Shown piece after piece: positions 1 to 64,000 of a stretch of DNA of 64,000 nucleotides. Both the position numbers and the translations under genes were made by a program. Numbering within the stretch: the stretch's first letter is position 1; each line of letters begins with the position of its first letter. Under the pieces are notes generated by a model that was not told where the DNA came from, searched no databases, and worked only from the letters and a program-made list of their open reading frames with translations. Source of the stretch: a virus (taxonomy: Duplodnaviria; Heunggongvirae; Uroviricota; Caudoviricetes); the IMG/VR virus record IMGVR_UViG_3300018065_000012; one strand, given 5' to 3'.

Positions 1-1
1 C

Positions 2-628
2 ACTAATGCAAATCCACAAGTTACAGATTTGGAAGAAGAAAAGTTCGGGGAACCAAAAAAGGATGCTATTACTGAAGCAAAAAAGATAGCAACAGGAATT
101 AAAAGCGCAGCGGAAAACAAAGCAGCTATCAAAAAAGCAAAAACGAAAGAAGAGGAAGAGAAATCTAAATCATTGGTTGACTATCCCTCAATTTTTATCG
201 ATCCTGAAGAAAGAATCAAAGTGGGTGTTGATATTCTTTTTGACCCTGAAAACGGGCGACCACTTTTGATGATTTCCAACAAGCTTGAAGACAAAGAAGC
301 TGATTTGACTTTTCTTCGACGCGTTCATGAACAAGCTGAATTTTCTCATCCAACTTATAATGATGTTGTGACATATAGAGAAGCATCGATGTCGTGGGAC
401 AAAGAGTCAAGACAATTTCTTGCTGATCCTGTAAAGATGCGAATTCAGTTCATCCGTTATCATTTGAAAAGTTTAACATTGAAAGACAAAACAGGAAAGC
501 AACTCGAATTGAAGTTTGATGAAAACGACGCTCTGACTGCGGATTGTATGAAAACAATCGGAAAGATTACACCTTCATTGATGGATTTGATTCTTTCAGA
601 ATTTGAAAGAGAAACCTTGCTGGGGTAA
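2..628 (+). CDS. Putative tail assembly chaperone-like protein. The frame is open to the window edge, so the 5' end may lie upstream; the first in-window start is TTG at 29.
   Basis: A 199-aa ORF immediately upstream of the tape measure gene, which is the usual position of tail assembly chaperones. No recognisable motif and no obvious slippery site for a G/G-T frameshift. Confidence 0.3.
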   Translation, partial: TNANPQVTDLEEEKFGEPKKDAITEAKKIATGIKSAAENKAAIKKAKTKEEEEKSKSLVDYPSIFIDPEERIKVGVDILFDPENGRPLLMISNKLEDKEADLTFLRRVHEQAEFSHPTYNDVVTYREASMSWDKESRQFLADPVKMRIQFIRYHLKSLTLKDKTGKQLELKFDENDALTADCMKTIGKITPSLMDLILSEFERETLLG

Positions 629-634
629 TGAACA

Positions 635-3600
635 ATGCCTTTTAACATTAAGTCTCTTGAACAGCAGTGGGAAAATCTCGACAGCAAAACTGTTGACAAA
701 CTTATCTCACATATTGATAAGTTATCTGGCGAAGTTGCAAAGGCGAAGGCCAAATACAAAGACCTCAATAATGTAATTAAAAACGAAACAGACCCTACAA
801 AAGTGAAGCAACTTGCTATTGAATTATCAGAAGTTGCGGATGCAATCAATGAAGGCAATAATGCGATTAAACAACACAAGGCAAATGAGCTTCTGAAATC
901 ATTTGAATCTTTGACGGATTCGGCATCTGACGCGGCAGGGGCGATTGGGAAAATTAAGAAAGAACTTGGAACCAAAGAATGGAACGAATATAGCCGTGCT
1001 GTTGGAATGAGCGGCAACCAATTAGAGAAAGAAAAAAAGCGGTACGACGCTCTTCATGGCGATCTTGAGAAGCTTCGCAAAAAATTATTGGGCCTTGTAG
1101 ATGCTACAAAGACAAAAGGAAAAAGCGACAAGAAAACGCTTGACAATCTTAACAAGGAAATAAAAGAGACTAAAAGAAGCGTTGATCAAAAAAAGAAAGA
1201 AATCAGCGTTTATGAGGATATTGCAAAAGCTTCGAAAGGAGCGAACAAGGAAAGGCGTTCCGCTGTTGAATTTATGCGCAGCATGGGGGCTGGGCCGAAG
1301 ACTGAAGATTGGGCACGCCTTGCAAAGATTGTTGATCAAACAAAAGTCATGAAGATGAAAGAGGAGTTTGAAGCAACAAGAAAAGAGTTGGAAGCAGGGG
1401 GAAAACAATTAATTGCTCTTGAATTTGAAATTGAGGGTGCCACTGATCCAAAAGAAGTAAAACGCCTCAATGACGAATTTGACGAACTCTTGGACAAAGT
1501 ACAAGCACTTGAAGAGACTCAATTGGGCCGTGGAACATTGGTCGCGGCTGCAAGTGATTTTGAAAAGGGTGCTGAAAAAGTTACGGTGCTTGGAAAAGCT
1601 TCAGAAGATGCGAAACGCGAAGTTGATGGACTTGGCGGAGGGTTAGGAGAGAATGCGACAGGGGCGATTGCGTTTGGGCTTGCAATTGCTTATGCAGGAA
1701 AACAACTTTCTGATTTTGGAACGAGATTGCTTGACGCTCAAAAGAAGTGGGCCAAATACAACGTGCAAACCGCTATTGCTGCGCGGACAATTCCAGATTT
1801 CAAAGGTGGCTCACAAGGGTTGGATGATTTGCGTTCGCGCTTGCGTTTAACATCTGATGAAGCAATTCGATTTCAAGATGTTTTGAAAAGCGGGTCTGTT
1901 ACGGGTGTCGTAAGTATAGAACAACTTGTTAGCGCTGCTACAAAGTTAGAAGAAGCTTTTGGCGAAGACCCAACTGACCGTTTGAGAACGTATGTTGAAT
2001 TGCTTCAACAAATTCCAACGCTTGAAACAGATTTGAACATTACTGCAAGCCTTGACGATCAAGCTGCTGCTTGGTTTGCGCTTGCTGAGCAAGGAAAGGT
2101 TCAGCAAGTCATTGAGATGCAAGCTGCTGGTTTGGCAGGCGCGGAAGAAGCAGAGATGCCAGAAGGAAGCGCGGCAGAAGTTGAGGCGCTGAAAACTCAG
2201 CGAGATATGGCAACCGCTTTGGAAAGTATTGAGAAAAGTCTTTCTGAATACATTCCAAACAGTTTATCATATTTTACAACTGCTTCTGGTGCGTTGTTAC
2301 AAACTGGAGCAACCATTTGGTCTTTGTTTGTAATGTCCAAAACGATCAAATTGCTTTTAGACAAAATTGGGATGACGGAGAAAATATCAGGAAATAAGTT
2401 AAAAGATATTGAACGGGACACGACAAAAATAGATGTGAACACGGATCAGGTTGAATCTAAACTTGATCAAATTAAAAATGCAAAAGTCTCTCCAGTGGGA
2501 GGCGCTGCCGCTCCCGGTGGGTTTGGTAGACAGATGCTCACAATGCAAAGGGGTACCCTTGGGGGCGCGGCTGGTGGTGCAGTTGGTGGCGCTGTCCTTG
2601 CGGCAATTGAAACAGGGTTTAATGACCAACTTACTGTTCACCAAAAAGCTATGACCGCAGTTACTGGCGCAGTTGGTGGTGGAATTGGCGCTGCGCTTGG
2701 TGGCCCAATGGGGGCAGCAATTGGAGCGCAAATTGGGACATCGATAGCAGGAAGTATTGATTGGGATGCAATATTTGGAACAGCGGCATTTGAAAGGAGT
2801 AAACAAGCTTTTGAAGAAGAAATTATTGCAATTGAAAAGCATACAAGCGCGATAATAGAAGCAACCAAAATGCAACGGTCAGCCCTTGAACTTCAACGAG
2901 TTCTTGGATTTTTGAAATCAGCTGTTGAATCGCCTATTGTAAACTTGGCGCGGTTAAACAAAACAGTTGCTGATTTGACTTTTGAAAATCTTGAAATGGG
3001 CCTTGGAGCTTCCGCTGATTTTTCTGCCGCTATGGAACAAGGAGAAACGGCAATTACAAGAGAATTCAGCCAGATGAAAAGACAATTCAGCTTAGCCCGA
3101 GATATGATTATGAACAATTCCAATCTGGAAGGAAAGCAAAGACAAGCAGCATTGGCTTCATTGCACAAAGTTGAATTGGAAGCAGCAAAGAAATATGCTC
3201 AGGGGCTCTTAAACCTTGTGGGGCGTTTTGAGGATATCCCAGCTGTACTGCGCTCCGAATTACAACTTGGAATTAAGCAAGCTATGCTTGACCTTAAAAT
3301 TGATATTGGCACTGATGTAATGGGCGACGCTACTGATGACTTCTCAGCAATGTTAGCCGATGTAACAAATGCATTAGCCGAATCTGTTCCAGAAGTGACG
3401 AAAAGTTTACGGCGAGGGGCAGAAATTATTGAAGCAACGACTGAAAAATTTACTGTTGGCGATTTTAACAAGGATATGAACGCAGTGGTTCGGGGTTTGA
3501 AGGGCAATCATAAAGATTTGGTTAATCAATTTAAGAAAACATTGAGCAAAGAAACTGGGTTCTATCAAGTCAGAGAGGAAAATGCCGAAGCATTAAAAAA

Positions 3601-6600
3601 TGTGATCGAGACCACTCAGGCGCGAATAAAAGGCTTGAAAGATATGCCGGAGTTTGATTTTGACGTGTCAATGCTTGAAGCGTCTGAGAAAGCGTTCAAT
3701 GAGTTTGAAAAAGCAAAAGAAAAAATGGCTGATTTAGCCAAAGCTGAAAAAGAAGCTGCTGATTTCAATGCAGAAATTGGGAGAAGTGTATTGGAAGAAT
3801 TTGGTCATCGTAATACAATGACAGAAAAGGAAAAAGCCGGTTATAAAGAATTGATGAAAGCGCAGGCAGAAGTAAGAAAGTTTGCAGAAGGTGGTTTTAA
3901 GATAGCAAAAGAAAGCTACGAACAGCAACAAAAAGCGCTCGTGGTTCGCGCTAAACAATTGGGTGATGCAAACGATATATTAGAGTGGGAATCCTCTTTG
4001 AATGGGGTTGAAGCAGAAGCAGCAAAATGGATGAAAAAACGCCTTGAGGAAATGAAAAAACAACAAGACATCGTCAGCGAAGAAGCGCAGGGACTTCAAC
4101 AACTTGTGAACCGGATGCAAAAGATCAAAGCGCTTCAGGAAGAAAGAAATATTGGATTAAAAGCGCAAGAAAAAACTTTAGAAGGGGTTCAAAAACGCTT
4201 GCGAAGGTTTGTTGGCGTTCTCAAACTTGGCGCGACGTTGATTGATGAGAGTGGCGTGGTACAATCGATGGAGCGTTCTATTGCTACTTTATCAAAAGAA
4301 AGAGAACTTGCAGGGTTGATGGGGGTCAATGCAGAGCTTTCAGGAAAAGAAATTTTGAAAACAGGGGAAAAATATTCTAAACAACTCACAATCGCTAAGG
4401 GAAATTTAGAGTCTTTGAAAAAATTGGCAGAAGGCGGTGCCAAAGCTGCTAACGTGATGAAAAAAGTCGGAGAACAGTTTGCGCTCATTGATGAAACGAT
4501 TTCAAAAAGATTCAACATAGAAGCAATGGCCCCAAGGTTAAAAAAGGCATTTGGAAAGGATAAGGCAAAAGGTTTTGAAAAATTGTTGCTTGATCAAGCG
4601 GAAGCAGTTAAAAAAGCGTTTGAAAAATTTGAAGAGAAGAGGCTTGCAAAAGTTGGGAGAGAAAAACTAAAGAAGTTTGGACAAAACGTTGTTGACGCAA
4701 AAAAGGAATTGGACAAAAGTCTTGCAGAAGTTTCAGCAGCTGCTCCTGAAGTGCCTATTGACGATATTAAAGGCGCATTTGATATTATGATTTTGACTAC
4801 GCAAGCTTTTTCTGGAGGCATTCAAGAGACGGCTAAAAAAATTAAAAAACGAATTGCTGAGTTAAACTTGGACATGGCTGTCCTTCCGCGAATGCTTGAG
4901 GCGCAGCGGCGTGCAATTGCTGATAGTATTCCTCAACAAGCGGCAAGGAATGTTTTGGACACGGCTGCTGCAATGGGCGATCTTGCTTCTGAAATGATGG
5001 ATTCTCGGACGGCAGCAATAGCGTATGCAAGATCACAAGAAGCGATCTCAAGAGGTCATGAAGATTTAGTAGATCAACTCAAGGAACAAGAAAAAGTTGT
5101 TAAAGCTGTTTTTGAAGGAATGGTATTAGCGGCGAAAGGAGACCCAGCAAAACTTTCACGAATACGTTTACAATATGAGAGTGAAATGGCTTCGCTTGCA
5201 AAAGAGCGTTTAGAAGCTGAAAGACATGTCCTAAGCGCTTCGATGGACGCTTTAGATCGTCGGCTGAAAGCAGACATGGCTGGATTGGAAATCAGAAAAG
5301 AAGAACTTGATATTCAACAAGACCTTGCGAATACGCTTGGTTGGAGCGTTGGCCAAATCTTTACAATCCAAATGGAACAACTGGGAGCTGCTAAACAACA
5401 ACGTGACATACTTTTGGAAGCGTGGAAAGACGCGGAAGCAGCGACAGGAGTTACAGAAAGAACAGAACAATTACGTTTGAAATATGTTAGAGCGGCAGCT
5501 GACGTTCAAAAGAAGGCGTTGGGCGCACAACGTGACGCCTATGATAAGTTGCTTGATAAAGCGTTTGGCGCAATCCGTTCTGCGCGTGGGGCGCGTCGGC
5601 AGTTGATGACCAAAGCGCAAATCTTTGGAACGGGGTTTGTTCAAAACGTAGCTTCGGGTTTAGTCACTGGCGGTGGGGCAATGACGGTTGCAGAGCGTCA
5701 AGCACGTCTTGCTGGAGTGGGCGGTGGCCCAAGAGGGGGTCGTGGCGGTGGCGCGGCCCCAACAAAACCAGAAGACAAACAAATCAAAGCGGCTGATACA
5801 AACGTTGACGCTTCAAAACGAATGCATGATGCAGCGGAAATAATGTGGGAAGCAACAAGTGGAAATCGCAACACAATGCGCGATTTTTCAGGGGTGATGA
5901 GGAATCAAACTTTCCGCGCGGGAGCAGGTCCAACGCGGCACCCGGTGAATGCAATGGTCGCAGGAGGGGCAACGGGGCGCGCAGCGGTCCCTATGGCGGG
6001 AAAACCACAAATGGTAATGCCAGTTTTGACTTCGGAGGAAAAACAGCATTTTGAGTCTGCAAAACGATTTTATCGTGATGCGGTTAAAGAAGGCAGAACT
6101 CAAAAAGACATTTTGGATTCAACAAGAGCAATTCTGAGTGGTGGTTCTGATGAAGACAAAAAATCGGCAGATAAAATTATTACTGCTCTTCAGGTTGAAG
6201 CGGGGAAAGGGCGCTTACCAAAAGCGCCAAAACTTAATCCAAAAGAAAAACAAGATTTTGAAAGTGCAAAACGGTTTTATACAGATGCGAAAAAAGAGGG
6301 GCGGACACAAAAAGACATTTTTGGAGCAATTAGAACTATTTTGTCAACTGGTGAAAAAGGCAATAAAGAATCTGCTGACAGAATTGTTACTCTCCTCAAG
6401 GAAGAAACAGGAGAGAAAAAAGCAGTTACAAAAGCAGTTGAAACAACCGTCGATTCGTCGGCAAAAAGAGGGCTTGGAAAAAGAGGAATCAGAGCGCCAA
6501 TCGCAGGCGTGGGCGCTGGCAAAATTCCACCTGCGCTTCAAAACTTTCTTGCGCCAATTACTTCCATGGCAGATGGTGCCGGAATGCCCGGTTTTGCAGG

Positions 6601-7075
6601 ATTAGATTTAGCAGGTGGTCTTTCTGGTGCTGTTGGCGGGGTACAAGGAATGCTTGGAGGGGCAGTTGCTGCTACTCAAGGAAATCTTGGCGGTTTGTTT
6701 GGAGGTATGCAAGCTGCATTGACTGGTGCATTGACTCCAAAAGTCGGATTAGGGGGCAGGCGCAGAGGTGGAGGCGCACGTCGGCCAGCTGCTGCAAGAA
6801 GACCTGCGCCGTTCCAAAAGGTTGTACCAGAAGCAACAGGGGCAACTGCTGCCACTGCTGCGACAGGTGGCGCAGGTGGCGCAGGGGGAGGAACCGCGAC
6901 AGCCCCGATGCAGAAAGTTCCGATTCAACTCAGCATTAGTTCTGATGGAAAAATTGATATTAGACCGTCTGTTGAAAAAATTGTTTTCGATATGGTTCCG
7001 AAGTTAGTGGCTTCAACAGAGTTTTCTCGTGCTATGAATTCAAACGGTTATCCAAATAAGTATCAACCAACTTAA
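635..7075 (+). CDS. Tail tape measure protein (2146 aa)
   Basis: Very long ORF with extensive coiled-coil (E/K/A/L-rich) segments, Gly/Ala-rich hydrophobic blocks (aa ~620-700 and ~1960-2090) and an internal tandem duplication. It follows a chaperone-like ORF and precedes the tail tip genes. Confidence 0.9.
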   Translation: MPFNIKSLEQQWENLDSKTVDKLISHIDKLSGEVAKAKAKYKDLNNVIKNETDPTKVKQLAIELSEVADAINEGNNAIKQHKANELLKSFESLTDSASDAAGAIGKIKKELGTKEWNEYSRAVGMSGNQLEKEKKRYDALHGDLEKLRKKLLGLVDATKTKGKSDKKTLDNLNKEIKETKRSVDQKKKEISVYEDIAKASKGANKERRSAVEFMRSMGAGPKTEDWARLAKIVDQTKVMKMKEEFEATRKELEAGGKQLIALEFEIEGATDPKEVKRLNDEFDELLDKVQALEETQLGRGTLVAAASDFEKGAEKVTVLGKASEDAKREVDGLGGGLGENATGAIAFGLAIAYAGKQLSDFGTRLLDAQKKWAKYNVQTAIAARTIPDFKGGSQGLDDLRSRLRLTSDEAIRFQDVLKSGSVTGVVSIEQLVSAATKLEEAFGEDPTDRLRTYVELLQQIPTLETDLNITASLDDQAAAWFALAEQGKVQQVIEMQAAGLAGAEEAEMPEGSAAEVEALKTQRDMATALESIEKSLSEYIPNSLSYFTTASGALLQTGATIWSLFVMSKTIKLLLDKIGMTEKISGNKLKDIERDTTKIDVNTDQVESKLDQIKNAKVSPVGGAAAPGGFGRQMLTMQRGTLGGAAGGAVGGAVLAAIETGFNDQLTVHQKAMTAVTGAVGGGIGAALGGPMGAAIGAQIGTSIAGSIDWDAIFGTAAFERSKQAFEEEIIAIEKHTSAIIEATKMQRSALELQRVLGFLKSAVESPIVNLARLNKTVADLTFENLEMGLGASADFSAAMEQGETAITREFSQMKRQFSLARDMIMNNSNLEGKQRQAALASLHKVELEAAKKYAQGLLNLVGRFEDIPAVLRSELQLGIKQAMLDLKIDIGTDVMGDATDDFSAMLADVTNALAESVPEVTKSLRRGAEIIEATTEKFTVGDFNKDMNAVVRGLKGNHKDLVNQFKKTLSKETGFYQVREENAEALKNVIETTQARIKGLKDMPEFDFDVSMLEASEKAFNEFEKAKEKMADLAKAEKEAADFNAEIGRSVLEEFGHRNTMTEKEKAGYKELMKAQAEVRKFAEGGFKIAKESYEQQQKALVVRAKQLGDANDILEWESSLNGVEAEAAKWMKKRLEEMKKQQDIVSEEAQGLQQLVNRMQKIKALQEERNIGLKAQEKTLEGVQKRLRRFVGVLKLGATLIDESGVVQSMERSIATLSKERELAGLMGVNAELSGKEILKTGEKYSKQLTIAKGNLESLKKLAEGGAKAANVMKKVGEQFALIDETISKRFNIEAMAPRLKKAFGKDKAKGFEKLLLDQAEAVKKAFEKFEEKRLAKVGREKLKKFGQNVVDAKKELDKSLAEVSAAAPEVPIDDIKGAFDIMILTTQAFSGGIQETAKKIKKRIAELNLDMAVLPRMLEAQRRAIADSIPQQAARNVLDTAAAMGDLASEMMDSRTAAIAYARSQEAISRGHEDLVDQLKEQEKVVKAVFEGMVLAAKGDPAKLSRIRLQYESEMASLAKERLEAERHVLSASMDALDRRLKADMAGLEIRKEELDIQQDLANTLGWSVGQIFTIQMEQLGAAKQQRDILLEAWKDAEAATGVTERTEQLRLKYVRAAADVQKKALGAQRDAYDKLLDKAFGAIRSARGARRQLMTKAQIFGTGFVQNVASGLVTGGGAMTVAERQARLAGVGGGPRGGRGGGAAPTKPEDKQIKAADTNVDASKRMHDAAEIMWEATSGNRNTMRDFSGVMRNQTFRAGAGPTRHPVNAMVAGGATGRAAVPMAGKPQMVMPVLTSEEKQHFESAKRFYRDAVKEGRTQKDILDSTRAILSGGSDEDKKSADKIITALQVEAGKGRLPKAPKLNPKEKQDFESAKRFYTDAKKEGRTQKDIFGAIRTILSTGEKGNKESADRIVTLLKEETGEKKAVTKAVETTVDSSAKRGLGKRGIRAPIAGVGAGKIPPALQNFLAPITSMADGAGMPGFAGLDLAGGLSGAVGGVQGMLGGAVAATQGNLGGLFGGMQAALTGALTPKVGLGGRRRGGGARRPAAARRPAPFQKVVPEATGATAATAATGGAGGAGGGTATAPMQKVPIQLSISSDGKIDIRPSVEKIVFDMVPKLVASTEFSRAMNSNGYPNKYQPT
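6038..6424 (+). repeat. In-frame tandem duplication (~69 aa x2) inside the tape measure gene
   Basis: Two peptide units, EKQHFESAKRFYRDAVKEGRTQKDILDSTRAIL... and EKQDFESAKRFYTDAKKEGRTQKDIFGAIRTIL..., with roughly 70% nucleotide identity by eye. Confidence 0.7.
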
Positions 7076-7085
7076 TGGATGAACA

Positions 7086-9602
7086 ATGTCTGACAATCCA
7101 ATAGTAGAACTTACTTTTGTAATCCCTGCGCCGGGACAACCGGAAATCATACGGGACAGTTTCACCCGTGTTGATTTTGGAAATGAAATTACAAAAGTGT
7201 ATCCTGATGATATTGACCCTTCTGGAGATTTGACAACTTTCACGCCAGAATATCCAAAGGCTTTTTACTTTTGGAATATGGGAGGTGCTTATGAAAGAGC
7301 AGGAATTGGAACAACTCCTGATTTTATTACAGCAGACAATTGGACTGACGTTGTAAGTTTGGCCCCTTCTGGGTTCATTACTTCAGTCAATTCAGTTATG
7401 CCCAAGTTGATGATCCCCTCTAAGCTTCTTGTCAAAAACGGATTCGGCAATCTTGGCGATGACAAAAAAGCAAAAGAACTTACCAATGGAACTTATAATC
7501 TTTTTGATTGGACCGTTGTTAAGCTTGCTGGTTCATCTACATTGACTGATGAAGACAAACGTTGTCTTACGGTAGCGCATGACGCAATTTCAATCAATCA
7601 AAAAGACGACACAGGAGATGGCGAAGGAGGAACATCCGCAGAATTACAGCTCGATGAGCCAACTGGAGCGCCAACGGGAGAGTGGGAGCCAACTGAACTC
7701 GTAGGAGAAGGTGCTTTTTGCTTACTCGTTAATGTTGTTCCAACAACTGCTGCAAAGCAGGCTGCTGATGACGAAACAAAACGCTGGAGTGTTGCGTTGT
7801 CAGCAAACGAGCTTGAAATCTTTCTTGATTCCAATGGAATGCGTATCAAAATTGGACAAGAGGAAGAACGCGCGCAGTTGGTTCAGGCGGCAGCAAAAGA
7901 AGCACCACCACAAGAAGCAGAATTTACTGAAGCAACAATGCTGTATATATTGATCGTCTACCCCGTATGGAATGGCGTCATCGTTGCAAATGGAATCCAA
8001 GACATTAGAAATGTCGTGAATGTTGCCAGTCAGTTTTGTGTGAAAGACCGCGAGCTAAGCATCAACGATCCAACATTGCAACAGCGTGGCGCAGGCGGCG
8101 TAACTGGAACGTTTGATCCAGAAAATCCGGCTGACGTCTTTATCAAAATGCCCGCTGGCGACAAGGCAAAGGTTTTGTTTGGAAACGAGATTAATGCCAT
8201 AACAAAAAATTGCCGTTTTGATATGGCTTATTTGCCAATCTATTTTTCTAACGCTGCTGTGATTGATAGCTTTTTCATTGGATCAAAAGATCAAGCTGCT
8301 GATCCAACAGCGGGCATTTTAGCTGTTACGTATGAATATGATGTCTATCCGATTTGGACCAACAATGATACAGACTATAATATTGCAGCCAGCGATGTTG
8401 AAACAGGAAAGTCGATTGATGTTGAAACGGAATGGAAATATGCTCGAATTGCTTTTGACAATGACAAACCAGCGAGGCGTGCCGGGGAGATGTTTGGTTA
8501 TATCTTGCGCACAAGGGAACAGCGCGGTGTAAATATCTTAACAGGAAATGGCTCTTTCAATTTGAGCGTTGGCGGCTCAACGCTTACAGGTTGGCCAAAT
8601 TATATCAAATCAGTTAATGTAACTGTCGGGTTAGACGGTTCCAGCGGTCAAATTGTCGTTGATAAATACGGTTTGACAAGTCAGACCGCAACTCCAGATC
8701 AAAGCATTGGAGCAATAACAATTGACGTTTCTAATGCGCCTGCGGGTTCTGTTGCAGGAAGAATTTTTGCCGGTTTGGGGATGGGCGTAACGGATACTCA
8801 AAGTTCAGATGGAGCAGACTTCACTATTCCATTGGTTGGCCTTGAAAAGAAAATGGAAGACATTGTATTGATCAACGTCCCGTTTTTTGATGGAAAGTTG
8901 TTCAGCGAGGTTTCACAATTCTTGACTCAATATAGTGGACTTATCCGCAACATGGCTTATGCTGCTGGGAGCCGAAAGCTTCCTTCTTCTGATGATATTG
9001 CGGCACCATTAGTTGATTTCAAAACAGGGACAACTGCGCTTGATGCAATGAATCAAGTGATGGAATTGACCGCGCATAATTATGTGATTCATAAGGACGG
9101 GCAAATATATTTCTATGCGCTTGCAACAGATGGTTTGCCGATTATTCTTGGACCAGACAGGTCAGGTGATTATCCAAACACAGAAGTGATCACGATTGAC
9201 CGAAGTCCTGATTTTCAAGATTTGCGCAATGAACGTCTGATTCTGGGATTGCAAAAAATTGAACCATCCAGCCGTCAAGTTGTTGAAGGCGCTGAGTTGC
9301 CTATTTTTCCATTGATTCTTTGGTCGCGTGAATATGGAACGGACCCATATATTCCTTGGTCTAAGCCAATTGTGTATGGTGTTCCCGGCTACGTGACAGA
9401 TGAAAAGCTTGAAGACATTGATACGCAAATTCAATCATTGACGAAGATTTACGAACTGACGGGACGCACTTCAATTCCCGGCGATTCTCGGATTATGCCC
9501 TATGATCGTTGGGGAAGTTACGTGATCGTTTCTGTATCGCACAATGTTGATTTGCAAGGAAAAACTTGGACAACTGATTTAGAATTCGCTTCAGGGAGAT
9601 AA
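7086..9602 (+). CDS. Tail tip or baseplate structural protein (838 aa)
   Basis: First gene after the tape measure, where distal tail, hub or tail-associated proteins normally sit. No catalytic motif recognised. Confidence 0.45.
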   Translation: MSDNPIVELTFVIPAPGQPEIIRDSFTRVDFGNEITKVYPDDIDPSGDLTTFTPEYPKAFYFWNMGGAYERAGIGTTPDFITADNWTDVVSLAPSGFITSVNSVMPKLMIPSKLLVKNGFGNLGDDKKAKELTNGTYNLFDWTVVKLAGSSTLTDEDKRCLTVAHDAISINQKDDTGDGEGGTSAELQLDEPTGAPTGEWEPTELVGEGAFCLLVNVVPTTAAKQAADDETKRWSVALSANELEIFLDSNGMRIKIGQEEERAQLVQAAAKEAPPQEAEFTEATMLYILIVYPVWNGVIVANGIQDIRNVVNVASQFCVKDRELSINDPTLQQRGAGGVTGTFDPENPADVFIKMPAGDKAKVLFGNEINAITKNCRFDMAYLPIYFSNAAVIDSFFIGSKDQAADPTAGILAVTYEYDVYPIWTNNDTDYNIAASDVETGKSIDVETEWKYARIAFDNDKPARRAGEMFGYILRTREQRGVNILTGNGSFNLSVGGSTLTGWPNYIKSVNVTVGLDGSSGQIVVDKYGLTSQTATPDQSIGAITIDVSNAPAGSVAGRIFAGLGMGVTDTQSSDGADFTIPLVGLEKKMEDIVLINVPFFDGKLFSEVSQFLTQYSGLIRNMAYAAGSRKLPSSDDIAAPLVDFKTGTTALDAMNQVMELTAHNYVIHKDGQIYFYALATDGLPIILGPDRSGDYPNTEVITIDRSPDFQDLRNERLILGLQKIEPSSRQVVEGAELPIFPLILWSREYGTDPYIPWSKPIVYGVPGYVTDEKLEDIDTQIQSLTKIYELTGRTSIPGDSRIMPYDRWGSYVIVSVSHNVDLQGKTWTTDLEFASGR

Positions 9603-9605
9603 ATT

Positions 9606-9815
9606 ATGCTTCATAGAGGGCGAAGTAGCGCGAACAATTATTTCATAAAGCGTGGTGTTCAAAAAACGCAAGCTCAGTCTTCCGTTTCAAACCTGTTGAG
9701 TAAGCTTGGCCCAAATACGATAAATAAAATCAAAGACCAATTACAAAAACGTAAAGGAAACTATTTCATTGCTGGAAAATCCGTTGTTGGCGATGGTTCC
9801 GTTGCAGGCCCATGA
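9606..9815 (+). CDS. Small hypothetical protein (69 aa)
   Basis: Short ORF between two tail genes. Coding status uncertain. Confidence 0.25.
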   Translation: MLHRGRSSANNYFIKRGVQKTQAQSSVSNLLSKLGPNTINKIKDQLQKRKGNYFIAGKSVVGDGSVAGP

Positions 9816-9823
9816 GGTGAATT

Positions 9824-10696
9824 ATGCCCTACAAACAAAAGACAGAATTCTTTGGAATCCCTTTTATCAGCAACGATGAAACGGTTTCTGAGGCTGAGGA
9901 AAAGAAAGCTGCCAATATAATAGAGAATCAACTTTTGGCGGCAACAAAAGGGGTGCGTTGCGCTGTTTTTGAAGATGGCCATTATCGTCTGGTAGATAAC
10001 GTTGACGGCACTTATACGGTAATGCTTGTAGGTACAGGAGAACGTATCGCATTTGAAGGAATTGTCAACGGTGGTTATTGCTATTCCAAAAACCCCGTGT
10101 TGTGGGAAAAGCTTATCAAGGGAAAAACCTATCATCTGTACGTCAAATTCACTTCTGATTTGTATGCGGACGAACACGCTTTCAAACCGATAACAAAAGA
10201 AAACTTCCCCTATGGCGATAATGTATTCAACGTCTTGTATCTTGCAAAAATTGATTTGTCTGTTGATAAACCGGCTGTTGACGCTCATCCTAATGGGAAG
10301 GTTTACGGCACAGACATTGCTCATCATGCGAATGATAAAACAAACCCTCATGGGCGTGATTTGGTCCAAGACAACTTGGATGTTCAAAAAAGCTTCAAGT
10401 TTCAAGGCGCTGAGTTGTATAATGGTAAAGATGGTATTTTGGATAAGGTTGAAAAATTGTCGACCTTTTCGACGGAAGACGGTTTGCCTTTTATAACATC
10501 TGGCGGGACAACTGGCGTCAACGTAGGCGTAACTGGAAAAATTGTGTCTGTTGATGTAGTTGAAGCAATTTGGGAAGGGCAACCGCCTTCGTTTGAATTG
10601 GGTGAAATTGCAATCAAGATTGAAGGGCAGAACGCGACTATTTACAACAGTGGGAAAGCTGGAATTCCCTTGCACGTATCCGTTTGGTACAGGTAG
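9824..10696 (+). CDS. Hypothetical virion or tail protein (290 aa)
   Basis: Protein-like composition within the tail module. An overlapping 319-aa minus-strand ORF has Cys/Phe-rich junk composition and was rejected. Confidence 0.4.
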   Translation: MPYKQKTEFFGIPFISNDETVSEAEEKKAANIIENQLLAATKGVRCAVFEDGHYRLVDNVDGTYTVMLVGTGERIAFEGIVNGGYCYSKNPVLWEKLIKGKTYHLYVKFTSDLYADEHAFKPITKENFPYGDNVFNVLYLAKIDLSVDKPAVDAHPNGKVYGTDIAHHANDKTNPHGRDLVQDNLDVQKSFKFQGAELYNGKDGILDKVEKLSTFSTEDGLPFITSGGTTGVNVGVTGKIVSVDVVEAIWEGQPPSFELGEIAIKIEGQNATIYNSGKAGIPLHVSVWYR

Positions 10697-10702
10697 AGAA
10701 AA

Positions 10703-11455
10703 ATGGGCGACTTTCCTCACGTATCAAGACAACCTGAATCAGTCATTTACCGCGACAGAGATATTGTTGCTTATATTCCTGACGTTTTGAAAGAAGACAT
10801 TGCTACCGCAATGGAAGTTTTCGACAAACAAAGTGGTACGAGTTTATACAAAGTAGCGGGTGGTAATAATCCCGAAGCGGGTCAACGAATCCTAATGTCA
10901 GGAAGAACGCTTACTAATGGGGTTCTTACGAATGGTTTGAGATGCGCTATTTATAAAACAGGAACTACCGCTACTGACGCAAAAGTTTTGCGGGAGATTA
11001 TCAGCCCAAGAGTTACTTACAATCGGGATGCTAATATCGTTGTGATGTGGTTCTGGACGAATTTTGAATCTGAGGTTACGGAATATGACGATACAGAAGG
11101 GACTCTGTATTGGATTGATGAAGACGATTTTGATTCCAGTAAGACTGTTTACAGAGCACTGTGTTGTACGATTGGCCGTATTGAAAAGCGTTACATCACA
11201 GGAGGGGCGATAGATGGTTCGGGCGCGGCTGATGGTTCTGATTTGTTAACTGTCTTTGAAAAGCCAACGATTTTACAATTGCGCCCAACATCTACGGGCG
11301 GTGGTGTTCCTATTATTGACTTTACTGCTGGTGGTGATTCTGGATTGCTTTACCGAGCAGTAGCAGACCAATCAGGAAATACTATCCAAGTCAAAACGGT
11401 TGATGCTGTTGGCGCGGTTACTGGCGATACAATCGTTTTGCAAGTGGTAACTTAA
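10703..11455 (+). CDS. Hypothetical tail protein (250 aa)
   Basis: Co-oriented and tightly packed within the tail module. Confidence 0.4.
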   Translation: MGDFPHVSRQPESVIYRDRDIVAYIPDVLKEDIATAMEVFDKQSGTSLYKVAGGNNPEAGQRILMSGRTLTNGVLTNGLRCAIYKTGTTATDAKVLREIISPRVTYNRDANIVVMWFWTNFESEVTEYDDTEGTLYWIDEDDFDSSKTVYRALCCTIGRIEKRYITGGAIDGSGAADGSDLLTVFEKPTILQLRPTSTGGGVPIIDFTAGGDSGLLYRAVADQSGNTIQVKTVDAVGAVTGDTIVLQVVT

Positions 11456-13413
11456 TGGCGCTCCCTATTGAAACTGACGCTTATATTCATGGTCTCGGTT
11501 TTGCAGCACCGGGACGGCTTTGGGGAGATATTGTTAGTGGTTCCAATGTAATTAACAATATCTCCCCTTTGAGTTGGATTCACACGGGCATGAAAGTATA
11601 TGTTAACTCTGGAACTACGCGAAATTCAGCTTTCACAAAAGGTTCTCCTATTGTAACGGTGGACACCACTGCGTATTTTATTACTGGAATGCTGATCATT
11701 ATTTCTGCTGTTCGGTTTAGATATACTGGTACAACAGTTATAGGTTCAAAGGAAGTTAATTTGGTTTCAAGTTTCAGAGCTATGACGAATATGGGTGTTG
11801 AAGGAACAGGGATACCGGCTGGCGCAGTTATGGAAACCTATGATGTGCCCGGTAAGAAATTTACAATGGATGTTGAAGCAACCGCAAGTGCTACTGGAGA
11901 CATTTGGTTGTCTACGACTCTTAATCAAGGAATTCCGGCAGGGACGACTATTCTAAGTATCGACAGCCCGACTCAAATAACATTAAGCGAAAACGCCGTA
12001 GAATCAAGTCCTAATTTTTCAATTGGTTATTCTGCTCCTTCTACTTCTTATATTGGAATTCCTGAAGGCACACTAACTACATTGGTGACTCTCCCGAACA
12101 CTGTTGAAATGAGTAAAAACGCAACAGAAACAGGAAGAGCCAACATTTCATTTGAAGGCGTTCCAAACATAGGCGCAATTGAAATGGTTGAACGCGTTAG
12201 TGACCTTCCGAAAATACATAGTGGAGATTTGGTTTACGAGATTCCAACTTTTGATGATGGTGGTTTTGGCTTTCGTGTTTTGCCGATGACGCTGAACGAT
12301 CAATATGGATGGAAGGCGAAAGTAAAACCGCCATATTTTGAAGTTGTTAGCGGAAGCGGTGGAGGCCAGATTGAAAATTTTCTACCAACTTTTGGCGGAA
12401 CTTATTGGCCTTATAACGTGTATACAAACGTCGTTCAGAATGGTGGCGGTGCTCTTCATATTGATTTTTATTCTGATATTGCAAGGACAAATCAATTAGG
12501 TCATACTGAAAGCTATCCTGCGTCGGGGATTGGTTCGCAAAATATAATAGCTGATTCTCAGGATATGGGAGGAAGCATTTCAGTAGATGCATTTGGCCCT
12601 GTTACTACTGATCTTGTTTTAAGGCCGCACAAAAAAGAAGCCGCAATTCGTGCGCCTAAACGATTTTCTGGAACTGCTAATTCTTCTTCATGGCACGCCG
12701 TTGGAAACGAAGCAAATTGTCAATATCAGTTTAATAGTTTAACTTGTTTTACTAAAATGTCAAAAGCTGCTATGATTCCGTTTTGTAATTGGACTACTCA
12801 AATACTTCCACAACTGTCTGCTGCGCCGTCTTTACTGAGAACCGCTCCCGGCGGCACGTTAACGATTAACGATGAAAATTGGGATTTCAAGTTAGCATAT
12901 GTGAATGACTTTTGCTTTAATGGGACAGGGGGGCTTTTGTGCTATCGATGGGTTTCGGAACAAGGGTCGCTTATGCAGGTTGGCGTCATAATGGGTAGTA
13001 TGCCATCAACTCGTTACGATGTTAAGGCGCAAATTGACGTTCAACCCATTGCAAGTTTTGGTGGTGGCCAATATGCTGTTGCTGGTGATGTGACTGTAGC
13101 AGATTTTACCGTTAAAGTAATGGAAGGATACAGCACAACAGGATATTGGTCGGGACCAGTAGCGGGCACTTTTTCGGCAGTATCTGGATTTACTGGAGAG
13201 ATGAGCGTGGCAAGTACAACGGCGGGTCTTACTTTTGAACTTGATACGACTCCTTATGGTTCTGATCCTCGCTTTCTTGGGCTACCAGCAACGAATTGCT
13301 GGTATTCTGCGCCCGGCACTTGGTGTAATGATTTTTTGCAATGTTGGGGAGGTTATCGTTGGGAGTGGGGGCAAACTATTGACGTTGATTTTGCTTACAA
13401 GTATACTGAGTGA
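11455..13413 (+). CDS. Tail fibre or receptor-binding-like protein (652 aa)
   Basis: Gly/Thr/Ser-rich, beta-rich composition typical of fibre or tip proteins. ATGA overlap with the upstream gene. Confidence 0.45.
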   Translation: MALPIETDAYIHGLGFAAPGRLWGDIVSGSNVINNISPLSWIHTGMKVYVNSGTTRNSAFTKGSPIVTVDTTAYFITGMLIIISAVRFRYTGTTVIGSKEVNLVSSFRAMTNMGVEGTGIPAGAVMETYDVPGKKFTMDVEATASATGDIWLSTTLNQGIPAGTTILSIDSPTQITLSENAVESSPNFSIGYSAPSTSYIGIPEGTLTTLVTLPNTVEMSKNATETGRANISFEGVPNIGAIEMVERVSDLPKIHSGDLVYEIPTFDDGGFGFRVLPMTLNDQYGWKAKVKPPYFEVVSGSGGGQIENFLPTFGGTYWPYNVYTNVVQNGGGALHIDFYSDIARTNQLGHTESYPASGIGSQNIIADSQDMGGSISVDAFGPVTTDLVLRPHKKEAAIRAPKRFSGTANSSSWHAVGNEANCQYQFNSLTCFTKMSKAAMIPFCNWTTQILPQLSAAPSLLRTAPGGTLTINDENWDFKLAYVNDFCFNGTGGLLCYRWVSEQGSLMQVGVIMGSMPSTRYDVKAQIDVQPIASFGGGQYAVAGDVTVADFTVKVMEGYSTTGYWSGPVAGTFSAVSGFTGEMSVASTTAGLTFELDTTPYGSDPRFLGLPATNCWYSAPGTWCNDFLQCWGGYRWEWGQTIDVDFAYKYTE

Positions 13414-14318
13414 AAATGCAGCACATAACGTTTGAATGTACTAATTCTCGTCCTGAAGACGCTATCGCTTTGACTGCGGTTATGCGTGATGTTAATTATA
13501 GGTGCAAAGATTATTTTCGTTTCTCGGTTCTTTCGGAAGGCAAGAATTTGTTTCCAGAGATATTTGAAGGCAACCCAAATATTGCAGAGAAAGAATCAGA
13601 GACAACTATTATTCCTTTTGACGGTATTAAAGCAACCGATGACCGGCATCATTTTGACCAATTATCTAAACTTTTCTTTAAGTATACAATGGTGTCTTTC
13701 AGTATAGGCTTTTTTCATGGTGAGCTGTTTCTTACAGATGAAGAAAAAAGTAAGAGTCCGGTTGAAGGAAAATACTACGTCTTTGCTGTTGACAAAAATC
13801 ATCAATGGAATCGTTGGAAAGACCTTCAAAACAAGAATGAAACAAGTCGTGTTGTTTTTATAGGGTTTGACAAAGTGAATATGGAAAACGTTTTGAATAA
13901 ATCGGGCGAACTAACGCTTCGAGAAATTATTCAGCACGCCTATCATGCCGACGCGATAGTGACTACTTGTACATTTGTTCAAAGTGTTGCTGGTGCTTTT
14001 CAGAAACCTTGCGTCTATTTTGCGAAAGAGAATGAATCGCTTACATGGCGTCAATTCGCTTGCTGTCGAATGATTGATGGTTCGTCTGATATTGAACTGG
14101 TTGATAATTGTTTTCATTCTTTTGACAAACCGCCATCAGAAGGGCAACGAGAAACTCCAAAACCGTGCAAACACGCAAAAATGTTGGATGAACTTTGGCA
14201 CGAGACGCGACCTTGCAAGGGGTGCAAAGTGAAGTGCGAAAACCCGAAATGTCCAACTGACACGTGGTATGCTTCTGGATGTAATCCAAAAAAATGTCGA
14301 TTCTTTGAGGAAAACTAA
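13410..14318 (+). CDS. Hypothetical tail-module protein with Cys-rich C-terminus (302 aa)
   Basis: C-terminus reads CKHAKMLDELWHETRPCKGCKVKCENPKCPTDTWYASGCNPKKC. A central segment weakly resembles a GT-B Rossmann fold, unconfirmed. Confidence 0.4.
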   Translation: MKMQHITFECTNSRPEDAIALTAVMRDVNYRCKDYFRFSVLSEGKNLFPEIFEGNPNIAEKESETTIIPFDGIKATDDRHHFDQLSKLFFKYTMVSFSIGFFHGELFLTDEEKSKSPVEGKYYVFAVDKNHQWNRWKDLQNKNETSRVVFIGFDKVNMENVLNKSGELTLREIIQHAYHADAIVTTCTFVQSVAGAFQKPCVYFAKENESLTWRQFACCRMIDGSSDIELVDNCFHSFDKPPSEGQRETPKPCKHAKMLDELWHETRPCKGCKVKCENPKCPTDTWYASGCNPKKCRFFEEN

Positions 14319-14319
14319 A

Positions 14320-14832
14320 ATGTCTGATCAAATATATGGCGACGGGCGTTACAGTGGTTCTTATCAATTGCGCAACGCTGCGCCTGATACAGAGTACGGA
14401 GTCCCCGAACAATTACTTTGTGACATGTATTGGCAAGACGAGATTGAATGCCTCATTGATCGTGTATGGGAGAAAAGCGCGATGGCTTACAAAAATCTTG
14501 ATTTATACAAAGGCAACAACAAACAGTACGTTTGCTATGTGAAAGATCGCACCTTGACCGCAATTGACATTAGCAATGCGGTCTGTACTTTGACGGTGAA
14601 GCGTGAGAAATCCGATGTATCCCCGACGTTTCAGAAAAGCACTAACGTTCCGGGCGAAGGGGAAATTGGAGCAGCGAATAAGGGCGAGTTCTATTTTTAC
14701 ATTGTTCCCGCTGACACGACGTCGCTGGAAACACGGCAGTATGTGTTTGATATCAAAATTGCAATGCCAACTGCAACTCTTTACACCGTTGCCGAAGGTG
14801 TGATCTACATGAGAGAGCCTGTTAATCCGTGA
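14320..14832 (+). CDS. Hypothetical tail-module protein (170 aa)
   Basis: ATG at 14320 (MSDQIYGDGRY...) overlaps the stop of the upstream gene. Last gene before the intergenic promoter region. Confidence 0.4.
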   Translation: MSDQIYGDGRYSGSYQLRNAAPDTEYGVPEQLLCDMYWQDEIECLIDRVWEKSAMAYKNLDLYKGNNKQYVCYVKDRTLTAIDISNAVCTLTVKREKSDVSPTFQKSTNVPGEGEIGAANKGEFYFYIVPADTTSLETRQYVFDIKIAMPTATLYTVAEGVIYMREPVNP

Positions 14833-14865
14833 ATTTTGACAAAAAGAAAAATTTTTCTTCCAACA

Positions 14866-14875
14866 GTTGTATAAT
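14866..14875 (+). promoter_or_regulatory. Promoter-like motif GTTGTATAAT (-10 element with adjacent TG), copy 1
   Basis: Sequence caacaGTTGTATAATatg in the 76-nt gap between the tail module and the SNF2 helicase gene. A 16-nt perfect palindrome aagaaaaatttttctt lies at 14844-14859, and TTGACA at 14836-14841 is 28 nt upstream, which is non-canonical spacing. Confidence 0.4.
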
Positions 14876-14908
14876 ATGAAAATGAACCGCAGCGGATGAG
14901 GTCAGTTC

Positions 14909-16702
14909 ATGAGCATGCTTTTGGCGCGAGATGGGATGCTGTGCGTCCTTGATTGCTATCATGAAAAAGACAAAGTAAAGAAAATCGGAGCAATTTGGCA
15001 TCGGGACTCCAAGCTTTGGGTCATGCCTTTGACGCTTTCCAACGTCGAAGCAGCACTGGACGTGCTTGACGATCCAGCAATTGAATCAACTCTTGAAGAA
15101 GCTCTTACGGCGCAACAAAAAAAAGAAGACCGCCTTTATCAGATTGCAAGGCTTTCTAAAACCGACGAGCCTGTTCGGTTACGAATTCCCGGTTTGAAAA
15201 TCCCTTTGTATAATTATCAAAAACTTGGCGTCATGTTTGCCATGACTAATGGTGATGGCGTTTTGATTGCTGACGAAATGGGGCTTGGAAAAACTCCTAC
15301 TTCTATTGCTGCAACACTTTTCAGGAAAAATCGCAACAATTGTAAACGTTGTCTGATAGTAGTTCCTGCTGCTGTGAAATGGAACTGGCCCATTGAGATT
15401 GAGAAATTTTCTGAGGAACCTTACGTTGTAATTGACGGGTTGCCCGATAGTCGCGTGAAACAATGGCTCGGAAAATTGATTTGTTTGCGGCAAAGTAGCG
15501 GCAATTACAAGTATCGTTCTGGCGAGCCATTTTTCTATGTTGTTAATTACGAATTGCTGACGCAGGATTTATTTGGCGGAAAGAACATCGAAGTCAAAGC
15601 AGACGATAGCGTAGCAACGGCGCAACGGAAAATAAAGCAAATCAATAAAGCGAAAGAGAGAGAAGGGAAGCTTTCCTCTGCTCGCGAACGGGTTTGGGGT
15701 TGTATGATTGTTGATGAAATTCACTATGCGAAAAATCATAACAGCAAGAGAACAAGAAACCTCAAAAAAATGAAGTCCGTTTTTCGTTTGGGGTTGACTG
15801 GTACGCCTTTGGATGGGAAGCTTGAAGAACTACACAGCGTCATGCAATTCATAAAACCCGGTTTGTTCACGGGCAAAACGAGATTTCTTCAAAGGCACGC
15901 CGATTTTGATTTTTGGGGACGCGTGACGCGGTATAAAAGGATAGATGAGGTCCGGGAAAAAATAAAGCCGTTTTTTATTCGCCGTTTGAAAAAAGATGTA
16001 ATGAAAGACCTCCCCGACAAGACTTATCAAAACCGCTATATTGAGTTCAATCCTCAAGAAAGAAAAATCTATGAATCCATTGCTGATCGCAAACATCCCG
16101 TAACGGAAGATTCTGAAGCGATGGTAAAGGTTATCCGTTGTAAGCAGTTTTGCGATCATCCTTCCTTGGTTGGTGAAATCTGCAAATCTTCAAAGATGGA
16201 CATGTTTATTGAAATCGTCTCTGAATTGATTCGCTACAATGGCGAAAAGGTAATCATATTTTCGCAATACAAGAAGATGCTTGACATTATCGACGAAGAG
16301 TTGAAAAAACAAAAGTTCACGTTTCTCCGTATCGACGGGGATACGAAACCGAAAATTCGAGCAAGTTATCAAGCGGAATTCAACAACAATCCAAAGATCG
16401 ACGCAATTATCGGTACTGAGGCAATGAGTACGGGTTTGAATTTGCAGGGCGCAACGTATGTTATCAACTATGATGATAATTGGGCACCAGCGATTATGCG
16501 TCAACGTGAAGACCGCGCCCATCGGGATGGACAAAAGAATGCAGTGACTGTGATTAACTTTATCTGTCGCGATACAATTGAAGAACGCATTCGTGACGTT
16601 CTGTTTAGTAAAGAATCCGTGTCTTCCGAGACATTGGGCGATGAAACAGATGAGATGGTATTGAAACGACTCGGCCCGCAAGACATGGCCAAGCTGGTCT
16701 AA
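14909..16702 (+). CDS. SNF2/Rad54-family helicase
   Basis: The SF2 helicase motifs are present: ADEMGLGKT (I), DEIHYAKN (II, DExH), LTGTPLDGKLEE (III) and QREDRAHRDGQ (VI). Confidence 0.85.
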   Translation: MSMLLARDGMLCVLDCYHEKDKVKKIGAIWHRDSKLWVMPLTLSNVEAALDVLDDPAIESTLEEALTAQQKKEDRLYQIARLSKTDEPVRLRIPGLKIPLYNYQKLGVMFAMTNGDGVLIADEMGLGKTPTSIAATLFRKNRNNCKRCLIVVPAAVKWNWPIEIEKFSEEPYVVIDGLPDSRVKQWLGKLICLRQSSGNYKYRSGEPFFYVVNYELLTQDLFGGKNIEVKADDSVATAQRKIKQINKAKEREGKLSSARERVWGCMIVDEIHYAKNHNSKRTRNLKKMKSVFRLGLTGTPLDGKLEELHSVMQFIKPGLFTGKTRFLQRHADFDFWGRVTRYKRIDEVREKIKPFFIRRLKKDVMKDLPDKTYQNRYIEFNPQERKIYESIADRKHPVTEDSEAMVKVIRCKQFCDHPSLVGEICKSSKMDMFIEIVSELIRYNGEKVIIFSQYKKMLDIIDEELKKQKFTFLRIDGDTKPKIRASYQAEFNNNPKIDAIIGTEAMSTGLNLQGATYVINYDDNWAPAIMRQREDRAHRDGQKNAVTVINFICRDTIEERIRDVLFSKESVSSETLGDETDEMVLKRLGPQDMAKLV

Positions 16703-16738
16703 ATCCCATCCCTATTTAACTCCTTCCTTGAGGTAATC

Positions 16739-18460
16739 ATGTCTTTTGAAACCATGTCTATTGAGCGTCATCTTCTGAAATTGTTGCTTACGGATATTAT
16801 GGTCACGCGGCCTTTTATCCTGAATGTAAAAGAGATTTGGTTTTTCGGTTACAGGAAAATCATCTTCAAAATGGCCTTGGAAATGTTCCGAGGCTCTGGA
16901 ACAATTCTTACGCAAGACTTGTTCGAAGCTGAAATTGATAAACTTTATCCCGGTACGACCAAAAAAGAAATGCGGGAAAAGCTTGTTACTGAATGGACGC
17001 TGATCAAACAATGCGACGTACAAGAAGAAGTCAAAGCATTGATTGAAAAGCTTGAAGAAAAGGAATGCATCGGTAGCGTCAGTTTGATTTGCGAAGAAAC
17101 ACTTGGAAGGATTCAAAAAGGCGACATCAAAGGTGCCGTCCATCTTTTGAAAAAAGAGTCGATTCAACTAAATATTGAAAGTCAAACGGACCAACCTATG
17201 GTTCAAGTGACTGAAGTTAAGGATATTGATCAACGGATTCATGATCAAAAAGCAAACCCCGCTAAATATGGCGGAATCAAAACTGGTTTTCAAACGTTTG
17301 ATAAACTCACGGGTGGTTTATTTCCTGCGGAAATGACTTTGATCGCAGCGTTATCAGGCGTCGGTAAGTCAACGATTTTGAAACAGATTGGGTACAATAT
17401 TGTCATTGGAAATCAGACAGCGAAAAACCCGTATGATCGGTATCCCGGTAAAAACGTCTTACACATAACAAACGAAGAGCACCGTGATCAGGTCCGTTTG
17501 AAGTATCATGCATTGTTTTCCAATATTGACTATTTCCGTTTCAAAAATGCAACCATTGACCCCGCTGGATTGAAGCAATGGAAAGCGATCATGAAAGAAT
17601 TGGAACGTGATTGCTACGGACGGTTGTTTATTAAAGATATTGGACAACATTCAACCGTTGCGGAAATTCATAGGGCTTACGCAGAGTTGGAGCAGATTGG
17701 TTTCAAAATTCACGTGATTATTCTTGACTACATGGATCACATGTCGCCAATGCAAAAAGCGTTTAGTGAAAATGATGAACAAGCAAAAGTGGCAAAAGAT
17801 TGCAAGGGGATGTGCGTTGAATTCAATCTTCCTTTGGTTACAGCTACTCAAGCTGCAACAAGTGTTGCTAAAAAAGAAGAAAAAGGGCACCGATTCGGGC
17901 GGCAAGACGTGTATGGTTCAAAGCGTCGAGTTCACGCAAGTAACACGTTTATTGGAATCATGCAAAAGCGTTTTGATGACACGCAGATTGCGAACAAAGA
18001 TGGAAGCGGTGGCGATAGAGAGGATATTGACGCTTGTGATAGGCTTTTGCTTGCGGAAGTTTGTAAGAACCGAGACAACAGGAATTTTGTCTTCAAAATT
18101 CGGCATTGCGTAAAAACAGGTCGCGTAGTACAAGAGGATTGGAAAGGCGACGATGATACTGGGAAAACTGGGCCTATCAGTGCCGACAAAGTTAAGCAAG
18201 AACTTGAGAAAGCGTACGAAGAAGGCAGTTTGAAAATAACGGATGAAGAAAAATCCGTCAAAAAACCCGATGAAGAAAAGCAATCGGAAGAAGTTCAAAA
18301 ACGGCCCAAAACGGTTGATCAACCACCACCTGAAGAGAAACCTTCAGAAAAGCCTGAAGAGTTAAACAAAACACCCTCAAACGGGAGCGAGACGACATCA
18401 AAAGGTCTCTTTAACCTTGTTAAATCCATCCGTGACAAACGTAAGAAAAAAGAAGAATGA
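16739..18460 (+). CDS. DnaB-like replicative helicase (RecA-fold ATPase) with K/E-rich C-terminal tail
   Basis: Walker A AALSGVGKST and Walker B-like IILDYMDH. The N-terminal region resembles the DnaB N-domain. The gene sits between the SNF2 helicase and the initiator or primase genes. Confidence 0.7.
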   Translation: MSFETMSIERHLLKLLLTDIMVTRPFILNVKEIWFFGYRKIIFKMALEMFRGSGTILTQDLFEAEIDKLYPGTTKKEMREKLVTEWTLIKQCDVQEEVKALIEKLEEKECIGSVSLICEETLGRIQKGDIKGAVHLLKKESIQLNIESQTDQPMVQVTEVKDIDQRIHDQKANPAKYGGIKTGFQTFDKLTGGLFPAEMTLIAALSGVGKSTILKQIGYNIVIGNQTAKNPYDRYPGKNVLHITNEEHRDQVRLKYHALFSNIDYFRFKNATIDPAGLKQWKAIMKELERDCYGRLFIKDIGQHSTVAEIHRAYAELEQIGFKIHVIILDYMDHMSPMQKAFSENDEQAKVAKDCKGMCVEFNLPLVTATQAATSVAKKEEKGHRFGRQDVYGSKRRVHASNTFIGIMQKRFDDTQIANKDGSGGDREDIDACDRLLLAEVCKNRDNRNFVFKIRHCVKTGRVVQEDWKGDDDTGKTGPISADKVKQELEKAYEEGSLKITDEEKSVKKPDEEKQSEEVQKRPKTVDQPPPEEKPSEKPEELNKTPSNGSETTSKGLFNLVKSIRDKRKKKEE

Positions 18461-19263
18461 TTCCTGAATACATCAGCATTGCTTTTCCGCACTTCAAAGG
18501 AAAAGAATTGCAAATCATTTACGCCATAAGCAAGCTTATGGAAAATGGTTGTTGCAGTCTTCCTGTGCCGGATATTGCTTACAAAGCTGGAGTGAGGCGA
18601 AAAACAGCAACAACATTGATCAAAAATCTTGAAATTTTGAAAGTCCTCGTTGTCGACAGGATTCCCGGAAAAGCTCCTGTGATTTGTTTCGGGGATGCGC
18701 AAAGTATTAAACAGCAATGCGATGGACATATCAACGACTTACTTGAAAAACGCCGCAATCAAACAAAAATCGCACGAGAAGTCAAGGTAGGGTCGTTCAA
18801 CAACCTGAGTCGTTCAACAACCGGGGTCGTTCAACGACCTGACCCTCCCTTAATTATAGATAAAGAGAATAAAGAAGTAGATAAGAAAGAAAAGAAAGAA
18901 GAAAAGAGAAGAAGAGGAAGAGTAAAAGAAAAGAATGGAAAACCTTCAAAACAACAAAAATCCTCCTCTTTTTCTGCTGCTTCTCAAACACCGTCAGTTT
19001 CAGAACAATCCATGTGCGAAGCAGTTTTTGAGATTTATTCGCAACAAGATTGGTCTGTTCAAAAAACATGGCATCCAAGGTTTAGCAAAAAGGAAAAAAT
19101 CCGTCGTCATTGTCAAATCCTTTACGAGCAGGATTGCGCCGACGAATATTTCAGTTGGATTCACTTCAAACTCGTACAGATTGAAGAAGAGACAGGAAAA
19201 AAATACAGTCGTTATTTCGCCACGACGTTGGCTGAGGCTTGGTTTAATGATTTTTTTGATTAA
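18457..19263 (+). CDS. Putative replication initiator with winged-helix region (268 aa). The gene body contains iterons and a purine-rich tract.
   Basis: HTH-like segment PVPDIAYKAGVRRKTATTLIKNLEIL. A K/E-rich linker is encoded by the purine tract. The arrangement is analogous to ori-within-O in lambda, which is inference. Confidence 0.45.
   Translation: MIPEYISIAFPHFKGKELQIIYAISKLMENGCCSLPVPDIAYKAGVRRKTATTLIKNLEILKVLVVDRIPGKAPVICFGDAQSIKQQCDGHINDLLEKRRNQTKIAREVKVGSFNNLSRSTTGVVQRPDPPLIIDKENKEVDKKEKKEEKRRRGRVKEKNGKPSKQQKSSSFSAASQTPSVSEQSMCEAVFEIYSQQDWSVQKTWHPRFSKKEKIRRHCQILYEQDCADEYFSWIHFKLVQIEEETGKKYSRYFATTLAEAWFNDFFD
18791..18844 (+). repeat. Three tandem 15-17-bp iterons (GGTCGTTCAAC(A/G)ACC) at 17-bp spacing
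   Basis: Copies: ggtcgttcaacaacctg, gtcgttcaacaaccgg and ggtcgttcaacgacctgacc. Each is a near-palindrome, and copy 3 is a perfect GGTCGTT.c.AACGACC dyad. Confidence 0.6.
18857..18940 (+). other. Roughly 85-nt purine-rich, A-rich tract immediately 3' of the iterons; candidate DNA unwinding element
   Basis: The + strand is about 90% A+G (agataaagagaataaagaagtagataagaaagaaaagaaagaagaaaagagaagaagaggaagagtaaaagaaaagaatgg). Confidence 0.5.
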
Positions 19264-19287
19264 GTTTTTGTAAAACCTTTCAAGCGA

Positions 19288-19297
19288 GTTGTACAAT
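19288..19297 (+). promoter_or_regulatory. Promoter-like motif variant GTTGTACAAT, copy 2
   Basis: Sequence caagcgaGTTGTACAATtataaaagg, followed by the GU-rich leader tcttgtgttttgtgtg and the SD aaggagg before the ATG at 19350. Confidence 0.35.
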
Positions 19298-19349
19298 TAT
19301 AAAAGGTCTTGTGTTTTGTGTGCCGCAATTTTTGCAAGGAGGGTTTGGG

Positions 19350-20372
19350 ATGAATTCAGCGCTTAAAAAAGCAATGAGGCAAAATAGCAATTCTTCTAAC
19401 AAGTCAAACAGTCACGTCTTGATACGCCACGTTAGCGTCGGAGACAGCTTTTCAGGAGTTTATTTCGTTCAAGACGCGTTTGAACGTGTTGCCCGGAACG
19501 GCAACATCTACAGCGATTGGACGTTGCGTGACCGTTCTGGAGAGTCGTTTGTGCGGCATTGGGGTCCGACAAATGGGATGAAACGCAATAATTGGATTGA
19601 AATTATCGCAACAGTTGAAGAGTATAGGGGAAAGCTTCAAATCATTGCGCAAGAAATTAAAGAAGCAGACGTTCCTTCTGAAGCGCAGATGAATGAGAAT
19701 TATCTAATTCAAAGCGAATCCAAAGAGCAAGATTCAGAAGCGTTTGCTTTGTACCGTGATCGTGTTGATAAAATTTGCGACGAAATTGACGATCAAACTT
19801 GTAGGTTGATTTTGGACTCTGTTTTTTCGGACGCGGTTGAAGCTCACTTCAAAAAAGCACCAGCAAGCGATAAGCCGTTTTACGGAATGGATGGTGGCTT
19901 GTTGAAGCATACGATAAAAACGGCTTACGCGGTTGCGGGGTTTTCCAAACAGTACGGATTTTCTTCGAAAGAAAGTTGTCTTGCTGTAACTGCTGCATTG
20001 CTTCATCGCGTTGGTGCGTTGGACGCTTTCAGAATCGAAGGTTGTCAACCAGCAATGACCGTTTTTGGAAAGCTTTATGGTATTGTGGAATTAAGCTTAC
20101 GGCACGTGATAAAAGCGGCTGAGTTGGTACAAAGCAAGGAAGGCTTCAAAAGCGAAACCGCACAACGTGTGATTCATGCGATAAAAGCTCAAGAAGGGCA
20201 AGCGATTCTTCCAATGACGAAAGAGGCGATTCTTTTATCAGAAGCCGTGAACATGGATATCAAGCTTGTCAATGCGATCGAGTTTATTGACAACGACTTG
20301 AATTCGGACGATGAATTCACGGCATTTGATCCAATCAGCAAGCGCCAATTCTTCAAAGGCAGCGACGCGTGA
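19350..20372 (+). CDS. OB-fold plus HD-domain putative nuclease or phosphohydrolase (YhaM-like)
   Basis: ATG at 19350 has a perfect SD aaggagg 7 nt upstream. The N-terminal OB-like segment reads VGDSFSGVYFVQDAFERVARNGNIYSDWTLRDRSGESFVRHWGP, and the central region contains conserved His and Asp residues (HTIKTAYAV...LLHRVGALDAF). Confidence 0.45.
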   Translation: MNSALKKAMRQNSNSSNKSNSHVLIRHVSVGDSFSGVYFVQDAFERVARNGNIYSDWTLRDRSGESFVRHWGPTNGMKRNNWIEIIATVEEYRGKLQIIAQEIKEADVPSEAQMNENYLIQSESKEQDSEAFALYRDRVDKICDEIDDQTCRLILDSVFSDAVEAHFKKAPASDKPFYGMDGGLLKHTIKTAYAVAGFSKQYGFSSKESCLAVTAALLHRVGALDAFRIEGCQPAMTVFGKLYGIVELSLRHVIKAAELVQSKEGFKSETAQRVIHAIKAQEGQAILPMTKEAILLSEAVNMDIKLVNAIEFIDNDLNSDDEFTAFDPISKRQFFKGSDA

Positions 20373-20470
20373 ATGCGTTGCGTGAAACGTGCGTATTTTT
20401 CTCAGAAAGTTCCAACAAAGTTCACGGCAAACGCTGCCGGTGCGGTTAAGGTTAATAAAGGTTCGGTGAT

Positions 20471-21538
20471 TTGGAAAGCATTCGCGACAAGCTTTCGTTT
20501 GGTGATATTTCTTGGCTCATGCCCAAGATAGACGTTCAGCTTGTTTTGGAGCGGCTCAACGTTCGGTTGCTTCCTAATCGCATGGGAAATCAAATCTACG
20601 GGTGGTGTCCTGATCATTATATCCACGTTAAAAGGAATCCGAGCCATCCGAAATGGACGATTAACGTCGAAACGGGCCAGACGATGTGTTTTACGGAGGG
20701 AAGAGGAAGTAATCTGGTTTGGATCGTTTCAAGGTTGAGAAAGTGCTCTCCCAAAGAAGCCGTCGATTGGATGCTGGGAGATAGCAAAGGGATTTCTAAC
20801 ATGGAAATTGCCAGCTTGAAAAAGCAATTCAAAAAGTTGCGGAGAAAGAAGGCGGCAAGCAAAGGGAAAGCTACCAACCAAGCGGTGGAGAGCGTCAAAC
20901 GGTGGTTGAGAACGGAGACGATGGTGCAAAGTGGATATGAGTATTTTATGCGACCTCCGGGGAAAAAGCCCACGTTGATCGAGAAAGAAACTGTTGACCG
21001 CTATCGTTGCGTGCAATTACGTTCTGGGTATTACGCCAACCGGGTTGTTATTCCGTTCTTCTCGAAGAAGACGCTAATCGGTTTTGAGGCCGTTGATGTT
21101 CTCGGAAAGAAAGAATGGCTTCGACGCCATCCGACGCTTGAAGAGAACCAATATAAGAAGGTTCTCTACTCAAAAGGGTTCAAACGTAGCGAGTATCTTT
21201 TTGGATTGGATGAAATTCAGAGTCAAGAAATAGTCGCCCTGACCGAAGGCGCACGTGAAGTCATGAAATTACGGCAATTGGGATATCCGGCGGTTGCAAT
21301 TTTAGGCGCAAGCGTCAGCCAGAAGCAAATTATGCTTTTGGCAGAAGCCAACCCCAAAAGCTTAATTTTGCTATTCGACGGTGATGATGCGGGTTACGAA
21401 ATTCAGCGCAAGGTTTTCAAGCAAATGAGTGAGTTTTTTGAAACGCATAAAGGGACGGTTCGGCGTGGTTACGACCCCAAAACGCTACCGCCCGAAGAGG
21501 TCAAAAAATTATTTGGAAAGTTTGGATTTTTCTCTTGA
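20471..21538 (+). CDS. dnaG: DnaG-type DNA primase (zinc-binding domain plus TOPRIM)
   Basis: Zn-ribbon CPDHY...HPKW...CFTEGRGSNL. TOPRIM residues in ALTEGAREVMKL...LLFDGDDAG. TTG start at 20471, with an alternative ATG at 20519. Confidence 0.75.
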   Translation: MESIRDKLSFGDISWLMPKIDVQLVLERLNVRLLPNRMGNQIYGWCPDHYIHVKRNPSHPKWTINVETGQTMCFTEGRGSNLVWIVSRLRKCSPKEAVDWMLGDSKGISNMEIASLKKQFKKLRRKKAASKGKATNQAVESVKRWLRTETMVQSGYEYFMRPPGKKPTLIEKETVDRYRCVQLRSGYYANRVVIPFFSKKTLIGFEAVDVLGKKEWLRRHPTLEENQYKKVLYSKGFKRSEYLFGLDEIQSQEIVALTEGAREVMKLRQLGYPAVAILGASVSQKQIMLLAEANPKSLILLFDGDDAGYEIQRKVFKQMSEFFETHKGTVRRGYDPKTLPPEEVKKLFGKFGFFS

Positions 21539-21562
21539 CTTCGAGAGAAAACACGCTATAAT
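21535..21562 (+). promoter_or_regulatory. Near-consensus sigma-70-type promoter (TTGACT, 16 nt spacer, TATAAT) upstream of the phage sigma factor gene
   Basis: TTGACT at 21535-21540 and TATAAT at 21557-21562. Followed by an ~80-nt GU-rich leader (gtgtgttctatgttttgtgttttgcgttgtgtgg). Confidence 0.55.
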
Positions 21563-21646
21563 TAAAGAGCTTAAAATTGTGTGTTCTATGTTTTGTGTTT
21601 TGCGTTGTGTGGCCGGTAATCGGTTCTTTTTACAAAGGGCGCTCCC

Positions 21647-22327
21647 ATGTCTGAAGTAATCACTTCTGAACGTAACTTCAAACAGGTTTTGAAAGAGGAC
21701 GAGATTTGTGATAGCCCATATACTCGTGAAGGGCTTGCCGTGCTCATTGCGGAAGGCGAAGCAAACGAGTTTGAGAAACAGCTTTTCCACGACTCCATTG
21801 TCCGCGCCATTTACACCATCGTTTTTCGCTACGGCGAATGCGATACGCGCGTGCCGGTGGAAGAGCTTGCGAACGACGCAGAATTGGCGTTGTGGAAGAA
21901 CCTGCCTTTCTTCAAAAAGGAAAAAGGCGTCAAGTTTATCACGTGGATGTGGCGTGTGGTTCGGAATCATGTGTTCAATCACCGCAAGCGGGTGACCCGT
22001 TATAGAACGAATCAGAAAATTACGACCAACATGTCTTCAGAGGAAAGCGAGTTTATCACGACTCGCGCTTGCGACGAAAGTCTTTCAAACGCAGACAAGT
22101 CGTGGCAGATGAAAAACGCCATGCAGTTGCTTTTTGATGCTTACCCGGAAAAGCAGAAAATGCTGCTCGCTCTTTTTGGCGATCCGTTTTCTGAAAACTT
22201 TTCAGGAAAGAAGCCGAACTTTGTCCGCGTGGCGAAAAAGTTGAAAACGAAAATGAACGATGTTCGGCGCTTTTGCAATCACGTTGCGTATCCGTTCTTG
22301 AAAAAGCACTTGGACGATCTGTTATAG
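21647..22327 (+). CDS. Phage-encoded RNA polymerase sigma factor (sigma-70 family, regions 2 and 4)
   Basis: KGVKFITWMWRVVRNHVFNHRKR matches sigma-70 region 2.3/2.4 (cf. YKFSTYATWWIRQAITR). The C-terminal region is HTH-like (region 4). Confidence 0.75.
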   Translation: MSEVITSERNFKQVLKEDEICDSPYTREGLAVLIAEGEANEFEKQLFHDSIVRAIYTIVFRYGECDTRVPVEELANDAELALWKNLPFFKKEKGVKFITWMWRVVRNHVFNHRKRVTRYRTNQKITTNMSSEESEFITTRACDESLSNADKSWQMKNAMQLLFDAYPEKQKMLLALFGDPFSENFSGKKPNFVRVAKKLKTKMNDVRRFCNHVAYPFLKKHLDDLL

Positions 22328-22386
22328 AGGGGCAAGCCGTGGCGAGTAAAAAATTTGGCAAGGAGATGAAGCATCTTGAGGACAAT

Positions 22387-22788
22387 ATGAAAATGGGTGC
22401 ATGCTATCGCCATTTTAGAAGCGATTCGGCAAACTGCAAAAACTGTCTCGCAAAATTGCTTTGCAGAAGCGCGACAGCGACGGCGGTTGGCGTTATGGAA
22501 GAGCAGAGTTTTGAAGAGATTTTGATTGAAGAATTGAAAGAGAAATTTCAATTCGCAAGGTCAAAACAAGGAGAAAGCTGCAACTGTTACTGGTTTGAGT
22601 TTGGCCCAATCCCCATTCAAATTTGGATCGCGAAGTCAGGTAATATGAAAATAAGGATTGGTTACGAAAACAACAACAAGGTTTATGAAACGAAGAAAGA
22701 CAGCGTTGAAGAAATAGATAGTTTCGTCAAACAATTGATGGATGATTCCAAAGAGTTTGGGACGGCTCATGCAAACAAGGGAATATGA
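22387..22788 (+). CDS. Hypothetical protein (133 aa). The start is ambiguous (22366, 22387 or 22393).
   Basis: The ORF overlaps the 3' end of the sigma gene in another frame. A Cys cluster CYRHFRSDSANCKNC is present. Confidence 0.35.
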   Translation: MKMGACYRHFRSDSANCKNCLAKLLCRSATATAVGVMEEQSFEEILIEELKEKFQFARSKQGESCNCYWFEFGPIPIQIWIAKSGNMKIRIGYENNNKVYETKKDSVEEIDSFVKQLMDDSKEFGTAHANKGI

Positions 22789-23686
22789 GTATTTCGAGTT
22801 TCCTTTTAACAACTTCAACAAAGCGCAAGCCGCTGCCATTCCGCACATCCCAACCGAAACAAACCTCGTGATTTCATTCCCTACCGCTACTGGCAAAACT
22901 GCGCTGGCCGAAGCAGCTTTCGGTTTTCATTTCAAAACATCCCCAAATTCAAAATGTGTCTATGTGTCGCCGTATCGTTCCTTGAGCATGCAGCAATACA
23001 ATGCATGGAAAGAGAACGCGCAGTTTTCCAAACATGGAATCGTTTTAAGCATAGGTGATCGTTTTGCGTGTAAAGAGGATTTCGATTCAAACCGTTTGAT
23101 TATCTTGACTACAGAATCATTTGACTCGAAGACGAGGAATCAAAGCCAACATAAATGGTTAAAAGAAATTACTTGTATAGTTTTTGACGAAGCGCATTTA
23201 TTGGGGACAAAAGGGCGTGGCGACAACGTAGAAGTTTCATTGGTGCGTTTTACAAAGCTGAACCCAAAAGCAAGAATTATTTTGCTGTCCGCGACAATGG
23301 AAAATGCAGGAGAATTATCGTCGTGGTTGAAAAGTTTGAACAAAAAGACGACGTTGAAAATCGTAAGCACGTGGCGTCCATCAAAAATCGTAACACGCTT
23401 TTACACGTTCGATGATGAAAAGACTTGGGAAAAGAAAATTGAGTTAGCAAAGCAGCTTGCAACAACTCCACGTGGTGAAAAAATAGTCGTTTTTGTTCAT
23501 AGTAAAAAGCTTGGGAAAGAAATTACGAAGGCAGTTAGAAAAAAGGGTTTCATTTGCGAATTTCATAATGCAAATTTATCGCACTCAAGGCGAAAAGCAA
23601 TTGAAGAAGCATTCGACAATGTCCGTTCGGGGTTGGACATCCTTGTGAGTACATCAACATTGTCAAGTGGAGTGAATTTAGGATGA
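22769..23686 (+). CDS. Ski2/Hel308-like SF2 DNA helicase, N-terminal fragment (motifs Q to V); the split gene's first part
   Basis: Q-motif FNKAQAAAI, motif I PTATGKT, II VFDEAHLL (DEAH), III LLSATMEN, V STSTLSSGVNLG. It terminates at a TGA overlapping the ATG of the following gene. An alternative start is at 22742. Confidence 0.8.
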   Translation: MQTREYEYFEFPFNNFNKAQAAAIPHIPTETNLVISFPTATGKTALAEAAFGFHFKTSPNSKCVYVSPYRSLSMQQYNAWKENAQFSKHGIVLSIGDRFACKEDFDSNRLIILTTESFDSKTRNQSQHKWLKEITCIVFDEAHLLGTKGRGDNVEVSLVRFTKLNPKARIILLSATMENAGELSSWLKSLNKKTTLKIVSTWRPSKIVTRFYTFDDEKTWEKKIELAKQLATTPRGEKIVVFVHSKKLGKEITKAVRKKGFICEFHNANLSHSRRKAIEEAFDNVRSGLDILVSTSTLSSGVNLG

Positions 23687-24264
23687 ACAAGGCGGAACGT
23701 CTCACAGAATTGCAACAGAAGTGCTATGCTTGTAAGAAGTGTGCCATTGGCGGGCAAGACGTTGATGGTCATTTGAGCAACGTGTGGTCTAATATGAGCA
23801 TGAAAGCTCAAATCATGGTAATAGGGCAGAATCCCGGTTACGTTGAAGTAGAACGTGGAAAACCTTTTGTCGGGCCGTCGGGTGAATTTTTTGATAAGGC
23901 AATTGAAGAAGTTTTAGGAATTGATAGAACGCATTTTTACATTACGAATACGTGCCACTGCTATACGGCAAAAAACCGCAAGCCAAGCAATGTCGAAATT
24001 GAAAATTGTTGCGAATTTTTAGACGCTGAAATCGAAGCCGTAAACCCAAAAATCATCGTGACCTTGGGAGCGCCATCGTTGGAGCAGGTGACTGGGCGAA
24101 AAGGAATAATGAAACTTCATGGTCAAAAGATAATTTCATTACGATACAAAAAGAACGTTTTGCCCCTATTGCATCCAAGCCCAAGAAATATGAACAAGCC
24201 TGAATTGAAAGTGAAATTTTATCAAGACTTAGAAGTCCTCAAAGAATATCTCAATGGCAGATAG
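23683..24264 (+). CDS. Uracil-DNA glycosylase superfamily protein (family 4-like, Fe-S Cys motifs), inserted between the helicase halves
   Basis: N-terminal CYACKKC Cys pair, motif A-like IGQNPG...GKPFVGPSG (cf. GEGPG...G.PFVG.aG), motif B HPSPRN (cf. HPSPLN), and further Cys at TNTCHCY and ENCCEF. Confidence 0.7.
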   Translation: MNKAERLTELQQKCYACKKCAIGGQDVDGHLSNVWSNMSMKAQIMVIGQNPGYVEVERGKPFVGPSGEFFDKAIEEVLGIDRTHFYITNTCHCYTAKNRKPSNVEIENCCEFLDAEIEAVNPKIIVTLGAPSLEQVTGRKGIMKLHGQKIISLRYKKNVLPLLHPSPRNMNKPELKVKFYQDLEVLKEYLNGR

Positions 24265-25252
24265 AATTGTTATTGTAGACATCTGGCGTGGCCGAGAGCG
24301 CGTTTCAACGGCAGAAATTTTGCAGATGGCAGGCCGGTGTGCCCGGCAACCAAACCAAATAGGTCATGTTGATATCATTATTAACGAAGATGACGTACAA
24401 ACGTTGAAAGATGAAATGCAGGACGCAGATCATCTTCGAGTTGATTCTGTTCTGTACGATGCAGAAACGCTTGCTTTTCATCTCGTTTCTGAAATTAGCA
24501 GCGGGGAGATAAGGACGCTTTCAGAGGCAAAAAGATGGTACGGAAAAAGTTTCGCGGCGTTTACGGGGTTTTCTTGTGAAGTGGAGCAAGCAGTTGACTT
24601 GCTTTCTGAAGAATGGGAGACAATAACGCGCCGGGGCGATTTTCTTTTTCCTACAGATTTGGCGCATATCGCGAGTCGTTTTTATTTTCATCCAGCAGAC
24701 ATTTACTATTGGCGGGAAAATTTTTTTGAGCTTTTTGAAAGTGAACTTCAAAAAAATGATCCAGCAATTGCTTGGGCGCTATCTAATGTCGCGAGAGAGC
24801 GAAAAAGGGGCAATCTGTACGGTTGTTGGGAGTTGATAGAAGAATACAAAGACCAAGTGTCTTCACTTGGCTTAGACTGTTCAAAAACGATTGCTGGTGG
24901 CTTGGTTTGGTGGAGTCTTTTAGGAGGGCCGTCAACAAGCAAACTGTCCAGTCAAAAGAAAGAAGCAAAAGAGGATTTCGGGCGCATTTATGGTGCGCTC
25001 TTAAAGATCAACGAATGCTCGGGATGGGACAAACGGAAGTTTTTTGAGGATTTGAGAGTACGGATAGCATACAAAATCCCTGATGAACTTGTAAACTTGT
25101 GTAAACTTGAAGGAATTGGAAAAAGTGTTGCGTTTGAGTTGTATAATTTAGGAGTGGAAAACGCGGAAGGAATTCGTGAAAACTGGGACGCAATTGAAAC
25201 GTTTGGAACTGACGAACTGATAGAAAAATTGAGACACTTGTCTTATGGCTAA
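24254..25252 (+). CDS. Ski2/Hel308-like helicase, C-terminal fragment (motif VI, winged helix/ratchet, HhH domain 5)
   Basis: It begins MADRIVIVD...ILQMAGRCAR (motif VI QMAGRAGR) and has a C-terminal HhH GIGKSVAFEL. It is in the same reading frame as the N-terminal fragment, and the ATG lies 8 nt inside the 3' end of the UDG ORF. Confidence 0.8.
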   Translation: MADRIVIVDIWRGRERVSTAEILQMAGRCARQPNQIGHVDIIINEDDVQTLKDEMQDADHLRVDSVLYDAETLAFHLVSEISSGEIRTLSEAKRWYGKSFAAFTGFSCEVEQAVDLLSEEWETITRRGDFLFPTDLAHIASRFYFHPADIYYWRENFFELFESELQKNDPAIAWALSNVARERKRGNLYGCWELIEEYKDQVSSLGLDCSKTIAGGLVWWSLLGGPSTSKLSSQKKEAKEDFGRIYGALLKINECSGWDKRKFFEDLRVRIAYKIPDELVNLCKLEGIGKSVAFELYNLGVENAEGIRENWDAIETFGTDELIEKLRHLSYG

Positions 25253-25715
25253 AGATTTTTGGTTTACAGAGCGGGCAGTCAAAGCTTTCACACAAGCGGC
25301 TGATAATGGAGAGCTATCTCCTCGTCACGTTCGTGATGTAATCCGTTACAAGACTCTCAATATTGATGAGACATTGTTCGAGCCTTACTTGAAGTCAAGC
25401 AATGATTGGGTACGCAGGTGTACTGCGCAAGTGCTTGGAGAAATTGGCAGTAATCTAAAGCCATTAATTGAAGCCGCAAAGATAGAGCAGAACAAAAGCA
25501 CGCTGATAGAAATATTAAAACAATTGATGAAAAGCCGCGAAGGACTTGAAGAGTTAGTTTATTTGCTTGAGTCGAAAGATACGGCAATCAAAGAGCAGGC
25601 AATTGGTATGTTCAGACGTGCTGGTCGTTCAGATTGTTTAATGACGTTGCTTTTTGATGACGATGATTCGATGGTAAGCCGTATCAAGCGGTATATGGAC
25701 GAAGCAAATAAATGA
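25245..25715 (+). CDS. HEAT/PBS-lyase-like repeat protein (156 aa)
   Basis: Repeated pattern as in DWVRRCTAQVLGEIGS...ELVYLLESKDTAIKEQAIGMFRRAG. Confidence 0.5.
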   Translation: MAKDFWFTERAVKAFTQAADNGELSPRHVRDVIRYKTLNIDETLFEPYLKSSNDWVRRCTAQVLGEIGSNLKPLIEAAKIEQNKSTLIEILKQLMKSREGLEELVYLLESKDTAIKEQAIGMFRRAGRSDCLMTLLFDDDDSMVSRIKRYMDEANK

Positions 25716-26392
25716 TTTCACGGCACGGTATTTCTTCGACACGAGAAGCAAGGTACAAGCGATTTCACTTGTGGCTCGTAGAAATGTCAACGCTGTATGG
25801 GGTTGTTGATGATCCAGAGTTGAGAGATGTTATACATATTTTGCTTGAAAAACTTGAGAACAGAATAAGCGCAAATAAAGAACAAGAAGAAGGAAAGCGC
25901 AAGAAAAAAGTACGCAGTTTCTTTGCAATCTTCAAACAAAAATATCTTCAATTAACAGATTTGGAATATTTTGGAGGATTCAAAGCAACAGAAGCAAAAA
26001 TCATTGAAGGTTTGATAGGAAAACTGGAGCAAAATGGCGCAACGATGGAAGAGTATCTCAAGTGGTTGTTTGACGAGTTTTATATCAACAAAGAACAACT
26101 GTCTCCAAACATTCCTTTGTCCGTAAGTAATAGTGTCTTGCAAGAGTTCATGTATAAAAACGCGGCAAAGCTCAAAAATAGGAAACAGGCAAAAGAAGCC
26201 ATAGAAGAGGAAGAATTGCTTTTGAGAAGGGCAGGCGTTCTCATACGGTCAAGCAAGGACGAAGGCTTTAAGCAAGAAGTGGTTACGCTATTGAAGCATT
26301 ATCAAAAATCCGAATGCAATTTGCCAGAGTTTCGGTTAGAGCTTAAAAAATTATCAGAAAAGTTTGAAAAACTTAAAAGCCAAAGTGTATAA
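25712..26392 (+). CDS. Hypothetical protein (226 aa)
   Basis: ATGA overlap with the upstream gene. Charged, helical composition. Confidence 0.4.
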   Translation: MISRHGISSTREARYKRFHLWLVEMSTLYGVVDDPELRDVIHILLEKLENRISANKEQEEGKRKKKVRSFFAIFKQKYLQLTDLEYFGGFKATEAKIIEGLIGKLEQNGATMEEYLKWLFDEFYINKEQLSPNIPLSVSNSVLQEFMYKNAAKLKNRKQAKEAIEEEELLLRRAGVLIRSSKDEGFKQEVVTLLKHYQKSECNLPEFRLELKKLSEKFEKLKSQSV

Positions 26393-26448
26393 TTGAAAAG
26401 CATGAGTTTTGTTGTTGGTCGTTTGTACTTTGTAATAAGGGTTGAGCG

Positions 26449-27060
26449 ATGAAAACAAATTTGAGCGAGACTGTAGAAAAGGTAGGAAATGCATGCGAGG
26501 AAGCAGGGAAAAGCACCATTCTTGGCATTTCTCTTGAAAACCCATCTCCACGCCTGTTAGACGTCCGCGACGGAAGTTTTGACGAGCACGTTGCAATGCA
26601 ACCAGCGGCAATTGCGTATTTCGGCGTGCTCAAAAAGGAAGCATTGAGGCAACATGACTCAATGAAACACGCTTACGAGCGTTGGCAGAAAAAGAAATTT
26701 CAAGAAGCAAGAAAAGCTTTGGAAGGCGCAAGTCAACCGGGTCAAAAAAAGGCCACTATATCTGATATTGAAGCATTCGTAATCATTAACAATGAGAGAA
26801 AAATTGAAGAGTGGGAAACCAATTTGTCCTATTTGCAGGAACAGGTGGATACGTTGGATTCATGGTACGAAGCGTGGCGGCAAAAATCATTTAGTCTTCG
26901 CGAACATGGCCAAACAGTTTCGGATGAACGCAAGACACAACCATATTTGTTCGGCAAGAAAGAAGAAACAGATGGAACTCCAGCTAAAAGAAAACATCAA
27001 TCTACTATTGATAGGGTTAGACAGATGAAGAAAAATAAAAATGGAAAGGGGGATAAGTAG
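26449..27060 (+). CDS. Hypothetical protein (203 aa). A recombination-mediator role is possible from position only.
   Basis: Sits upstream of the SSB-like and RecA genes. No motif recognised. Confidence 0.4.
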   Translation: MKTNLSETVEKVGNACEEAGKSTILGISLENPSPRLLDVRDGSFDEHVAMQPAAIAYFGVLKKEALRQHDSMKHAYERWQKKKFQEARKALEGASQPGQKKATISDIEAFVIINNERKIEEWETNLSYLQEQVDTLDSWYEAWRQKSFSLREHGQTVSDERKTQPYLFGKKEETDGTPAKRKHQSTIDRVRQMKKNKNGKGDK

Positions 27061-27104
27061 TTTGTCGTGTGTAGTTTGTTTATTCATTTTGAAAGGAGAT
27101 TGTC

Positions 27105-28211
27105 ATGGGCGATAGCGTTTTAGACAAGGTAAAGAAGTTTCGAGAAAGTCGGCCAAAGGGTCAGAATTTCAAAAAGCAAAGGGACATTTTCTTCAAGTTT
27201 GAAGATGGCGACAACATCATTCGTCTGGTGGGAGAATTCTTGGAAGTAAAGACGCATTTTATTTCTCCAAACCATCAACGGGGTGATCGTGGCCTTTGCA
27301 TTTCGGAAGCGTTCAAAGGAGAAGGCAGATTGCCAAAAATGATCAATTGCCCGAATTGGGACATTGAAAATGAAAAGGCAAAAGAGGAGAAAACGTGCCC
27401 TATTTGCAAGCTTTGGCGCGTTGCGAAAAACGCGCTCAAAGAAGCAGGACAAGAAATTGAACCGCAGGACAAGCAGTTTCTTGAAAACCTTGTAAGCGAC
27501 GCAAGCGTTACCACGGCGTTGAAGTGGAACGTTATTGATCGTCGAAGCCCCAACGTTACAGAAGTTGATGATGCTGGCGTTGAAAAACAGGTTTTGGGGT
27601 ACAAGGTTGCGAACATAGGAATGGAAGCGTGGAACGATGTTGACGGGATTTTCAAGCAGCTAAAAGTTGATATTAGTGACGCTAAAGAAGGCGTTGATAT
27701 CAATATTATCAAAGGACACAACGGCGCTCGTGTTTGCTATTCTGCTGTTGCCGTTACACAGGGAATGAGCGTGAAACAAACGCCATTGACTGATGAAGAA
27801 AAGAAAATGACGCTTCATGACTTGCGTCGCATCGCGGGTCGCATGGTTGAACCTCAAAAAATCGTTGACGGTTTACATGATGACTTGCGGGAAATTCTTG
27901 AAAGCGCAGAGGGAGAGACAACGCCTTCAAGCGAAGAAGCTCCCGCAAGTGAAAGCGCGGTTACGAGCGAACCAGAATCTCAGGAAGAAAGTACGCCGGA
28001 AGAAGAGAAAGAAAAGCCGGAGAAAAAGAGAATGCCGCCGCTGAGTGAAGGTTTTGGCGATGACTTTTCCGACGATAAAGAAAAGGACAAAGAAAAGCCG
28101 ACTTGGGATTGTTTTGGAACGGTTGATGATCCAAGCCACGACGAGTGCGCAAAGTGTGACAGCCTTGCGGATTGCATCATTGAAGCAAAGAAACGCGCAA
28201 GCAAGGAATAA
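27105..28211 (+). CDS. Putative ssDNA-binding protein (Zn-binding Cys motif, acidic C-terminal tail)
   Basis: Position directly upstream of recA. Cys/His cluster (LCIS...INCPNW...CPICKLW) and acidic C-terminus (EGFGDDFSDDKEKD) reminiscent of gp32/SSB tails. The OB fold could not be verified by eye. Confidence 0.4.
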   Translation: MGDSVLDKVKKFRESRPKGQNFKKQRDIFFKFEDGDNIIRLVGEFLEVKTHFISPNHQRGDRGLCISEAFKGEGRLPKMINCPNWDIENEKAKEEKTCPICKLWRVAKNALKEAGQEIEPQDKQFLENLVSDASVTTALKWNVIDRRSPNVTEVDDAGVEKQVLGYKVANIGMEAWNDVDGIFKQLKVDISDAKEGVDINIIKGHNGARVCYSAVAVTQGMSVKQTPLTDEEKKMTLHDLRRIAGRMVEPQKIVDGLHDDLREILESAEGETTPSSEEAPASESAVTSEPESQEESTPEEEKEKPEKKRMPPLSEGFGDDFSDDKEKDKEKPTWDCFGTVDDPSHDECAKCDSLADCIIEAKKRASKE

Positions 28212-28219
28212 GGAAAACT

Positions 28220-28254
28220 GGGAAGGCTCAGTTTCTGAGCCTTCCCTTTTATTT
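28220..28254 (+). terminator. Rho-independent terminator
   Basis: Perfect 12-bp stem gggaaggctcag/ctgagccttccc with a ttt loop, followed by ttttattt. Confidence 0.7.
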
Positions 28255-28267
28255 ATGGGAGGAAGGG

Positions 28268-29431
28268 ATGGCTAAGGACAAGGATAAAAAGCGTGATAAA
28301 AAGCGCAGAGAACGCATCAAAAAACTTAAAGGCATCTGTGATAGTATCAACGGTGGTGATTTTGGGGGTGATAACAAAGACGCTGTTTTGTTCTTTGGCG
28401 ACGAAGATATTGAATCTGGAATTGAGTGGCTCCCCACGGGCGCAAAGACGTTGGATTGGGCTTTGGGCGGTGGTTGGCCTATGGGCCGCGTTTGTGCAGT
28501 ATACGGACCCGAGAGCGGTGGGAAATCGACCCTGTGTCTTCATGCAATTGCGGAGTTTCAAAAGAAATATACAGAGGATGAAGTCGCGATTGTTGATACT
28601 GAGTTCAGCTTTGACGTGGACTATGCAAAGAACCTTGGCGTAGATGTCGAGTTGCTTATGATTCACCAACCAGAGTCGGGCAATCAGGCGATGAACGTAA
28701 TTGATGAATTGATCGATAAAGGCACACGTCTGATTATTGTCGATAGTGTTGCAGCAATGACAACCGAAGCCGAATTGGAAGGTGATTATGGGGCTGCTCA
28801 TGTCGCAACACAAGCACGGTTGATGTCGCAAAGTTTGAAACGATTGGTTGGAAAAGTAAACAGGTCAAAAAGTTTGATTTTATTTACAAATCAGGTGCGA
28901 GAAAAGATTGGAGTCAAATGGGGGAAGAAAACGACAGAACCGGGCGGTCGTGCTTTGAAGTTTTACTCTTCTTGCCGCGTTGAGATTGTCGCAATTGGGA
29001 AAGACAAAGAAGGCGAAGAAGTAGTTTCAAACCGCATCAAGGCGACAGTAACAAAAAACAAAGTTGCGCCACCATTCCGCGTTGCCCAATTTGTAATAAC
29101 GTTTGGACACGGGATTGATCAAATCGCTGCAATTCTTGACGATGCTATTAACAAGAAGATTGTTGTTAAAAAGGGAGCGTGGTTCAGCCTTGGAAAAGGC
29201 GGGAAACCGCTTGGTCAAGGGCGAGGCAAGGTGCTTGACTTGATGCGTGCAGATGAAAACATTTTGAAAGAAATAGTAGAAAAGGCCGCAGCTACAGAAG
29301 CCCCAAAAGAAAAGACAGAAGAAACTGATTCAGAGCAGCCAGAGAAAAAAGCCCGGAAGCTTCCTACAGTCCCTTTTGATGATGAAAGTAATGATGATGA
29401 AGGAGAAGTCACCGTGGAGCCAGTTGAATGA
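28268..29431 (+). CDS. recA: RecA recombinase (bacterial RecA-like)
   Basis: GPESGGKSTL (cf. GPESSGKTTL), IIVDSVAAM (cf. IVVDSVAAL), GGRALKFYSS (cf. GGNALKFYAS), and a Lys-rich N-terminal extension. Confidence 0.9.
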   Translation: MAKDKDKKRDKKRRERIKKLKGICDSINGGDFGGDNKDAVLFFGDEDIESGIEWLPTGAKTLDWALGGGWPMGRVCAVYGPESGGKSTLCLHAIAEFQKKYTEDEVAIVDTEFSFDVDYAKNLGVDVELLMIHQPESGNQAMNVIDELIDKGTRLIIVDSVAAMTTEAELEGDYGAAHVATQARLMSQSLKRLVGKVNRSKSLILFTNQVREKIGVKWGKKTTEPGGRALKFYSSCRVEIVAIGKDKEGEEVVSNRIKATVTKNKVAPPFRVAQFVITFGHGIDQIAAILDDAINKKIVVKKGAWFSLGKGGKPLGQGRGKVLDLMRADENILKEIVEKAAATEAPKEKTEETDSEQPEKKARKLPTVPFDDESNDDEGEVTVEPVE

Positions 29432-30318
29432 ATCTACTTTTGATTGATGGAAATAATCTTGCCTTTCGAGTTCATTGGACGCACAAAAAACTAACATCAA
29501 AAGGCGTCCCAGTTTCTTTGCTCTATGGATTTTTCAGAAGCTTGGTTGCTTTGCGGAAAAAGTTTCCAAACTATTTTCCTGTTGTAGCTTGGGATGGCGG
29601 ATATGATCGGCGGTTAGCTGAATCAAAAATAGCAGTTGAAGAAGGTTTGATCCCTTCCGAATACAAGGCCAATCGAAAACGGGAACCAGACGAAGCACTG
29701 CCGCCGGATATTCAATGTATGTTTGAACAGCTGCCCGTGCTGAAGGAAGGTTTGAAATTTGCACGAGTAATGCAGGTTACGAGGAAAGGCGTTGAAGCCG
29801 ATGATATTATTTATACGTACGCAAAATACAATGATGAAAACGGCGGACTGAATGTTATTGTGACTTCTGATCAAGATTACTATCAAGTGCTTTCTGAAAA
29901 CACTCACGTCTATGACGCAATGAAAACTAATTATTGGACGCGCAAGGTTTTCATTGAAAACTTTGGATTTGAACCAGCGCTTTGGGTTGACGTAGGGGCG
30001 CTTGCTGGCGACAGTTCTGATAACATTCACGGAGTGCCCGGCGTTGGGGAAAAGTGGGCTGTAAAGTTTGTGAAGGAATATGGAGATGTTGATTGCGTCT
30101 TAAGTGGTTTGAGTTGCAAAGAGAAGCGCAAGAAAAAAGAACAGGCCGTTTTGGACAACGAAAAACGGTTGCGCGTTGCTCGGTCGTTGAAGAAAATGGA
30201 TAAGATTGACGCGTTACCGGGTTTGAAATGTGCGCCACGGAAAGCTGAGCCGTTGCTTCAATGGTTTGATCAATTCAGGTTTGAAACGTTGAAGCCTGAT
30301 GCGTGGAGATTACTATGA
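29428..30318 (+). CDS. 5'-3' exonuclease / flap endonuclease (Pol I 5' nuclease family)
   Basis: LLIDGNNLAFRVHW, VAWDGG, EYKANR, EADDIIY, VTSDQDYYQV, and H3TH GVPGVGEKWAVKFVKEYG. Confidence 0.85.
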   Translation: MNLLLIDGNNLAFRVHWTHKKLTSKGVPVSLLYGFFRSLVALRKKFPNYFPVVAWDGGYDRRLAESKIAVEEGLIPSEYKANRKREPDEALPPDIQCMFEQLPVLKEGLKFARVMQVTRKGVEADDIIYTYAKYNDENGGLNVIVTSDQDYYQVLSENTHVYDAMKTNYWTRKVFIENFGFEPALWVDVGALAGDSSDNIHGVPGVGEKWAVKFVKEYGDVDCVLSGLSCKEKRKKKEQAVLDNEKRLRVARSLKKMDKIDALPGLKCAPRKAEPLLQWFDQFRFETLKPDAWRLL

Positions 30319-30866
30319 CGGATGTTCGTTTAGGTATCATCGGGTCAGCAGGAACGGGTAAGTCAGGGCTTGGTTTGAGCGTTGCAAAAAAGTTGGATAT
30401 TCAATTTCTTGCAGCAAAAGACATTACACGCCCTATTCTTGAGAAAAAAGGTTATGATTGGTCCAGTGAAATTTTTGTCGAAAAATTCTTAGCTTTGGAA
30501 GTATGTCAAAAGGAAATCCTTGCAAAGACAGTAGAGACACAAAGCGAGTATTCGTCGTTTGTTACAGATAGAACAAGTATCGACCTTGCAGCATACGCAA
30601 TTCTTGAATTGCAAAAAGAAGTCGAGATAGTAGACGAGATAATTAACGCATGTCGTTCTCACGCAAATACTTACACACATTTGATTTTTTGTCCGTGGGG
30701 GATTGTACCAATTGAAGACAATAAAGTAAGGACTATAAATCCGTGGTATCAGTTTGCAGTACATAGCGTTATGATGGGAATCTTGATGGAATGGGACGTC
30801 CCTTTCAAGATTGTAAGCGGGACAGGGACCAGCCGCATCGATGATGTTTTGAGTTACGTCTCTTAA
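30315..30866 (+). CDS. P-loop NTPase, (d)NMP kinase-like
   Basis: Walker A GIIGSAGTGKSG. SD ggag 7 nt upstream of the ATG at 30315. Confidence 0.5.
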   Translation: MTDVRLGIIGSAGTGKSGLGLSVAKKLDIQFLAAKDITRPILEKKGYDWSSEIFVEKFLALEVCQKEILAKTVETQSEYSSFVTDRTSIDLAAYAILELQKEVEIVDEIINACRSHANTYTHLIFCPWGIVPIEDNKVRTINPWYQFAVHSVMMGILMEWDVPFKIVSGTGTSRIDDVLSYVS

Positions 30867-30962
30867 CTTAATACAATAATTTTTTTATATTTGCCTTTTT
30901 ATAGAGACATTCTGTAAAAGGGTTTTTTTATGTATTCGACGAACGCTAAAGGAGATTGAGAA

Positions 30963-31418
30963 ATGGATCGTATAAAGCTGGCTCGCGAGCTTGTCAAAAT
31001 TGCAAAGCGACTTGTGTCTATTCCGATGGCCGTCGTTGATGCGAATCCATCTCAACTCAGAAGCATTCGTGACAAGATTCAAAGCGCGTTTCATTTGGGA
31101 TCAGCAAAAATAGTTGATGAGTGGTATGGAACCGTCGTGAGTGAAAGAAACGTTAAAGAGCAGCGTGGTGTTTTGAAAAAAGGACCAGACCATAACAAGT
31201 ACTATTACGTAGTTGTTTTTGACGATATGGAAAGAAGCGAGCACTACGTCACAGCCGCAAGTTGGGGGCGTATTGGAAAGAAATACATCTCCGGACAACA
31301 TCGTCAATCAATTCTGTATAAAGGCCCAGACAAACGTGACGCAATTGCTGCGGCAAATAAAAAGATTAACGCCAAGAGAAAATACAAAAAGACCAAGTTT
31401 ATGCCTTGGGGTTTTTAA
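30963..31418 (+). CDS. WGR-domain protein
   Basis: NKYYYVVVFDDMERSEHYVTAASWGRIGKKYISGQHRQSILYKGPDKRDAIAAANKKINAKRKYKKT matches the WGR domain consensus (W-G-R-I-G ... Q ... A ... K ... GY/YK). Confidence 0.7.
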   Translation: MDRIKLARELVKIAKRLVSIPMAVVDANPSQLRSIRDKIQSAFHLGSAKIVDEWYGTVVSERNVKEQRGVLKKGPDHNKYYYVVVFDDMERSEHYVTAASWGRIGKKYISGQHRQSILYKGPDKRDAIAAANKKINAKRKYKKTKFMPWGF

Positions 31419-31786
31419 TGCGGCGAAGATTATTACAACCATTGCGAATGCAACGCGATTATGGTCTGCCGGAAGACGCAGATGAAGATGATGTTTTGTG
31501 CAACACTTTGGATGCAGAAATTCATCAGAAAATTGCAGACCCAAAGCATGAAACGAGAATTGCGAAATCTGTTTTTGAATCCTTTTTCTCAGAACGGATT
31601 GTAAAGACAAAACGCGAGGTTAGGATTATAGCTGGAAAAGGAAAGAACATCAAGGAAGCTTTTTACAACGCTCTCGCAAACGACGAGGACGAATACGGAA
31701 TCGATGGCGGCTGGAACGCTATCCAAAGAGTCTTCCAAACTAAAAAGCGGATTGGCAAATGGATGTTCAAAGTAGAATTTGAATGA
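31418..31786 (+). CDS. Hypothetical protein (122 aa)
   Basis: ATG overlapping the TAA of the WGR gene (taATG). Confidence 0.4.
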   Translation: MRRRLLQPLRMQRDYGLPEDADEDDVLCNTLDAEIHQKIADPKHETRIAKSVFESFFSERIVKTKREVRIIAGKGKNIKEAFYNALANDEDEYGIDGGWNAIQRVFQTKKRIGKWMFKVEFE

Positions 31787-31795
31787 GGTATTACG

Positions 31796-32218
31796 ATGTC
31801 AAGAAGGATGAGAGCGCAGTGGGAAAAGAAGCCAGAGGGTTGGAATAAAGAAAGCATGAAAAAGTATTGGGAAACCCTTACGGGCGATGTAAAGCACAAA
31901 GTTACAAAGTGTATCAAGAAAATAGAAGAATCGGATTCAGGAATTACTGATGCCGGTGCATTTTGTGCTTCTCTTGCGGATAAGATTGAGGGAACGGCTT
32001 GGCGTCATGAACCCCGCAAAAAAAGGACGAAAAAAGCCATGGAAAAAACAGCCATGAAAATCGCATTCGAGAGGATTGTCGATGAGTGTCCTGATTGCAT
32101 GATGACAGCAAATGCAATGGAAGAAGTTTGCAAATCTTGTGCAGAGAAAATGCGCAAGAACAACATAAAAGCGATTAAAGCTTCTGCCGTTCTTGATGCA
32201 CTCAGAATTGCTGAATAA
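31796..32218 (+). CDS. Hypothetical protein with C-terminal Cys pairs (140 aa)
   Basis: CPDCMM...CKSCAEK. Immediately upstream of the tubulin-like gene. A TubR-like role is possible but unproven. Confidence 0.4.
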   Translation: MSRRMRAQWEKKPEGWNKESMKKYWETLTGDVKHKVTKCIKKIEESDSGITDAGAFCASLADKIEGTAWRHEPRKKRTKKAMEKTAMKIAFERIVDECPDCMMTANAMEEVCKSCAEKMRKNNIKAIKASAVLDALRIAE

Positions 32219-32247
32219 TCCACCGTCTTTTTTGGCGGAGAATATAA

Positions 32248-33663
32248 ATGGAAAAGAATCTTTGGGAACGTAAAGGTATCATCGGCGGTCATGAAATCAA
32301 GCCTGATGACAATATTGATTCTGCCAATAAGGAGAATATGAAAATGGCAAAGGACAAGAAAGACTTAAAGCTTGATCCGAATTTTGGAGACGAATCGCAG
32401 GAGCAAAATATGCCAAAGAGCGAAGAAAAACCAACGGAGGAAATTGTAGAAGCGCCAGCAGCAGGACTGTTTGTTCCAAATATTCCAATGCCTGTAACGG
32501 CAGAGGAAAGCAAGGAAATAATTAAGGACCAGTGCGAAGTAGCGTTCAAGATTGCTTTTGTTGGTGCAGGTCAAGCTGGCGCGAGGATGGTTGAAGCGTT
32601 CTACAAACTTGGTTATCGCCGCGTTTGTGCTGTAAACACAACCAGTCAAGACCTTGTTGCAATTGATATCCCAGATGAAAACAAGTTTGTTATGGACATT
32701 GGGGAAGGCGGCGCAGGCAAGGAACCAGAGAAGGGCGAACAGGCAGTCAAAAAGCATTATGAGAACGTTTATGATCTGATGCGTCGGAGTTTTGGAAAAG
32801 ACTTCGAACGGATTATTGTTTGTATCGGCGCTGGGGGAGGAACGGGTAGTGGATCAATTGAAACATTGATCGATATTGCTCACGACATTGCAGAGTCTTT
32901 CAAACTGGAAGGCGGACCGGAACAGGTACCGGCTGTTGGCGCGTTGGTTTCAATGCCGATGTCCAATGAGAGTCAGAAAGTAAACGCTAACGCTTCAAAA
33001 GTTCTTGAGGTTCTTTTTGGACGTGTTGGAAAAGACAAAGGTGGAAGATTGTCTCAAAGGACGATGTCGCCATTGATAGTTGTCGACAATGACAGAATCA
33101 GCAAACTATATCCGGGGTTGCCAGTTACGCAGTTTTGGAGCGTCGCAAATCAAAGCATCAGTGGGCTATTCCACTTGTTTAACAACATTGCGGCTGCGAA
33201 AGGCGAAAATACAATTGCGACGTTTGACCGTGCAGATTTCGCAGATGTCCTCAAGAGTGGCGTAATTACATTTGGAGCAACACCATTGATCAAATGGCAG
33301 AACGAAACGGATATCAGTTTTGCAATCAGAGAGAATTTGAAGCATAACATTCTTGTTGCTGATATTGATTTAGGCTCTGCGGCTGTTGCAGCAGGCGTTG
33401 TAATTGGCAAGGACAAAATTTTGAATTCTGTCCCGCAAGATTATTTGAACCATGGATTTGAAATGCTTGGACGGATCATGAAAACAAATAGCGTTGTCCA
33501 TCGTGGAATCTATAAGTTGGGAGAAGCGATGGATAACGTAAAAGAACAGCCGGATTTAGTCGTTTACACAGCATTTGGAGAACTCGGAAAGCCAGACGCA
33601 AGAATGGAAGAAATTCAACGTCTTGGCGCAGTCGATCAACAAAACAGAATGCGTTTGAGATGA
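32248..33663 (+). CDS. Tubulin/FtsZ-family GTPase (PhuZ/TubZ-like)
   Basis: Glycine-rich loop FVGAGQAGARM and the tubulin signature IGAGGGTGSGS (GGGTGSG). An alternative start with a strong SD is at 32344 (aaggagaatATGaaaATG). Confidence 0.75.
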   Translation: MEKNLWERKGIIGGHEIKPDDNIDSANKENMKMAKDKKDLKLDPNFGDESQEQNMPKSEEKPTEEIVEAPAAGLFVPNIPMPVTAEESKEIIKDQCEVAFKIAFVGAGQAGARMVEAFYKLGYRRVCAVNTTSQDLVAIDIPDENKFVMDIGEGGAGKEPEKGEQAVKKHYENVYDLMRRSFGKDFERIIVCIGAGGGTGSGSIETLIDIAHDIAESFKLEGGPEQVPAVGALVSMPMSNESQKVNANASKVLEVLFGRVGKDKGGRLSQRTMSPLIVVDNDRISKLYPGLPVTQFWSVANQSISGLFHLFNNIAAAKGENTIATFDRADFADVLKSGVITFGATPLIKWQNETDISFAIRENLKHNILVADIDLGSAAVAAGVVIGKDKILNSVPQDYLNHGFEMLGRIMKTNSVVHRGIYKLGEAMDNVKEQPDLVVYTAFGELGKPDARMEEIQRLGAVDQQNRMRLR

Positions 33664-34613
33664 GCAAACTTACAAAAGAACTTGTCCGCATTGCAAATGA
33701 AATACTTGGGCCAGAAATGCCCAAGCGCCCATTTGGGAAAACTGGATTTGATGTTGGGATTTTCTCATTGGGCGGTCAAGGTTCTTTGGAAACTCAAGGT
33801 GGCGAGAAAAATTGCCGCGATATTATTAGACGCGCGTTTGATTTGGGGATCAATTATTTCGACACAGCACCGGCTTACGGGCCGTCGCAAAAGTTTTATG
33901 GTGAGGTGATTCCTGATTTCAGAGACGAGATTTTTCTCGCGACAAAAACAAACGAGCGCACAAGAGATAAGTCGCTTGAGCAACTTGAAGATTCATTGAA
34001 GACGCTCAAAACAGATTACATTGATCTTTGGCAGATTCATAACATTGGAAACATCGACGAAGTAAATCAAGTCACTGCAAAAGACGGTTCATTAAAAGCT
34101 TTGATTGAGATGCGCGAACAAGGCGTTGTGAAGCATCTTGGAATTACTGGGCATTCGCATCCAGAGCCATTGCTTGAATTGATGAGTCGATTTGATTTTG
34201 ATTCGGTACTTTGCCCTTGTAATCCTGCGGATGCGGCAATGGGCGATTCTTTTGAAGAAATGCTTATTCCAAAAGCAGACAGTCGCGGGATGGGCATTGT
34301 TGGAATGAAAGTATTTGCCCAAGGACGTATTTTTCATCCTGAAAGCGTTACAACTCCGTGGGAGACCGTTTCGTTCGCTTTGTCTCAACCAGTCAGTACG
34401 ATCATCGTAGGGCACGACACGCCGGAACAACTTGAAGAAAATGTAGCTATTGCAAAAGCGTTTCACAAATTAAGCGATAAACAACAAAAGGAAATTATAG
34501 GCAGGGCGTCAGATCATAAAGAACGGGGAGCTTTTTTCCGTAAAGAGTTTGGTGGTTATGATTCAGGGAAGAAATTCAAACGGCTCATGGTTCAAAGGCG
34601 AGGGAGGCTATAA
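33660..34613 (+). CDS. Aldo/keto reductase family oxidoreductase
   Basis: INYFDTAPAYGPSQKFYGE, FLATKT, DYIDLWQIHN, HLGITGHS. These are canonical AKR motifs. Confidence 0.8.
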   Translation: MSKLTKELVRIANEILGPEMPKRPFGKTGFDVGIFSLGGQGSLETQGGEKNCRDIIRRAFDLGINYFDTAPAYGPSQKFYGEVIPDFRDEIFLATKTNERTRDKSLEQLEDSLKTLKTDYIDLWQIHNIGNIDEVNQVTAKDGSLKALIEMREQGVVKHLGITGHSHPEPLLELMSRFDFDSVLCPCNPADAAMGDSFEEMLIPKADSRGMGIVGMKVFAQGRIFHPESVTTPWETVSFALSQPVSTIIVGHDTPEQLEENVAIAKAFHKLSDKQQKEIIGRASDHKERGAFFRKEFGGYDSGKKFKRLMVQRRGRL

Positions 34614-35032
34614 TGGCTGCTAATACCAGACTTGAATTTGAATTTGATGACAAAGAATATTACTTGCAAGACGCACCAGCGCAAGCAAGTCGTGATTGGT
34701 ACACTCCCGGAAAAGCTGCGCCAGCGACAATCAATGAGTCACAGAAGTTGGAACAAAATTGGCCGCGTGAATTTCCCGTGAAGACAGGCGTTCCGGCAGT
34801 TGACAATGCAGGCTTGGGACATGGCTTGGAACACATCCGTGTTGAAAAGACAGATCGTCAGATCGTTTGTGATCAAACAATTCCATCGATGGTTCCATTT
34901 ACGCATGGAACGCAAGTGCGCAGTGAAACGGGTCCGGGTTATTCTGGAACATACGTCTACACAAAAACAGATACGCAAAACAACGACGGCGAACAAGAGC
35001 GCAAAACAGGCGCGGAGCGCATTTACATTTAA
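34613..35032 (+). CDS. Hypothetical protein (139 aa)
   Basis: ATGA-type overlap with the upstream gene. Confidence 0.4.
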   Translation: MAANTRLEFEFDDKEYYLQDAPAQASRDWYTPGKAAPATINESQKLEQNWPREFPVKTGVPAVDNAGLGHGLEHIRVEKTDRQIVCDQTIPSMVPFTHGTQVRSETGPGYSGTYVYTKTDTQNNDGEQERKTGAERIYI

Positions 35033-35041
35033 GGGTGATCT

Positions 35042-35281
35042 ATGGCTGAACAAATTCCAGAGCAAAAAGATCGACACGGTGTAATGCCAATAGGAGGTTT
35101 ATTCATTTTACTTGGTATTGTATTGGCTGTTTTTCTTCCCATCCTTGTTTTTGTCGCCTTTCTGATTTTGAAATTGACAAGCATAGTTTCTTGGAGTTGG
35201 CTTTGGACTTGTAGTCCGTTGTGGTTAGGTATTCCAGTTGAAGCCTTGATCCTTCTTGTCAAGGAAAAGTTGTTTGATTGA
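35042..35281 (+). CDS. Small membrane protein (2 predicted TM helices)
   Basis: MPIGGLFILLGIVLAVFLPILVFVAFLILKL and LWTCSPLWLGIPVEALILLV. Confidence 0.45.
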   Translation: MAEQIPEQKDRHGVMPIGGLFILLGIVLAVFLPILVFVAFLILKLTSIVSWSWLWTCSPLWLGIPVEALILLVKEKLFD

Positions 35282-35676
35282 TGAAAGAACAACAGATAGC
35301 AAATAGGATCGCGCGTTCATACTTTTCAAAGCAACGCCCGCCTGATATGTTCAAAGGCGTTTTCTTTGACATAAAAGAACGTGCGAAAGAATATATCAAA
35401 GAGCAATCAACTAAAGCCATTGCTCATTTGTCTAATACATTGAAAGCAGATTTAGCGAAACGAGGTTTGAAGGGAACGGCTGATATTAAGTTGGGCCGGT
35501 TCAAAGGACATCCGTTTGTCACTTCTTCAAAGATCATCACTCAACCCACGCCGCCTTTTTCGGGGCCAGACGACCCACGCGTGCAAGAATTGCTTGCTTA
35601 TTTGCAGCAGAAATATAGCCCCAAATTCAAATTGAAGAAAATAATTGAGGGCGCAGCCGTTTTTAACGTAAGATAA
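35278..35676 (+). CDS. Hypothetical protein (132 aa)
   Basis: Overlapping start and stop with neighbouring genes. Confidence 0.4.
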   Translation: MMKEQQIANRIARSYFSKQRPPDMFKGVFFDIKERAKEYIKEQSTKAIAHLSNTLKADLAKRGLKGTADIKLGRFKGHPFVTSSKIITQPTPPFSGPDDPRVQELLAYLQQKYSPKFKLKKIIEGAAVFNVR

Positions 35677-35694
35677 ACTTTTCTGCTGTGAACT

Positions 35695-36060
35695 ATGAAA
35701 GAATTTTCCGTAGAACAAATCATAGAGATTATGCGTCGTTCGCTTGCGTCTGACGAATTTGCGTATCATATTGCGCCCTCATGGTTTGTTAGTGATACAT
35801 TCTATTTGACAAAAATCGACCCGCGTTTTCCCGGTATCCACATCGCTTCAAAATCAGGATTTTCACGTACCCCAAATGCTCCAATTATTGTCGAGAGGCG
35901 ATTCAGCCGTTTCACTTCGAAGTACATCGTGTTAGACGGTCAAAATAGGGTGGAATACGCCAGAAAGCACGCCGTTTCGAGCATCCCAGCCTACGTTGGG
36001 AACAAAGCCCTTGATGTCATTGAAGAAGCGACTGAATGGGCTAAAAATCAGAAAAAGTGA
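35695..36060 (+). CDS. Small ParB/Srx-fold-like protein (121 aa)
   Basis: YIVLDGQNRVEYARKHAVSSIPAYVG resembles the ParB N-domain DGxxRxxA...IP motif. Confidence 0.35.
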   Translation: MKEFSVEQIIEIMRRSLASDEFAYHIAPSWFVSDTFYLTKIDPRFPGIHIASKSGFSRTPNAPIIVERRFSRFTSKYIVLDGQNRVEYARKHAVSSIPAYVGNKALDVIEEATEWAKNQKK

Positions 36061-36077
36061 AAATTTTCTCGCCGTCG

Positions 36078-36087
36078 GTTGTATAAT
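36078..36087 (+). promoter_or_regulatory. Promoter-like motif GTTGTATAAT, copy 3. The -10 ends 6 nt before the ATG of the Mre11-like gene, implying a leaderless or very short leader transcript.
   Basis: Sequence cgtcgGTTGTATAATatagcATG. Confidence 0.4.
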
Positions 36088-36092
36088 ATAGC

Positions 36093-37013
36093 ATGACCAA
36101 AATTATTGTCTACGCGGATTTCCACGTCACTGGAAAACGCCCCATCCACCGCATTGATAAATTTTCTAACAACCTGATAGCAAAGTTACTTGAGGTTTAT
36201 CAGATTGCGGATGACGCCGCAGTCGACTGCGCGCTTTTTCTGGGCGATTTTTTCAATAATCATCGCATTTTTAGTTACGAAATCCTCAATGACGTGATGG
36301 ATATTATTTGTGATGCGAGGGTGACGACTTACGCAATCATTGGGCAACACGATTTAGTTGGATACAACGAGGGCAGTTATGCTTCGTCAACGTTGAATTT
36401 TATGGAGAGACATTGCTGTCAACTTAAAACGATCCGCACTCCGACAGATGTTGGCGATGCGATTTTGTACCCTTGCCATTGCTATGATAATTTTTTGCAA
36501 GCATTCGAACGGCCTGTATCGAGAAAAAAGAAGGCAATTCTTGCCGCGCATCATCTTATCACGGATTCGAGCAAGCCTTTCAAAACGTACTTAATTCAGG
36601 ATTTTCTGCCCTGCAACTACAGCGCTGTTGTGTTTGGTGATTATCATTTAGGAATGAAACCCAGCGGTGACGACAAGACGTTAGTTTGGTCTCCCGGCGC
36701 ATTGGCGCGACTTGCGATCAACGAAAAAGGCCGTAAGGTTAAGGTAGGAATATTGACAGCAGTTCCGGGCAAGCCGGTTGAAGTTGAAGAAATCGAGTTG
36801 AAGTCTGCGCTGTCGGGAGAGGAAGTTTTCGGAACATCAATCTTAGAAGGCGTGCGAGAACAACCGGAGATGGTAGACGCATCAGGATTCGTCCAACGGA
36901 TTCGCGAACTCGAAGCCGAATCTACTGACGTCTTTGATATGATTGAAAAGGCAGCAAAGCAAAAGGGCATCCGGAAGGAAGTTATTGACTATATTTTGAA
37001 AAAAAGAGCATAA
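36093..37013 (+). CDS. Mre11/SbcD-like calcineurin-fold nuclease
   Basis: Phosphoesterase motifs YADFH (I), LGDFFNNH (II), IGQHD (III), AAHH (IV), VFGDYH (V). Confidence 0.75.
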   Translation: MTKIIVYADFHVTGKRPIHRIDKFSNNLIAKLLEVYQIADDAAVDCALFLGDFFNNHRIFSYEILNDVMDIICDARVTTYAIIGQHDLVGYNEGSYASSTLNFMERHCCQLKTIRTPTDVGDAILYPCHCYDNFLQAFERPVSRKKKAILAAHHLITDSSKPFKTYLIQDFLPCNYSAVVFGDYHLGMKPSGDDKTLVWSPGALARLAINEKGRKVKVGILTAVPGKPVEVEEIELKSALSGEEVFGTSILEGVREQPEMVDASGFVQRIRELEAESTDVFDMIEKAAKQKGIRKEVIDYILKKRA

Positions 37014-37026
37014 ATGCTTTCAGCGG

Positions 37027-37036
37027 GTTGTATAGT
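37027..37036 (+). promoter_or_regulatory. Promoter-like motif variant GTTGTATAGT, copy 4
   Basis: Sequence tttCAGCGgGTTGTATAGTtaaaag. It shares the CAGCG prefix with copy 8. Confidence 0.35.
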
Positions 37037-37074
37037 TAAAAGTTATCAAACGTCTTTCGTTCAGGAGGTACAAA

Positions 37075-38253
37075 ATGCCAGAAGATGAATTTGCTGAGAT
37101 TGCCGAAGAAGTAGTGCAGACAACGACAGCTCCGAGGAAAGCAAAGAAAGCAGAAAAAAAGGAGGAAAAATCCCGTAAGAAACCAAAAGGTTCAAAACCC
37201 CCGAAAGAACGCAAACCGAAGGCAACTAAGCGGGAAAAGCTTATCAAAAACGTCCTGAAGAACGCCAAGGTTCAAAGCATTCCGACTGTCGACGAGTTGT
37301 TCAGCAAGCGTTCGGGTGATAAAATGAAGATCAAGAAAATTGCCGTTTTCTTGAGCAACAAACCGGGCGATGAAATTCTCGACGAGTTGGCGGAACAGCT
37401 TTCCATTCCAAACACGGTCAATCTTTCAACAGAAGTTGATCTCAAGCAAGTAAAGAAAGTAGGCATCCAGATTCTTGAAGCGGGAAAAGTTTGGATGTCC
37501 ATTGAAGTTGCAAAGCTGAAGGACGGTTCGAAGAATCACGAATGCTGGTCTGGCCGTCATCGTCTTGCTTTTCTTGCTCTCCTTTATGGACCCGATGCGG
37601 AAATCCCGGTCGAAATTTGCTCTATGACAACTCAAGAAGCCAGAGACGCTGTCGTTTACGCAAACAGCAGTCGCAAGGTGCTTGGACTTGAACAGGCAGA
37701 ACATTGCGCAATGAAAGCAACAGAAGGTGCGCCAATGGAAGACATTGAGCGTGATGAGTTGTACGCGAAGATGGCAAGGGCGAAAAAGGGAGCCGTCGAT
37801 TTCGGATTGATCACATTGATGGATTTGAAAGTCAAGGGATTGAAACTGAAATTTGATATTTCAAAATCTGCAAGCCGTGCCGAAGGTAATTGTTTGACCA
37901 CGGTGAAAAACATTCGGGGATTTATCAACACTGCAATGGAAGAGTGGACGAAGACGACAACGCGGAAAGAGTATGATGAAACGCTTTCGGAAGCTGTGGC
38001 GTATCTTAATGCAATTGTTGAAGCGCTTAAGACGCTTGAAGGGTTTGATCCTACTCAGCAATTGGCGGCAAAGCCGCTTTCCGCGCTTGGAAAACTGTTC
38101 AACAAATTTGGCGCTTCCAGCGCAAAGCCGCACGAATATGGCGAGATGATTGCGGAAATCTTGATTGGTCTTGGCCAAATCGGGAGACACAAAGCAGGCG
38201 AAACGTTGAAGCAGTTGGTCCAAAAGCTCAAAGAGGCCACCACTAAAGAATAG
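37075..38253 (+). CDS. ParB-like nuclease-domain protein with Lys-rich N-terminus (paralog A)
   Basis: ECWSGRHRLAFLALLYGPDAEIPVE contains the ParB GxRRxxA-like motif. It is clearly paralogous to the 53122..54618 protein. Confidence 0.45.
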   Translation: MPEDEFAEIAEEVVQTTTAPRKAKKAEKKEEKSRKKPKGSKPPKERKPKATKREKLIKNVLKNAKVQSIPTVDELFSKRSGDKMKIKKIAVFLSNKPGDEILDELAEQLSIPNTVNLSTEVDLKQVKKVGIQILEAGKVWMSIEVAKLKDGSKNHECWSGRHRLAFLALLYGPDAEIPVEICSMTTQEARDAVVYANSSRKVLGLEQAEHCAMKATEGAPMEDIERDELYAKMARAKKGAVDFGLITLMDLKVKGLKLKFDISKSASRAEGNCLTTVKNIRGFINTAMEEWTKTTTRKEYDETLSEAVAYLNAIVEALKTLEGFDPTQQLAAKPLSALGKLFNKFGASSAKPHEYGEMIAEILIGLGQIGRHKAGETLKQLVQKLKEATTKE

Positions 38254-38267
38254 TAACTGAAGGGGAT

Positions 38268-38295
38268 GGCGGGGGAGCGTCAAAACTCCCCCGCC
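38268..38295 (+). other. GC-rich hairpin (10-bp perfect stem) without a U-tract; candidate RNA structure or factor-dependent terminator
   Basis: Arms ggcgggggag and ctcccccgcc around the loop cgtcaaaa, 15 nt before the start of the next gene. Confidence 0.4.
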
Positions 38296-38310
38296 ATTAG
38301 GTAGGTTAAG

Positions 38311-39276
38311 ATGATCCGTGGTTACGATGAGCGCACCGGACACACTTTTACATTCCGTGATAAAAAACCTGTTTATGAAGGGCGGCAAAAAAACCTTGAA
38401 GACAAACAGCCATGTCCTTGGTTTGAAGCAGAAATGCTTGCAACGCGGATGACGTGTACTTTTCCTTGTGAACCACTGTACGTTTTCCTTTCGGATGAGT
38501 GTTACAAAGTTTTTCATTGGTCTGGAAAATACGTTTACGAAAAGGCCACCCCACCAAAAAACTTGGAGTATGTTGCTTTTGTTAAAAAGCCAAAGCCTGA
38601 CGTTTTGGATCGCTATCCAAACGCAAAAGCTTATGCGTTGAACATCGGCGACGCTCATGATGCTCTTGGTTTTTTGTTCTACAAGGTTTTGCGCAAGCAT
38701 CCCACAACTGTTCCAAAACATTATTGGTTTCTCAAACCATTTGAACATCGAAATCCGTATGGTTTCGGATATGAACGTTTGTTGCAAGGAGATGCAGCCG
38801 GGAAAATTGCTCACTGTTGCGCTACCGGAACGCCAGCATTGAACCGGAGATATTCTGTTGTCAGGGACAATGGATTTGATGGGAATTTTTTACTTCCTGA
38901 ATATGCAGGGAAAGACACGATTTGTTTGGTTGAAGCGCAGAACGTTGAAACACTTTTACCACGGCTGTCTATTTCTTGGCGATATGCGGCTATGTGTAGC
39001 CCAATGAGAATTGATAATGAAGAACCTTTTGAGAAGGCAACAGGAATTGATTCAAAACGCATAACGCTTCGGGTCGTCAGCGCCAACGATAGCGAAGATA
39101 TAACGGCATTTATGCAGTTTTGGAACATAATCACAGGTGGGAAATTGGTTGCTTTTTCTCATAAACAATACCTTCCTAAATTGTATAATAGGATGGCGCT
39201 GTTTCACTATTTTGATTATTGCGTAATTGAGGGAAAAAATGCAATTGGCAATGTTATACGAGAAGCATGGTGTTGA
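38311..39276 (+). CDS. Hypothetical protein (321 aa)
   Basis: Protein-like composition. Its 3' end contains promoter copy 5 for dnaE. Confidence 0.45.
   Translation: MIRGYDERTGHTFTFRDKKPVYEGRQKNLEDKQPCPWFEAEMLATRMTCTFPCEPLYVFLSDECYKVFHWSGKYVYEKATPPKNLEYVAFVKKPKPDVLDRYPNAKAYALNIGDAHDALGFLFYKVLRKHPTTVPKHYWFLKPFEHRNPYGFGYERLLQGDAAGKIAHCCATGTPALNRRYSVVRDNGFDGNFLLPEYAGKDTICLVEAQNVETLLPRLSISWRYAAMCSPMRIDNEEPFEKATGIDSKRITLRVVSANDSEDITAFMQFWNIITGGKLVAFSHKQYLPKLYNRMALFHYFDYCVIEGKNAIGNVIREAWC
39180..39189 (+). promoter_or_regulatory. Promoter-like motif ATTGTATAAT, copy 5 (inside the 3' end of the upstream CDS, upstream of dnaE)
   Basis: Sequence cctaaATTGTATAATagg, 50 nt upstream of the dnaE ATG. 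SD gaggga at 39229-39234. Confidence 0.35.
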
Positions 39277-42200
39277 GGACAAGTTAAAAGGCGGGAAGAA
39301 AATCCTTTTAGTTTGTCCAGAAAAAGGCTATGATATTTCCAGCGCCATTGACGAATTTTTGTTCGATGAAACGCAATATGAAATTACTTGGCCCAAGTCA
39401 AAAGATTCAACGGTTGCCTATGATATTTTGATGGAAGAGTGTAAATTCAGCGGGGCTGAATTGATCCTTCAGTTGAATTGCAAGTTTACCAAGAAGCTTT
39501 CTTGGTGCAAAGCAGATGGAAGTTGTAGTCCGGGTTTGACGGAAAAGATCAATAGAGTCCGTGGGCAGCTGTTTGTGAACCTTCACCATCATGATGAATT
39601 TTCGATTCGAGACGGTCTTGGGAAAATTGAAGATTTGGTAAAGCTTCTTCAAAGCCGCGATCAGACTATTTGTGCTGTAACTAATCATGGCGCAATTGGT
39701 GGGTGGATTAAACAATATAATCAATGTCGAAAAGCAGGCATTAAACCGCTGTTCGGAATTGAGGCGTATATAAACAATTATCGCGGTGATGATCCAGAGG
39801 AAAGAAAACTCCACCGGAGCAACTTTCATTTGGTGATGTTGGCGCGGAATCTTGAAGGCTTTTACAACATCATCAAGATTCATAACGAAGCACAACTGAA
39901 TGGCTTTTATTATAGGCCACGGTGTAATCATAAAACAATAACTGAAAACGGCAAGGGGATTATAGGGACTTCTGCTTGCTTTTCTGGGGAGATTCCTCAA
40001 GCACTTTTGAAAGATGATTTCGCAAAGGCAAAAGAAATTTATGAGCTTTACAAGGAAGCATTTGATGAATTTTATATTGAATTGACGATGATTGAATGGG
40101 ATGATCAGGTTGAAATGAACCGTAAACTCATTCAATTTGCAAAGCAAGTCGGAGCGCCATTGATTGTAACCTTGGATAGTCATTACCTGTATCCAGAGTT
40201 TGCAGACACGCACGATATTCTTTTGTTAATCAGGGATGGCAAAACGGTTTTGGACAAGGTTGAAAAGCCAGAGGAGGTTTGGCAGTTTGACGTTCGCAAT
40301 TTGTATTACCGAGAAGAAAAAGACGTGTGGCAACTTTGGGAAGAGAAATACAAGGATGCGGTTTTTACGAAAGATATTTTGACTGATGCGATTGAAAACA
40401 CCCGTCGGATTGCAGTAAAGATTGATAACATCAAACTGGACTCGGCGTTCAAGTTGCCAAAGCTGTATAAAAACGCAGACGAGGAGTTAAAAGCGCATGC
40501 TCGTGAGGGCTTGAAACGCCTTGCGTTGAATTCTATTCCCAAATACAATGAGCGTTTGGAATATGAGTTGGAAGTTATTACCAAACTTGGTTTTGCTGGC
40601 TATTTTCTCGTCGTTGAAAAAATTGTCAAAGACACCAAAGAAAAGTTTGGAGAATGGTCTGTAGGTTACGGGCGTGGCTCTGCGGGAGGTAGCTTAGTTT
40701 CTTATGCTCTGAACGTTACAGACCTTGATCCAATCAAATATGGATTGTTGTTTGAACGCTTCCTTGATCCGGGAAGAAAAGATGATTGCCCGGATATTGA
40801 TTTGGATTTTCAGCGACACGCTCGTGAGTGGGTTAAGCAACACGTGATTGAGGAATTTGGCGAAGAGCATGTTTGCGCCATTGGAACATATCAAACATAC
40901 AAAACTGCATCTGTTATCATTGATTGCGCTCGTGCCTTGGGTTTGAACGTTTGGGAAGCGATGGAAGTTACAAAAAAGTTTCACGGTTTGACGACGTTTG
41001 AGCTTGATCAGAGTGGTGATGCTGAGGCTATGTCCGTTGACCAAATGGAATTTGAAGATTTGTTCCGGCACTATCCCGAACTGGAGCAATACTTTGAGCA
41101 ATACCCGGACGTTTATCAACACGCAATGGTTTTGCGGAATCAAGTCAAGAATATGGGAAAACACGCTGGTGGCGTTATTATCAGCGACTTGTCATTGCAA
41201 AATTACGTTCCAGTTTATCGAGACAAAGGTGGAGAAAGAGTTTCAACATGGACTGAGGGTTTGGCAACGCACGAATTATCAGCTGTAGGATTAATCAAGT
41301 TTGATTTGTTAGGGTTGAAGAATCTTGACATTATTCAAGACACAGTAAACTACATCGAAAAGACTCGTGGAAAACGGTTACGCAAACAGGATATTGATAT
41401 AAACGATAAGAAAGCTATCCGAACGAGTTCAAAGCAGGATTTGGTTGGGATTTTCCAATTTGAGAATCCGGCAACCAAGCCAATTTCGGACGCTGTTCGT
41501 ATGGAAAGCATTTTTGATATTGGTGCTGTAACGTCTTTGATTCGTCCCGGCCCACGCGACATGGGGATGGATAAACAATATTCAGAGCGCAAACATGGAA
41601 TCAAGAATTACAAATTGCTTGATTGTTTGAAATCTGTGTTGTCTGAAACTTACGGAATCATTGTTTATCAAGAACAAGTCATGAAAGTTTCGGAGCAGCT
41701 TTCTTATTTCGAGCCAGAAGAGGCAAATCGTTTCAGGAAAGTTTTGGTGAAGGAAAAGAACCCAGAAATTCTTGAAAAAATGCGCATAAAGTTTGTTCAG
41801 GGCGCACAAAAAAGAGTTCGCAACGGAGAAGTCAGCCAGCAAGAAATTGAAGATTGGTGGGAGTTGTGCAAGGCGTTTGCTGGATATGGGTTTTGCAAAG
41901 CCCACGCATTTGAATATGCTGCTGTAAGTGGTGCCGAGTTTTGGCTCAAATATTACTTCCCAACAGAGTTTTTGACGGCGCTGATGAATAACGCTTCAAC
42001 TACGGGAGGAAAAAACGCATTACCCGGTCATGTGAAGTATATCAACTATGCGCGGAAAATCGGCCTTAACGTTGAGGGGCCATCTGTAAACAAAAGCGGA
42101 AGTCAATTCCGTATCAATAGTGGAAACATCGTGTTTGCTTTAAGCCATATCAAACAAGTTGGAAAGTCTGCCGCATTGATTGAAGAAATGCAGCCGTTTT

Positions 42201-42751
42201 CAGGAGTAGATGATTTTTTCAGCCGCATTCCAAAGCGACAAGTAAACAAGCGCGTGTTTATGAGTTTGGTTGGCGCAGGAGCGTTTGATGAGTTCGGAAG
42301 CAGAAACGAAGTTCAAGAAAACTATTTCAGATTGAGGAAAGAAAAGACATATCCTGACCCGTTGACAGATGAACAGTGGCAGGAAAAAGAATCTGAAGTG
42401 CTCGGAATTTGCTTGACAAGAAAGCCAATTCTCTTACAATACAAGAGCAAGATAAAACAAAACCGTTGGAGTACTATTGGGGAAGCAAGTAATCGCGGAA
42501 CGTCTACGATGATTTTTGGGCGAATTACAAATATCATTCGGAAGACTTCCAAGAACGGAAATGAGATGCTCGTTGTTACGCTGAGCGACGATATTGATTC
42601 GATGAAGTTTTACGTCTGGAGCAGTGCTTTTATGATGTTTACGAGGCTTGTTAAAAAAGGATACATCATTGGAGCACCTTTGAAGAAATTTGAAGATGGC
42701 GATGCGCGTTATCTGGATATAGGGAAGGATATAATTGTTGTAAGCAAGTGA
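39239..42751 (+). CDS. dnaE: DNA polymerase III alpha subunit (DnaE family, N-terminal PHP domain)
   Basis: PHP motif LFVNLHHHDEFSIRDG. Polymerase core motifs GYGRGSAGGSLVSYALNVTDLDPIKYGLLFERFLDPGR and PDIDLDF. Confidence 0.9.
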   Translation: MQLAMLYEKHGVEDKLKGGKKILLVCPEKGYDISSAIDEFLFDETQYEITWPKSKDSTVAYDILMEECKFSGAELILQLNCKFTKKLSWCKADGSCSPGLTEKINRVRGQLFVNLHHHDEFSIRDGLGKIEDLVKLLQSRDQTICAVTNHGAIGGWIKQYNQCRKAGIKPLFGIEAYINNYRGDDPEERKLHRSNFHLVMLARNLEGFYNIIKIHNEAQLNGFYYRPRCNHKTITENGKGIIGTSACFSGEIPQALLKDDFAKAKEIYELYKEAFDEFYIELTMIEWDDQVEMNRKLIQFAKQVGAPLIVTLDSHYLYPEFADTHDILLLIRDGKTVLDKVEKPEEVWQFDVRNLYYREEKDVWQLWEEKYKDAVFTKDILTDAIENTRRIAVKIDNIKLDSAFKLPKLYKNADEELKAHAREGLKRLALNSIPKYNERLEYELEVITKLGFAGYFLVVEKIVKDTKEKFGEWSVGYGRGSAGGSLVSYALNVTDLDPIKYGLLFERFLDPGRKDDCPDIDLDFQRHAREWVKQHVIEEFGEEHVCAIGTYQTYKTASVIIDCARALGLNVWEAMEVTKKFHGLTTFELDQSGDAEAMSVDQMEFEDLFRHYPELEQYFEQYPDVYQHAMVLRNQVKNMGKHAGGVIISDLSLQNYVPVYRDKGGERVSTWTEGLATHELSAVGLIKFDLLGLKNLDIIQDTVNYIEKTRGKRLRKQDIDINDKKAIRTSSKQDLVGIFQFENPATKPISDAVRMESIFDIGAVTSLIRPGPRDMGMDKQYSERKHGIKNYKLLDCLKSVLSETYGIIVYQEQVMKVSEQLSYFEPEEANRFRKVLVKEKNPEILEKMRIKFVQGAQKRVRNGEVSQQEIEDWWELCKAFAGYGFCKAHAFEYAAVSGAEFWLKYYFPTEFLTALMNNASTTGGKNALPGHVKYINYARKIGLNVEGPSVNKSGSQFRINSGNIVFALSHIKQVGKSAALIEEMQPFSGVDDFFSRIPKRQVNKRVFMSLVGAGAFDEFGSRNEVQENYFRLRKEKTYPDPLTDEQWQEKESEVLGICLTRKPILLQYKSKIKQNRWSTIGEASNRGTSTMIFGRITNIIRKTSKNGNEMLVVTLSDDIDSMKFYVWSSAFMMFTRLVKKGYIIGAPLKKFEDGDARYLDIGKDIIVVSK

Positions 42752-42754
42752 TTT

Positions 42755-42916
42755 ATGGCAAAGAAAAAGAAATATTGGATTCGCTTCACTCATTACTACT
42801 GCCCTATCTGTTGCAGTATGAAAACGTATCGGGAAAGACGCTACACGCGCAAACCGAAAGGTTACTATAACAGACACGAAACGATTGAGAACTACGATTA
42901 TTGCGACGCTTGGTGA
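42755..42916 (+). CDS. Small zinc-ribbon protein (53 aa), not in the supplied ORF track
   Basis: MAKKKKYWIRFTHYYCPICCSMKTYRERRYTRKPKGYYNRHETIENYDYCDAW. Cys pair CPIC. Confidence 0.25.
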   Translation: MAKKKKYWIRFTHYYCPICCSMKTYRERRYTRKPKGYYNRHETIENYDYCDAW

Positions 42917-42950
42917 ATTATACATTCTTGAAAATCAAAGGAGCAAATAA

Positions 42951-43832
42951 ATGATTTGTTTCTATCACGGTGACTTAGATGGAAAGTGTTCTGCTGCTAT
43001 CGTTAGAAAATACAACTCAAAGACAAGATGTTTTGAGGTATCTTACGAAAAACCAATTCCATTTGATCAAATAAGGTCAGATGATGAAGTCGTTCTTGTC
43101 GACTTCACGCCTTCCGAATTAAAAGATTTCAAAAAGCTTGTCGATTCCAAACACTTGATTTGGATTGATCATCACAAAGTCAATATTGACAAGTTTCTCC
43201 CAGAGTTTGATTATGTTTCAGGAAGGCGAGGCGATACAAATCCATCAGCGGCAATGTTAACGTGGGAATATTTCTTTTCTGGTAAAGATGTCCCAATGGC
43301 AGTTCAGTACACTTCTGATTTTGACACATGGACGCATAAGTTTCCTGAAAGTAGAGTGTTTGAGGCAGGAATGTCTTCGGTAAATTCGCTTCCAAATTCA
43401 GATGTTTGGAAAAAGCTTTTGGACACAGAACGGCCTGACGCGATTGGTCAAGCGGTTGCTGGAGAAACAGAAACAGAGTTGGACGTAATTCTCAAACGGG
43501 GAAAAGTCGTTCAGGATTTCAAGAAGAACGTCAACGCAGAGTATCTTGAATCATATGGGTTTGAAGTAGAGTTTGAGGGTCATAAGGCAATTGCTTGTAA
43601 TGTTGCTCATTGCGGAAGTGATTTCTTCGAGAGCAAAGATGGCCCAAGCTATGACTTGATGATTCCATTCGTCTTCAACGGCAATGAATACATAATAAGT
43701 TTGTATTCAGAGAAGGATGACGTTGATTGCGCAGCCATTGCTAAAAAGAATGGCGGTGGCGGTCATAAGGGCGCATCAGGGTTTCAAATCAAGGAACTTC
43801 CATTCAAGAAAAAGGGAGGTATTGAAAAATGA
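42951..43832 (+). CDS. DHH-family phosphoesterase (NrnA/RecJ-like)
   Basis: DHH motifs FYHGDLDGKCSA (I), VLVDF (II), WIDHHK (III), GGGGHKGASGF (DHHA1 GGGH). Confidence 0.75.
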   Translation: MICFYHGDLDGKCSAAIVRKYNSKTRCFEVSYEKPIPFDQIRSDDEVVLVDFTPSELKDFKKLVDSKHLIWIDHHKVNIDKFLPEFDYVSGRRGDTNPSAAMLTWEYFFSGKDVPMAVQYTSDFDTWTHKFPESRVFEAGMSSVNSLPNSDVWKKLLDTERPDAIGQAVAGETETELDVILKRGKVVQDFKKNVNAEYLESYGFEVEFEGHKAIACNVAHCGSDFFESKDGPSYDLMIPFVFNGNEYIISLYSEKDDVDCAAIAKKNGGGGHKGASGFQIKELPFKKKGGIEK

Positions 43833-44179
43833 TTGAAGGATTAAACATCGGTACGTATATCAGAGTGAAGACAAAAACGTTGGAAGACAAATTTGGAACA
43901 TGTGTTTACAAAATTGAAGGCCCAGAAGAAGAAGCAGAATTAGGCGGGCAAAAAATAATCAAAGTGAAATGTGTCATGCTTGGCGGGAGCGGACCGGCTG
44001 CGCGTTCTGGTATTCCAGTTTGGGATACTTGGGAAATACTTGAACAGAATATCAAAAATGGTATTACGGAAATCATTTCAGAAGAGGAAGCAAAAAAAGC
44101 TGAAGCACATTATGCTTCTCAGAAAGACGCTTTTGATAAACAACACTCTGGAACAGGAGCGTTTGAAATCGATGTCTGA
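43829..44179 (+). CDS. Hypothetical protein (116 aa)
   Basis: ATGA overlap with the DHH gene. Confidence 0.4.
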   Translation: MIEGLNIGTYIRVKTKTLEDKFGTCVYKIEGPEEEAELGGQKIIKVKCVMLGGSGPAARSGIPVWDTWEILEQNIKNGITEIISEEEAKKAEAHYASQKDAFDKQHSGTGAFEIDV

Positions 44180-44678
44180 TGTTATCGTTGATTGCGAGAA
44201 GTGTGATAAACGTTTTCTTTGTTGTCGGCATACGTTACGGGTTCAATTGGAACCGGACGAAGTAGAGAAGTACAAATGCGAGCCAGCAATCAAAGAACGT
44301 AAAGACATTCACATTGTCGCGCATGAAAATGGATTGTGTTATTATTTCAACCCATTTACACGAAAGTGTAAGATTTGGGATCAGCGGCCAAAGACGTGTC
44401 GGGAGTATGATTGCAAAACCGATCCACGCGTCGAAGAGATTCTTGCAAAAAGTGATCTGCAACCACTTCCAACAACAGACCAAAAATATAGGGTTTGTAT
44501 TTCTGTAGCGATTCTTTTTGAAAAGGATGAACGTAAAGTTTCGCCCATGATGACTTATTCCAATCATGGTCCGACAGCAGCAGACGTAATTGAAATACGC
44601 GGCAACGGTGAACAACTTATCAAGAGTGCGAAGATGATGTTGGAACACAACCTTCGTGAACAGTTGATTATGGAGTGA
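44172..44678 (+). CDS. CxxCxxCC-type putative zinc/iron-chelating domain protein (YkgJ-like)
   Basis: DCEKCDKRFLCCRH and CYYFNPFTRKCKIWDQRPKTCREYDC match the CxxCxxCC...C-x-C family pattern. Confidence 0.55.
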   Translation: MSDVIVDCEKCDKRFLCCRHTLRVQLEPDEVEKYKCEPAIKERKDIHIVAHENGLCYYFNPFTRKCKIWDQRPKTCREYDCKTDPRVEEILAKSDLQPLPTTDQKYRVCISVAILFEKDERKVSPMMTYSNHGPTAADVIEIRGNGEQLIKSAKMMLEHNLREQLIME

Positions 44679-44681
44679 AGA

Positions 44682-45101
44682 ATGGTCGAAAAACTACCAA
44701 TGAGAACGATCAAATATGAGCGTACTTCTGAATTTGCTCAAGTTGTAGTACACAACCCGTTTACCGTTCGGGCCATTGCTGACATAATTTTGAAGCAGGG
44801 CCACGTTGAGGTAATTCCGACAGGCTTGAAGTTTTCATTGTCCGACGATTTGAGACTTCATGTCGAGAAATCGCTTGGCGATTTGACTGTTACTCTTCAT
44901 GCACTTCTTGAAAATGATGAATTGCTTCTTTTGGTTGTTGCTAAGCGTGATTGCATGATTTTGAAACAGAATAACCTCGCCATCTTGAAAATCACTCAAA
45001 CCAACCATCCCCGTTTGCGTTTCATTGAATTCAAAGAAGGGAAAAGGCAAATTTATGGTGGTTCTGAGTCGGTTTCGGATGCCTCGCCACCAAAGTCATA
45101 A
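44682..45101 (+). CDS. Hypothetical protein (139 aa)
   Basis: Co-oriented ORF upstream of the gyrB promoter region. Confidence 0.4.
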   Translation: MVEKLPMRTIKYERTSEFAQVVVHNPFTVRAIADIILKQGHVEVIPTGLKFSLSDDLRLHVEKSLGDLTVTLHALLENDELLLLVVAKRDCMILKQNNLAILKITQTNHPRLRFIEFKEGKRQIYGGSESVSDASPPKS

Positions 45102-45166
45102 CACCCTACTCAAACCGCAATAAAACTACCCTTTTTTCACTTTTCCAAGCAAAAAAACCTTCCCCG

Positions 45167-45176
45167 GTTGTATAAT
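45167..45176 (+). promoter_or_regulatory. Promoter-like motif GTTGTATAAT, copy 6 (upstream of gyrB)
   Basis: Sequence ccccgGTTGTATAATatattg. The gyrB ATG at 45213 has the SD ggagag. Confidence 0.4.
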
Positions 45177-45212
45177 ATATTGTGAAACAAGGCTGATTTG
45201 ACGGAGAGAAAA

Positions 45213-47111
45213 ATGGCTGATTATGATGCTTCAAGTATTCGAGTTTTGAAAGGGTTGGCGGGCGTTCGCAAGCGTCCTGCTATGTATATTGGCGATACAG
45301 GCAAGTCCGGTTATCATCATTTGGTCTGGGAAATCCTTGATAATTCCATCGATGAAGCGGTAGCGGGATTTTGCAAGAACATTGCGATCAAATTCGCAGA
45401 TGATGGTCGTGTTCAGATTAACGATGATGGACGCGGAATTCCTGTTGAAAAACACCCCACTGAAAAAATTCCCACCGTCGATGTTGTGCTTACAATGCTT
45501 CATGCTGGTGGAAAATTTGGCGGGACCGACACAAAATACCGAACGTCGGGTGGCCTTCATGGTGTAGGTGCCGCAGTAGTCAATGCGCTTTCAGAACGCA
45601 TGACCGTCACAATTAAGCGTGATGGGAAAATTTACCTGCGAGAATATGAGCAAGCGAAGCCCACGAAGAAAGAAGTTGATGTAGTTGGTAAGTGCGGAAA
45701 ACGCGAAACAGGGACAGAAATCATTTTCAAGCCAGATAAGTCGATTTTCAAGCGGTGCGAATTTGATAAAGAAATCATTCAGCGAAGGCTGAGAGAATTG
45801 GCTTTTTTGAATGCCGGTTTGAGGATCAAGCTGTTCTGGGCGCTTGATGGAACAGAGGAAGAATTTTGCTCCAGCGACGGTCTCGTGGGCTACGTGAATT
45901 ATCTTACAAAAAGTAAAGAGTTGATTCATGGCCCAGTGAGAATGCATTCTGGCGATATTGAAGGAAGCGAACTCGATATTGCTTTCGTCTATGACAAAAA
46001 ATATGACTCGCAGATTCACTCCTTTGCGAACAACATAGCGACACACGAAGGTGGAGTTCATTACAATGCTTCGTTAGATGCGCTTTGCAAAGCGGTTGAA
46101 GATTACGCTGCCCCGCAAATCAAGAAGTTGCGGCTTCGTATTAACAAAAGCGACGTGATGGAAGGTTTGACGATGATCGTCAGCGTGCGTATTGAAGACC
46201 CGCAATTTGGCGGTCAGACAAAGACGAAGCTTGGGAATGATGATTTGCGCCGTCCGTTGGGAGAATGGATTCAGGGTAAAGTTCTCAAATTGCTCAAAAA
46301 GCACCGTCAGCACGGCGATGCGATTGTTTCAAAAATCATCGATGCGGTCAAGGTCAGGGACGCTGCCAGAAAAGCAAAAGAAGTTCAGAGAAAAAAGAGC
46401 GTCATGGAGATGTCCGCATTGACTGGAAAGCTCAAGGATTGCACGAGCAAAGACCCTGAGCTGTGTGAACTGTTTTTGGTTGAAGGAGATAGCGCCGAAG
46501 GCCCAACGGTTCAAGCGCGAGACCGGCAATTTCAAGCTGTCCTGCCGCTACGCGGAAAGCCGTTGAATATTCACGGCAAACCATTGGGTCGATGCTTAGG
46601 AAACAAGGAAATTGCTTCGATTGTTTCTGCGTTGGGCGTTACAATTACAAAACGGGAAGTTTTGATTGATGACTTGCGTTATCATAAAATCATTCTTCTT
46701 GCGGACGCCGATCCTGATGGTGGTCACATCACTTGTCTTTTGATGACGATGTTTCACGAATTCATGCGCAAGCTTATCGAAGCAGGACACCTGTATGTTT
46801 GTGAAATGCCCTTGTACCGAGTACGATATAAGGGCAAAGGTAGTTACATCAAAGATGCCGCTGCGTTGGATGAGTTCAAATCAGAACATCCCGGTGAAAA
46901 AATTGAAGTCAGCCGTTTCAAAGGTTTAGGAGAAATGAGAGTTGAAGACCTTGAAGAAACGGCAACAAACCCAAACACGCGTGTTTTGCGCCAAGTGAAA
47001 ATCGAAGATCAAGTTCAGGCGCATGAAATTGTAGATTGTTTGATGGGTAGCGACGTTCAGGCAAGGAAATTATTTCTTAAGAAGTCGCTTCGCTTTGAGG
47101 ATGATGAATAA
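45213..47111 (+). CDS. gyrB: Type IIA topoisomerase subunit B (GyrB/ParE-like)
   Basis: GHKL ATPase [30 protein letters not shown] and PLRGKPLN. An alternative TTG start is at 45198. Confidence 0.9.
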
Positions 47112-49543
47112 TGACGCAAACGCAACAGCAACCGCAAATGCCCAACGTTAAGATCACAGACCTTGTGGATGAAATGAAGAATAACTATTTGACGTATGCA
47201 GAATACGTCATTCGGGAACGGGCTATCCCTGACGTGCGTGATGGTTTGAAGCCTGTTCACCGCCGAATTCTCTGGGCTATGTGGGAAGGCGGTTACAAAA
47301 GCACTTCGCCTTACCGAAAAAGCGCGAGAGTTGTTGGCGATTGCATGGGTAAGTATCATCCGCACGGAGATAGTTCAATTTACAGCGCAATGGCGCGGTT
47401 GGCGCAGCCGTTTTCGTTAAACCAAATTCTTGTTGACGGGCAGGGCAATTTTGGCAGCGTAGATAATCCGACTCCTGCTGCTTACAGGTATACCGAAGCC
47501 CGTCTTTCAAAGTTTTCTGAAGCCGTCTATTTCGCGGACATTGAAGAAAGTACCATAGATTTTATTGACAACTATGACGGTCTTGAAAAAGAACCGTCAG
47601 TTCTCCCAACGCGAATTCCGATGATCCTTTTGACTGCGCCAAGCGGAATTGCAGTTGGAATGGCTACAGATATTCCACCGCACAATTTGAATGAAGTTTG
47701 CGATGCGACGCTGGCATATTTGTCCGATCCAAACATTGATGTCAAAAGTCTCCTCGCTTTCATTCAAAGCCCTGACGTTCCGCTGGGCGGTTTGATCAGG
47801 ATTGACGGTTGCAAAGACGCTTATGAAACGGGCCACGGTTCGTTTCCTTACCGCGTAGTTGCAGAGTTTGAATCTGAGGGTAATCAAAAGAGTATCGTCA
47901 TAAAATCCATTCCTTATTCGTCTTGCAAAGACGACATCGTGCGTGAAATTGCGATGGCCGTGAATGAGGACAAGATTTCTGGGATCAAAGAAGTTCGCGA
48001 TGAATCGACAAAACATGGGATCAGGATTTGTGTTGAAGTTGCGGCACGGTCTGATTCCAATGCGGTTTTGAATAGCATTTTCAAGCACACAAGATTGCAG
48101 TCAAATATCAAAGCCAATATGGTCGCTATTTGTGGGAAACAGCCAAGGGTTGTTGGGTTGAAAAACATCTTGGACGCTTTTGTGACTTTCCGGCGAGATG
48201 TAGTCCGGAGGCGTACGATTTTCCGCAAGCAGAAGGCAGAGCAGCGCAAGGAAATCATTGATGGAATCTTGATTTTCCTTTCCAAAGCAGATCAACTGAT
48301 CAAGATTGTTCGTGCTGGTACAGATACGGAAAAAACGCTTGTAGAATTGATGAAACACAGTCTCAGTAGGCGACAAGCGGAGCATGTTTACAATATGCCG
48401 TTACGCCGGTTGTCTGCGCAGGACGAAAAGAAGCTGAAAGATGAGTTGGCGGAAATTACGCCTTATATTCAAGAGCAGCAAGACATCTTGAAAGACAAGT
48501 CAAAACTTGATGGCGTAATCCGCAAAGAGATCAAAGAAATTCAGGACAAGTTCGGGGTGACGAGAAGGACGCAAGTCACTTCTGACTTTTCCTCTATTGA
48601 AGCAAAGGATACGATCAAGGAACAACGGGTTTCCTTGATTTTCCTGTCGGATGGAACGGTGAAATCGACGCCCATTGACGATTATCGCCTTCAAAAGCGT
48701 CGGGGTCAGGGAGTCAGTGGCGTGAAGGTTCCTGACGGCGTAGTGCCAGATTATGTCGGTCAGGCAAGTACCCACGATAATGTGATGGTCTTCACAGATC
48801 AGGGTCACCGCTATCGCTTGGGCGTTCATTTAATTCCGGCGCTGGGTCGTGGGAAAAAGCCGCAACCGCTTCAGAATTACATTCCTTTGTTTCAACCGGG
48901 GGAACGTGTGGTTTCCGTTACAAAGGAAAAGCTGAACGACGATGAGTGCTTGGTAATGCTTGGCTCTCAAGGCAAGCTTCGCAAACTGAAAGCAAAAGTA
49001 GTTAATAAAACGCAAGACAAAACAACGGAATTCTATCCAGTGAGCGCTGGTGGGCGCGTAGTGTCTGCCATTGTAGCGAAAAGCGATGACGAGATTATCA
49101 TGCTTTCAAAGATTGGAATGGTTCTTAGAACGTCATTGACTAACATTCGAGAAGTTGCTTCGAGAAAATCAGTCGGTTCAAGAGGAATCAAACTTAAAAG
49201 CGGTGATGAGGCTTTGTCAGTTTCAGTAGTGCCAAAGGAAGGGCATCTTCTCACTGTCAGCAAAAGCGGTTTTGGAAAACGTACCGACTTGAAACATTAT
49301 ATCGCGAAAGGTAGGGGAAGAAAAGGTTCAAAAGGAATCAAATTGACAGATGGCGATGAGTTGTTGTTCGGACAGGCAATAATGGCAACGGAAACCGAAG
49401 CAAGCTTGTTCATCATTACAAACAAGAATGTTGCTATTCGTTTGAGATTCAATAGCGTTCCAAGTCAAGGTCGGACGGCAAGAGGAACTGCCGTAAAAAA
49501 GCTTGAGGATGATGAAGTTATTGCTTCTGTAGCAGTGGAATGA
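47111..49543 (+). CDS. gyrA: Type IIA topoisomerase subunit A (GyrA/ParC-like)
   Basis: [20 protein letters not shown] and [15 protein letters not shown] (active-site region). ATGA overlap with gyrB. Confidence 0.9.
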
Positions 49544-49551
49544 GGTGAAGA

Positions 49552-50079
49552 ATGAAAAAAGGAAGATGTAGTGCTAAGGTGCGGTGTAAGGGAATGAAAT
49601 TTCATCGTACGCGTTCTTGCAAAAACAAAGGCTCAGTTCAGGTTGCATCAATGTGGTTTTGCAGACACCACATTCCCAAAGTCCTTTTGTCCAAAGAAGC
49701 GGAGAAGTTGAAGAAATGCATTCAGGAGCATGAAGACGCAGCAAAGCATTACCGTGATAAATTGGGCCTCATCAATGGATTGAGAGACATAAAACAAAGA
49801 CGACGGGAACCTTGTGTCATTTCGTCAGACTTCTGTGACGCGCCAGCCAACTTGGAGTTTGCGTCTGCAAGATACGATTGTTACACGTGCGGATTGCCGG
49901 TTTGTGCAAAATGTTCTTTCGTCCTTCCAGACGAATACGCAAAGCGAAAAACACGTGTGTGTTTGGATTGCGCTGAAGAAGACCCAGCAAGATGGGGTTT
50001 TGAAGATGCCGATGGCGTAGTTGATTGGTGGAACACAAAGAACGGCGCATTTGATCACAGGCTCAAGGAGAAAGCATAA
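49552..50079 (+). CDS. Cys-rich zinc-finger protein (175 aa)
   Basis: CYTCGLPVCAKCS and CLDCAEE. FYVE/B-box-like spacing. Function unknown. Confidence 0.45.
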   Translation: MKKGRCSAKVRCKGMKFHRTRSCKNKGSVQVASMWFCRHHIPKVLLSKEAEKLKKCIQEHEDAAKHYRDKLGLINGLRDIKQRRREPCVISSDFCDAPANLEFASARYDCYTCGLPVCAKCSFVLPDEYAKRKTRVCLDCAEEDPARWGFEDADGVVDWWNTKNGAFDHRLKEKA

Positions 50080-52058
50080 TGAGTAGTTCAGAACGGCTGA
50101 AAGAGTTGGTTGAGCAAATCGTTCATCATAACGATTTGTACTTCAACAAGAACAAACCGGAAATCAGCGATACAGAATACGACGAGCTTATTCAAGAAGC
50201 ACAAAACTTGGCGTTGGGAATTGATCCTGATGATCCAGTTATAGCGGCAGCATTTGAAGTGTTTGATAGCGTTGGAGCAATCGCAGCTTACGGAAGCAAA
50301 GTGGAACATCCTTCCTTGATGGGCAGTCTTGCGAAGGAAAACACTATTGAAGCAATGCTCAATTGGAGAACGAAGTTGAGCAAGTCATCAATGGTAGTTG
50401 CGATGCCCAAGATGGACGGTTGTGCTATCCGATTGATGTATGATAAAGGTCGACTTTGGCAAGCCGCAACACGCGGAAACGGAACAGTAGGCCAAGACGT
50501 GACGGCCAACGTGCGGGCATTGAAGTCAATTCCAAATATCATTCCCTACAAAAAGTCGGTTGAATTGCGCGGCGAGATTTACATGAAAAAGTCCGTATTT
50601 GAACAATTGACTGAGAGCGGTACGTTTGATTTTGCTAATCCAAGAAACGCATCAGCGGGATCATTGATGCAAAAGGATGCGAAGAAAACAGCCAAGCGGA
50701 AACTTTCATTCCGTTGTTACAACGCCATTCGAGAGGAAAAAGACTTTGACAGAATTTCTGAGATGTCCACATTTGTAGAAGCAGAATGCAAGGGCATTGA
50801 GTTTGTTGAACCGTTGATTCTTCGCGCTTTCAATACCTATGAAGAATTTTCCGAAGCAATCGAGCAATGGGAAAGCGACCGTGCGGGGCTCGATTATGAA
50901 ATTGACGGGATTGTTTTTGCATCAAACAGTGTAGATGAAATTGCTTCGCTGGGAATTGTCGGTAAGCGTCCGGTTGCGATGATGGCATTCAAGTTCAAGG
51001 CCGAACAAAAGAATTCCGTTGTCAAAGGCATTCATTGGCAAGCTGGGCGTTCGGGTAGAATCACGCCTGTTGCTGATATCATTCCGACACGTCTTGCGGG
51101 AAGCACTATTCGCAATATCACTTTGCACAACTATGGAAATATCCAATCGCTCAAACTTCAGATTGGCGATGAGATTCTGTTTGAAAAAGCTGGTGACGTT
51201 ATCCCTCAAGTAGTTCGGGTAACTGATCGGCACGGACGGCGAGAAAATAAGCACATTGAAGATGATGACATCAATTTCCCAAAACATTGCCCTTCATGTG
51301 GAAAAGAAACGACGCTTGATGCTCGTTCGATTTTCCTTCTTTGTATGAATATAACGTGCCCAGCGAAAATTGAACGTGAAATCATTCATTACATCAATAC
51401 TCTTGAAATTAAGGGTATTGGGCCGGAGATCGTGCGTACGCTTTTGAAGGCAGGACTAATCAAAGACATTCCCGGCTTGTATTATCTGCGCTATGAGGAT
51501 TTGGTTCAGCTTCCAAATTGGGGCGATAAATCAGCTCAGCAGACTATTCAATGTATTTTGGAGAAGGGTGAAGTACCGCTTTGGCAGTTCGTTGCAAGTC
51601 TTGGAATTCAGAATATCGGAAAAACAATGGGGAAAGCTTTGGCAAAAGAATTCAAAACACTCGATGCAATTCGTAAGGCAAATACTTCTCAAGTGAGCAA
51701 AATTGAAGGGTTGGGTTCTAAAACAGCGAAAGATTTTGTAATTGGCATTGATAACTGTGCAAAGATGATTGATGAACTTTTGAATTGTGTTGATGTGAAG
51801 GAGGTAGAAATGTCTACAGGTCCATTGGTTGGAAAAAGCTTTTGCATGACGGGTGCGCTTCCCAGCGGGAAGAAACGCAACGAAATGGCCGCTGAAATTG
51901 AAGCGGCAGGTGGCGAGGTCAAGAGCGGCGTTGGAAAGGGTCTGGATTTCTTGGTCATGGCCGATCCAACAAGCACTTCGGGCAAAGCAAAGAAAGCACG
52001 CAAGCTTGGAACGGAGTGTATCAGCGAAGAGCAGCTTGACGAAATGATGAAAGGATAG
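50079..52058 (+). CDS. ligA: NAD+-dependent DNA ligase
   Basis: Adenylation KMDG (AMPKMDGCAIRL), RGNGTVGQDVT, OB-domain GRSGRITPVA, Zn-finger CPSCG...C, HhH repeats and C-terminal BRCT. Confidence 0.9.
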   Translation: MSSSERLKELVEQIVHHNDLYFNKNKPEISDTEYDELIQEAQNLALGIDPDDPVIAAAFEVFDSVGAIAAYGSKVEHPSLMGSLAKENTIEAMLNWRTKLSKSSMVVAMPKMDGCAIRLMYDKGRLWQAATRGNGTVGQDVTANVRALKSIPNIIPYKKSVELRGEIYMKKSVFEQLTESGTFDFANPRNASAGSLMQKDAKKTAKRKLSFRCYNAIREEKDFDRISEMSTFVEAECKGIEFVEPLILRAFNTYEEFSEAIEQWESDRAGLDYEIDGIVFASNSVDEIASLGIVGKRPVAMMAFKFKAEQKNSVVKGIHWQAGRSGRITPVADIIPTRLAGSTIRNITLHNYGNIQSLKLQIGDEILFEKAGDVIPQVVRVTDRHGRRENKHIEDDDINFPKHCPSCGKETTLDARSIFLLCMNITCPAKIEREIIHYINTLEIKGIGPEIVRTLLKAGLIKDIPGLYYLRYEDLVQLPNWGDKSAQQTIQCILEKGEVPLWQFVASLGIQNIGKTMGKALAKEFKTLDAIRKANTSQVSKIEGLGSKTAKDFVIGIDNCAKMIDELLNCVDVKEVEMSTGPLVGKSFCMTGALPSGKKRNEMAAEIEAAGGEVKSGVGKGLDFLVMADPTSTSGKAKKARKLGTECISEEQLDEMMKG

Positions 52059-52061
52059 TTC

Positions 52062-52514
52062 ATGTCTGACGCTGACTCTTTTGAATTCGATGTTCCCGAA
52101 GAACTCAAGGCATGGATTGAATTTCAAGAAAGTCATGTCAACGGGTTCAATACACCGGAAATCTTCCACTACATCCTTGAAAAAGGGAAGATCAAAAGGG
52201 CTGGCCTTATTGAAATGGCGAAGTGGTTTGAGCAAAACCCCGCAGCCAGAAGCGTCGACAAGACGACGATAAATGACGAAGTGTGGGTCAGTACCACCTT
52301 CCTTTGCATTGATCACAACTTCTTGTGTTTTGCAGAGCCGTGGGAAGGCGTAAAAGCAGAAGACAAGCGCCCGATACTTTTTGAGACGATGATCTTTGGC
52401 GGTGAATACGATAAATATCAAGTCAGGTATCACACGCTTGTTGAAGCCAAAAAAGGGCATTGGGAAGCAGTCGACATTGCAAAAGGACATAAGGCTGCCC
52501 CGGAGGGATGGTAA
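52062..52514 (+). CDS. Hypothetical protein (150 aa)
   Basis: Co-oriented ORF immediately after ligA. Confidence 0.4.
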   Translation: MSDADSFEFDVPEELKAWIEFQESHVNGFNTPEIFHYILEKGKIKRAGLIEMAKWFEQNPAARSVDKTTINDEVWVSTTFLCIDHNFLCFAEPWEGVKAEDKRPILFETMIFGGEYDKYQVRYHTLVEAKKGHWEAVDIAKGHKAAPEGW

Positions 52515-52759
52515 TGGATTTGCGCAGGTTTGGTCCAAAGCGAGAAGAGGATTGTGACATCGAGAACGTGTGCCCGGCTTGTGCCAAGCCATTCAAACCG
52601 GGAGACTACACGACATTGATTGCGCTTGGGCCGGGAGACGATCCCGAGGCCCAAAAAAGGTGTCGCGAGGGTAGGCCATATAACGCCATTGCGAAGGAAG
52701 TTCACTGGGCTTGTGCTACGGGGAAAACCGATGGAGAAAGAACAGAAAAAGACGGATAG
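52508..52759 (+). CDS. Small hypothetical Cys-containing protein (83 aa)
   Basis: CPACAKPF...HWACATG. Its 3' end overlaps the ClpS start. Confidence 0.3.
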   Translation: MVMDLRRFGPKREEDCDIENVCPACAKPFKPGDYTTLIALGPGDDPEAQKRCREGRPYNAIAKEVHWACATGKTDGERTEKDG

Positions 52760-53015
52760 TGAAAGCAAAACACGCCTTGCGCCAATGTGGAAGGTATTGC
52801 TTCACAACGACGACAACAACTCAATGGAACATGTTGTTCGTGCGTTGCAAGAGACATTCAAATTTGACGCTATGAAGGCAGTGAGGATTATGTATGAAGC
52901 GCACAACAGCGGGGTTGCGCTTTGCAAGGTTGAGTATCTTGAACATGCTGAATGGCATCGAGATGCGCTCAGGTCGTTCAGTTTGGGAGCCACGATTGAG
53001 CCAGAAAATGATTAA
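52728..53015 (+). CDS. clpS: ClpS-like ATP-dependent Clp protease adaptor
   Basis: MWKVLLHNDDNNSMEHVVRALQETFKFDAMKAVRIMYEAHNSGVALCKVEYLEHAE aligns with E. coli ClpS [56 protein letters not shown]. The ORF is open from 52620. Confidence 0.75.
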   Translation, partial: PMEKEQKKTDSESKTRLAPMWKVLLHNDDNNSMEHVVRALQETFKFDAMKAVRIMYEAHNSGVALCKVEYLEHAEWHRDALRSFSLGATIEPEND

Positions 53016-53048
53016 AAATGAAGATTTTTACCAAATGAATTTTTGTGC

Positions 53049-53058
53049 TTTGTATAAT
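53049..53058 (+). promoter_or_regulatory. Promoter-like motif TTTGTATAAT, copy 7
   Basis: Sequence gcTTTGTATAATtagaagtgtgtgATGggttg. Followed by a GU-rich leader and a GTG/ATG at 53068-53073. The stronger SD (ggggg) is before the ATG at 53122. Confidence 0.4.
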
Positions 53059-53121
53059 TAGAAGTGTGTGATGGGTTGTAAACGCTTTTGTCTTCAGCTG
53101 TTAGGTTTTGTGGGGGTTTTT

Positions 53122-54618
53122 ATGAAAACTGAAACGAGAGAAAAAACAAAAAGTTTTCGGGAAAAACTTGAGAAATATTCTGCCTTAGCAAAACTACATG
53201 ATTCAGCTTATGAGTCATGCGGCTTAACCCCAAAGCAACTTGAAAAATTGCTTTTGGGCCATCATTTCTCAAACGGCGCAACTAAAGTAAAGCTATCCAA
53301 ACTCGGCGTCTTCAATTCAACTTTTTTCGATGATATTGATTTTGACGAAAATACAAAACAACTGTTGGCTGCTGTAGGGGAAATAGGCGGCAAGATGGCA
53401 AGAGGAAAGGCGCATCCCAATGCGCCTTTGAAATTTTCAGGGGTAAGGGATCTTTTGAATACTATTTTGAGGGACAAAAAATTACTAATGAAGATAGGGG
53501 TTGCAAGAGTTGGGAAAAGCAAATCCGATGAAGTTTGGACAGGACGGAATCGTTGTATGGCGTTATTTATCTTATTTGGTCCAGACGTTATCGTTCCGAG
53601 TGACGTTAGCAAGGAAGCCGTTTCGCAATCTGAATTTGATAATATGGTTTTGAAGGCAAACAAAGGAAGAAGGGTTTCAAAAGCGGAAAGTTCAACCGTT
53701 TTTGTGAACGAACTCGATGAAAGAATGAAAGGCTCTTCAGACATAGAACGGAATTTTGAATTGCTTTCATCTTCAAGAGGCAAAAAATGTTTTTTCCGTG
53801 CGCGTGGTGGCGTGGATGGAGAAGAGATCGGCTTCGAACGAAACGCTTGGAAACACTTACAAATCTGGGATGATTTTACTGGGGAACGCCCAAGACAAAT
53901 TGATAAGAGAAAGACAAACATTAGCATCAGTTTTTTTGAGGATTTTTTCCATTGTTTATCTGGCTCTTGTCATGATCGGTCTTGGACAAAAAACATAAAA
54001 AGCAACGAGAGGAAGAAGGAAAAGATTGATCTTTTTAAGGAACGTGCTTATCGTTGTGAAGCATTTGCGGAAAATTTTGCGGAAATTCTGAATTCTTTGT
54101 TTGAGAATTTTAAGACAAAACTTCAAGGTGAGCTTAAAGGGAAGTATACAGAAGAGGAATTCAGAAACGTGATGGCTGGAATGACTATCGGAAAAATGGG
54201 GAGAAATTGGGGGAAGTTTTTGGGCAGTTCAGGAAGAGCAATAGCATTTTTTCTTTTGGGGCTTCGCCTTACGTCAAATTGTAGCGAGGCGCTTGAAGAA
54301 AAATTCGGTTGGGAACTTTTTTCGGAACATCATAACGTCCTTGTTGAAGCTGCGGAAACATTAGCGCGTTCCTATTTTGATATGTGTTTTGAAGACCAAT
54401 TGGTGAAGGACAAGAAAAACAGATCAAAGCTTATGAGCCGGTTGTTTTATGAGGTGCTGTCAATTAAAGGTTCTGGAGCAAAAGATAAGAAGAAAAGATT
54501 AAGGCATTTGTATGAAGATGTTTTGGTGGACGATCCAGAGTTAAACGGGTGGCTTGGCGAAGCTATTAAAGAAGAAAACAGGGGAATAGCGTTGAGAAAA
54601 TTCGTGACAGAATTATAG
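53122..54618 (+). CDS. ParB-like nuclease-domain protein (paralog B). An alternative GTG start is at 53068.
   Basis: EVWTGRNRCMALFILFGPDVIVPSD parallels ECWSGRHRLAFLALLYGPDAEIPVE in the 37075 gene. Confidence 0.4.
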   Translation: MKTETREKTKSFREKLEKYSALAKLHDSAYESCGLTPKQLEKLLLGHHFSNGATKVKLSKLGVFNSTFFDDIDFDENTKQLLAAVGEIGGKMARGKAHPNAPLKFSGVRDLLNTILRDKKLLMKIGVARVGKSKSDEVWTGRNRCMALFILFGPDVIVPSDVSKEAVSQSEFDNMVLKANKGRRVSKAESSTVFVNELDERMKGSSDIERNFELLSSSRGKKCFFRARGGVDGEEIGFERNAWKHLQIWDDFTGERPRQIDKRKTNISISFFEDFFHCLSGSCHDRSWTKNIKSNERKKEKIDLFKERAYRCEAFAENFAEILNSLFENFKTKLQGELKGKYTEEEFRNVMAGMTIGKMGRNWGKFLGSSGRAIAFFLLGLRLTSNCSEALEEKFGWELFSEHHNVLVEAAETLARSYFDMCFEDQLVKDKKNRSKLMSRLFYEVLSIKGSGAKDKKKRLRHLYEDVLVDDPELNGWLGEAIKEENRGIALRKFVTEL

Positions 54619-54627
54619 GAGAGAAAA

Positions 54628-55452
54628 ATGGCAACGACGACGAAAACAATTAACCCGCTTCAGAAAAAGCTGACGGCCCTCCGGAAAAGGCTTAAAAACT
54701 CGAAGAAGAGTAGTGCTTCAGACTTTCATCGTGTCGTAGAATTTTATCGGGAGGTTATCGAAAGCGATCGTTGTTCTGACAAAACAAGAGCATTGGTGAG
54801 GTTCAAAACTACAGCAATAGATTTTCCAGAATATTATGATGCAGCAATGATGGTTGTAGATGGCGAGTATTCAGAATCAGATATTTTCAGATGTATTTCG
54901 ATTGTTCCTGCGCTCAACAGGCTTTATCGTTTAGCAAAGCAGCCTTTCCCAAAAGAAATTGACGCTGTAATTAGGGCCAGCATAGGAAGGCGCAATCAAG
55001 GAAAACTTTATAACGGCATGAAGGATGATCTTTTTGCTTGTTGTATAAGCAGCCTGCGAATTCCGATTAGGAAAAAGTCCATTCCAAGAGGCGCAACCAT
55101 TTCTACTATTTCCAGAAGCTGCGATTTTTTGACTTTTGACAGTTACCGTAAAATTACGCAAAGGCAACGCAATGAATTTTTGACCACAATAGAACGGGGT
55201 GTCTTTCCCCGGTCAAATTTATCCAATTCAAGAGGGTGCTTTTATATGTATCCAAAGAAAAAAGCATTAGCACTAATATCTTCGCCCACTCCTTTGAAAA
55301 TTAAAGTTGATGTATTTTATGCGGTGATGTTCAAGAGTTGGGGGTTGGATGGGTCTACGACAAACGGGGCAAAAGTACATGCATATTCGCACAACCATCA
55401 AGTGATATTGAGGATTCCCGGAGTTGGCGACAGAGTGTATTCGCCTATATAA
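54628..55452 (+). CDS. Hypothetical protein (274 aa)
   Basis: SD-like gagaga upstream. Confidence 0.4.
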   Translation: MATTTKTINPLQKKLTALRKRLKNSKKSSASDFHRVVEFYREVIESDRCSDKTRALVRFKTTAIDFPEYYDAAMMVVDGEYSESDIFRCISIVPALNRLYRLAKQPFPKEIDAVIRASIGRRNQGKLYNGMKDDLFACCISSLRIPIRKKSIPRGATISTISRSCDFLTFDSYRKITQRQRNEFLTTIERGVFPRSNLSNSRGCFYMYPKKKALALISSPTPLKIKVDVFYAVMFKSWGLDGSTTNGAKVHAYSHNHQVILRIPGVGDRVYSPI

Positions 55453-55468
55453 ATCGGAGGAATTAGAA

Positions 55469-55903
55469 ATGGGCACAAGAAGCTTCATTGGAATCGTGGA
55501 AGGCAAAAAGGTACGCGCAATTTACACGCATTGGGACGGTTATCCAACTCACAACGGGAAGATTCTGCTCGAAGCTTTCAACACGCCAGAAAAGATTCAT
55601 GAACTGCTTGATCTTGGTGATCTGTCTTGTTTGGGAAGTGAACTCGGAGAGAAGCACGGCTTCAACGATCACAATGATAACAAGAAAGCAAAGAATTGGT
55701 GTTTAGCTTACGGACGTGATCGTGGCGAGGAAGAAACTGATTCCAAGTTGTTCAGCTCAGAAGACGAATTTTTGAGCAAGTGTGATGAAGATTACACGTA
55801 CTTGTTCAAGGATGGAAAATGGTTTTTCAGGAATTGGCAAAAATCATTGAAGCCGTTGACCAAAGCAGCAATCAAAAAAGACAACGAGGATGATGAAGAA
55901 TGA
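55469..55903 (+). CDS. Hypothetical acidic protein (144 aa)
   Basis: ATG at 55469 with the SD ggagg 8 nt upstream. Confidence 0.4.
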   Translation: MGTRSFIGIVEGKKVRAIYTHWDGYPTHNGKILLEAFNTPEKIHELLDLGDLSCLGSELGEKHGFNDHNDNKKAKNWCLAYGRDRGEEETDSKLFSSEDEFLSKCDEDYTYLFKDGKWFFRNWQKSLKPLTKAAIKKDNEDDEE

Positions 55904-56232
55904 GCTTGATTCTTTCCAAGACACAGCCAGAAGGGACAGAAGCAAAATCGCTTGGAAAAATGTTTCCTGATTTTCCTGATTTGAAAATCAGCGTTCCTAT
56001 CCGAAAGAAAGACGTTGAATCTGCTACGCATCAAAATGGGAAAAAGAACGAATGGATTTCAGTTGAAATGCCCTTTGAAGACTTTTGCGAACTGACCAAA
56101 TACATTATGACGAATACGGAATTGACAAAAGATGACCCGCGCATGCGGTTGGTTTCTTGGTTTCACCAGCTTCAAACTGTCGAAGGTTTCAACGGGAAAG
56201 GGACTTGGCGGTTGGAGACGAAGGATGCCTGA
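55900..56232 (+). CDS. Hypothetical protein (110 aa)
   Basis: ATGA overlap. Confidence 0.35.
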   Translation: MSLILSKTQPEGTEAKSLGKMFPDFPDLKISVPIRKKDVESATHQNGKKNEWISVEMPFEDFCELTKYIMTNTELTKDDPRMRLVSWFHQLQTVEGFNGKGTWRLETKDA

Positions 56233-56494
56233 ATATATTTGTCCAATTTGCAAGCGCGATCTTGCTCCTGCTTGGAGTTTGATAGGGTTGTCCCCAAAAG
56301 AAGGCGCGGCGATGCACATGGACGCGCATATCAAGGAGAGTAGTGGCGAGTTGATCGAGGCTTTGCGGGAACATAAAGACAAACTGCCGGGAGAAGTAAA
56401 AAAGAGATTTGACAACTACACGTCTATACTTGAAAGCGCTGGAACGTTTGAAATGTCAGCGGGTGTTGAGCATGGGAATTACGATCCACTTTGA
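56225..56494 (+). CDS. Small zinc-ribbon protein (89 aa)
   Basis: MPEYICPICKRDL. Confidence 0.3.
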   Translation: MPEYICPICKRDLAPAWSLIGLSPKEGAAMHMDAHIKESSGELIEALREHKDKLPGEVKKRFDNYTSILESAGTFEMSAGVEHGNYDPL

Positions 56495-57176
56495 TCTTGA
56501 ATACAGAAGCACAAAACAAAAAGCCATTGAGTGCTTGAAGTACATTGGCAAGATTGCAGAAGGGATGGGTTTTCAAGTTGCCAAAAAGCCGTGGTACGTG
56601 AGCTATGCAACTGATCTGAAAACTATTGATGATTCAGACATTCCAGAAGATATGCGTGAAGCATATGCTTGGGCTAAGATTCAATATCAACAAAGAGCAC
56701 CTGTGATGTTTTCTTCCAGCGATACGCCAAGCCAAAGAGTCAGGAAAGAACACAAAATTGAAAAATGGGAAGCTGGGGCGAAGAATTTCGAAGGTTACGT
56801 TCTTCACACGTGGTGGGGCGAAGGTTGTGAGCCGACGAATATTGGCCTCGTCCATCGTGGAAGAAATGGAAAAGTTTGGCGCGGAAGTTCATTTACAAAA
56901 ACGCAGTGGGCTGTAGATTTTGTCAAGGCGCACGTTGCCGTTTGCGCTCTTTTGAAATTTATTCAACAGACAGGTTTACTCAAAAGCGTTTATGATGAGG
57001 GTCATTATTGGGAAGACGAAGATTTCACAAAACTGTTGGACAATTTTGAACTCAACAACAAAGGGATTGCAGCAATTTGTACGATGCTACAAAAAGCCGC
57101 AAAGGACACAGATGCTACCATTGAAGGACATGGTTTGAAATCTGTAAAGACATTGAAAGAGTTCCCGCGTATATAG
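56472..57176 (+). CDS. Hypothetical protein (234 aa)
   Basis: ATG at 56472 (MGITIHFDLEYRS...). Confidence 0.35.
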   Translation: MGITIHFDLEYRSTKQKAIECLKYIGKIAEGMGFQVAKKPWYVSYATDLKTIDDSDIPEDMREAYAWAKIQYQQRAPVMFSSSDTPSQRVRKEHKIEKWEAGAKNFEGYVLHTWWGEGCEPTNIGLVHRGRNGKVWRGSSFTKTQWAVDFVKAHVAVCALLKFIQQTGLLKSVYDEGHYWEDEDFTKLLDNFELNNKGIAAICTMLQKAAKDTDATIEGHGLKSVKTLKEFPRI

Positions 57177-57253
57177 CATATCTCAAATCATCTCAATAAG
57201 TTAGATCAATCGCGCAAGCACACCAGCGGCAAGAAAATTCATAAAGTTCAACA

Positions 57254-57274
57254 GAAATCTGAAAAACAGATTTC
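57254..57274 (+). promoter_or_regulatory. Perfect 8-bp inverted repeat gaaatctg-aaaaa-cagatttc directly upstream of promoter copy 8; candidate operator
   Basis: Seen directly in the 130-nt intergenic region. No U-tract follows, so an operator reading is more likely than a terminator. Confidence 0.4.
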
Positions 57275-57277
57275 AGC

Positions 57278-57287
57278 GTTGTATAAT
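57278..57287 (+). promoter_or_regulatory. Promoter-like motif GTTGTATAAT, copy 8 (upstream of the Rad50-like gene)
   Basis: Sequence tttCAGCGTTGTATAATtatagAAGGAGGatagttgATG. Strong SD, with the ATG at 57307. Confidence 0.45.
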
Positions 57288-57306
57288 TATAGAAGGAGGA
57301 TAGTTG

Positions 57307-58611
57307 ATGTTATTGGGCTTGGAGATGATCAATTTTGAAAATCACAAACATACGCGTCTTGAATTTGGAGAAGGCTTCAATGTTCTGTTCGGCCCGAGTA
57401 ATACAGGAAAAACGTCAGCCGTCCGCGCTTTGCGATTGGTAGCTTATAACGAATGGGACCCTGAGTGTTTGCGGTTAGGAACTAAAAAGAGCACGGTGAT
57501 TGCAAGAACAGACAAGGGAACCGTCAAGGTAGAGCGTGGAAAGAATATCAACAATTGGGAAATCACGCCGTTGAACGGGAAGACAATCTGTTTCTCTCGT
57601 CCCGGAAAAAACGTCATTCCAGAAGCTGCTGAAGTGATGGGTCTCAACGCCATTGAGTTGGGATCGTATTCGATTCAGCCAAATATCATGGATCAGCTGG
57701 AAGGGCATTTCTTTTTGGCTGAAGTTGATGGGGAGAAAGTTTCAGGTTCGAGTCGTGCTCAGATAATTGATGAAATTAGTGGCTTAGCTGGAATGGAAGA
57801 GCTTGTCCGGCAAGTTGGTCTTGACAACATCAGGAATTCGCGTTCGGTAAAACAGCTTGAGACGTCAGTTAAAGACCTCGAAAAACAGAAGAATGATGAA
57901 GCGCAGTTAGAAAAAGAGAAAACGCTTTTGAATTCGATAGAGCAAAAGTTGATAACGGCAAAAAAGAAAACGGAGTCAGCGTCTAAAGCATATGAGATGA
58001 GTTCTGAAGCAGTAAAAGTAAGTGAAAATTTGAGCAAGTGTTTGAAGCAGATCGAGCATTATGAAGGGCTGGACGTTGCAGCGGATAAACTGGAGCAGGC
58101 TGAAGAGAAGCGTGAAAAAACGGCTAAGCAAAATGGGTTCATACGGGATTGGAAAACTGCGGATACAGAATTGAGTCAAAGCATTCTCAGACTTCAAAAA
58201 CTACCCAATTTGAGCGTTGCAGACGAAAAGCTTATCAAAGCCTCAGAAAAGCGCGAGAAGCGTATAGAAGCGCTCAAAATCGTTGAATTACACACGGAAA
58301 AGAGTCGAGGTTTGGAGGAAATGCAGACTCGTCAATCCGCCATTGGGGAAGTCTCTGAATCTGAGGAATCCATTTCATTAGCTCGCAAAGCTTTACAAGC
58401 TGTTATAGAGACAAGTAGCTTTATTCAACGGCGTGAAACCTTGTTGGTTTCTTTGAACGGAAATATAGAAGCTCAAGAGGCAATTCAAGAAAAACTTTCA
58501 GGAGCAGAAAGACAAAAGAATGAAGCAATGAAGGAAATTGATTTGTGTCCCATTTGTTTGAAACCAGTACACGAAGGGTGCGACGCATACTGCTCTGGAG
58601 AACAAGAATGA
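57307..58611 (+). CDS. Rad50/SbcC-like protein, N-terminal half only (Walker A head, coiled coil, CxxC zinc hook); no C-terminal ABC half present
   Basis: N-terminus LEMINFENHKHTRLEFGEGFNVLFGPSNTGKTSAVRALRLV (Rad50 N-terminal Walker A). About 330 aa of coiled coil (E/K/L/Q-rich). C-terminus DLCPICLKPVHEGCDAYCSGEQE ends at the hook. No signature LSGG or Walker B anywhere in the window. Confidence 0.65.
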   Translation: MLLGLEMINFENHKHTRLEFGEGFNVLFGPSNTGKTSAVRALRLVAYNEWDPECLRLGTKKSTVIARTDKGTVKVERGKNINNWEITPLNGKTICFSRPGKNVIPEAAEVMGLNAIELGSYSIQPNIMDQLEGHFFLAEVDGEKVSGSSRAQIIDEISGLAGMEELVRQVGLDNIRNSRSVKQLETSVKDLEKQKNDEAQLEKEKTLLNSIEQKLITAKKKTESASKAYEMSSEAVKVSENLSKCLKQIEHYEGLDVAADKLEQAEEKREKTAKQNGFIRDWKTADTELSQSILRLQKLPNLSVADEKLIKASEKREKRIEALKIVELHTEKSRGLEEMQTRQSAIGEVSESEESISLARKALQAVIETSSFIQRRETLLVSLNGNIEAQEAIQEKLSGAERQKNEAMKEIDLCPICLKPVHEGCDAYCSGEQE

Positions 58612-59018
58612 AGGATCATATCGGGAAAAACGTTTTAATCCGCGTTCAAGGAGACTCAGTTCAAGGGAAGTTGATTGCAGATCAACGCGATAGAATAATT
58701 GTTCAAGAAGATGAAAACATAATCACGATAGCTAAAAAGCACATTGGATTTTTCATGGTACGCGGACGTTCTTGCGTCGTGTCCAAATCAGGGTTGGACG
58801 TTTTGTCAGTCGTTGATGGATTTGGAAAAGAAATGGAAGTATATTATGTGACAGATGGAACGTCGTTGAAAAAGAATATTGAGCTTTTCCGCAAAGCCGT
58901 AGGGCTTGGGCCAGCAAACAAGATTGAAAACTTGGGTGATCTATTTTCTGTCGAACAGTCAAAGTTGAAGAAAATTCTTGGCGGAATGATCTTTGGAGAA
59001 CTTGAAAATGGCGAGTGA
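58608..59018 (+). CDS. Hypothetical protein (136 aa)
   Basis: ATGA overlap with the Rad50-like gene. MKDHIGKNVLIRVQGDSVQGKLIADQ... has a small beta-barrel (Sm-like?) flavour, unverified. Confidence 0.4.
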   Translation: MKDHIGKNVLIRVQGDSVQGKLIADQRDRIIVQEDENIITIAKKHIGFFMVRGRSCVVSKSGLDVLSVVDGFGKEMEVYYVTDGTSLKKNIELFRKAVGLGPANKIENLGDLFSVEQSKLKKILGGMIFGELENGE

Positions 59019-59253
59019 AGACAAACTTGAACGCATTAATGAGTTGCGAGAAAAAGTATCTGAATTGACTGCGGAAAAAGACCGCTTAGAAGGTAGTATT
59101 GAAATTCAAGAAAAAGCGTTGGCCGAGATGGAAAAGGAATGTCGTGAAAAGTTTGATTGTGAAATTTCTGAATTGCCAGCGTTGACTGCAAAACTTGAAG
59201 CAGAAGCAGATGCTTTGATTTCTGAAGTTGAGGAATCATTGAAAGGGGAGTAA
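59008..59253 (+). CDS. Small coiled-coil protein (81 aa). An alternative start is at 58993.
   Basis: Heptad-like E/L/K composition. Immediately upstream of ruvC. Confidence 0.3.
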   Translation: MASEDKLERINELREKVSELTAEKDRLEGSIEIQEKALAEMEKECREKFDCEISELPALTAKLEAEADALISEVEESLKGE

Positions 59254-59855
59254 TGGGAGCTGAAATTCAAAGAGAACCGATACGTTTTCATACCATTGGA
59301 TTGGATATGTCTTTGAGCGGGACTGGATTTTGCAAGTTGACTGGTCCATTGATCACTTTGGAAACGATAAAAACAAAGCCAAGGGAATATGCTTCAGACC
59401 TTGATCGGCTGATGTATATTACAGATAAAGTGTTGACGATGATTCCTCCAGAAACGAAATTGATTTGCATTGAGGATTTTTATGTCCCGGCGTCAAGGCA
59501 ACAGTTTGGAGCGGCAATCAATTTGGTCGGGTTGGGAACGTTGATGCGAATCAAACTTTATGAGTCTGGTTTGCCGTTCGCGGTAGTAGCGCCAAGCCAA
59601 TTGAAGAAGTTTGTTGTTGGGAAAGGAAACGCAAACAAAAATTTGGTTCTCAGAGAAGTTTTCAAACGGTGGAGCGTTGACGCAAAGGATGATAATCAAG
59701 CTGACGCTTGTACGTTAGCGAAACTGTCCTTAGCTATTATTGAAAAATTGACCAGCGATAAAGCCTTCCCAAAGTTTCAAGAAGAAGTTATTTCAAAAGT
59801 CATAAACGACCGCCCAAAATACAATTGTGACAGCCTCCTTCAATCAGGTGCATAA
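59253..59855 (+). CDS. ruvC: RuvC-like Holliday junction resolvase
   Basis: TIGLDMSLSGTGF (cf. ILGIDPGSRVTGY), ICIEDFYV (cf. FAIEQVFM), KKFVVGKGNANKNLV (cf. KQTVVGIGSAEKSQV), DNQADACTLAKLS (cf. NPQADAADALAIA). Confidence 0.8.
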   Translation: MGAEIQREPIRFHTIGLDMSLSGTGFCKLTGPLITLETIKTKPREYASDLDRLMYITDKVLTMIPPETKLICIEDFYVPASRQQFGAAINLVGLGTLMRIKLYESGLPFAVVAPSQLKKFVVGKGNANKNLVLREVFKRWSVDAKDDNQADACTLAKLSLAIIEKLTSDKAFPKFQEEVISKVINDRPKYNCDSLLQSGA

Positions 59856-59904
59856 TTCTTTTATATTCACTATTAAGTAACAGACTTTTGCAGGAGGAGC
59901 TGCA

Positions 59905-60111
59905 ATGAGACGTGGACAAAGAATCGCAGAAGAGCTATATGTTCCGGGAGACCCGGACGAAGACGAAGTTGTTTTAGGCGAAGAAGAGTGCGTAGCTTTG
60001 GGACCAATGACGACCCCTGATCCAGTACATCTTTACAATCCAAGCGAAGAGATGGAATTGAATCAGATGGTAGCGAAAGAATTGTTGAGTATCGTGCAGA
60101 TGTTAAAATGA
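59905..60111 (+). CDS. Small acidic hypothetical protein (68 aa)
   Basis: SD ggagg upstream. Confidence 0.3.
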   Translation: MRRGQRIAEELYVPGDPDEDEVVLGEEECVALGPMTTPDPVHLYNPSEEMELNQMVAKELLSIVQMLK

Positions 60112-60494
60112 ATTTGGCCAAGCGAGCATATCTAAACGTTTTCAAACTTGTCCCTGAGACATGTAAGATTGCTTATGTAAAAAGAAAAGGCTCCGAGAAG
60201 AACGAAGCAAAGGACAAAGTTTACAAGTTTGACGCGATCATCGAAGCGCCTACTGATTTGCCGGATACAGGATTGGACAAAGTTACTTGCAAGGAATTGC
60301 GCAAAGAAGTTTTGAAGAACGATCTGGGTGGACCAGATATAGGGAAAGAAGTTAAGCTTAAAAACAAAGGGAAGAAAAGCAGGAAAAGAAAGTTTGTATT
60401 TACGGCGCATTTATCGCCGGAGAACGTTGATAGTTTTCAAATCATAAATGGTTTGTATCGTATTAAAATGACTTGTTATGGAGTATTCTATTGA
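60108..60494 (+). CDS. Hypothetical protein (128 aa)
   Basis: ATGA overlap. Confidence 0.35.
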   Translation: MNLAKRAYLNVFKLVPETCKIAYVKRKGSEKNEAKDKVYKFDAIIEAPTDLPDTGLDKVTCKELRKEVLKNDLGGPDIGKEVKLKNKGKKSRKRKFVFTAHLSPENVDSFQIINGLYRIKMTCYGVFY

Positions 60495-60829
60495 GAACGA
60501 ATGAGCTGATTAGAAGGATTGCTTTTTCTGAAGTGGAGCGGAAGGCCATTGCGCTTGAGCTTTTGAGAATTGCAAAGCTGCTTTCTGGAATTTTGTGTTC
60601 TGGTTCAAACGTTTCAGACTCGGAAATCAGTCGCGTAGTTAAACAGTTGAAAAGGAATCCACTCCCCGTGCCGCAACGTGCGGTCCTTTATAACCAAATT
60701 GGAGAAATTGCTTATCGTGGGAAAGATTCAGTCGGCCTTTCTCAAGCGGGGCAATTCAGAGGATGGGGACGTGGCGACTTTATCAAGCTGGACAAAAGAT
60801 TGCGCAGGCGAAAAGCAATAACTTCGTAG
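60473..60829 (+). CDS. Hypothetical protein (118 aa)
   Basis: Overlaps the upstream gene by 22 nt. Confidence 0.3.
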   Translation: MLWSILLRTNELIRRIAFSEVERKAIALELLRIAKLLSGILCSGSNVSDSEISRVVKQLKRNPLPVPQRAVLYNQIGEIAYRGKDSVGLSQAGQFRGWGRGDFIKLDKRLRRRKAITS

Positions 60830-60859
60830 CAGCTTATTCAATTTTGGAAAGCTGAAATT

Positions 60860-62017
60860 ATGATTGAACGATTTGGCGATGTTACATATCTTTCAGGCGA
60901 ACTCATAAAAGGCAAAATCGTCCAGCAACCATTTTTGGCAAAGGGCGATTTTTTGCATGCCGTTTCTGTTGAGTTTGCAACGTTTCAACGCCGCAATGCT
61001 TGTTTGATGAAAATTGAGATTTGGAGAGACGATAAAAACATTAAAACCCACTCTGTGAAAGCAGATTATTTTGAAGACAATGTTTACAAAAAATTCGTCG
61101 TTGACTTAGAACTGGAAAAAGGGCAGCTCTATGAGATTAAAATTTATTCGCCAGATGGAGCAAATGGAAATGCGCTTACTGTAAAACATGGCGCACCGCT
61201 TCACAGAGACCTTCAATTAAAATTCAATGGCGCTCTTCAATCTGGCGAGTTGGCTTGTTTGTTGCATTACGGGAAAGACAAAGACAATGAAATTGAAATT
61301 TTACCTGCCGTTAAAACAACTCCAGAATTTGCTTCAAAGGAAAAGCCGGAACTCAGTATTATTATTCCAACGGCAAAACGTCTTGATCATCTCAAGAATT
61401 GTCTTGACAGCTTGCGGGCGCACACAAAAAATTATGAATTGATAGTGATAGTCAACACGCCTGAAACAGCTTTTACAATCAGCGTTGTAAAGTTACTCAA
61501 TCTTTATCCTAATCACACCATGATCGAAATTCCAAATTATGCAGGGTATGTTGTTCCTTGTAATATGGGTGCTGCTATTTCAAAAGGAAAGTATCTTTGT
61601 ATCTTGAACGACGACGTTATCGTTCAAAAGGATTGGTTGATACATATGATGGCAGCGTTGAAGGCCGATCCAAAATTGGCACAAGTCGGTCCTTCAATGG
61701 GTCATCTGAAATCAGATTTCAGTTTTGTAAACCGTAAAACAAGTCGCCCTTATATTGAGGGTTGGTGTTTCGTTGTCCCAAGGTGTATTTATGAAAAGTT
61801 GGGGTTGTTTGATCCAGAAATTGATTTTGCCTATTGCGAAGATTCAGATTTTTCAACAAACTTGATTCATCATGGTTACAAGATTCGTGAAGTGAAAGCA
61901 AACATCGTCCATATTCGGCATCAAACAAGCAAATCATCAGGAAATGAAATGAAGGAATTCACCGATAGGTGCGAAATTCGCAACAAGAATTTTCTCAGAA
62001 AGAAATGGGCCAAATGA
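60860..62017 (+). CDS. Family 2 glycosyltransferase (GT-A) with N-terminal extra domain
   Basis: LSIIIPTAKRLDHLKNCLDSLRAHT...YELIVIVN, the DXD-type ILNDDVIV, and GWCFVVPRCIYEKLGLFDPEIDFAYCEDSDF. Confidence 0.8.
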   Translation: MIERFGDVTYLSGELIKGKIVQQPFLAKGDFLHAVSVEFATFQRRNACLMKIEIWRDDKNIKTHSVKADYFEDNVYKKFVVDLELEKGQLYEIKIYSPDGANGNALTVKHGAPLHRDLQLKFNGALQSGELACLLHYGKDKDNEIEILPAVKTTPEFASKEKPELSIIIPTAKRLDHLKNCLDSLRAHTKNYELIVIVNTPETAFTISVVKLLNLYPNHTMIEIPNYAGYVVPCNMGAAISKGKYLCILNDDVIVQKDWLIHMMAALKADPKLAQVGPSMGHLKSDFSFVNRKTSRPYIEGWCFVVPRCIYEKLGLFDPEIDFAYCEDSDFSTNLIHHGYKIREVKANIVHIRHQTSKSSGNEMKEFTDRCEIRNKNFLRKKWAK

Positions 62018-62505
62018 ACGAGACAACAAAGATACGACCATTGGCAATAAAGTATTGTGAGGGTTGCGGAATCGATCTTGGTTGCGGCGACGAAAAGATT
62101 CGCCCAGAGGCGATTGGAATTGACGCTGGGATGGATGTGATTCATAGCGGGATAAAAGAATGGCGTGATTTGTCTGTTGTAAATATCAAACACAAAATTG
62201 TTAACCTAAACCTGTTTGAATCAAACAGTTTTAGCTATGTTTACAGTAGTCACTTTTTAGAACATCTTGCTGATCCAGAATTGATGTTAAAAGAAATGAC
62301 GCGTGTGACCTGTCCCGGTGGTCATGTAGTTGTTTATTTGCCCGATCGTTTATTGTACACACAACCAAATTCAGAGCACAAACACATGTGGACATTAGAT
62401 GAGTTTTTGAATTTGCTTCCCGATTGCTTGGAAGTGGTCGAGAACATAGCAAAACATGAAGATTACAGTTTTTTCATTGCGGCTAAAAAGAGAACAAGCG
62501 AATGA
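62014..62505 (+). CDS. Class I SAM-dependent methyltransferase
   Basis: Motif I IDLGCGDEKI, post-I FSYVYSSHFLEHL, and LKEMTRVTCPGGHVVVY. ATGA overlap with the GT2 gene; alternative starts at 61969 and 62005. Confidence 0.65.
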   Translation: MNETTKIRPLAIKYCEGCGIDLGCGDEKIRPEAIGIDAGMDVIHSGIKEWRDLSVVNIKHKIVNLNLFESNSFSYVYSSHFLEHLADPELMLKEMTRVTCPGGHVVVYLPDRLLYTQPNSEHKHMWTLDEFLNLLPDCLEVVENIAKHEDYSFFIAAKKRTSE

Positions 62506-63290
62506 TTTATGATTGCTTCCCGTTTTTCAACGAGCTTGAAATCCTTGATATTCGTTTGAACACGTTGAACAACGTTGTCGATAAGTTCGTAATCAGCGAG
62601 AGTACGCGAACGCACAGCAATGAGTCAAAACCCTTATACTTTCATGAAAATAGAAATCGTTGGGAGAAGTTTGAGCACAAAATTATTCACGTTGTAATTG
62701 ATGATATGCCACAAGGCGAAGACCATTGGGAAAGAGAACGTTATCAACGCAACGAAATGATCCGTGGGCTTGACAATATCAAGGACGGCGACTCTGTTCA
62801 TGTTTCTGATGCGGATGAAATTTCTTCTCCGGTGGCCATTTTAAGAGCGTTGAAGAAAAGGTCTCGCGTGCGAATAAGTCATGTTTGCTATTACTATTAT
62901 TTCAACCTTGTTGCAAATTGGGATTGGACGCATGCGTACGTAATGCCGTGGAGAGAATTCAAAGCGCATCACAATCCTACGCTTACTCATTTCCGACATC
63001 TTGGTTGCAATCGCAAAGTGAAAGGAGGCTGGCACTTTTCTTATTTGGGGGGTACCGAGCAGGTATGTAAGAAGATTAAAGCTTTTGCTCATCAGGAATT
63101 TAACACTCCCGAAACGCTTGCTACTATCAAAACTGCAATTGCTAAGAAACGTTCCTTTTGTGATTTGAATACGGAGTTTACAAGTGTAGTGAATATAGAT
63201 GGTAGCTATCCTGCATACGTACGAGATAATATTGAAAAGTACCGTAAAATGGGTTATGTTTGGGAAGGGGAGAAAGTTGTGCCGCTATGA
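62502..63290 (+). CDS. Glycosyltransferase family 17-like (beta-1,4-GlcNAc-transferase-like)
   Basis: MIYDCFPFFNELEILDIRLNTLNNVVDKFVISESTRTHSNESKPLYF matches the conserved GT17 N-terminal block. DXD-like HVSDADEI. Confidence 0.7.
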   Translation: MIYDCFPFFNELEILDIRLNTLNNVVDKFVISESTRTHSNESKPLYFHENRNRWEKFEHKIIHVVIDDMPQGEDHWERERYQRNEMIRGLDNIKDGDSVHVSDADEISSPVAILRALKKRSRVRISHVCYYYYFNLVANWDWTHAYVMPWREFKAHHNPTLTHFRHLGCNRKVKGGWHFSYLGGTEQVCKKIKAFAHQEFNTPETLATIKTAIAKKRSFCDLNTEFTSVVNIDGSYPAYVRDNIEKYRKMGYVWEGEKVVPL

Positions 63291-64000
63291 ACTATGTGCT
63301 TGTACTTTCAGACGAATTGACGCTTGTTGTTGATAAGATGATTCATTCGGTTTTGCAACATTGTGATTGTAAGATTTTGTTTCATGCAATTTCTTTTTCT
63401 GATAAAGACAAGGCAACTGTTGAAAAATGGAATAACAGGATTGAATTTTATGACGTGATTCAAAGCAAGTGGGATGATAGAAGGATGCTTTGTAGAATAG
63501 AATGTTTAGCTGGAACAAAGTTTTCGGCTGGCGATAAAGTATTTGTATTGGATACTGATATGCTTGTTCAAGCAGATATTTTTGAAGACCTTCCAAAAGG
63601 AGATGTGTACATAACAAGCAGACATTATCCTTATTGGTACCCGATCAACGGAGGAACGGTTGGATTCAATTACAATAAGCGATCAAAACAATTCATTGAT
63701 TTCCGATTTGAACAAGGCTTGAATCCAACATGGACTCCTTATGTTAAATTTCGCAAAAAATTTGATCGTGGGAGAGGTTTCGATTGGTGGTGTGATCAGG
63801 ATATGCTTTGCACTGTTCATGAAAATTTGCTCCCGTTTGAATGTCACGTAACTGATCTTGGCCCAAAATATAATTTTTGTCCAAGCGTAGAGTTTAATAT
63901 CCCTGACTCATTTGATAAAGCACGTAAAGAAATTCTTGAAGCTATTGGAAGGCCCGAATACAAAATACTTCATTTCAAAGGGAAGTTAAAAGAAGTGTTG
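63287..64000 (+). CDS. Putative nucleotide-sugar glycosyltransferase (GT-A, DXD), 3'-partial at the window end
   Basis: VFVLDTDMLV (DXD) and WWCDQDML. The ORF runs off the end of the window and is not in the ORF track. Confidence 0.45.
   Translation, partial: MNYVLVLSDELTLVVDKMIHSVLQHCDCKILFHAISFSDKDKATVEKWNNRIEFYDVIQSKWDDRRMLCRIECLAGTKFSAGDKVFVLDTDMLVQADIFEDLPKGDVYITSRHYPYWYPINGGTVGFNYNKRSKQFIDFRFEQGLNPTWTPYVKFRKKFDRGRGFDWWCDQDMLCTVHENLLPFECHVTDLGPKYNFCPSVEFNIPDSFDKARKEILEAIGRPEYKILHFKGKLKEVL

What the first reader, a model, noticed from the sequence alone, without database searches (positions are those of the whole stretch)
57307..58611. Hook-terminated N-terminal half of Rad50/SbcC, 20 kb from the Mre11/SbcD-like gene, with no C-terminal ABC half in the window
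The 435-aa product has the Rad50 N-terminal Walker A head (FGPSNTGKTSAV), a long coiled coil, and ends with a CPIC...C zinc-hook-like motif followed by a stop. In Rad50 the hook is the midpoint of the protein. The returning coiled coil and the C-terminal signature, Walker B and H-loop half are absent. No LSGG-type signature motif occurs anywhere in the 64 kb. The Mre11/SbcD-like nuclease (36093..37013) is not adjacent, unlike the usual sbcCD or gp46/gp47 operon arrangement. This is either a split Rad50 whose second half is encoded elsewhere, or a novel half-SMC-like protein.
Basis: partly seen in the sequence, partly recalled or inferred. Interest (0 to 1): 0.6.

Follow-up and report, generated by a model that had tools for sequence, protein, structure and literature searches.

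The report
Front half of a split Rad50
This jumbo-phage gene encodes only the front half of the DNA-break repair ATPase Rad50/SbcC, ending at its zinc hook; related phages encode the back half as a separate gene up to 144 kb away, so it is a naturally split Rad50 and not an error.

Summary
It has an ABC N-lobe with intact Walker A and Q-loop, a helical arm, a C-terminal Cys motif, then a stop. It is not a frameshift: all 88 homologues are 349-486 aa.

It belongs to phrog_16465, the N-terminal subunit of a naturally split SbcC/Rad50. In 49 Firmicutes-phage loci this subunit ends at a CPxC hook. Downstream lie a ~78-aa coiled-coil protein, a ~210-aa protein carrying the missing signature/Walker B/H-loop lobe, and often SbcD.

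The window holds orthologues of three of the four parts: the N-subunit, the coiled-coil protein (59008..59253) and SbcD (36093..37013). It holds no C-lobe gene by four HMMs, hhalign, Pfam and motif scans.

In relatives the C-lobe gene exists but is dispersed. It lies 7 kb away on one contig, 101 and 144 kb away on two jumbo-phage contigs, and ~93 kb away in cultured phage Magritte. The best reading is a split Rad50 whose second half lies outside the window. This is inferred, not shown for this genome.

Two new details emerged. The arm is four tandem 47-residue repeats. The family-wide hook is CP-x(9-10)-C, with CxxC in only 24% of members. I found no description of the split architecture in the literature searched.

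The parts
57259..57298 (+). Promoter-like site (CTGAAA-17-TATAAT, 57259..57287) and AGGAGG ribosome-binding site (57293..57298) ahead of the operon
   Evidence: These are consensus matches only; the count is not above the shuffled expectation.
57307..58611 (+). Gene for the N-terminal subunit of a split SbcC/Rad50 (434 aa): ABC N-lobe, helical repeat arm, C-terminal hook, stop
   Evidence: phrog_16465 scores 2e-22. All 88 homologues are 349-486 aa.
57391..57414 (+). Walker A / P-loop, G29-T36 (GPSNTGKT)
   Evidence: G-x-S-[ND]-x-GK[ST] is kept in 86 of 88 family members.
57682..57711 (+). Q-loop region N126-F135 (NIMDQLEGHF); Q130 is invariant
57898..58536 (+). Helical arm, residues 198-410: four tandem ~47-residue repeats (helices 198-251, 255-298, 302-345, 350-410)
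   Evidence: AF2 secondary structure with pLDDT 85-95. Profile-profile comparison of the repeats gives 92-98% probability, in register. Family lengths are trimodal in steps of ~45 aa.
58546..58581 (+). Hook-like Cys motif C414-P-I-C417-x4-H422-x2-C425, 9 residues before the stop
   Evidence: C414 and P415 are invariant and C425 is 90% conserved. CxxC occurs in 21 of 88 members; a Cys at +10..12 occurs in 86 of 88. Firmicutes-phage N-subunits end in CP[LT]C.
58608..59018 (+). Sm-like / DUF2642-like 136-aa protein. Its start overlaps the N-subunit stop (ATGA). It is conserved next to the N-subunit in most jumbo-phage relatives. Role unknown.
59008..59253 (+). Small coiled-coil subunit (81 aa), the orthologue of phrog_18563, which sits between the N- and C-subunit genes in Firmicutes phages
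   Evidence: It is present beside the window-type N-half in each of the first 16 relative loci checked (L004-L019). hhalign against the Firmicutes small coiled-coil family gives 97.4%, E 1.5e-11, over the full length; controls give 9-33%. The gene call comes from L077.
59253..59855 (+). RuvC-like Holliday-junction resolvase (200 aa), last gene of the tightly overlapping four-gene unit
   Evidence: Pfam RuvC 3.9e-7 and phrog_159 1.7e-32. It is conserved downstream in L004, L006 and L007 and replaced by a PD-(D/E)XK nuclease in L008.
36093..37013 (+). SbcD/Mre11-like nuclease (306 aa) with a C-terminal helix-loop-helix tail, 20 kb upstream of the N-subunit gene
   Evidence: tblastn gives 1e-23 to phBC6A51 SbcD. 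Its best phage hits are the Bacillus phages that carry the split SbcC. The AF2 model has pLDDT 89.6 and its top 50 Foldseek hits are all Mre11/SbcD. Homologues share contigs with the N-subunit, at contig lengths 338,319 and 54,194.

Best explanation
The gene encodes the N-terminal subunit of a naturally split SbcC/Rad50.

What the subunit supplies (shown from sequence and model): the P-loop half of the ABC head (Walker A, Q-loop), an arm built from four tandem 47-residue helices, and a Cys hook at the very C-terminus.

How it would work (inferred):
- The other half of the ATPase head (signature motif, Walker B, D-loop, H-loop) is a separate ~210-aa protein. It assembles with the N-subunit in trans, as the two halves of canonical Rad50 do within one chain.
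- An ~80-aa coiled-coil protein encoded two genes downstream is a third subunit.
- The complex works with the SbcD/Mre11 nuclease at 36093..37013 to process DNA ends and hairpins during phage replication and recombination. The adjacent RuvC acts in the same pathway.
- In this jumbo-phage lineage the genes have been scattered, so the C-lobe gene most probably lies in the unread 274 kb of the 338-kb genome.
For: 1. Family membership. phrog_16465 scores 2e-22, the same family as Bacillus phage vB_BboS-125 gp32 at 1.9e-150.

2. The split is the native state.
- All 88 homologues are 349-486 aa.
- In 49 of 57 IMG/VR loci the N-subunit ends in CP[LT]C and a C-lobe protein lies 0.2-3.7 kb downstream.
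- That C-lobe protein matches the Rad50 C-end 804-893/895, the SMC_N C-part and phrog_15167.
- Stand-alone C-lobe proteins form at least 4,094 clusters at 50% identity.

3. The other parts are present in the window.
- The small coiled-coil protein is orthologous: hhalign 97.4%, E 1.5e-11.
- SbcD is of the same lineage.

4. ATP-binding elements are under selection. Walker A is kept in 86 of 88 members and the Q-loop is nearly invariant, in a family with 27% mean column identity. An ABC N-lobe cannot form the P-loop core without the Walker B strand (established Rad50 structure; my own knowledge).

5. The AF2 model is confident for the N-lobe but poor (pLDDT ~50-55) at residues 130-170, the part that packs on lobe II in Rad50.

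6. Dispersal is shown in relatives that carry a window-type N-half.
- L228: C-lobe gene 7 kb upstream.
- IMGVR_UViG_3300032304_002285: N at 156.7 kb, C at 55.4 kb.
- IMGVR_UViG_3300038300_000071: N at 186.5 kb, C at 42.0 kb.
- Cultured Microbacterium phage Magritte: gp155 (N) and gp2 (C) are ~93 kb apart.
Against: - The C-lobe gene of this genome was not seen. The window plus 10 kb downstream is negative with every method.
- Of the six large (over 130 kb) IMG/VR contigs with a window-type N-half, only two showed a C-lobe gene.
- In L252, L253 and L228 the C-lobe gene lies downstream of the NAD ligase and/or upstream of the N-half gene. The corresponding interval of the window (52-57 kb) lacks it.
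- Among about 95 N-half loci, only L228 has a C-lobe gene within the flanks read.
- No physical interaction, ATPase activity or zinc binding has been tested.
- The structure is a monomer prediction with pTM 0.39.
Confidence: 0.72

Rival explanations
1. The C-lobe has been lost in this lineage. The N-half, with the Sm-like protein, the small coiled-coil protein and RuvC, forms a DNA-tethering or junction-processing module that does not hydrolyse ATP in the Rad50 manner.
For: - No C-lobe gene was found in 74 kb around the gene, in the ~41 kb spanning SbcD to beyond the N-half gene in a closer relative (L168 and L169), or in most N-half flanks.
- The four genes 57307..59855 overlap and are conserved as a cassette with a nuclease (RuvC or PD-(D/E)XK) in the position that the C-lobe gene holds in Firmicutes phages.
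- Four of the six large contigs showed no C-lobe gene.
Against: - Walker A and the Q-loop are almost invariant across 88 diverged sequences. This is hard to explain without a complete nucleotide-binding site.
- Two relatives with the same cassette do carry the C-lobe gene 100-144 kb away.
- The SbcD partner, with its Rad50-binding-like tail, is retained.
Confidence: 0.15
2. The N-half pairs with a C-lobe that the searches could not recognise. Candidates are a very divergent protein or one fused to another domain, encoded in or outside the window, or a lobe borrowed from another ABC protein.
For: - Pfam detects even the Firmicutes C-lobes only weakly (3.6e-5 and 0.06).
- Many window ORFs have no family assignment.
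Against: - The C-lobe HMMs recover variants as different as DEPCRQVS (L171, 3e-49), DECWKH (L228, 7e-40) and CDESFNNVS (Tunturi_5, 3.6e-33).
- No window ORF has a Walker B in an ABC-like context.
Confidence: 0.07
3. It is an ABC ATPase of an anti-phage defence or counter-defence system (AriA, GajA, LmuB or PtuA-like).
For: PADLOC gives weak hits: AriA 2e-10, GajA about 1e-7, LmuB 5e-7. Pfam AAA_15 scores 4e-9.
Against: - Most of the hits cover only the first ~45-90 residues (the generic P-loop N-lobe). The longer ones, such as AriA (residues 8-355 on profile 9-264 of 373), stop before the C-lobe.
- Those families carry a complete ABC domain in one chain plus a nuclease partner.
- The gene sits in the phage replication and recombination module. 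It scores far better to phrog_16465 and has SbcCD-type partners.
Confidence: 0.03
4. It is a sequencing or assembly frameshift, or a truncation, of a full-length Rad50.
For: None was found beyond the half-size itself.
Against: - The identical protein occurs on 12 contigs from several samples.
- All 88 homologues are 349-486 aa and end 13-73 residues after the CP motif.
- The downstream frames encode conserved, unrelated proteins.
Confidence: 0.01

Closest known systems
Split SbcC of Firmicutes (pro)phages. Examples: Bacillus phage phBC6A51 BC1852/BC1854/BC1855 plus SbcD BC1857; vB_BboS-125 gp32/gp34/gp35; 0305phi8-36 gp8/gp7/gp5. PHROGs 16465, 18563 and 15167.
   Same: - It falls in the same N-subunit family (phrog_16465).
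- The polypeptide ends just after a CP..C hook.
- The small coiled-coil protein is orthologous.
- SbcD is of the same lineage.
- The arm is made of ~45-47-residue repeats.
   Different: - In those phages all parts lie within about 3 kb; here SbcD is 20 kb away and the C-lobe gene is not in the window.
- Identity to them is only 24-28%.
- Most of the jumbo-phage family has CP-x(9-10)-C instead of CPxC.
- An Sm-like protein and RuvC are inserted in the cassette.
Canonical SbcCD / Mre11-Rad50 (E. coli SbcC, T4 gp46/gp47, P. furiosus Rad50)
   Same: It has the ABC N-lobe with Walker A and Q-loop, a Cys hook after a helical arm, and an Mre11-type nuclease partner with a helix-loop-helix tail.
   Different: - In canonical Rad50 a single chain carries both lobes, and the hook is the midpoint of an intramolecular antiparallel coiled coil.
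- Here the chain stops at the hook, so that coiled coil cannot form as such.
- The arm is short (about 210 residues) and repetitive.
Mre11-Rad50 fusion proteins (Mimivirus R555 type; Yoshida et al. 2011, PMC3175470)
   Same: That paper listed the relative 0305phi8-36 gp8, which is SbcD fused to this N-subunit. It noted that one P-loop NTPase segment was 'not observed'.
   Different: The window protein is not fused to SbcD. The passages I read from that paper do not mention the separately encoded C-lobe (gp5).
Dispersed split SbcC of Microbacterium phage Magritte (gp155 and gp2)
   Same: The N- and C-subunit genes lie far apart (~93 kb in the record) in a cultured phage with a complete genome.
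   Different: Magritte's N-subunit is 350 aa and has no Cys at its C-terminus. Identity to the window protein is 25% over the head only.
OLD-family and related defence ABC ATPases (AriA, GajA, PtuA, LmuB; Pfam AAA_15/AAA_21)
   Same: They share the P-loop N-lobe followed by a helical insertion.
   Different: They have a complete ABC domain in one chain and no terminal hook, and they sit in defence contexts. The matches here never reach the C-lobe.

Membership tests
SbcC/Rad50 (canonical, single chain) | N-terminal ABC lobe with Walker A and Q-loop | tested here: met
   AAA_23 2e-11 and Rad50 PRK03918 1.5e-7. The AF2 N-lobe matches Rad50 1f2u/1ii8. The motifs are conserved.
SbcC/Rad50 (canonical, single chain) | C-terminal lobe (signature motif, Walker B, D-loop, H-loop) in the same polypeptide | tested here: not met
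   The protein stops 9 residues after the hook. No C-lobe motif is in it or anywhere in the window.
SbcC/Rad50 (canonical, single chain) | Long intramolecular antiparallel coiled coil with the hook at its apex (mid-protein) | tested here: not met
   There is no returning strand in the chain. The arm is four tandem 47-residue helices.
SbcC/Rad50 (canonical, single chain) | CxxC zinc hook | tested here: inconclusive
   CPIC is present here, but only 21 of 88 family members keep CxxC. The conserved motif is CP-x(9-10)-C. Zinc binding was not tested.
SbcC/Rad50 (canonical, single chain) | Mre11/SbcD nuclease partner encoded in the genome | tested here: met
   36093..37013. It is not adjacent (20 kb away).
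Split SbcC, N-subunit (phrog_16465) | Profile match to the N-subunit family over head and arm | tested here: met
   phrog_16465 scores 2e-22 over residues 6-359. tblastn to Bacillus phage N-subunits gives 1e-13 to 1e-17.
Split SbcC, N-subunit (phrog_16465) | Polypeptide terminates within about 10-25 residues (here 21, counted from the first Cys) of a CP..C hook | tested here: met
Split SbcC, N-subunit (phrog_16465) | Small coiled-coil partner (phrog_18563 type) encoded just downstream | tested here: met
   59008..59253; hhalign 97.4%, E 1.5e-11.
Split SbcC, N-subunit (phrog_16465) | Separate C-lobe subunit (phrog_15167 type) encoded in the same genome | tested here: inconclusive
   It is absent from the window and from 10 kb downstream. 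It is present 7-144 kb away in three relatives and in phage Magritte. The other 274 kb of this genome could not be read.
Split SbcC, N-subunit (phrog_16465) | The subunits assemble into one ATPase with SbcD | not testable with these tools
   This needs co-expression and pull-down, or multimer modelling.
OLD/AriA/GajA-type defence ABC ATPases | Complete ABC domain in one chain with an associated nuclease domain or partner in a defence locus | tested here: not met
   PADLOC hits never reach the C-lobe: most cover only the first ~45-90 residues, and the longest (AriA) ends at profile position 264 of 373. The context is the replication module.

The most novel reading that the evidence does not exclude
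This jumbo-phage lineage may have dispensed with the Rad50 C-lobe altogether. The hook-terminated N-half, its small coiled-coil partner, the Sm-like protein and RuvC would then form a new kind of DNA-end or junction tether. It would keep a P-loop but would not be a Rad50-type ATPase.
Probability: 0.13. Interest if true: 0.8.

Novelty: new variant of a known kind. Interest (0 to 1): 0.55.

Why it matters
Rad50's long antiparallel coiled coil and apical zinc hook are thought to link what happens at the hook to the ATPase head. How they do so is still debated.

This is a large natural family in which the chain is cut exactly at the hook. Stand-alone C-lobe proteins alone form at least 4,094 clusters at 50% identity. 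The arm is a short array of 47-residue repeats, and the head is assembled from two polypeptides plus a small coiled-coil protein.

If the parts assemble as inferred, the family shows that chain continuity through the hook is not required. It would also offer a small, separable system for testing what the arm and hook do.

There is a practical point for annotation. The pieces are currently named 'exonuclease', 'chromosome segregation ATPase', 'ParA' or 'hypothetical'. In large phages they are scattered over 100 kb or more. As a result, SbcCD can look incomplete or absent when it is not.

Tried and rejected
Searches for the C-lobe in or near the window (all negative):
- tblastn, and a 3-sequence then a 25-sequence HMM of Bacillus/Firmicutes C-halves, against all six-frame ORFs of the window and of 16 relatives' loci. 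Only the small coiled-coil ORF scored, and only on the coiled-coil part.
- hhalign of each unannotated window ORF against the C-half alignment. All probabilities were below 2% (one search timed out).
- Pfam on every window ORF of about 115 aa or more. No second ABC/SMC piece appeared.
- Motif regexes (signature-GG + Walker B + H-loop, DE..K, hhhhDE). They hit the controls and nothing else (searches had a faulty pattern; 57, 63, 77).
- Extending the window. Ten kb downstream (L077) is a glycosylation and radical-SAM cluster. The upstream look-up failed because the 2146-aa product is not on record, and the first ORF runs off the window.

Searches of public collections:
- The big-database search with the C-half profile listed only close Firmicutes relatives.
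- The representative search gave family size but not the distant tail.
- An IMG/VR scan for the hallmark hhhDExGKHh found none of the jumbo contigs.
- An IMG/VR scan with the window's SbcD as a single query found nothing.
- SbcD neighbourhoods in relatives (L168, L170) have no C-lobe gene.

Candidates and readings considered and rejected:
- The Sm-like 136-aa protein and the upstream 255-aa ORF as hidden C-lobes. They have no ABC motifs, and the upstream ORF is not conserved.
- The RuvC ORF as a C-lobe, because of weak tblastn hits. It is RuvC (phrog_159, 1.7e-32).
- A defence-system reading.
- Tunturi_5 gp23 as an N-subunit. It gave no hit.

Literature searches for a described split SbcC/Rad50 in phages found none.
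Full report
- ORF 57307..58611 (+) is preceded by AGGAGG. Public gene calls give it as a 434-aa protein, identical on 12 contigs, the longest 338,319 bp.
- It carries Walker A (G29-T36). It matches Pfam AAA_23 (2e-11), AAA_15 (4e-9) and the N-end of NCBIfam Rad50 (1.5e-7).
- An AlphaFold2 model built on 88 homologues (mean pLDDT 84.9) has a very confident N-lobe (~97). Foldseek aligns that lobe with the N-terminal chains of Rad50, SMC, RecF and RecN.
- The protein ends DLCPICLKPVHEGCDAYCSGEQE*.

**The window is the replication and recombination module of a jumbo phage.** All genes are on the + strand. They include:
- SNF2, DnaB-like and DEAD helicases, a primase and a sigma factor;
- UDG, RecA, FEN and a tubulin;
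- Pol III alpha, DHH, GyrB/GyrA, NAD ligase, ClpS and RuvC.

**The half-size is native.**
- All 88 homologues in the large protein database are 349-486 aa. All have a CP motif 13-73 residues (median 21) before the C-terminus.
- Walker A is intact in 86 of 88. The Q-loop (N[IV]MDQLExHF) is almost invariant, although mean column identity is only 27%.

**What the gene is.**
- Its only hits among deposited phages are Bacillus phages vB_BboS-125, phBC6A51, PHBA67-T and 0305phi8-36, and Microbacterium phage Magritte.
- In the three Bacillus phages whose annotation I read (vB_BboS-125, phBC6A51, 0305phi8-36), the homologue ends at a CPxC motif. It is 471-518 aa, or fused behind SbcD in 0305phi8-36.
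- It is followed by a 77-92-aa coiled-coil protein, then by a 211-236-aa 'ATPase' or 'chromosome segregation ATPase'. In phBC6A51 an annotated SbcD follows; in vB_BboS-125 an unannotated SbcD-like stretch follows; in 0305phi8-36 SbcD is fused in front.
- That 'ATPase' carries RGGG (signature), hhhDE (Walker B) and a T-H H-loop. It matches the C-terminal part of Pfam SMC_N, the last 90 residues of NCBIfam Rad50, and phrog_15167.
- The window protein and gp32 share phrog_16465.
- In IMG/VR, 49 of 57 loci with such a C-lobe gene have the N-subunit gene 0.2-3.7 kb upstream, always ending in CP[LT]C. The other eight loci showed no N-subunit in the flank read, several of them cut by a contig end. 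The small coiled-coil gene is present in 52 of 57.
- A full HMMER scan found at least 4,094 clusters (50% identity) of stand-alone C-lobe proteins. The best 150 are 144-323 aa.
- This is therefore a large, naturally split SbcC in three pieces plus SbcD.

**Three of the four pieces are in the window.**
- The first is the N-subunit itself.
- The second is the 81-aa coiled-coil ORF 59008..59253. It lies beside the window-type N-half in each of the first 16 relative loci checked (L004-L019). It is homologous to the Firmicutes small coiled-coil family: hhalign 97.4%, E 1.5e-11, over the full length, against 9-33% for controls.
- The third is the SbcD-like gene 36093..37013. Its best hits among deposited phages are exactly the phages with the split SbcC.
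  - Its AF2 model (pLDDT 89.6, pTM 0.78) returns only Mre11/SbcD among the top 50 PDB matches.
  - After a flexible linker it has three C-terminal helices resembling the Rad50-binding tail.
  - SbcD homologues occur on contigs of the same lengths as those carrying the N-subunit: 338,319 and 54,194 bp.
- Genes 57307..59855 overlap at every junction: N-subunit, Sm-like protein, coiled-coil protein, RuvC. The cassette is conserved in relatives, with PD-(D/E)XK replacing RuvC in one.

**The fourth piece is not in the window.**
- Negative results came from HMMs built from 3, 25 and 175 C-lobes and from 5 jumbo-type C-lobes.
- hhalign of every unassigned ORF, Pfam on all ORFs, and motif scans that recover the controls were also negative.
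- The HMMs do recognise divergent variants: L171 at 3e-49, L228 at 7e-40, Tunturi_5 gp14 at 3.6e-33.
- Also negative were 10 kb downstream of the window (L077), about 41 kb of a syntenic relative (L168 and L169), and the flanks of about 95 N-half loci, with one exception.

**The C-lobe gene exists but is dispersed in this lineage.**
- The exception is L228, with a 210-aa C-lobe gene (GFGGGMADTISVPLRL...CILDECWKHID...CSHH) 7 kb upstream of a window-type N-half.
- Seeding IMG/VR with it found the same gene type on two jumbo-phage contigs that also carry the window-type N-half cassette.
  - On IMGVR_UViG_3300032304_002285 (180,758 bp) the C-lobe gene is near 55.4 kb and the N-half gene at 156.7 kb, about 101 kb apart.
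  - On IMGVR_UViG_3300038300_000071 (202,452 bp) the C-lobe gene is near 42.0 kb and the N-half gene at 186.5 kb, about 144 kb apart.
- In cultured Microbacterium phage Magritte, gp2 ('exonuclease', 216 aa) is a C-lobe (7e-56). gp155 ('hypothetical', 350 aa) is an N-subunit (3e-20) about 93 kb away.
I put it at about 0.72.

**What speaks against it.**
- The C-lobe was not seen in this genome.
- Only two of six large N-half contigs showed one.
- The interval between the NAD ligase and the N-half gene, where L228, L252 and L253 suggest it could sit, is empty here.
- Loss of the C-lobe (about 0.15) therefore stays open. It would be the more novel outcome.

**How it probably works.**
- Shown: the N-subunit has the P-loop half of an ABC head, and its nucleotide-binding motifs are under selection. 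Residues 130-170, which pack on lobe II in Rad50, are modelled poorly (pLDDT ~50-55).
- Inferred from Rad50 structures (my own knowledge): the P-loop core needs the Walker B strand of the C-lobe, so the two proteins must assemble into one head. ATP-driven head engagement would then control SbcD, as in SbcCD.
- The chain stops at the hook, so the canonical intramolecular antiparallel coiled coil cannot form.
- The arm is four in-register tandem repeats of about 47 residues, each a single long helix with a short turn. hhalign between repeats gives 92-98%. Family lengths step by about 45 aa.
- Two arrangements remain open. The helices may zig-zag within one chain, or they may pair between two N-subunits clamped by the terminal Cys motif. 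The small coiled-coil protein and the ~90-residue neck of the C-lobe may bind the arm base.
- The Cys motif is CP-x(9-10)-C family-wide, with CxxC in 24% of members. This subclade has C,C,H,C, which could bind zinc within one chain. Zinc binding is untested.

**Comparison with what is known, and novelty.**
- The protein fails two defining features of single-chain Rad50: the C-lobe and the antiparallel arm. It meets the features of the split-SbcC N-subunit family, except for the unseen C-subunit.
- Defence ABC ATPases (AriA, GajA, LmuB) match the generic N-lobe, in AriA's case with a helical insertion, and never reach the C-lobe.
- The pieces have been in databases since phBC6A51 under unrelated names. 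Yoshida et al. 2011 noted that the 0305phi8-36 fusion lacks one P-loop segment.
- My searches of PMC and bioRxiv found no description of the split, three-piece architecture or of its dispersal in large phages.
- I rate it a new variant of a known kind, of moderate interest. It is ordinary in function (SbcCD-type end processing) and unusual in construction.

Noticed in passing
window 37075..38253 and 53068..54618: Two paralogous ORFs (392 and 516 aa) have a ParB-like motif (W[ST]GR[HN]R...L[AF][IL]L[YF]GPD) and no Pfam hit. One follows SbcD and the other lies upstream of the N-half gene. A similar 533-aa ORF lies upstream of the N-half gene in L228 (6627..8228).
   Followed up: partly
window 58993..59253 and the equivalent ORFs in L004-L019, L077, L169: HMMs of the C-lobe subunit repeatedly pick the small coiled-coil protein as their best (sub-significant, E 0.004-1) hit, always aligned to the coiled-coil neck of the C-lobe. 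This may be shared ancestry or only coiled-coil composition.
   Followed up: partly
window 635..7075, 7086..9602, 11455..13413: Very large ORFs (2146, 838 and 652 aa) have no Pfam match at all. The 2146-aa product is not on record with this exact gene call.
   Followed up: no
window 32248..33663; L168 6279..9110: A tubulin/FtsZ-family (PhuZ-like) gene sits in the replication module. In a related phage the equivalent gene (943 aa) carries an intein with a LAGLIDADG domain. Pol III alpha is also broken up by inteins in L008.
   Followed up: no
window 58608..59018: An Sm-like (weak DUF2642) 136-aa protein is translationally coupled to the N-half gene (ATGA overlap). It is conserved in most relatives. 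In some (L007, L011, L015) its second half is Cys-rich. Function unknown.
   Followed up: partly
window 52620..53015, 30963..31418, 31406..31786, 33660..34613, 25245..25715: Several genes are unusual for a phage: a ClpS adaptor homologue, a WGR-domain protein, a weak Smr-like ORF, an aldo/keto reductase and a HEAT-repeat protein.
   Followed up: no
window 60860..63290 and L077 10786..20789: A long glycosyltransferase, methyltransferase and radical-SAM/SPASM cluster starts just after the RuvC cassette and continues at least 10 kb beyond the window. It may modify DNA or the cell surface.
   Followed up: no
L078 6001..7053 (Microbacterium phage Magritte gp155); L264 5935..6600 (Tunturiibacter phage Tunturi_5 gp14): Magritte's N-subunit has no cysteine at its C-terminus, so the hook is not universal in the split family. 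Tunturi_5 (309 kb, complete genome) has a stand-alone C-lobe whose N-subunit I did not locate.
   Followed up: partly
whole window: Every credible gene is on the + strand. GC skew is positive throughout, with cumulative skew rising monotonically.
   Followed up: no

What the first reader, a model, noticed from the sequence alone, without database searches (positions are those of the whole stretch)
60860..64000. Cluster of three glycosyltransferases plus a SAM methyltransferase at the end of the window
Four genes run in sequence with ATGA overlaps:
- GT2 (DXD, ED motif)
- class I methyltransferase (DLGCG)
- GT17-like (MIYDCFPFFNELEIL...)
- a partial GT-A (LDTDML, WWCDQDML)

These suggest synthesis of a methylated oligosaccharide. 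In a phage this could decorate virion proteins (glycosylated capsid or tail), modify host surface glycans to give superinfection exclusion, or hypermodify DNA. The cluster is separated from the tail module and sits after the recombination genes.
Basis: partly seen in the sequence, partly recalled or inferred. Interest (0 to 1): 0.5.

Follow-up and report, generated by a model that had tools for sequence, protein, structure and literature searches.

The report
Huge-phage glycan-building gene island
The four genes are real sugar-transferring and methylating enzymes, but they are only the first fifth of a 19-gene, 15-kb island by which a very large phage builds a complex methylated sugar chain; related phages keep the same locus but swap its middle genes, and what the chain is attached to is still unknown.

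Summary
Observation confirmed. Four co-directional genes with ATGA start/stop overlaps lie at 60860-64000: a GT2 enzyme with an extra N-terminal all-beta domain, a class I SAM methyltransferase, a GT17-like enzyme, and a fourth protein that has no Pfam hit but folds as a GT8-like retaining GT-A with an invariant DxD.

The window cuts the cluster. An identical contig (0 mismatches in 11,499 nt) shows 19 tightly packed genes over 15.1 kb. They comprise about 11 glycosyltransferases, four class I methyltransferases, a B12-type radical-SAM enzyme, a PIG-L deacetylase, a radical-SAM/SPASM enzyme and a 98-aa repeat protein. There is no membrane protein, flippase, polymerase or initiating transferase.

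The element is a huge phage (contigs up to 338 kb). Four related phages carry the island at the same locus. GT2, methyltransferase, GT9 and a 450-470-aa GT4 are conserved; the genes between them differ.

The product is inferred to be a methylated, partly de-N-acetylated oligosaccharide assembled in the cytoplasm. The acceptor is unresolved: virion protein about 0.4, host envelope glycolipid about 0.3, DNA about 0.1. This is a new variant of the known multi-glycosyltransferase clusters of jumbo phages.

The parts
60860..62017 (+). g1: GT2-family inverting GT-A glycosyltransferase (aa 161-385) with an uncharacterised all-beta N-terminal domain (aa 1-140) and a disordered linker (aa 141-160). It is the first gene of the island and one of its four conserved core genes.
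   Evidence: Pfam Glycos_transf_2 6.3e-14 and Glyco_tranf_2_3 2.8e-10. Twelve full-length homologues exist, all metagenomic, with invariant N250-D251-D252 and E327-D328. The AF2 model has pLDDT 82 and shows a beta-domain, a linker and a GT-A domain. Foldseek hits are GlfT2, WrtF, K4CP, SpsA and ppGalNAc-Ts. The N-domain has no Pfam or PDB sequence match. Orthologues sit at the same position in L044, L019, L020 and L018.
62014..62505 (+). g2: class I SAM-dependent methyltransferase of 163 aa. It is a conserved core gene and always lies directly after g1.
   Evidence: Pfam Methyltransf_11 1.8e-10, plus Methyltransf_31 and Methyltransf_23. Motif I is DLGCG. ATGA overlap with g1 at 62014. Orthologues are 50-75% identical and adjacent to the g1 orthologue in all four relatives.
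62502..63290 (+). g3: soluble GT17-like glycosyltransferase of 262 aa. It is the first gene of the variable cassette.
   Evidence: Pfam Glyco_transf_17 8.8e-26, 91.2 bits against a cut-off of 26. The family is very large: 8,242 cluster representatives at E<=1e-3, many inside 1,000-2,250-aa multidomain proteins. There is no TM segment. It is present in L011/L044 (68% identity) and as a GT17-methyltransferase fusion in L020, and absent from L018 and L019.
63287..64000 (+). g4: GT8-like retaining-type GT-A glycosyltransferase. It is 242 aa in full, and the window lacks its last 4 codons and the stop. It belongs to the variable cassette.
   Evidence: No Pfam, PHROG or NCBIfam hit. The family of 27 metagenomic proteins has an invariant DxD (D89, D91), DWWCDQD and H229. 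AF2 pLDDT is 93.9. Foldseek PDB hits are LARGE1, glycogenin, GlyE, alpha3GalT and XXYLT1 at E 6e-9 to 1e-7. BFVD hits are cyanophage and giant-virus glycosyltransferases.
59253..60829 (+). Conserved left flank of the locus, not part of the island: a RuvC-like resolvase (59253-59855) and three small ORFs (59905-60111, 60108-60494, 60491-60829). They mark the fixed insertion point of the island in related phages.
   Evidence: Pfam RuvC, weak. The flank orthologues AAA_23, a 136-aa ORF, an 81-aa ORF, RuvC and a 128-aa ORF lie directly upstream of the g1 orthologue in L018 and L044. By Pfam the same holds in L019 and L020.

Best explanation
SHOWN.
- The four genes are the first four of a 19-gene, 15.1-kb, translationally coupled island in a huge tailed phage. 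The island runs from window 60860 to about 75964 in window-equivalent coordinates.
- It encodes about 11 glycosyltransferases: GT2 x3, GT17-like, GT8-like, GT4/GT-B x3, GT9, a sialyltransferase/MptE-like protein and one weak GT-A.
- It also encodes four class I SAM methyltransferases, including an FkbM type and a weak CmcI/rhamnosyl-O-methyltransferase-like one, and a B12-binding radical-SAM enzyme.
- A PIG-L de-N-acetylase lies next to a GT4. There is also a radical-SAM/SPASM enzyme and a 98-aa repeat protein.
- None of these is a membrane protein. There is no polyprenyl-phosphate initiating transferase, flippase, polymerase, ligase or exporter.
- The island occupies one fixed locus in a clade of metagenome-only huge phages. 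GT2-with-beta-domain, methyltransferase, GT9 and a 450-470-aa GT4 are always present. The genes between them differ from phage to phage.

INFERRED MECHANISM.
- Soluble enzymes add sugars one at a time in the cytoplasm from host nucleotide sugars.
- A GlcNAc is added and then de-N-acetylated (the GT4 + PIG-L pair).
- Several hydroxyls, and probably a carbon, are methylated.
- The result is a large, capped, strain-specific hetero-oligosaccharide.

MOST LIKELY ACCEPTOR (inferred, low confidence). A phage structural protein, so that the glycan decorates the virion. This would resemble mycobacteriophage capsid and tail-tube glycosylation and the self-encoded glycosylation machinery of giant viruses. 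The variable cassette would then give glycan 'serotypes'.
For: Extent and identity.
- L001 is identical to the window over 11,499 nt.
- Extra domain calls are.
- The 19 genes have one 8-nt gap and otherwise overlap (coordinates).

Phage identity.
- The window carries a tape-measure-like 2,146-aa protein, DnaE, topoisomerase II, ligase, helicases, RecA and tubulin.
- Contigs reach 338,319 bp.

No membrane step.
- The maximum 19-residue hydropathy in g1-g20 is 1.62, against 2.03 for a neighbouring lipoprotein signal peptide.
- Relatives reach at most 1.96, and those maxima lie in proteins annotated or identified as glycosyltransferase-family enzymes.

Fixed locus, conserved core, variable cassette.

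Sugar O-methylation. FkbM, a weak CmcI/RMNT match and TylF-type methyltransferases are found in the cassettes.

Indications pointing to a macromolecular, non-lipid acceptor.
- Both conserved end enzymes carry non-catalytic N-terminal modules: the g1 beta-domain and the g19 conserved 110-aa domain with a basic tail.
- The core GT4 is essentially absent from 185,579 bacterial and archaeal species genomes, so it is phage-specific.
- In Streptomyces phage KimJongPhill a distant homologue of g19 lies with a methyltransferase and a UDP-glucose dehydrogenase directly upstream of terminase and portal.

Precedent. Mycobacteriophage virion glycosylation, as cited in PMC12619734.
Against: - No acceptor has been identified, and no structural gene is adjacent. 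The nearest recognisable tail gene is about 54 kb away, and the neighbours are replication and recombination genes.
- GT9, GT8-like, GT2, GT4 and a sialyltransferase-like enzyme are also the typical content of LPS-core/LOS loci. Those loci likewise use only peripheral cytoplasmic enzymes.
- Published interpretations of jumbo-phage multi-glycosyltransferase clusters favour host surface polysaccharide modification (PMC7824862; 10.1101/2025.02.27.640493).
- Only about 84 kb of a genome of at least 338 kb was inspected.
- Several domain calls are below curated thresholds: g6, g7 and the Pfam hit of g13.
Confidence: 0.4

Rival explanations
1. Host envelope remodelling. The soluble phage enzymes act at the cytoplasmic face of the inner membrane on a host lipid-linked acceptor, either lipid A-core as in LOS assembly or an undecaprenyl-PP-linked primer as in ABC-transporter-type O-antigens. 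Host MsbA or another host exporter and ligase then deliver the altered, methyl-capped glycan to the surface. There it blocks superinfection by competing phages or stops progeny adsorbing to debris.
For: - The enzyme families are those of LPS-core/LOS loci: GT9 heptosyltransferase family, GT8-like, GT2 and GT4, and a sialyltransferase-like g13.
- LOS-type assembly needs no dedicated flippase or polymerase, so the absence of membrane proteins is compatible.
- The layout of conserved ends plus a hypervariable middle mirrors bacterial surface-glycan loci, which are under diversifying selection from phages.
- Iyer et al. 2021 interpret jumbo-phage glycosyltransferase clusters this way (PMC7824862).
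Against: - It requires that host export machinery accepts a foreign glycan of 10 or more sugars.
- The phage shows no sign of lysogeny in the region seen.
- The core GT4 and g1 families are essentially absent from bacterial genomes, so they are not recent captures from a host LPS locus.
- There is no compositional sign of acquisition.
- The conserved non-catalytic N-terminal domains of g1 and g19 are not a feature of Waa-type enzymes.
Confidence: 0.3
2. DNA hypermodification. The conserved core (GT-A, GT9, GT-B and a methyltransferase) attaches a short glycan to a hydroxymethylated base of phage DNA, and the cassette extends or varies it. This would be an arms race with restriction systems and modification-dependent nucleases.
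For: - The island lies directly after replication and recombination genes: DnaE, gyrase-like topoisomerase II, ligase, an SbcC-like AAA protein and RuvC.
- The most conserved enzyme, g19, carries a K/R-rich N-terminal tail in all five orthologues.
- Known phage DNA glycosyltransferases are GT-A (TarP/JGT-like), GT8-like and GT-B (BshA/MshA-like), and install hexose, HexNAc, heptose or Kdo (10.1101/2023.12.21.572611).
- Three relatives have only three or four glycosyltransferases, which is within the known mono- to trisaccharide range.
Against: - No C5-cytosine methyltransferase, 5mYOX/TET, dCMP/dUMP hydroxymethylase or other base-activating enzyme was found in the about 84 kb inspected.
- About 11 glycosyltransferases, sugar O- and C-methylation, de-N-acetylation and, in L019, a sulfotransferase-like gene have no precedent on DNA.
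- The contigs assembled normally from short reads.
Confidence: 0.1
3. Small-molecule or peptide product. The island makes a diffusible glycoside, either aminoglycoside-like or glycolipid-like, or a glycosylated ribosomal peptide. The GT4 + PIG-L pair, the B12-radical-SAM methylase and the radical-SAM/SPASM enzyme would act as in antibiotic or RiPP pathways.
For: - The combination of GT4 with a PIG-L deacetylase, a B12-type radical-SAM enzyme (NCBIfam similarity to PhpK, ApyD and AprD4-type enzymes, all below their cut-offs) and a SPASM enzyme (similar to peptide maturases, also below cut-offs) recalls aminoglycoside and RiPP clusters.
- The small 98-aa protein g16 always accompanies g17.
Against: - There is no 2-deoxy-inosose synthase, aminotransferase or dehydrogenase, no precursor-peptide-like gene with a leader, and no transporter or immunity gene.
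- These rSAM, PIG-L and related genes are in the variable cassette and are absent from three of the five island versions. They are accessory tailoring steps, not the core chemistry.
Confidence: 0.07

Closest known systems
Multi-glycosyltransferase 'capsular polysaccharide modification' gene clusters of jumbo (cyano)phages (Iyer, Anantharaman, Krishnan, Burroughs & Aravind 2021, PMC7824862)
   Same: A large lytic-type phage carries several paralogous or unrelated glycosyltransferases together with O-methyltransferases in one cluster. Gene content is polymorphic between related phages. Function is predicted, not demonstrated.
   Different: - No NDP-sugar synthesis genes lie inside the island here. 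Only a nucleotidyltransferase a few genes downstream in one relative, and a DegT aminotransferase in another, were seen.
- This island is much larger (19 genes).
- It has B12-radical-SAM, SPASM and PIG-L enzymes.
- It has a defined four-gene conserved core at a fixed locus.
- It belongs to a different, uncultured phage clade.
Mycobacteriophage virion O-glycosylation (Freeman et al. 2023, cited in PMC12619734; paper itself not readable here)
   Same: Phage-encoded soluble glycosyltransferases, with a neighbouring methyltransferase in some actinophages (compare KimJongPhill). There is no membrane machinery, and the glycan is displayed on capsid and tail tube.
   Different: Those phages have 2-4 glycosyltransferase genes and genomes of 50-100 kb. 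No sequence relationship closer than about 25% identity was found. No glycosylated virion protein is known here.
Giant-virus autonomous glycosylation machinery (chlorovirus capsid glycans; mimivirus fibril glycans). From my own knowledge, not read here.
   Same: Clusters of many soluble glycosyltransferases plus sugar methyltransferases, encoded by a very large virus, build complex methylated glycans on virion proteins in the cytoplasm. GT-A folds like that of g4 are common in giant viruses. Many GT17-like domains occur in very long multidomain proteins.
   Different: Those are eukaryotic viruses with no shared ancestry of the loci. Giant viruses usually also encode the nucleotide-sugar pathways.
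Lipooligosaccharide (LOS) biosynthesis loci of Campylobacter and Neisseria. From my own knowledge.
   Same: GT9 heptosyltransferase gene(s) are conserved. A hypervariable set of GT2, GT8 and sialyltransferase-type genes lies between conserved genes. All enzymes are peripheral and cytoplasmic, and there is no Wzx/Wzy.
   Different: Those loci are chromosomal and bacterial, include lipid A acyltransferase and sialic-acid synthesis genes, and the acceptor is known. Here the genes are phage-specific and the acceptor is unknown.
Phage DNA sugar-hypermodification gene clusters (Pyle, Lund, O'Toole & Saleh, 10.1101/2023.12.21.572611)
   Same: Phage GT-A, GT8-like and GT-B enzymes are related to LPS and teichoic-acid enzymes. 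Sugars can include heptose. The clusters are polymorphic.
   Different: Those clusters are defined by an adjacent cytosine C5-methyltransferase and a 5mYOX dioxygenase and add one to three sugars. Neither partner enzyme was found here, and the enzyme count is several-fold higher.

Membership tests
GT2 (Pfam PF00535 Glycos_transf_2): g1 | Profile score above the curated gathering threshold | tested here: met
   52.7 bits against a cut-off of 23.3, covering aa 166-293. PF13641 scores 41 bits against 27.
GT2 (Pfam PF00535 Glycos_transf_2): g1 | GT-A fold with a DxD-type metal/nucleotide-sugar motif and a downstream acidic (ED) motif | tested here: met
   N250-D251-D252 and E327-D328 are invariant in 12 homologues. 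The AF2 GT-A domain matches GlfT2, SpsA, K4CP, WrtF and ppGalNAc-Ts at E 3e-10 to 4e-8.
GT2 (Pfam PF00535 Glycos_transf_2): g1 | Inverting transfer from a nucleotide sugar; donor and acceptor identity | not testable with these tools
   Needs an enzyme assay.
Class I SAM-dependent methyltransferase: g2 | Rossmann-type methyltransferase profile above threshold and glycine-rich motif I | tested here: met
   Methyltransf_11 scores 41.7 bits against 21.2, Methyltransf_31 33.1 against 27, and Methyltransf_23 29.9 against 27. Motif I is DLGCG at aa 24-28.
Class I SAM-dependent methyltransferase: g2 | The substrate is a sugar hydroxyl (sugar O-methyltransferase) | not testable with these tools
   The evidence is context only: g2 always abuts g1. 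NCBIfam hits are generic (UbiE/MenG-like, all far below their cut-offs).
GT17 (Pfam PF04724; founding member MGAT3/GnT-III): g3 | Profile score above the curated threshold | tested here: met
   91.2 bits against a cut-off of 26, E 8.8e-26, profile positions 75-276 of 348.
GT17 (Pfam PF04724; founding member MGAT3/GnT-III): g3 | Type II membrane anchor and Golgi localisation, as in the animal enzyme | tested here: not met
   There is no hydrophobic segment (maximum hydropathy 0.68), and the protein starts directly with the catalytic domain. It is a soluble GT17-like domain, as in thousands of prokaryotic and viral homologues.
GT17 (Pfam PF04724; founding member MGAT3/GnT-III): g3 | Beta-1,4-GlcNAc transfer to the core mannose of N-glycans | not testable with these tools
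   No assay is possible. The activity should not be assumed for a phage homologue at this distance.
GT8-like retaining GT-A: g4 | Sequence membership (Pfam Glyco_transf_8 or any glycosyltransferase profile) | tested here: not met
   No Pfam, PHROG or NCBIfam hit, even at E<=1 for Pfam. There is no PDB sequence hit.
GT8-like retaining GT-A: g4 | GT-A fold closest to GT8/GT6 enzymes, with a DxD and a C-terminal His positioned as metal ligands | tested here: met
   AF2 pLDDT is 93.9. Foldseek hits are LARGE1, glycogenin, GlyE, alpha3GalT and XXYLT1, probability 1.0, TM 0.5-0.62. D89, D91 and H229 are invariant. The metal-ligand role itself is inferred.
Phage DNA sugar-hypermodification cluster (Pyle et al.) | Glycosyltransferases neighbouring a cytosine C5-methyltransferase and a 5mYOX/TET dioxygenase, or another hydroxymethyl-base pathway | tested here: not met
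   None was found among the genes of window 1-64000 and the 20 kb downstream that were annotated. The rest of the genome, at least 250 kb, was not seen.
GtrABC-type seroconversion / Wzx-Wzy or ABC-transporter surface-polysaccharide locus | Membrane components: bactoprenol-linked glycosyltransferase, flippase, polymerase, ligase, an ABC transporter or an initiating phosphoglycosyltransferase | tested here: not met
   No transmembrane segment in g1-g20. No such Pfam family appears in any of the five island versions. Hydropathy maxima of at most 1.96 lie in proteins annotated or identified as glycosyltransferase-family enzymes.
Bacterial autotransporter heptosyltransferase (TibC/Aah) type protein-glycosylating GT9: g18 | Closer to TibC than to LPS heptosyltransferases; four-Cys iron-finger homologous to that of TibC | tested here: inconclusive
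   The profile hits 3tov (6.5e-11) and WaaF (8.8e-7) better than TibC (0.02). Four Cys are invariant, but the Cys-rich segment alone finds no PDB relative.
Phage virion glycosylation system (mycobacteriophage type) | Glycan demonstrably attached to capsid or tail proteins | not testable with these tools
   Requires virions or co-expression. No cultured relative exists.

The most novel reading that the evidence does not exclude
The island writes a long, methylated, strain-variable oligosaccharide onto the phage's own DNA. It would do so without the C5-methyltransferase/5mYOX pair that defines all known post-replicative DNA glycosylation clusters. The basic-tailed GT4 (g19) or the beta-domain GT2 (g1) would be the DNA-binding initiating enzyme, and the cassette a diversifying anti-restriction coat.
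Probability: 0.1. Interest if true: 0.85.

Novelty: new variant of a known kind. Interest (0 to 1): 0.5.

Why it matters
Glycosyltransferases are among the commonest protein folds in huge phages, yet for almost none is the product or target known.

This locus is a clean comparative system. It has a fixed position and a four-gene conserved core. Its cassette ranges from 2 to 15 genes in five related phages. It has no membrane steps, so the whole pathway should be reconstitutable from soluble proteins in E. coli.

If the glycan decorates virions, this would be the bacterial-virus counterpart of the self-encoded glycosylation of giant viruses. It would also show serotype-like glycan variation in phage particles.

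If the glycan remodels the host envelope, it would be a lytic-phage route to superinfection exclusion that bypasses Gtr-type machinery.

Either way, the island holds uncharacterised enzymes of potential use in glycoengineering:
- a GT2 with a new beta-domain;
- a Pfam-orphan GT8-like family;
- a four-Cys GT9;
- a B12-radical-SAM enzyme in a glycan context.

Tried and rejected
- blastn of the region against 50,697 deposited phage genomes gave no match. There is no cultured relative.
- IMG/VR loci found with g3 (L004-L007) share only the GT17-like gene and no synteny. IMG/VR and GTDB searches with the core GT4 profile gave only relatives at 30% identity or less, and a single distant MAG hit.
I worked around it through a homologue search.
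- TibC-like iron-finger idea for the GT9: the full profile gave TibC at E 0.02, worse than the LPS heptosyltransferases. The Cys-rich segment alone gave nothing. Not supported.
- The g1 N-terminal beta-domain has no Pfam or PDB sequence relative.
- Horizontal-acquisition signal: island GC is 0.39-0.44 against 0.40-0.47 in the flanks, so there is no anomaly.
- Promoter-like sites are at the chance level (33 found, 31.9 expected). Terminator-like sites are only slightly above it (17 found, 11.2 +/- 3.5).
- There are no tRNAs in the window.
- I tried to identify the sampled environment from the JGI sample numbers in the literature, without success.
- The Freeman et al. paper on virion glycosylation is not held.
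- The Phapecoctavirus four-glycosyltransferase cluster, which contains distant g19 homologues, has no published function that I could find.
- Considered and rejected: that the ORFs are chance, that the cluster is complete at four genes, and that this is classical GtrABC seroconversion.

Full report
**1. The observation**

Four ORFs lie head to tail on the + strand at the end of the window:
- g1, 60860-62017, 385 aa;
- g2, 62014-62505, 163 aa, using the ATG chosen by the public gene call rather than the upstream GTG;
- g3, 62502-63290, 262 aa;
- g4, from 63287 to the window end.

Each junction is an ATGA start/stop overlap.

Pfam places g1 in Glycos_transf_2 (52.7 bits, cut-off 23.3), g2 in Methyltransf_11 (41.7 against 21.2) and g3 in Glyco_transf_17 (91.2 against 26). 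PHROGs agrees for g1 and g2.

g4 has no hit in Pfam, PHROGs or NCBIfam and none by sequence in the PDB. Its family of 27 metagenomic proteins has an invariant L-D-x-D, an invariant DWWCDQD block and an invariant C-terminal His. The AlphaFold2 model is confident (pLDDT 93.9). It matches the retaining GT-A enzymes LARGE1, glycogenin, GlyE, alpha-1,3-galactosyltransferase and XXYLT1 with probability 1.0. It also matches many cyanophage and giant-virus glycosyltransferases.

**2. The window cuts the cluster**

A look-up of the exact g3 protein returned a 61.9-kb ENA contig. It is identical to the window over all 11,499 overlapping bases. A second look-up extended it further.

g4 ends 15 nt beyond the window. 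Fifteen more genes follow without a break. In the list below, window-equivalent coordinate = L008 + 61826.

| Gene | Assignment | Support |
|---|---|---|
| g5 | GT-B | Glyco_trans_1_2, 27.3 against 25 |
| g6 | Methyltransf_24 / CmcI-rhamnosyl-O-methyltransferase-like | weak |
| g7 | GT-A-like | Mannosyl_trans3, weak |
| g8 | FkbM methyltransferase | – |
| g9 | radical-SAM enzyme, 429 aa | E 1e-35 to B12-binding radical-SAM families; the orthologue carries PF02310 |
| g10 | Methyltransf_11 | – |
| g11 | PIG-L de-N-acetylase | – |
| g12 | GT4 | – |
| g13 | MptE-like | phrog_4603 'alpha-2,3-sialyltransferase', 1.7e-9 |
| g14 | radical-SAM/SPASM | – |
| g15 | GT7C/GT2 | – |
| g16 | 98-aa protein with two internal repeats | – |
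| g17 | GT2 | – |
| g18 | GT9 | – |
| g19 | GT4, 469 aa | phrog_7162, 1.6e-46 |

The 19 genes span 15.1 kb, with one 8-nt gap and otherwise overlapping stop and start codons.

The next gene, g20 (400 aa, helical, charged, no family), and a Zn-ribbon protein do not look glycan-related.

**3. What carries it**

The window encodes:
- a 2,146-aa tape-measure-like protein, a DnaE-type polymerase, both topoisomerase II subunits, an NAD ligase and DnaB-like and other helicases;
- RecA, a flap endonuclease and a tubulin;
- a primase, a sigma factor and a UDG;
- ClpS, an SbcC-like AAA protein and RuvC.

All are on one strand. Identical proteins occur on contigs up to 338,319 bp. This is a huge tailed phage known only from metagenomes. 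Nothing similar exists among 50,697 deposited phage genomes. Cultured phages hold only homologues of g19 and g1 at 25-29% identity.

**4. Anatomy that bears on mechanism**

(a) No membrane machinery. No protein g1-g20 has a transmembrane-grade hydrophobic segment. The maximum 19-residue hydropathy is 1.62, against 2.03 for the lipoprotein signal peptide of a downstream gene. No Pfam family of an initiating phosphoglycosyltransferase, flippase, polymerase, ligase or exporter appears. The whole pathway is therefore cytoplasmic and soluble or peripheral.

(b) No nucleotide-sugar synthesis gene lies in the island, so donors must be host metabolites. The conserved GT9 suggests ADP-heptose. This is an inference from the family.

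(c) The adjacent GT4 + PIG-L pair is the arrangement used in mycothiol, bacillithiol, GPI and aminoglycoside pathways to add GlcNAc and then expose the amine. That is established knowledge of those pathways, and its application here is inferred.

(d) Methylation. FkbM and CmcI/RMNT-like methyltransferases are here, and TylF-type methyltransferases are in relatives. These are families containing sugar O-methyltransferases. The B12-type radical-SAM enzyme would add a C- (or other unactivated) methyl group.

(e) Extra modules. g1 carries an N-terminal all-beta domain of 140 residues (AF2) with no known family. g19 carries a conserved 110-residue N-domain preceded by a K/R-rich tail in all orthologues. 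g18 orthologues have four invariant cysteines in the C-terminal region.

**5. Comparative evidence**

Four other metagenomic phages carry the island at the same place. The left flank is AAA_23, two small ORFs, RuvC and one to three small ORFs. The right flank is a 300-400-aa unknown protein followed by the Zn-ribbon protein (orthology by BLASTP).

In all five phages the island begins with the g1-type GT2 followed by the g2-type methyltransferase, and ends with GT9 and the 450-470-aa GT4. What lies between differs.

| Phage locus | Cassette content |
|---|---|
| Window phage | 15 genes (g3-g17) |
| L044/L011 | 14 genes; g16 and g17 moved to just after g2; no FkbM |
| L019 | a TylF methyltransferase and a sulfotransferase-like gene |
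| L020 | a TylF methyltransferase, a GT2 and a GT17-methyltransferase fusion |
| L018 | a second GT9, a 203-aa protein and a DegT aminotransferase |

So g1 and g2 of the finding belong to the conserved core, and g3 and g4 to the variable cassette.

Between the window phage and its closest relative, backbone proteins are 44-63% identical (ligase 60%, RuvC 63%, AAA 44%). Cassette enzymes are 61-81% identical, except g4 at 46%. This fits either stronger constraint or more recent exchange of the cassette.

There is no GC anomaly. Promoter-like sites are at the shuffled expectation and terminator-like sites only slightly above it.

An unrelated 326-kb huge phage in GenBank has a different glycosyltransferase island, with GDP-mannose dehydratase/epimerase, GT10 and FkbM genes. 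Such islands are evidently recurrent in huge phages. This agrees with the literature (PMC7824862; 10.1101/2025.02.27.640493).

**6. Explanation**

What is shown: a dedicated, conserved, soluble, multi-enzyme glycan assembly and tailoring line.

What is inferred: stepwise cytoplasmic assembly of a methylated, partly de-N-acetylated hetero-oligosaccharide whose structure varies between related phages.

The acceptor is not determined.

I favour a phage structural protein (about 0.4), for these reasons:
- nothing in any of the five versions provides or requires a membrane step;
- both conserved end enzymes carry extra non-catalytic domains suited to recognising a macromolecule;
- the core enzymes are phage-specific rather than borrowed from bacterial envelope loci;
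- the only experimentally established role for glycosyltransferase-methyltransferase clusters in lytic phages is virion glycosylation (cited);
- a distant g19 homologue sits with a methyltransferase beside terminase and portal in a Streptomyces phage.

Host LOS/LPS-core-type remodelling (about 0.3) fits the enzyme families and the layout of conserved ends with a variable middle equally well. It is the interpretation preferred in the jumbo-phage literature.

DNA glycosylation (about 0.1) is suggested by the genomic neighbourhood and the basic tail of g19. It lacks any base-activating enzyme in the 84 kb seen, and it would need an unprecedented glycan size.

A small-molecule or RiPP product (about 0.07) is unlikely, because the radical-SAM and PIG-L genes are accessory and not core.

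**7. Novelty and score**

Multi-glycosyltransferase clusters in jumbo phages are a known kind, and glycosyltransferases are among the most abundant folds in huge phages. New here are:
- the size and enzyme mix: about 11 glycosyltransferases, five SAM-dependent methylation-type enzymes including a B12-radical-SAM enzyme, PIG-L and SPASM;
- the clear core-plus-cassette architecture at a fixed locus across a phage clade;
- several orphan modules.

I rate it a new variant of a known kind, with interest 0.5. It is not surprising in principle. It is, however, a well-defined and reconstitutable system for the open question of what huge-phage glycosyltransferases do.

Noticed in passing
window 32248-33663 (+): A 471-aa tubulin-family protein (Pfam Tubulin), PhuZ-like, followed by an aldo-keto reductase (33660-34613). 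It suggests this huge phage organises its replication compartment or DNA with a cytoskeletal filament.
   Followed up: no
L008 10752-11048 (window-equivalent about 72578-72874): g16 is a 98-aa protein with two ~30-aa repeats of the form G-V-K-+-E..YFVD..G.ISR, reminiscent of cell-wall/choline-binding beta-hairpin repeats (Pfam Choline_bind_2 only at E 0.12). It always travels as a pair with the GT2-like g17, and the pair sits at a different place in the related island.
   Followed up: partly
L008 12729-14138 (g19) and orthologues in L011, L018, L019, L020: The most conserved island protein is a GT4 with a K/R-rich N-terminal tail (MSNKSREKKRKEKAKRKKQRNKDK...). The tail is followed by a conserved ~110-aa domain with an invariant IAPMPPExKK..LPY motif of unknown function.
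   Followed up: partly
L008 11839-12732 (g18) and five orthologues/paralogues: These GT9 enzymes have four invariant cysteines (C243, C248, C266, C272) in a C-terminal extension, a possible metal site. The relation to the TibC iron finger was tested and not supported.
   Followed up: yes
L018 8743-9894 (- strand): A TnpB/Cas12f-like gene (OrfB_IS605, Cas12f1-like_TNB) is inserted on the opposite strand immediately upstream of the island in a distant relative. It is a possible agent of rearrangement at this locus.
   Followed up: no
L019 4978-5412 and 20293-21105; L044 5756-6667: Counter-defence genes lie near the locus in relatives: Tad3 and an Anti-Pycsar Apyc1-like metallo-beta-lactamase in L019, and a weak AcrVA2-like hit in L044.
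   Followed up: no
L008 18846-19988 (g30): A second radical-SAM protein with a weak SPASM match (380 aa) lies 5 kb downstream of the island. It is 73% identical in the related phage and is separated from the island by small ORFs.
   Followed up: no
L008 17018-17380 (g26): A 120-aa protein with a lipoprotein-type signal peptide and lipobox (MIMVLLLLLFSGC), conserved at 55% in the relative. It may be a spanin or a superinfection-exclusion lipoprotein, and it hints at a diderm host.
   Followed up: no
window 21647-22327, 23683-24264, about 52.7-53.0 kb: The phage encodes its own sigma-70 region-2 protein, a UDG-superfamily glycosylase and a ClpS-like adaptor.
   Followed up: no
L007 10001-10132 (IMG/VR contig of 268,817 bp): Only a 44-residue fragment, 64% identical to the N-terminus of g3, is present inside an 80-aa ORF. 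It is a possible remnant of a GT17-like gene in another very large viral contig.
   Followed up: partly
L013 (GenBank CACVDL010000001.1, 325,850 bp): An unrelated huge phage carries a different glycan island: Gly_transf_sug, GT7C-like, FkbM, GT10 fucosyltransferase-like, STELLO-like, and two GDP-mannose-dehydratase/epimerase genes. It sits next to structural-looking large proteins.
   Followed up: no
L043 (Escherichia phage Schickermooser, NC_048196.1 103701-106845): Cultured Phapecoctavirus phages have four consecutive glycosyltransferase genes beside the replicative helicase and DNA polymerase. One is a distant homologue of g19. I found no published function for them.
   Followed up: partly
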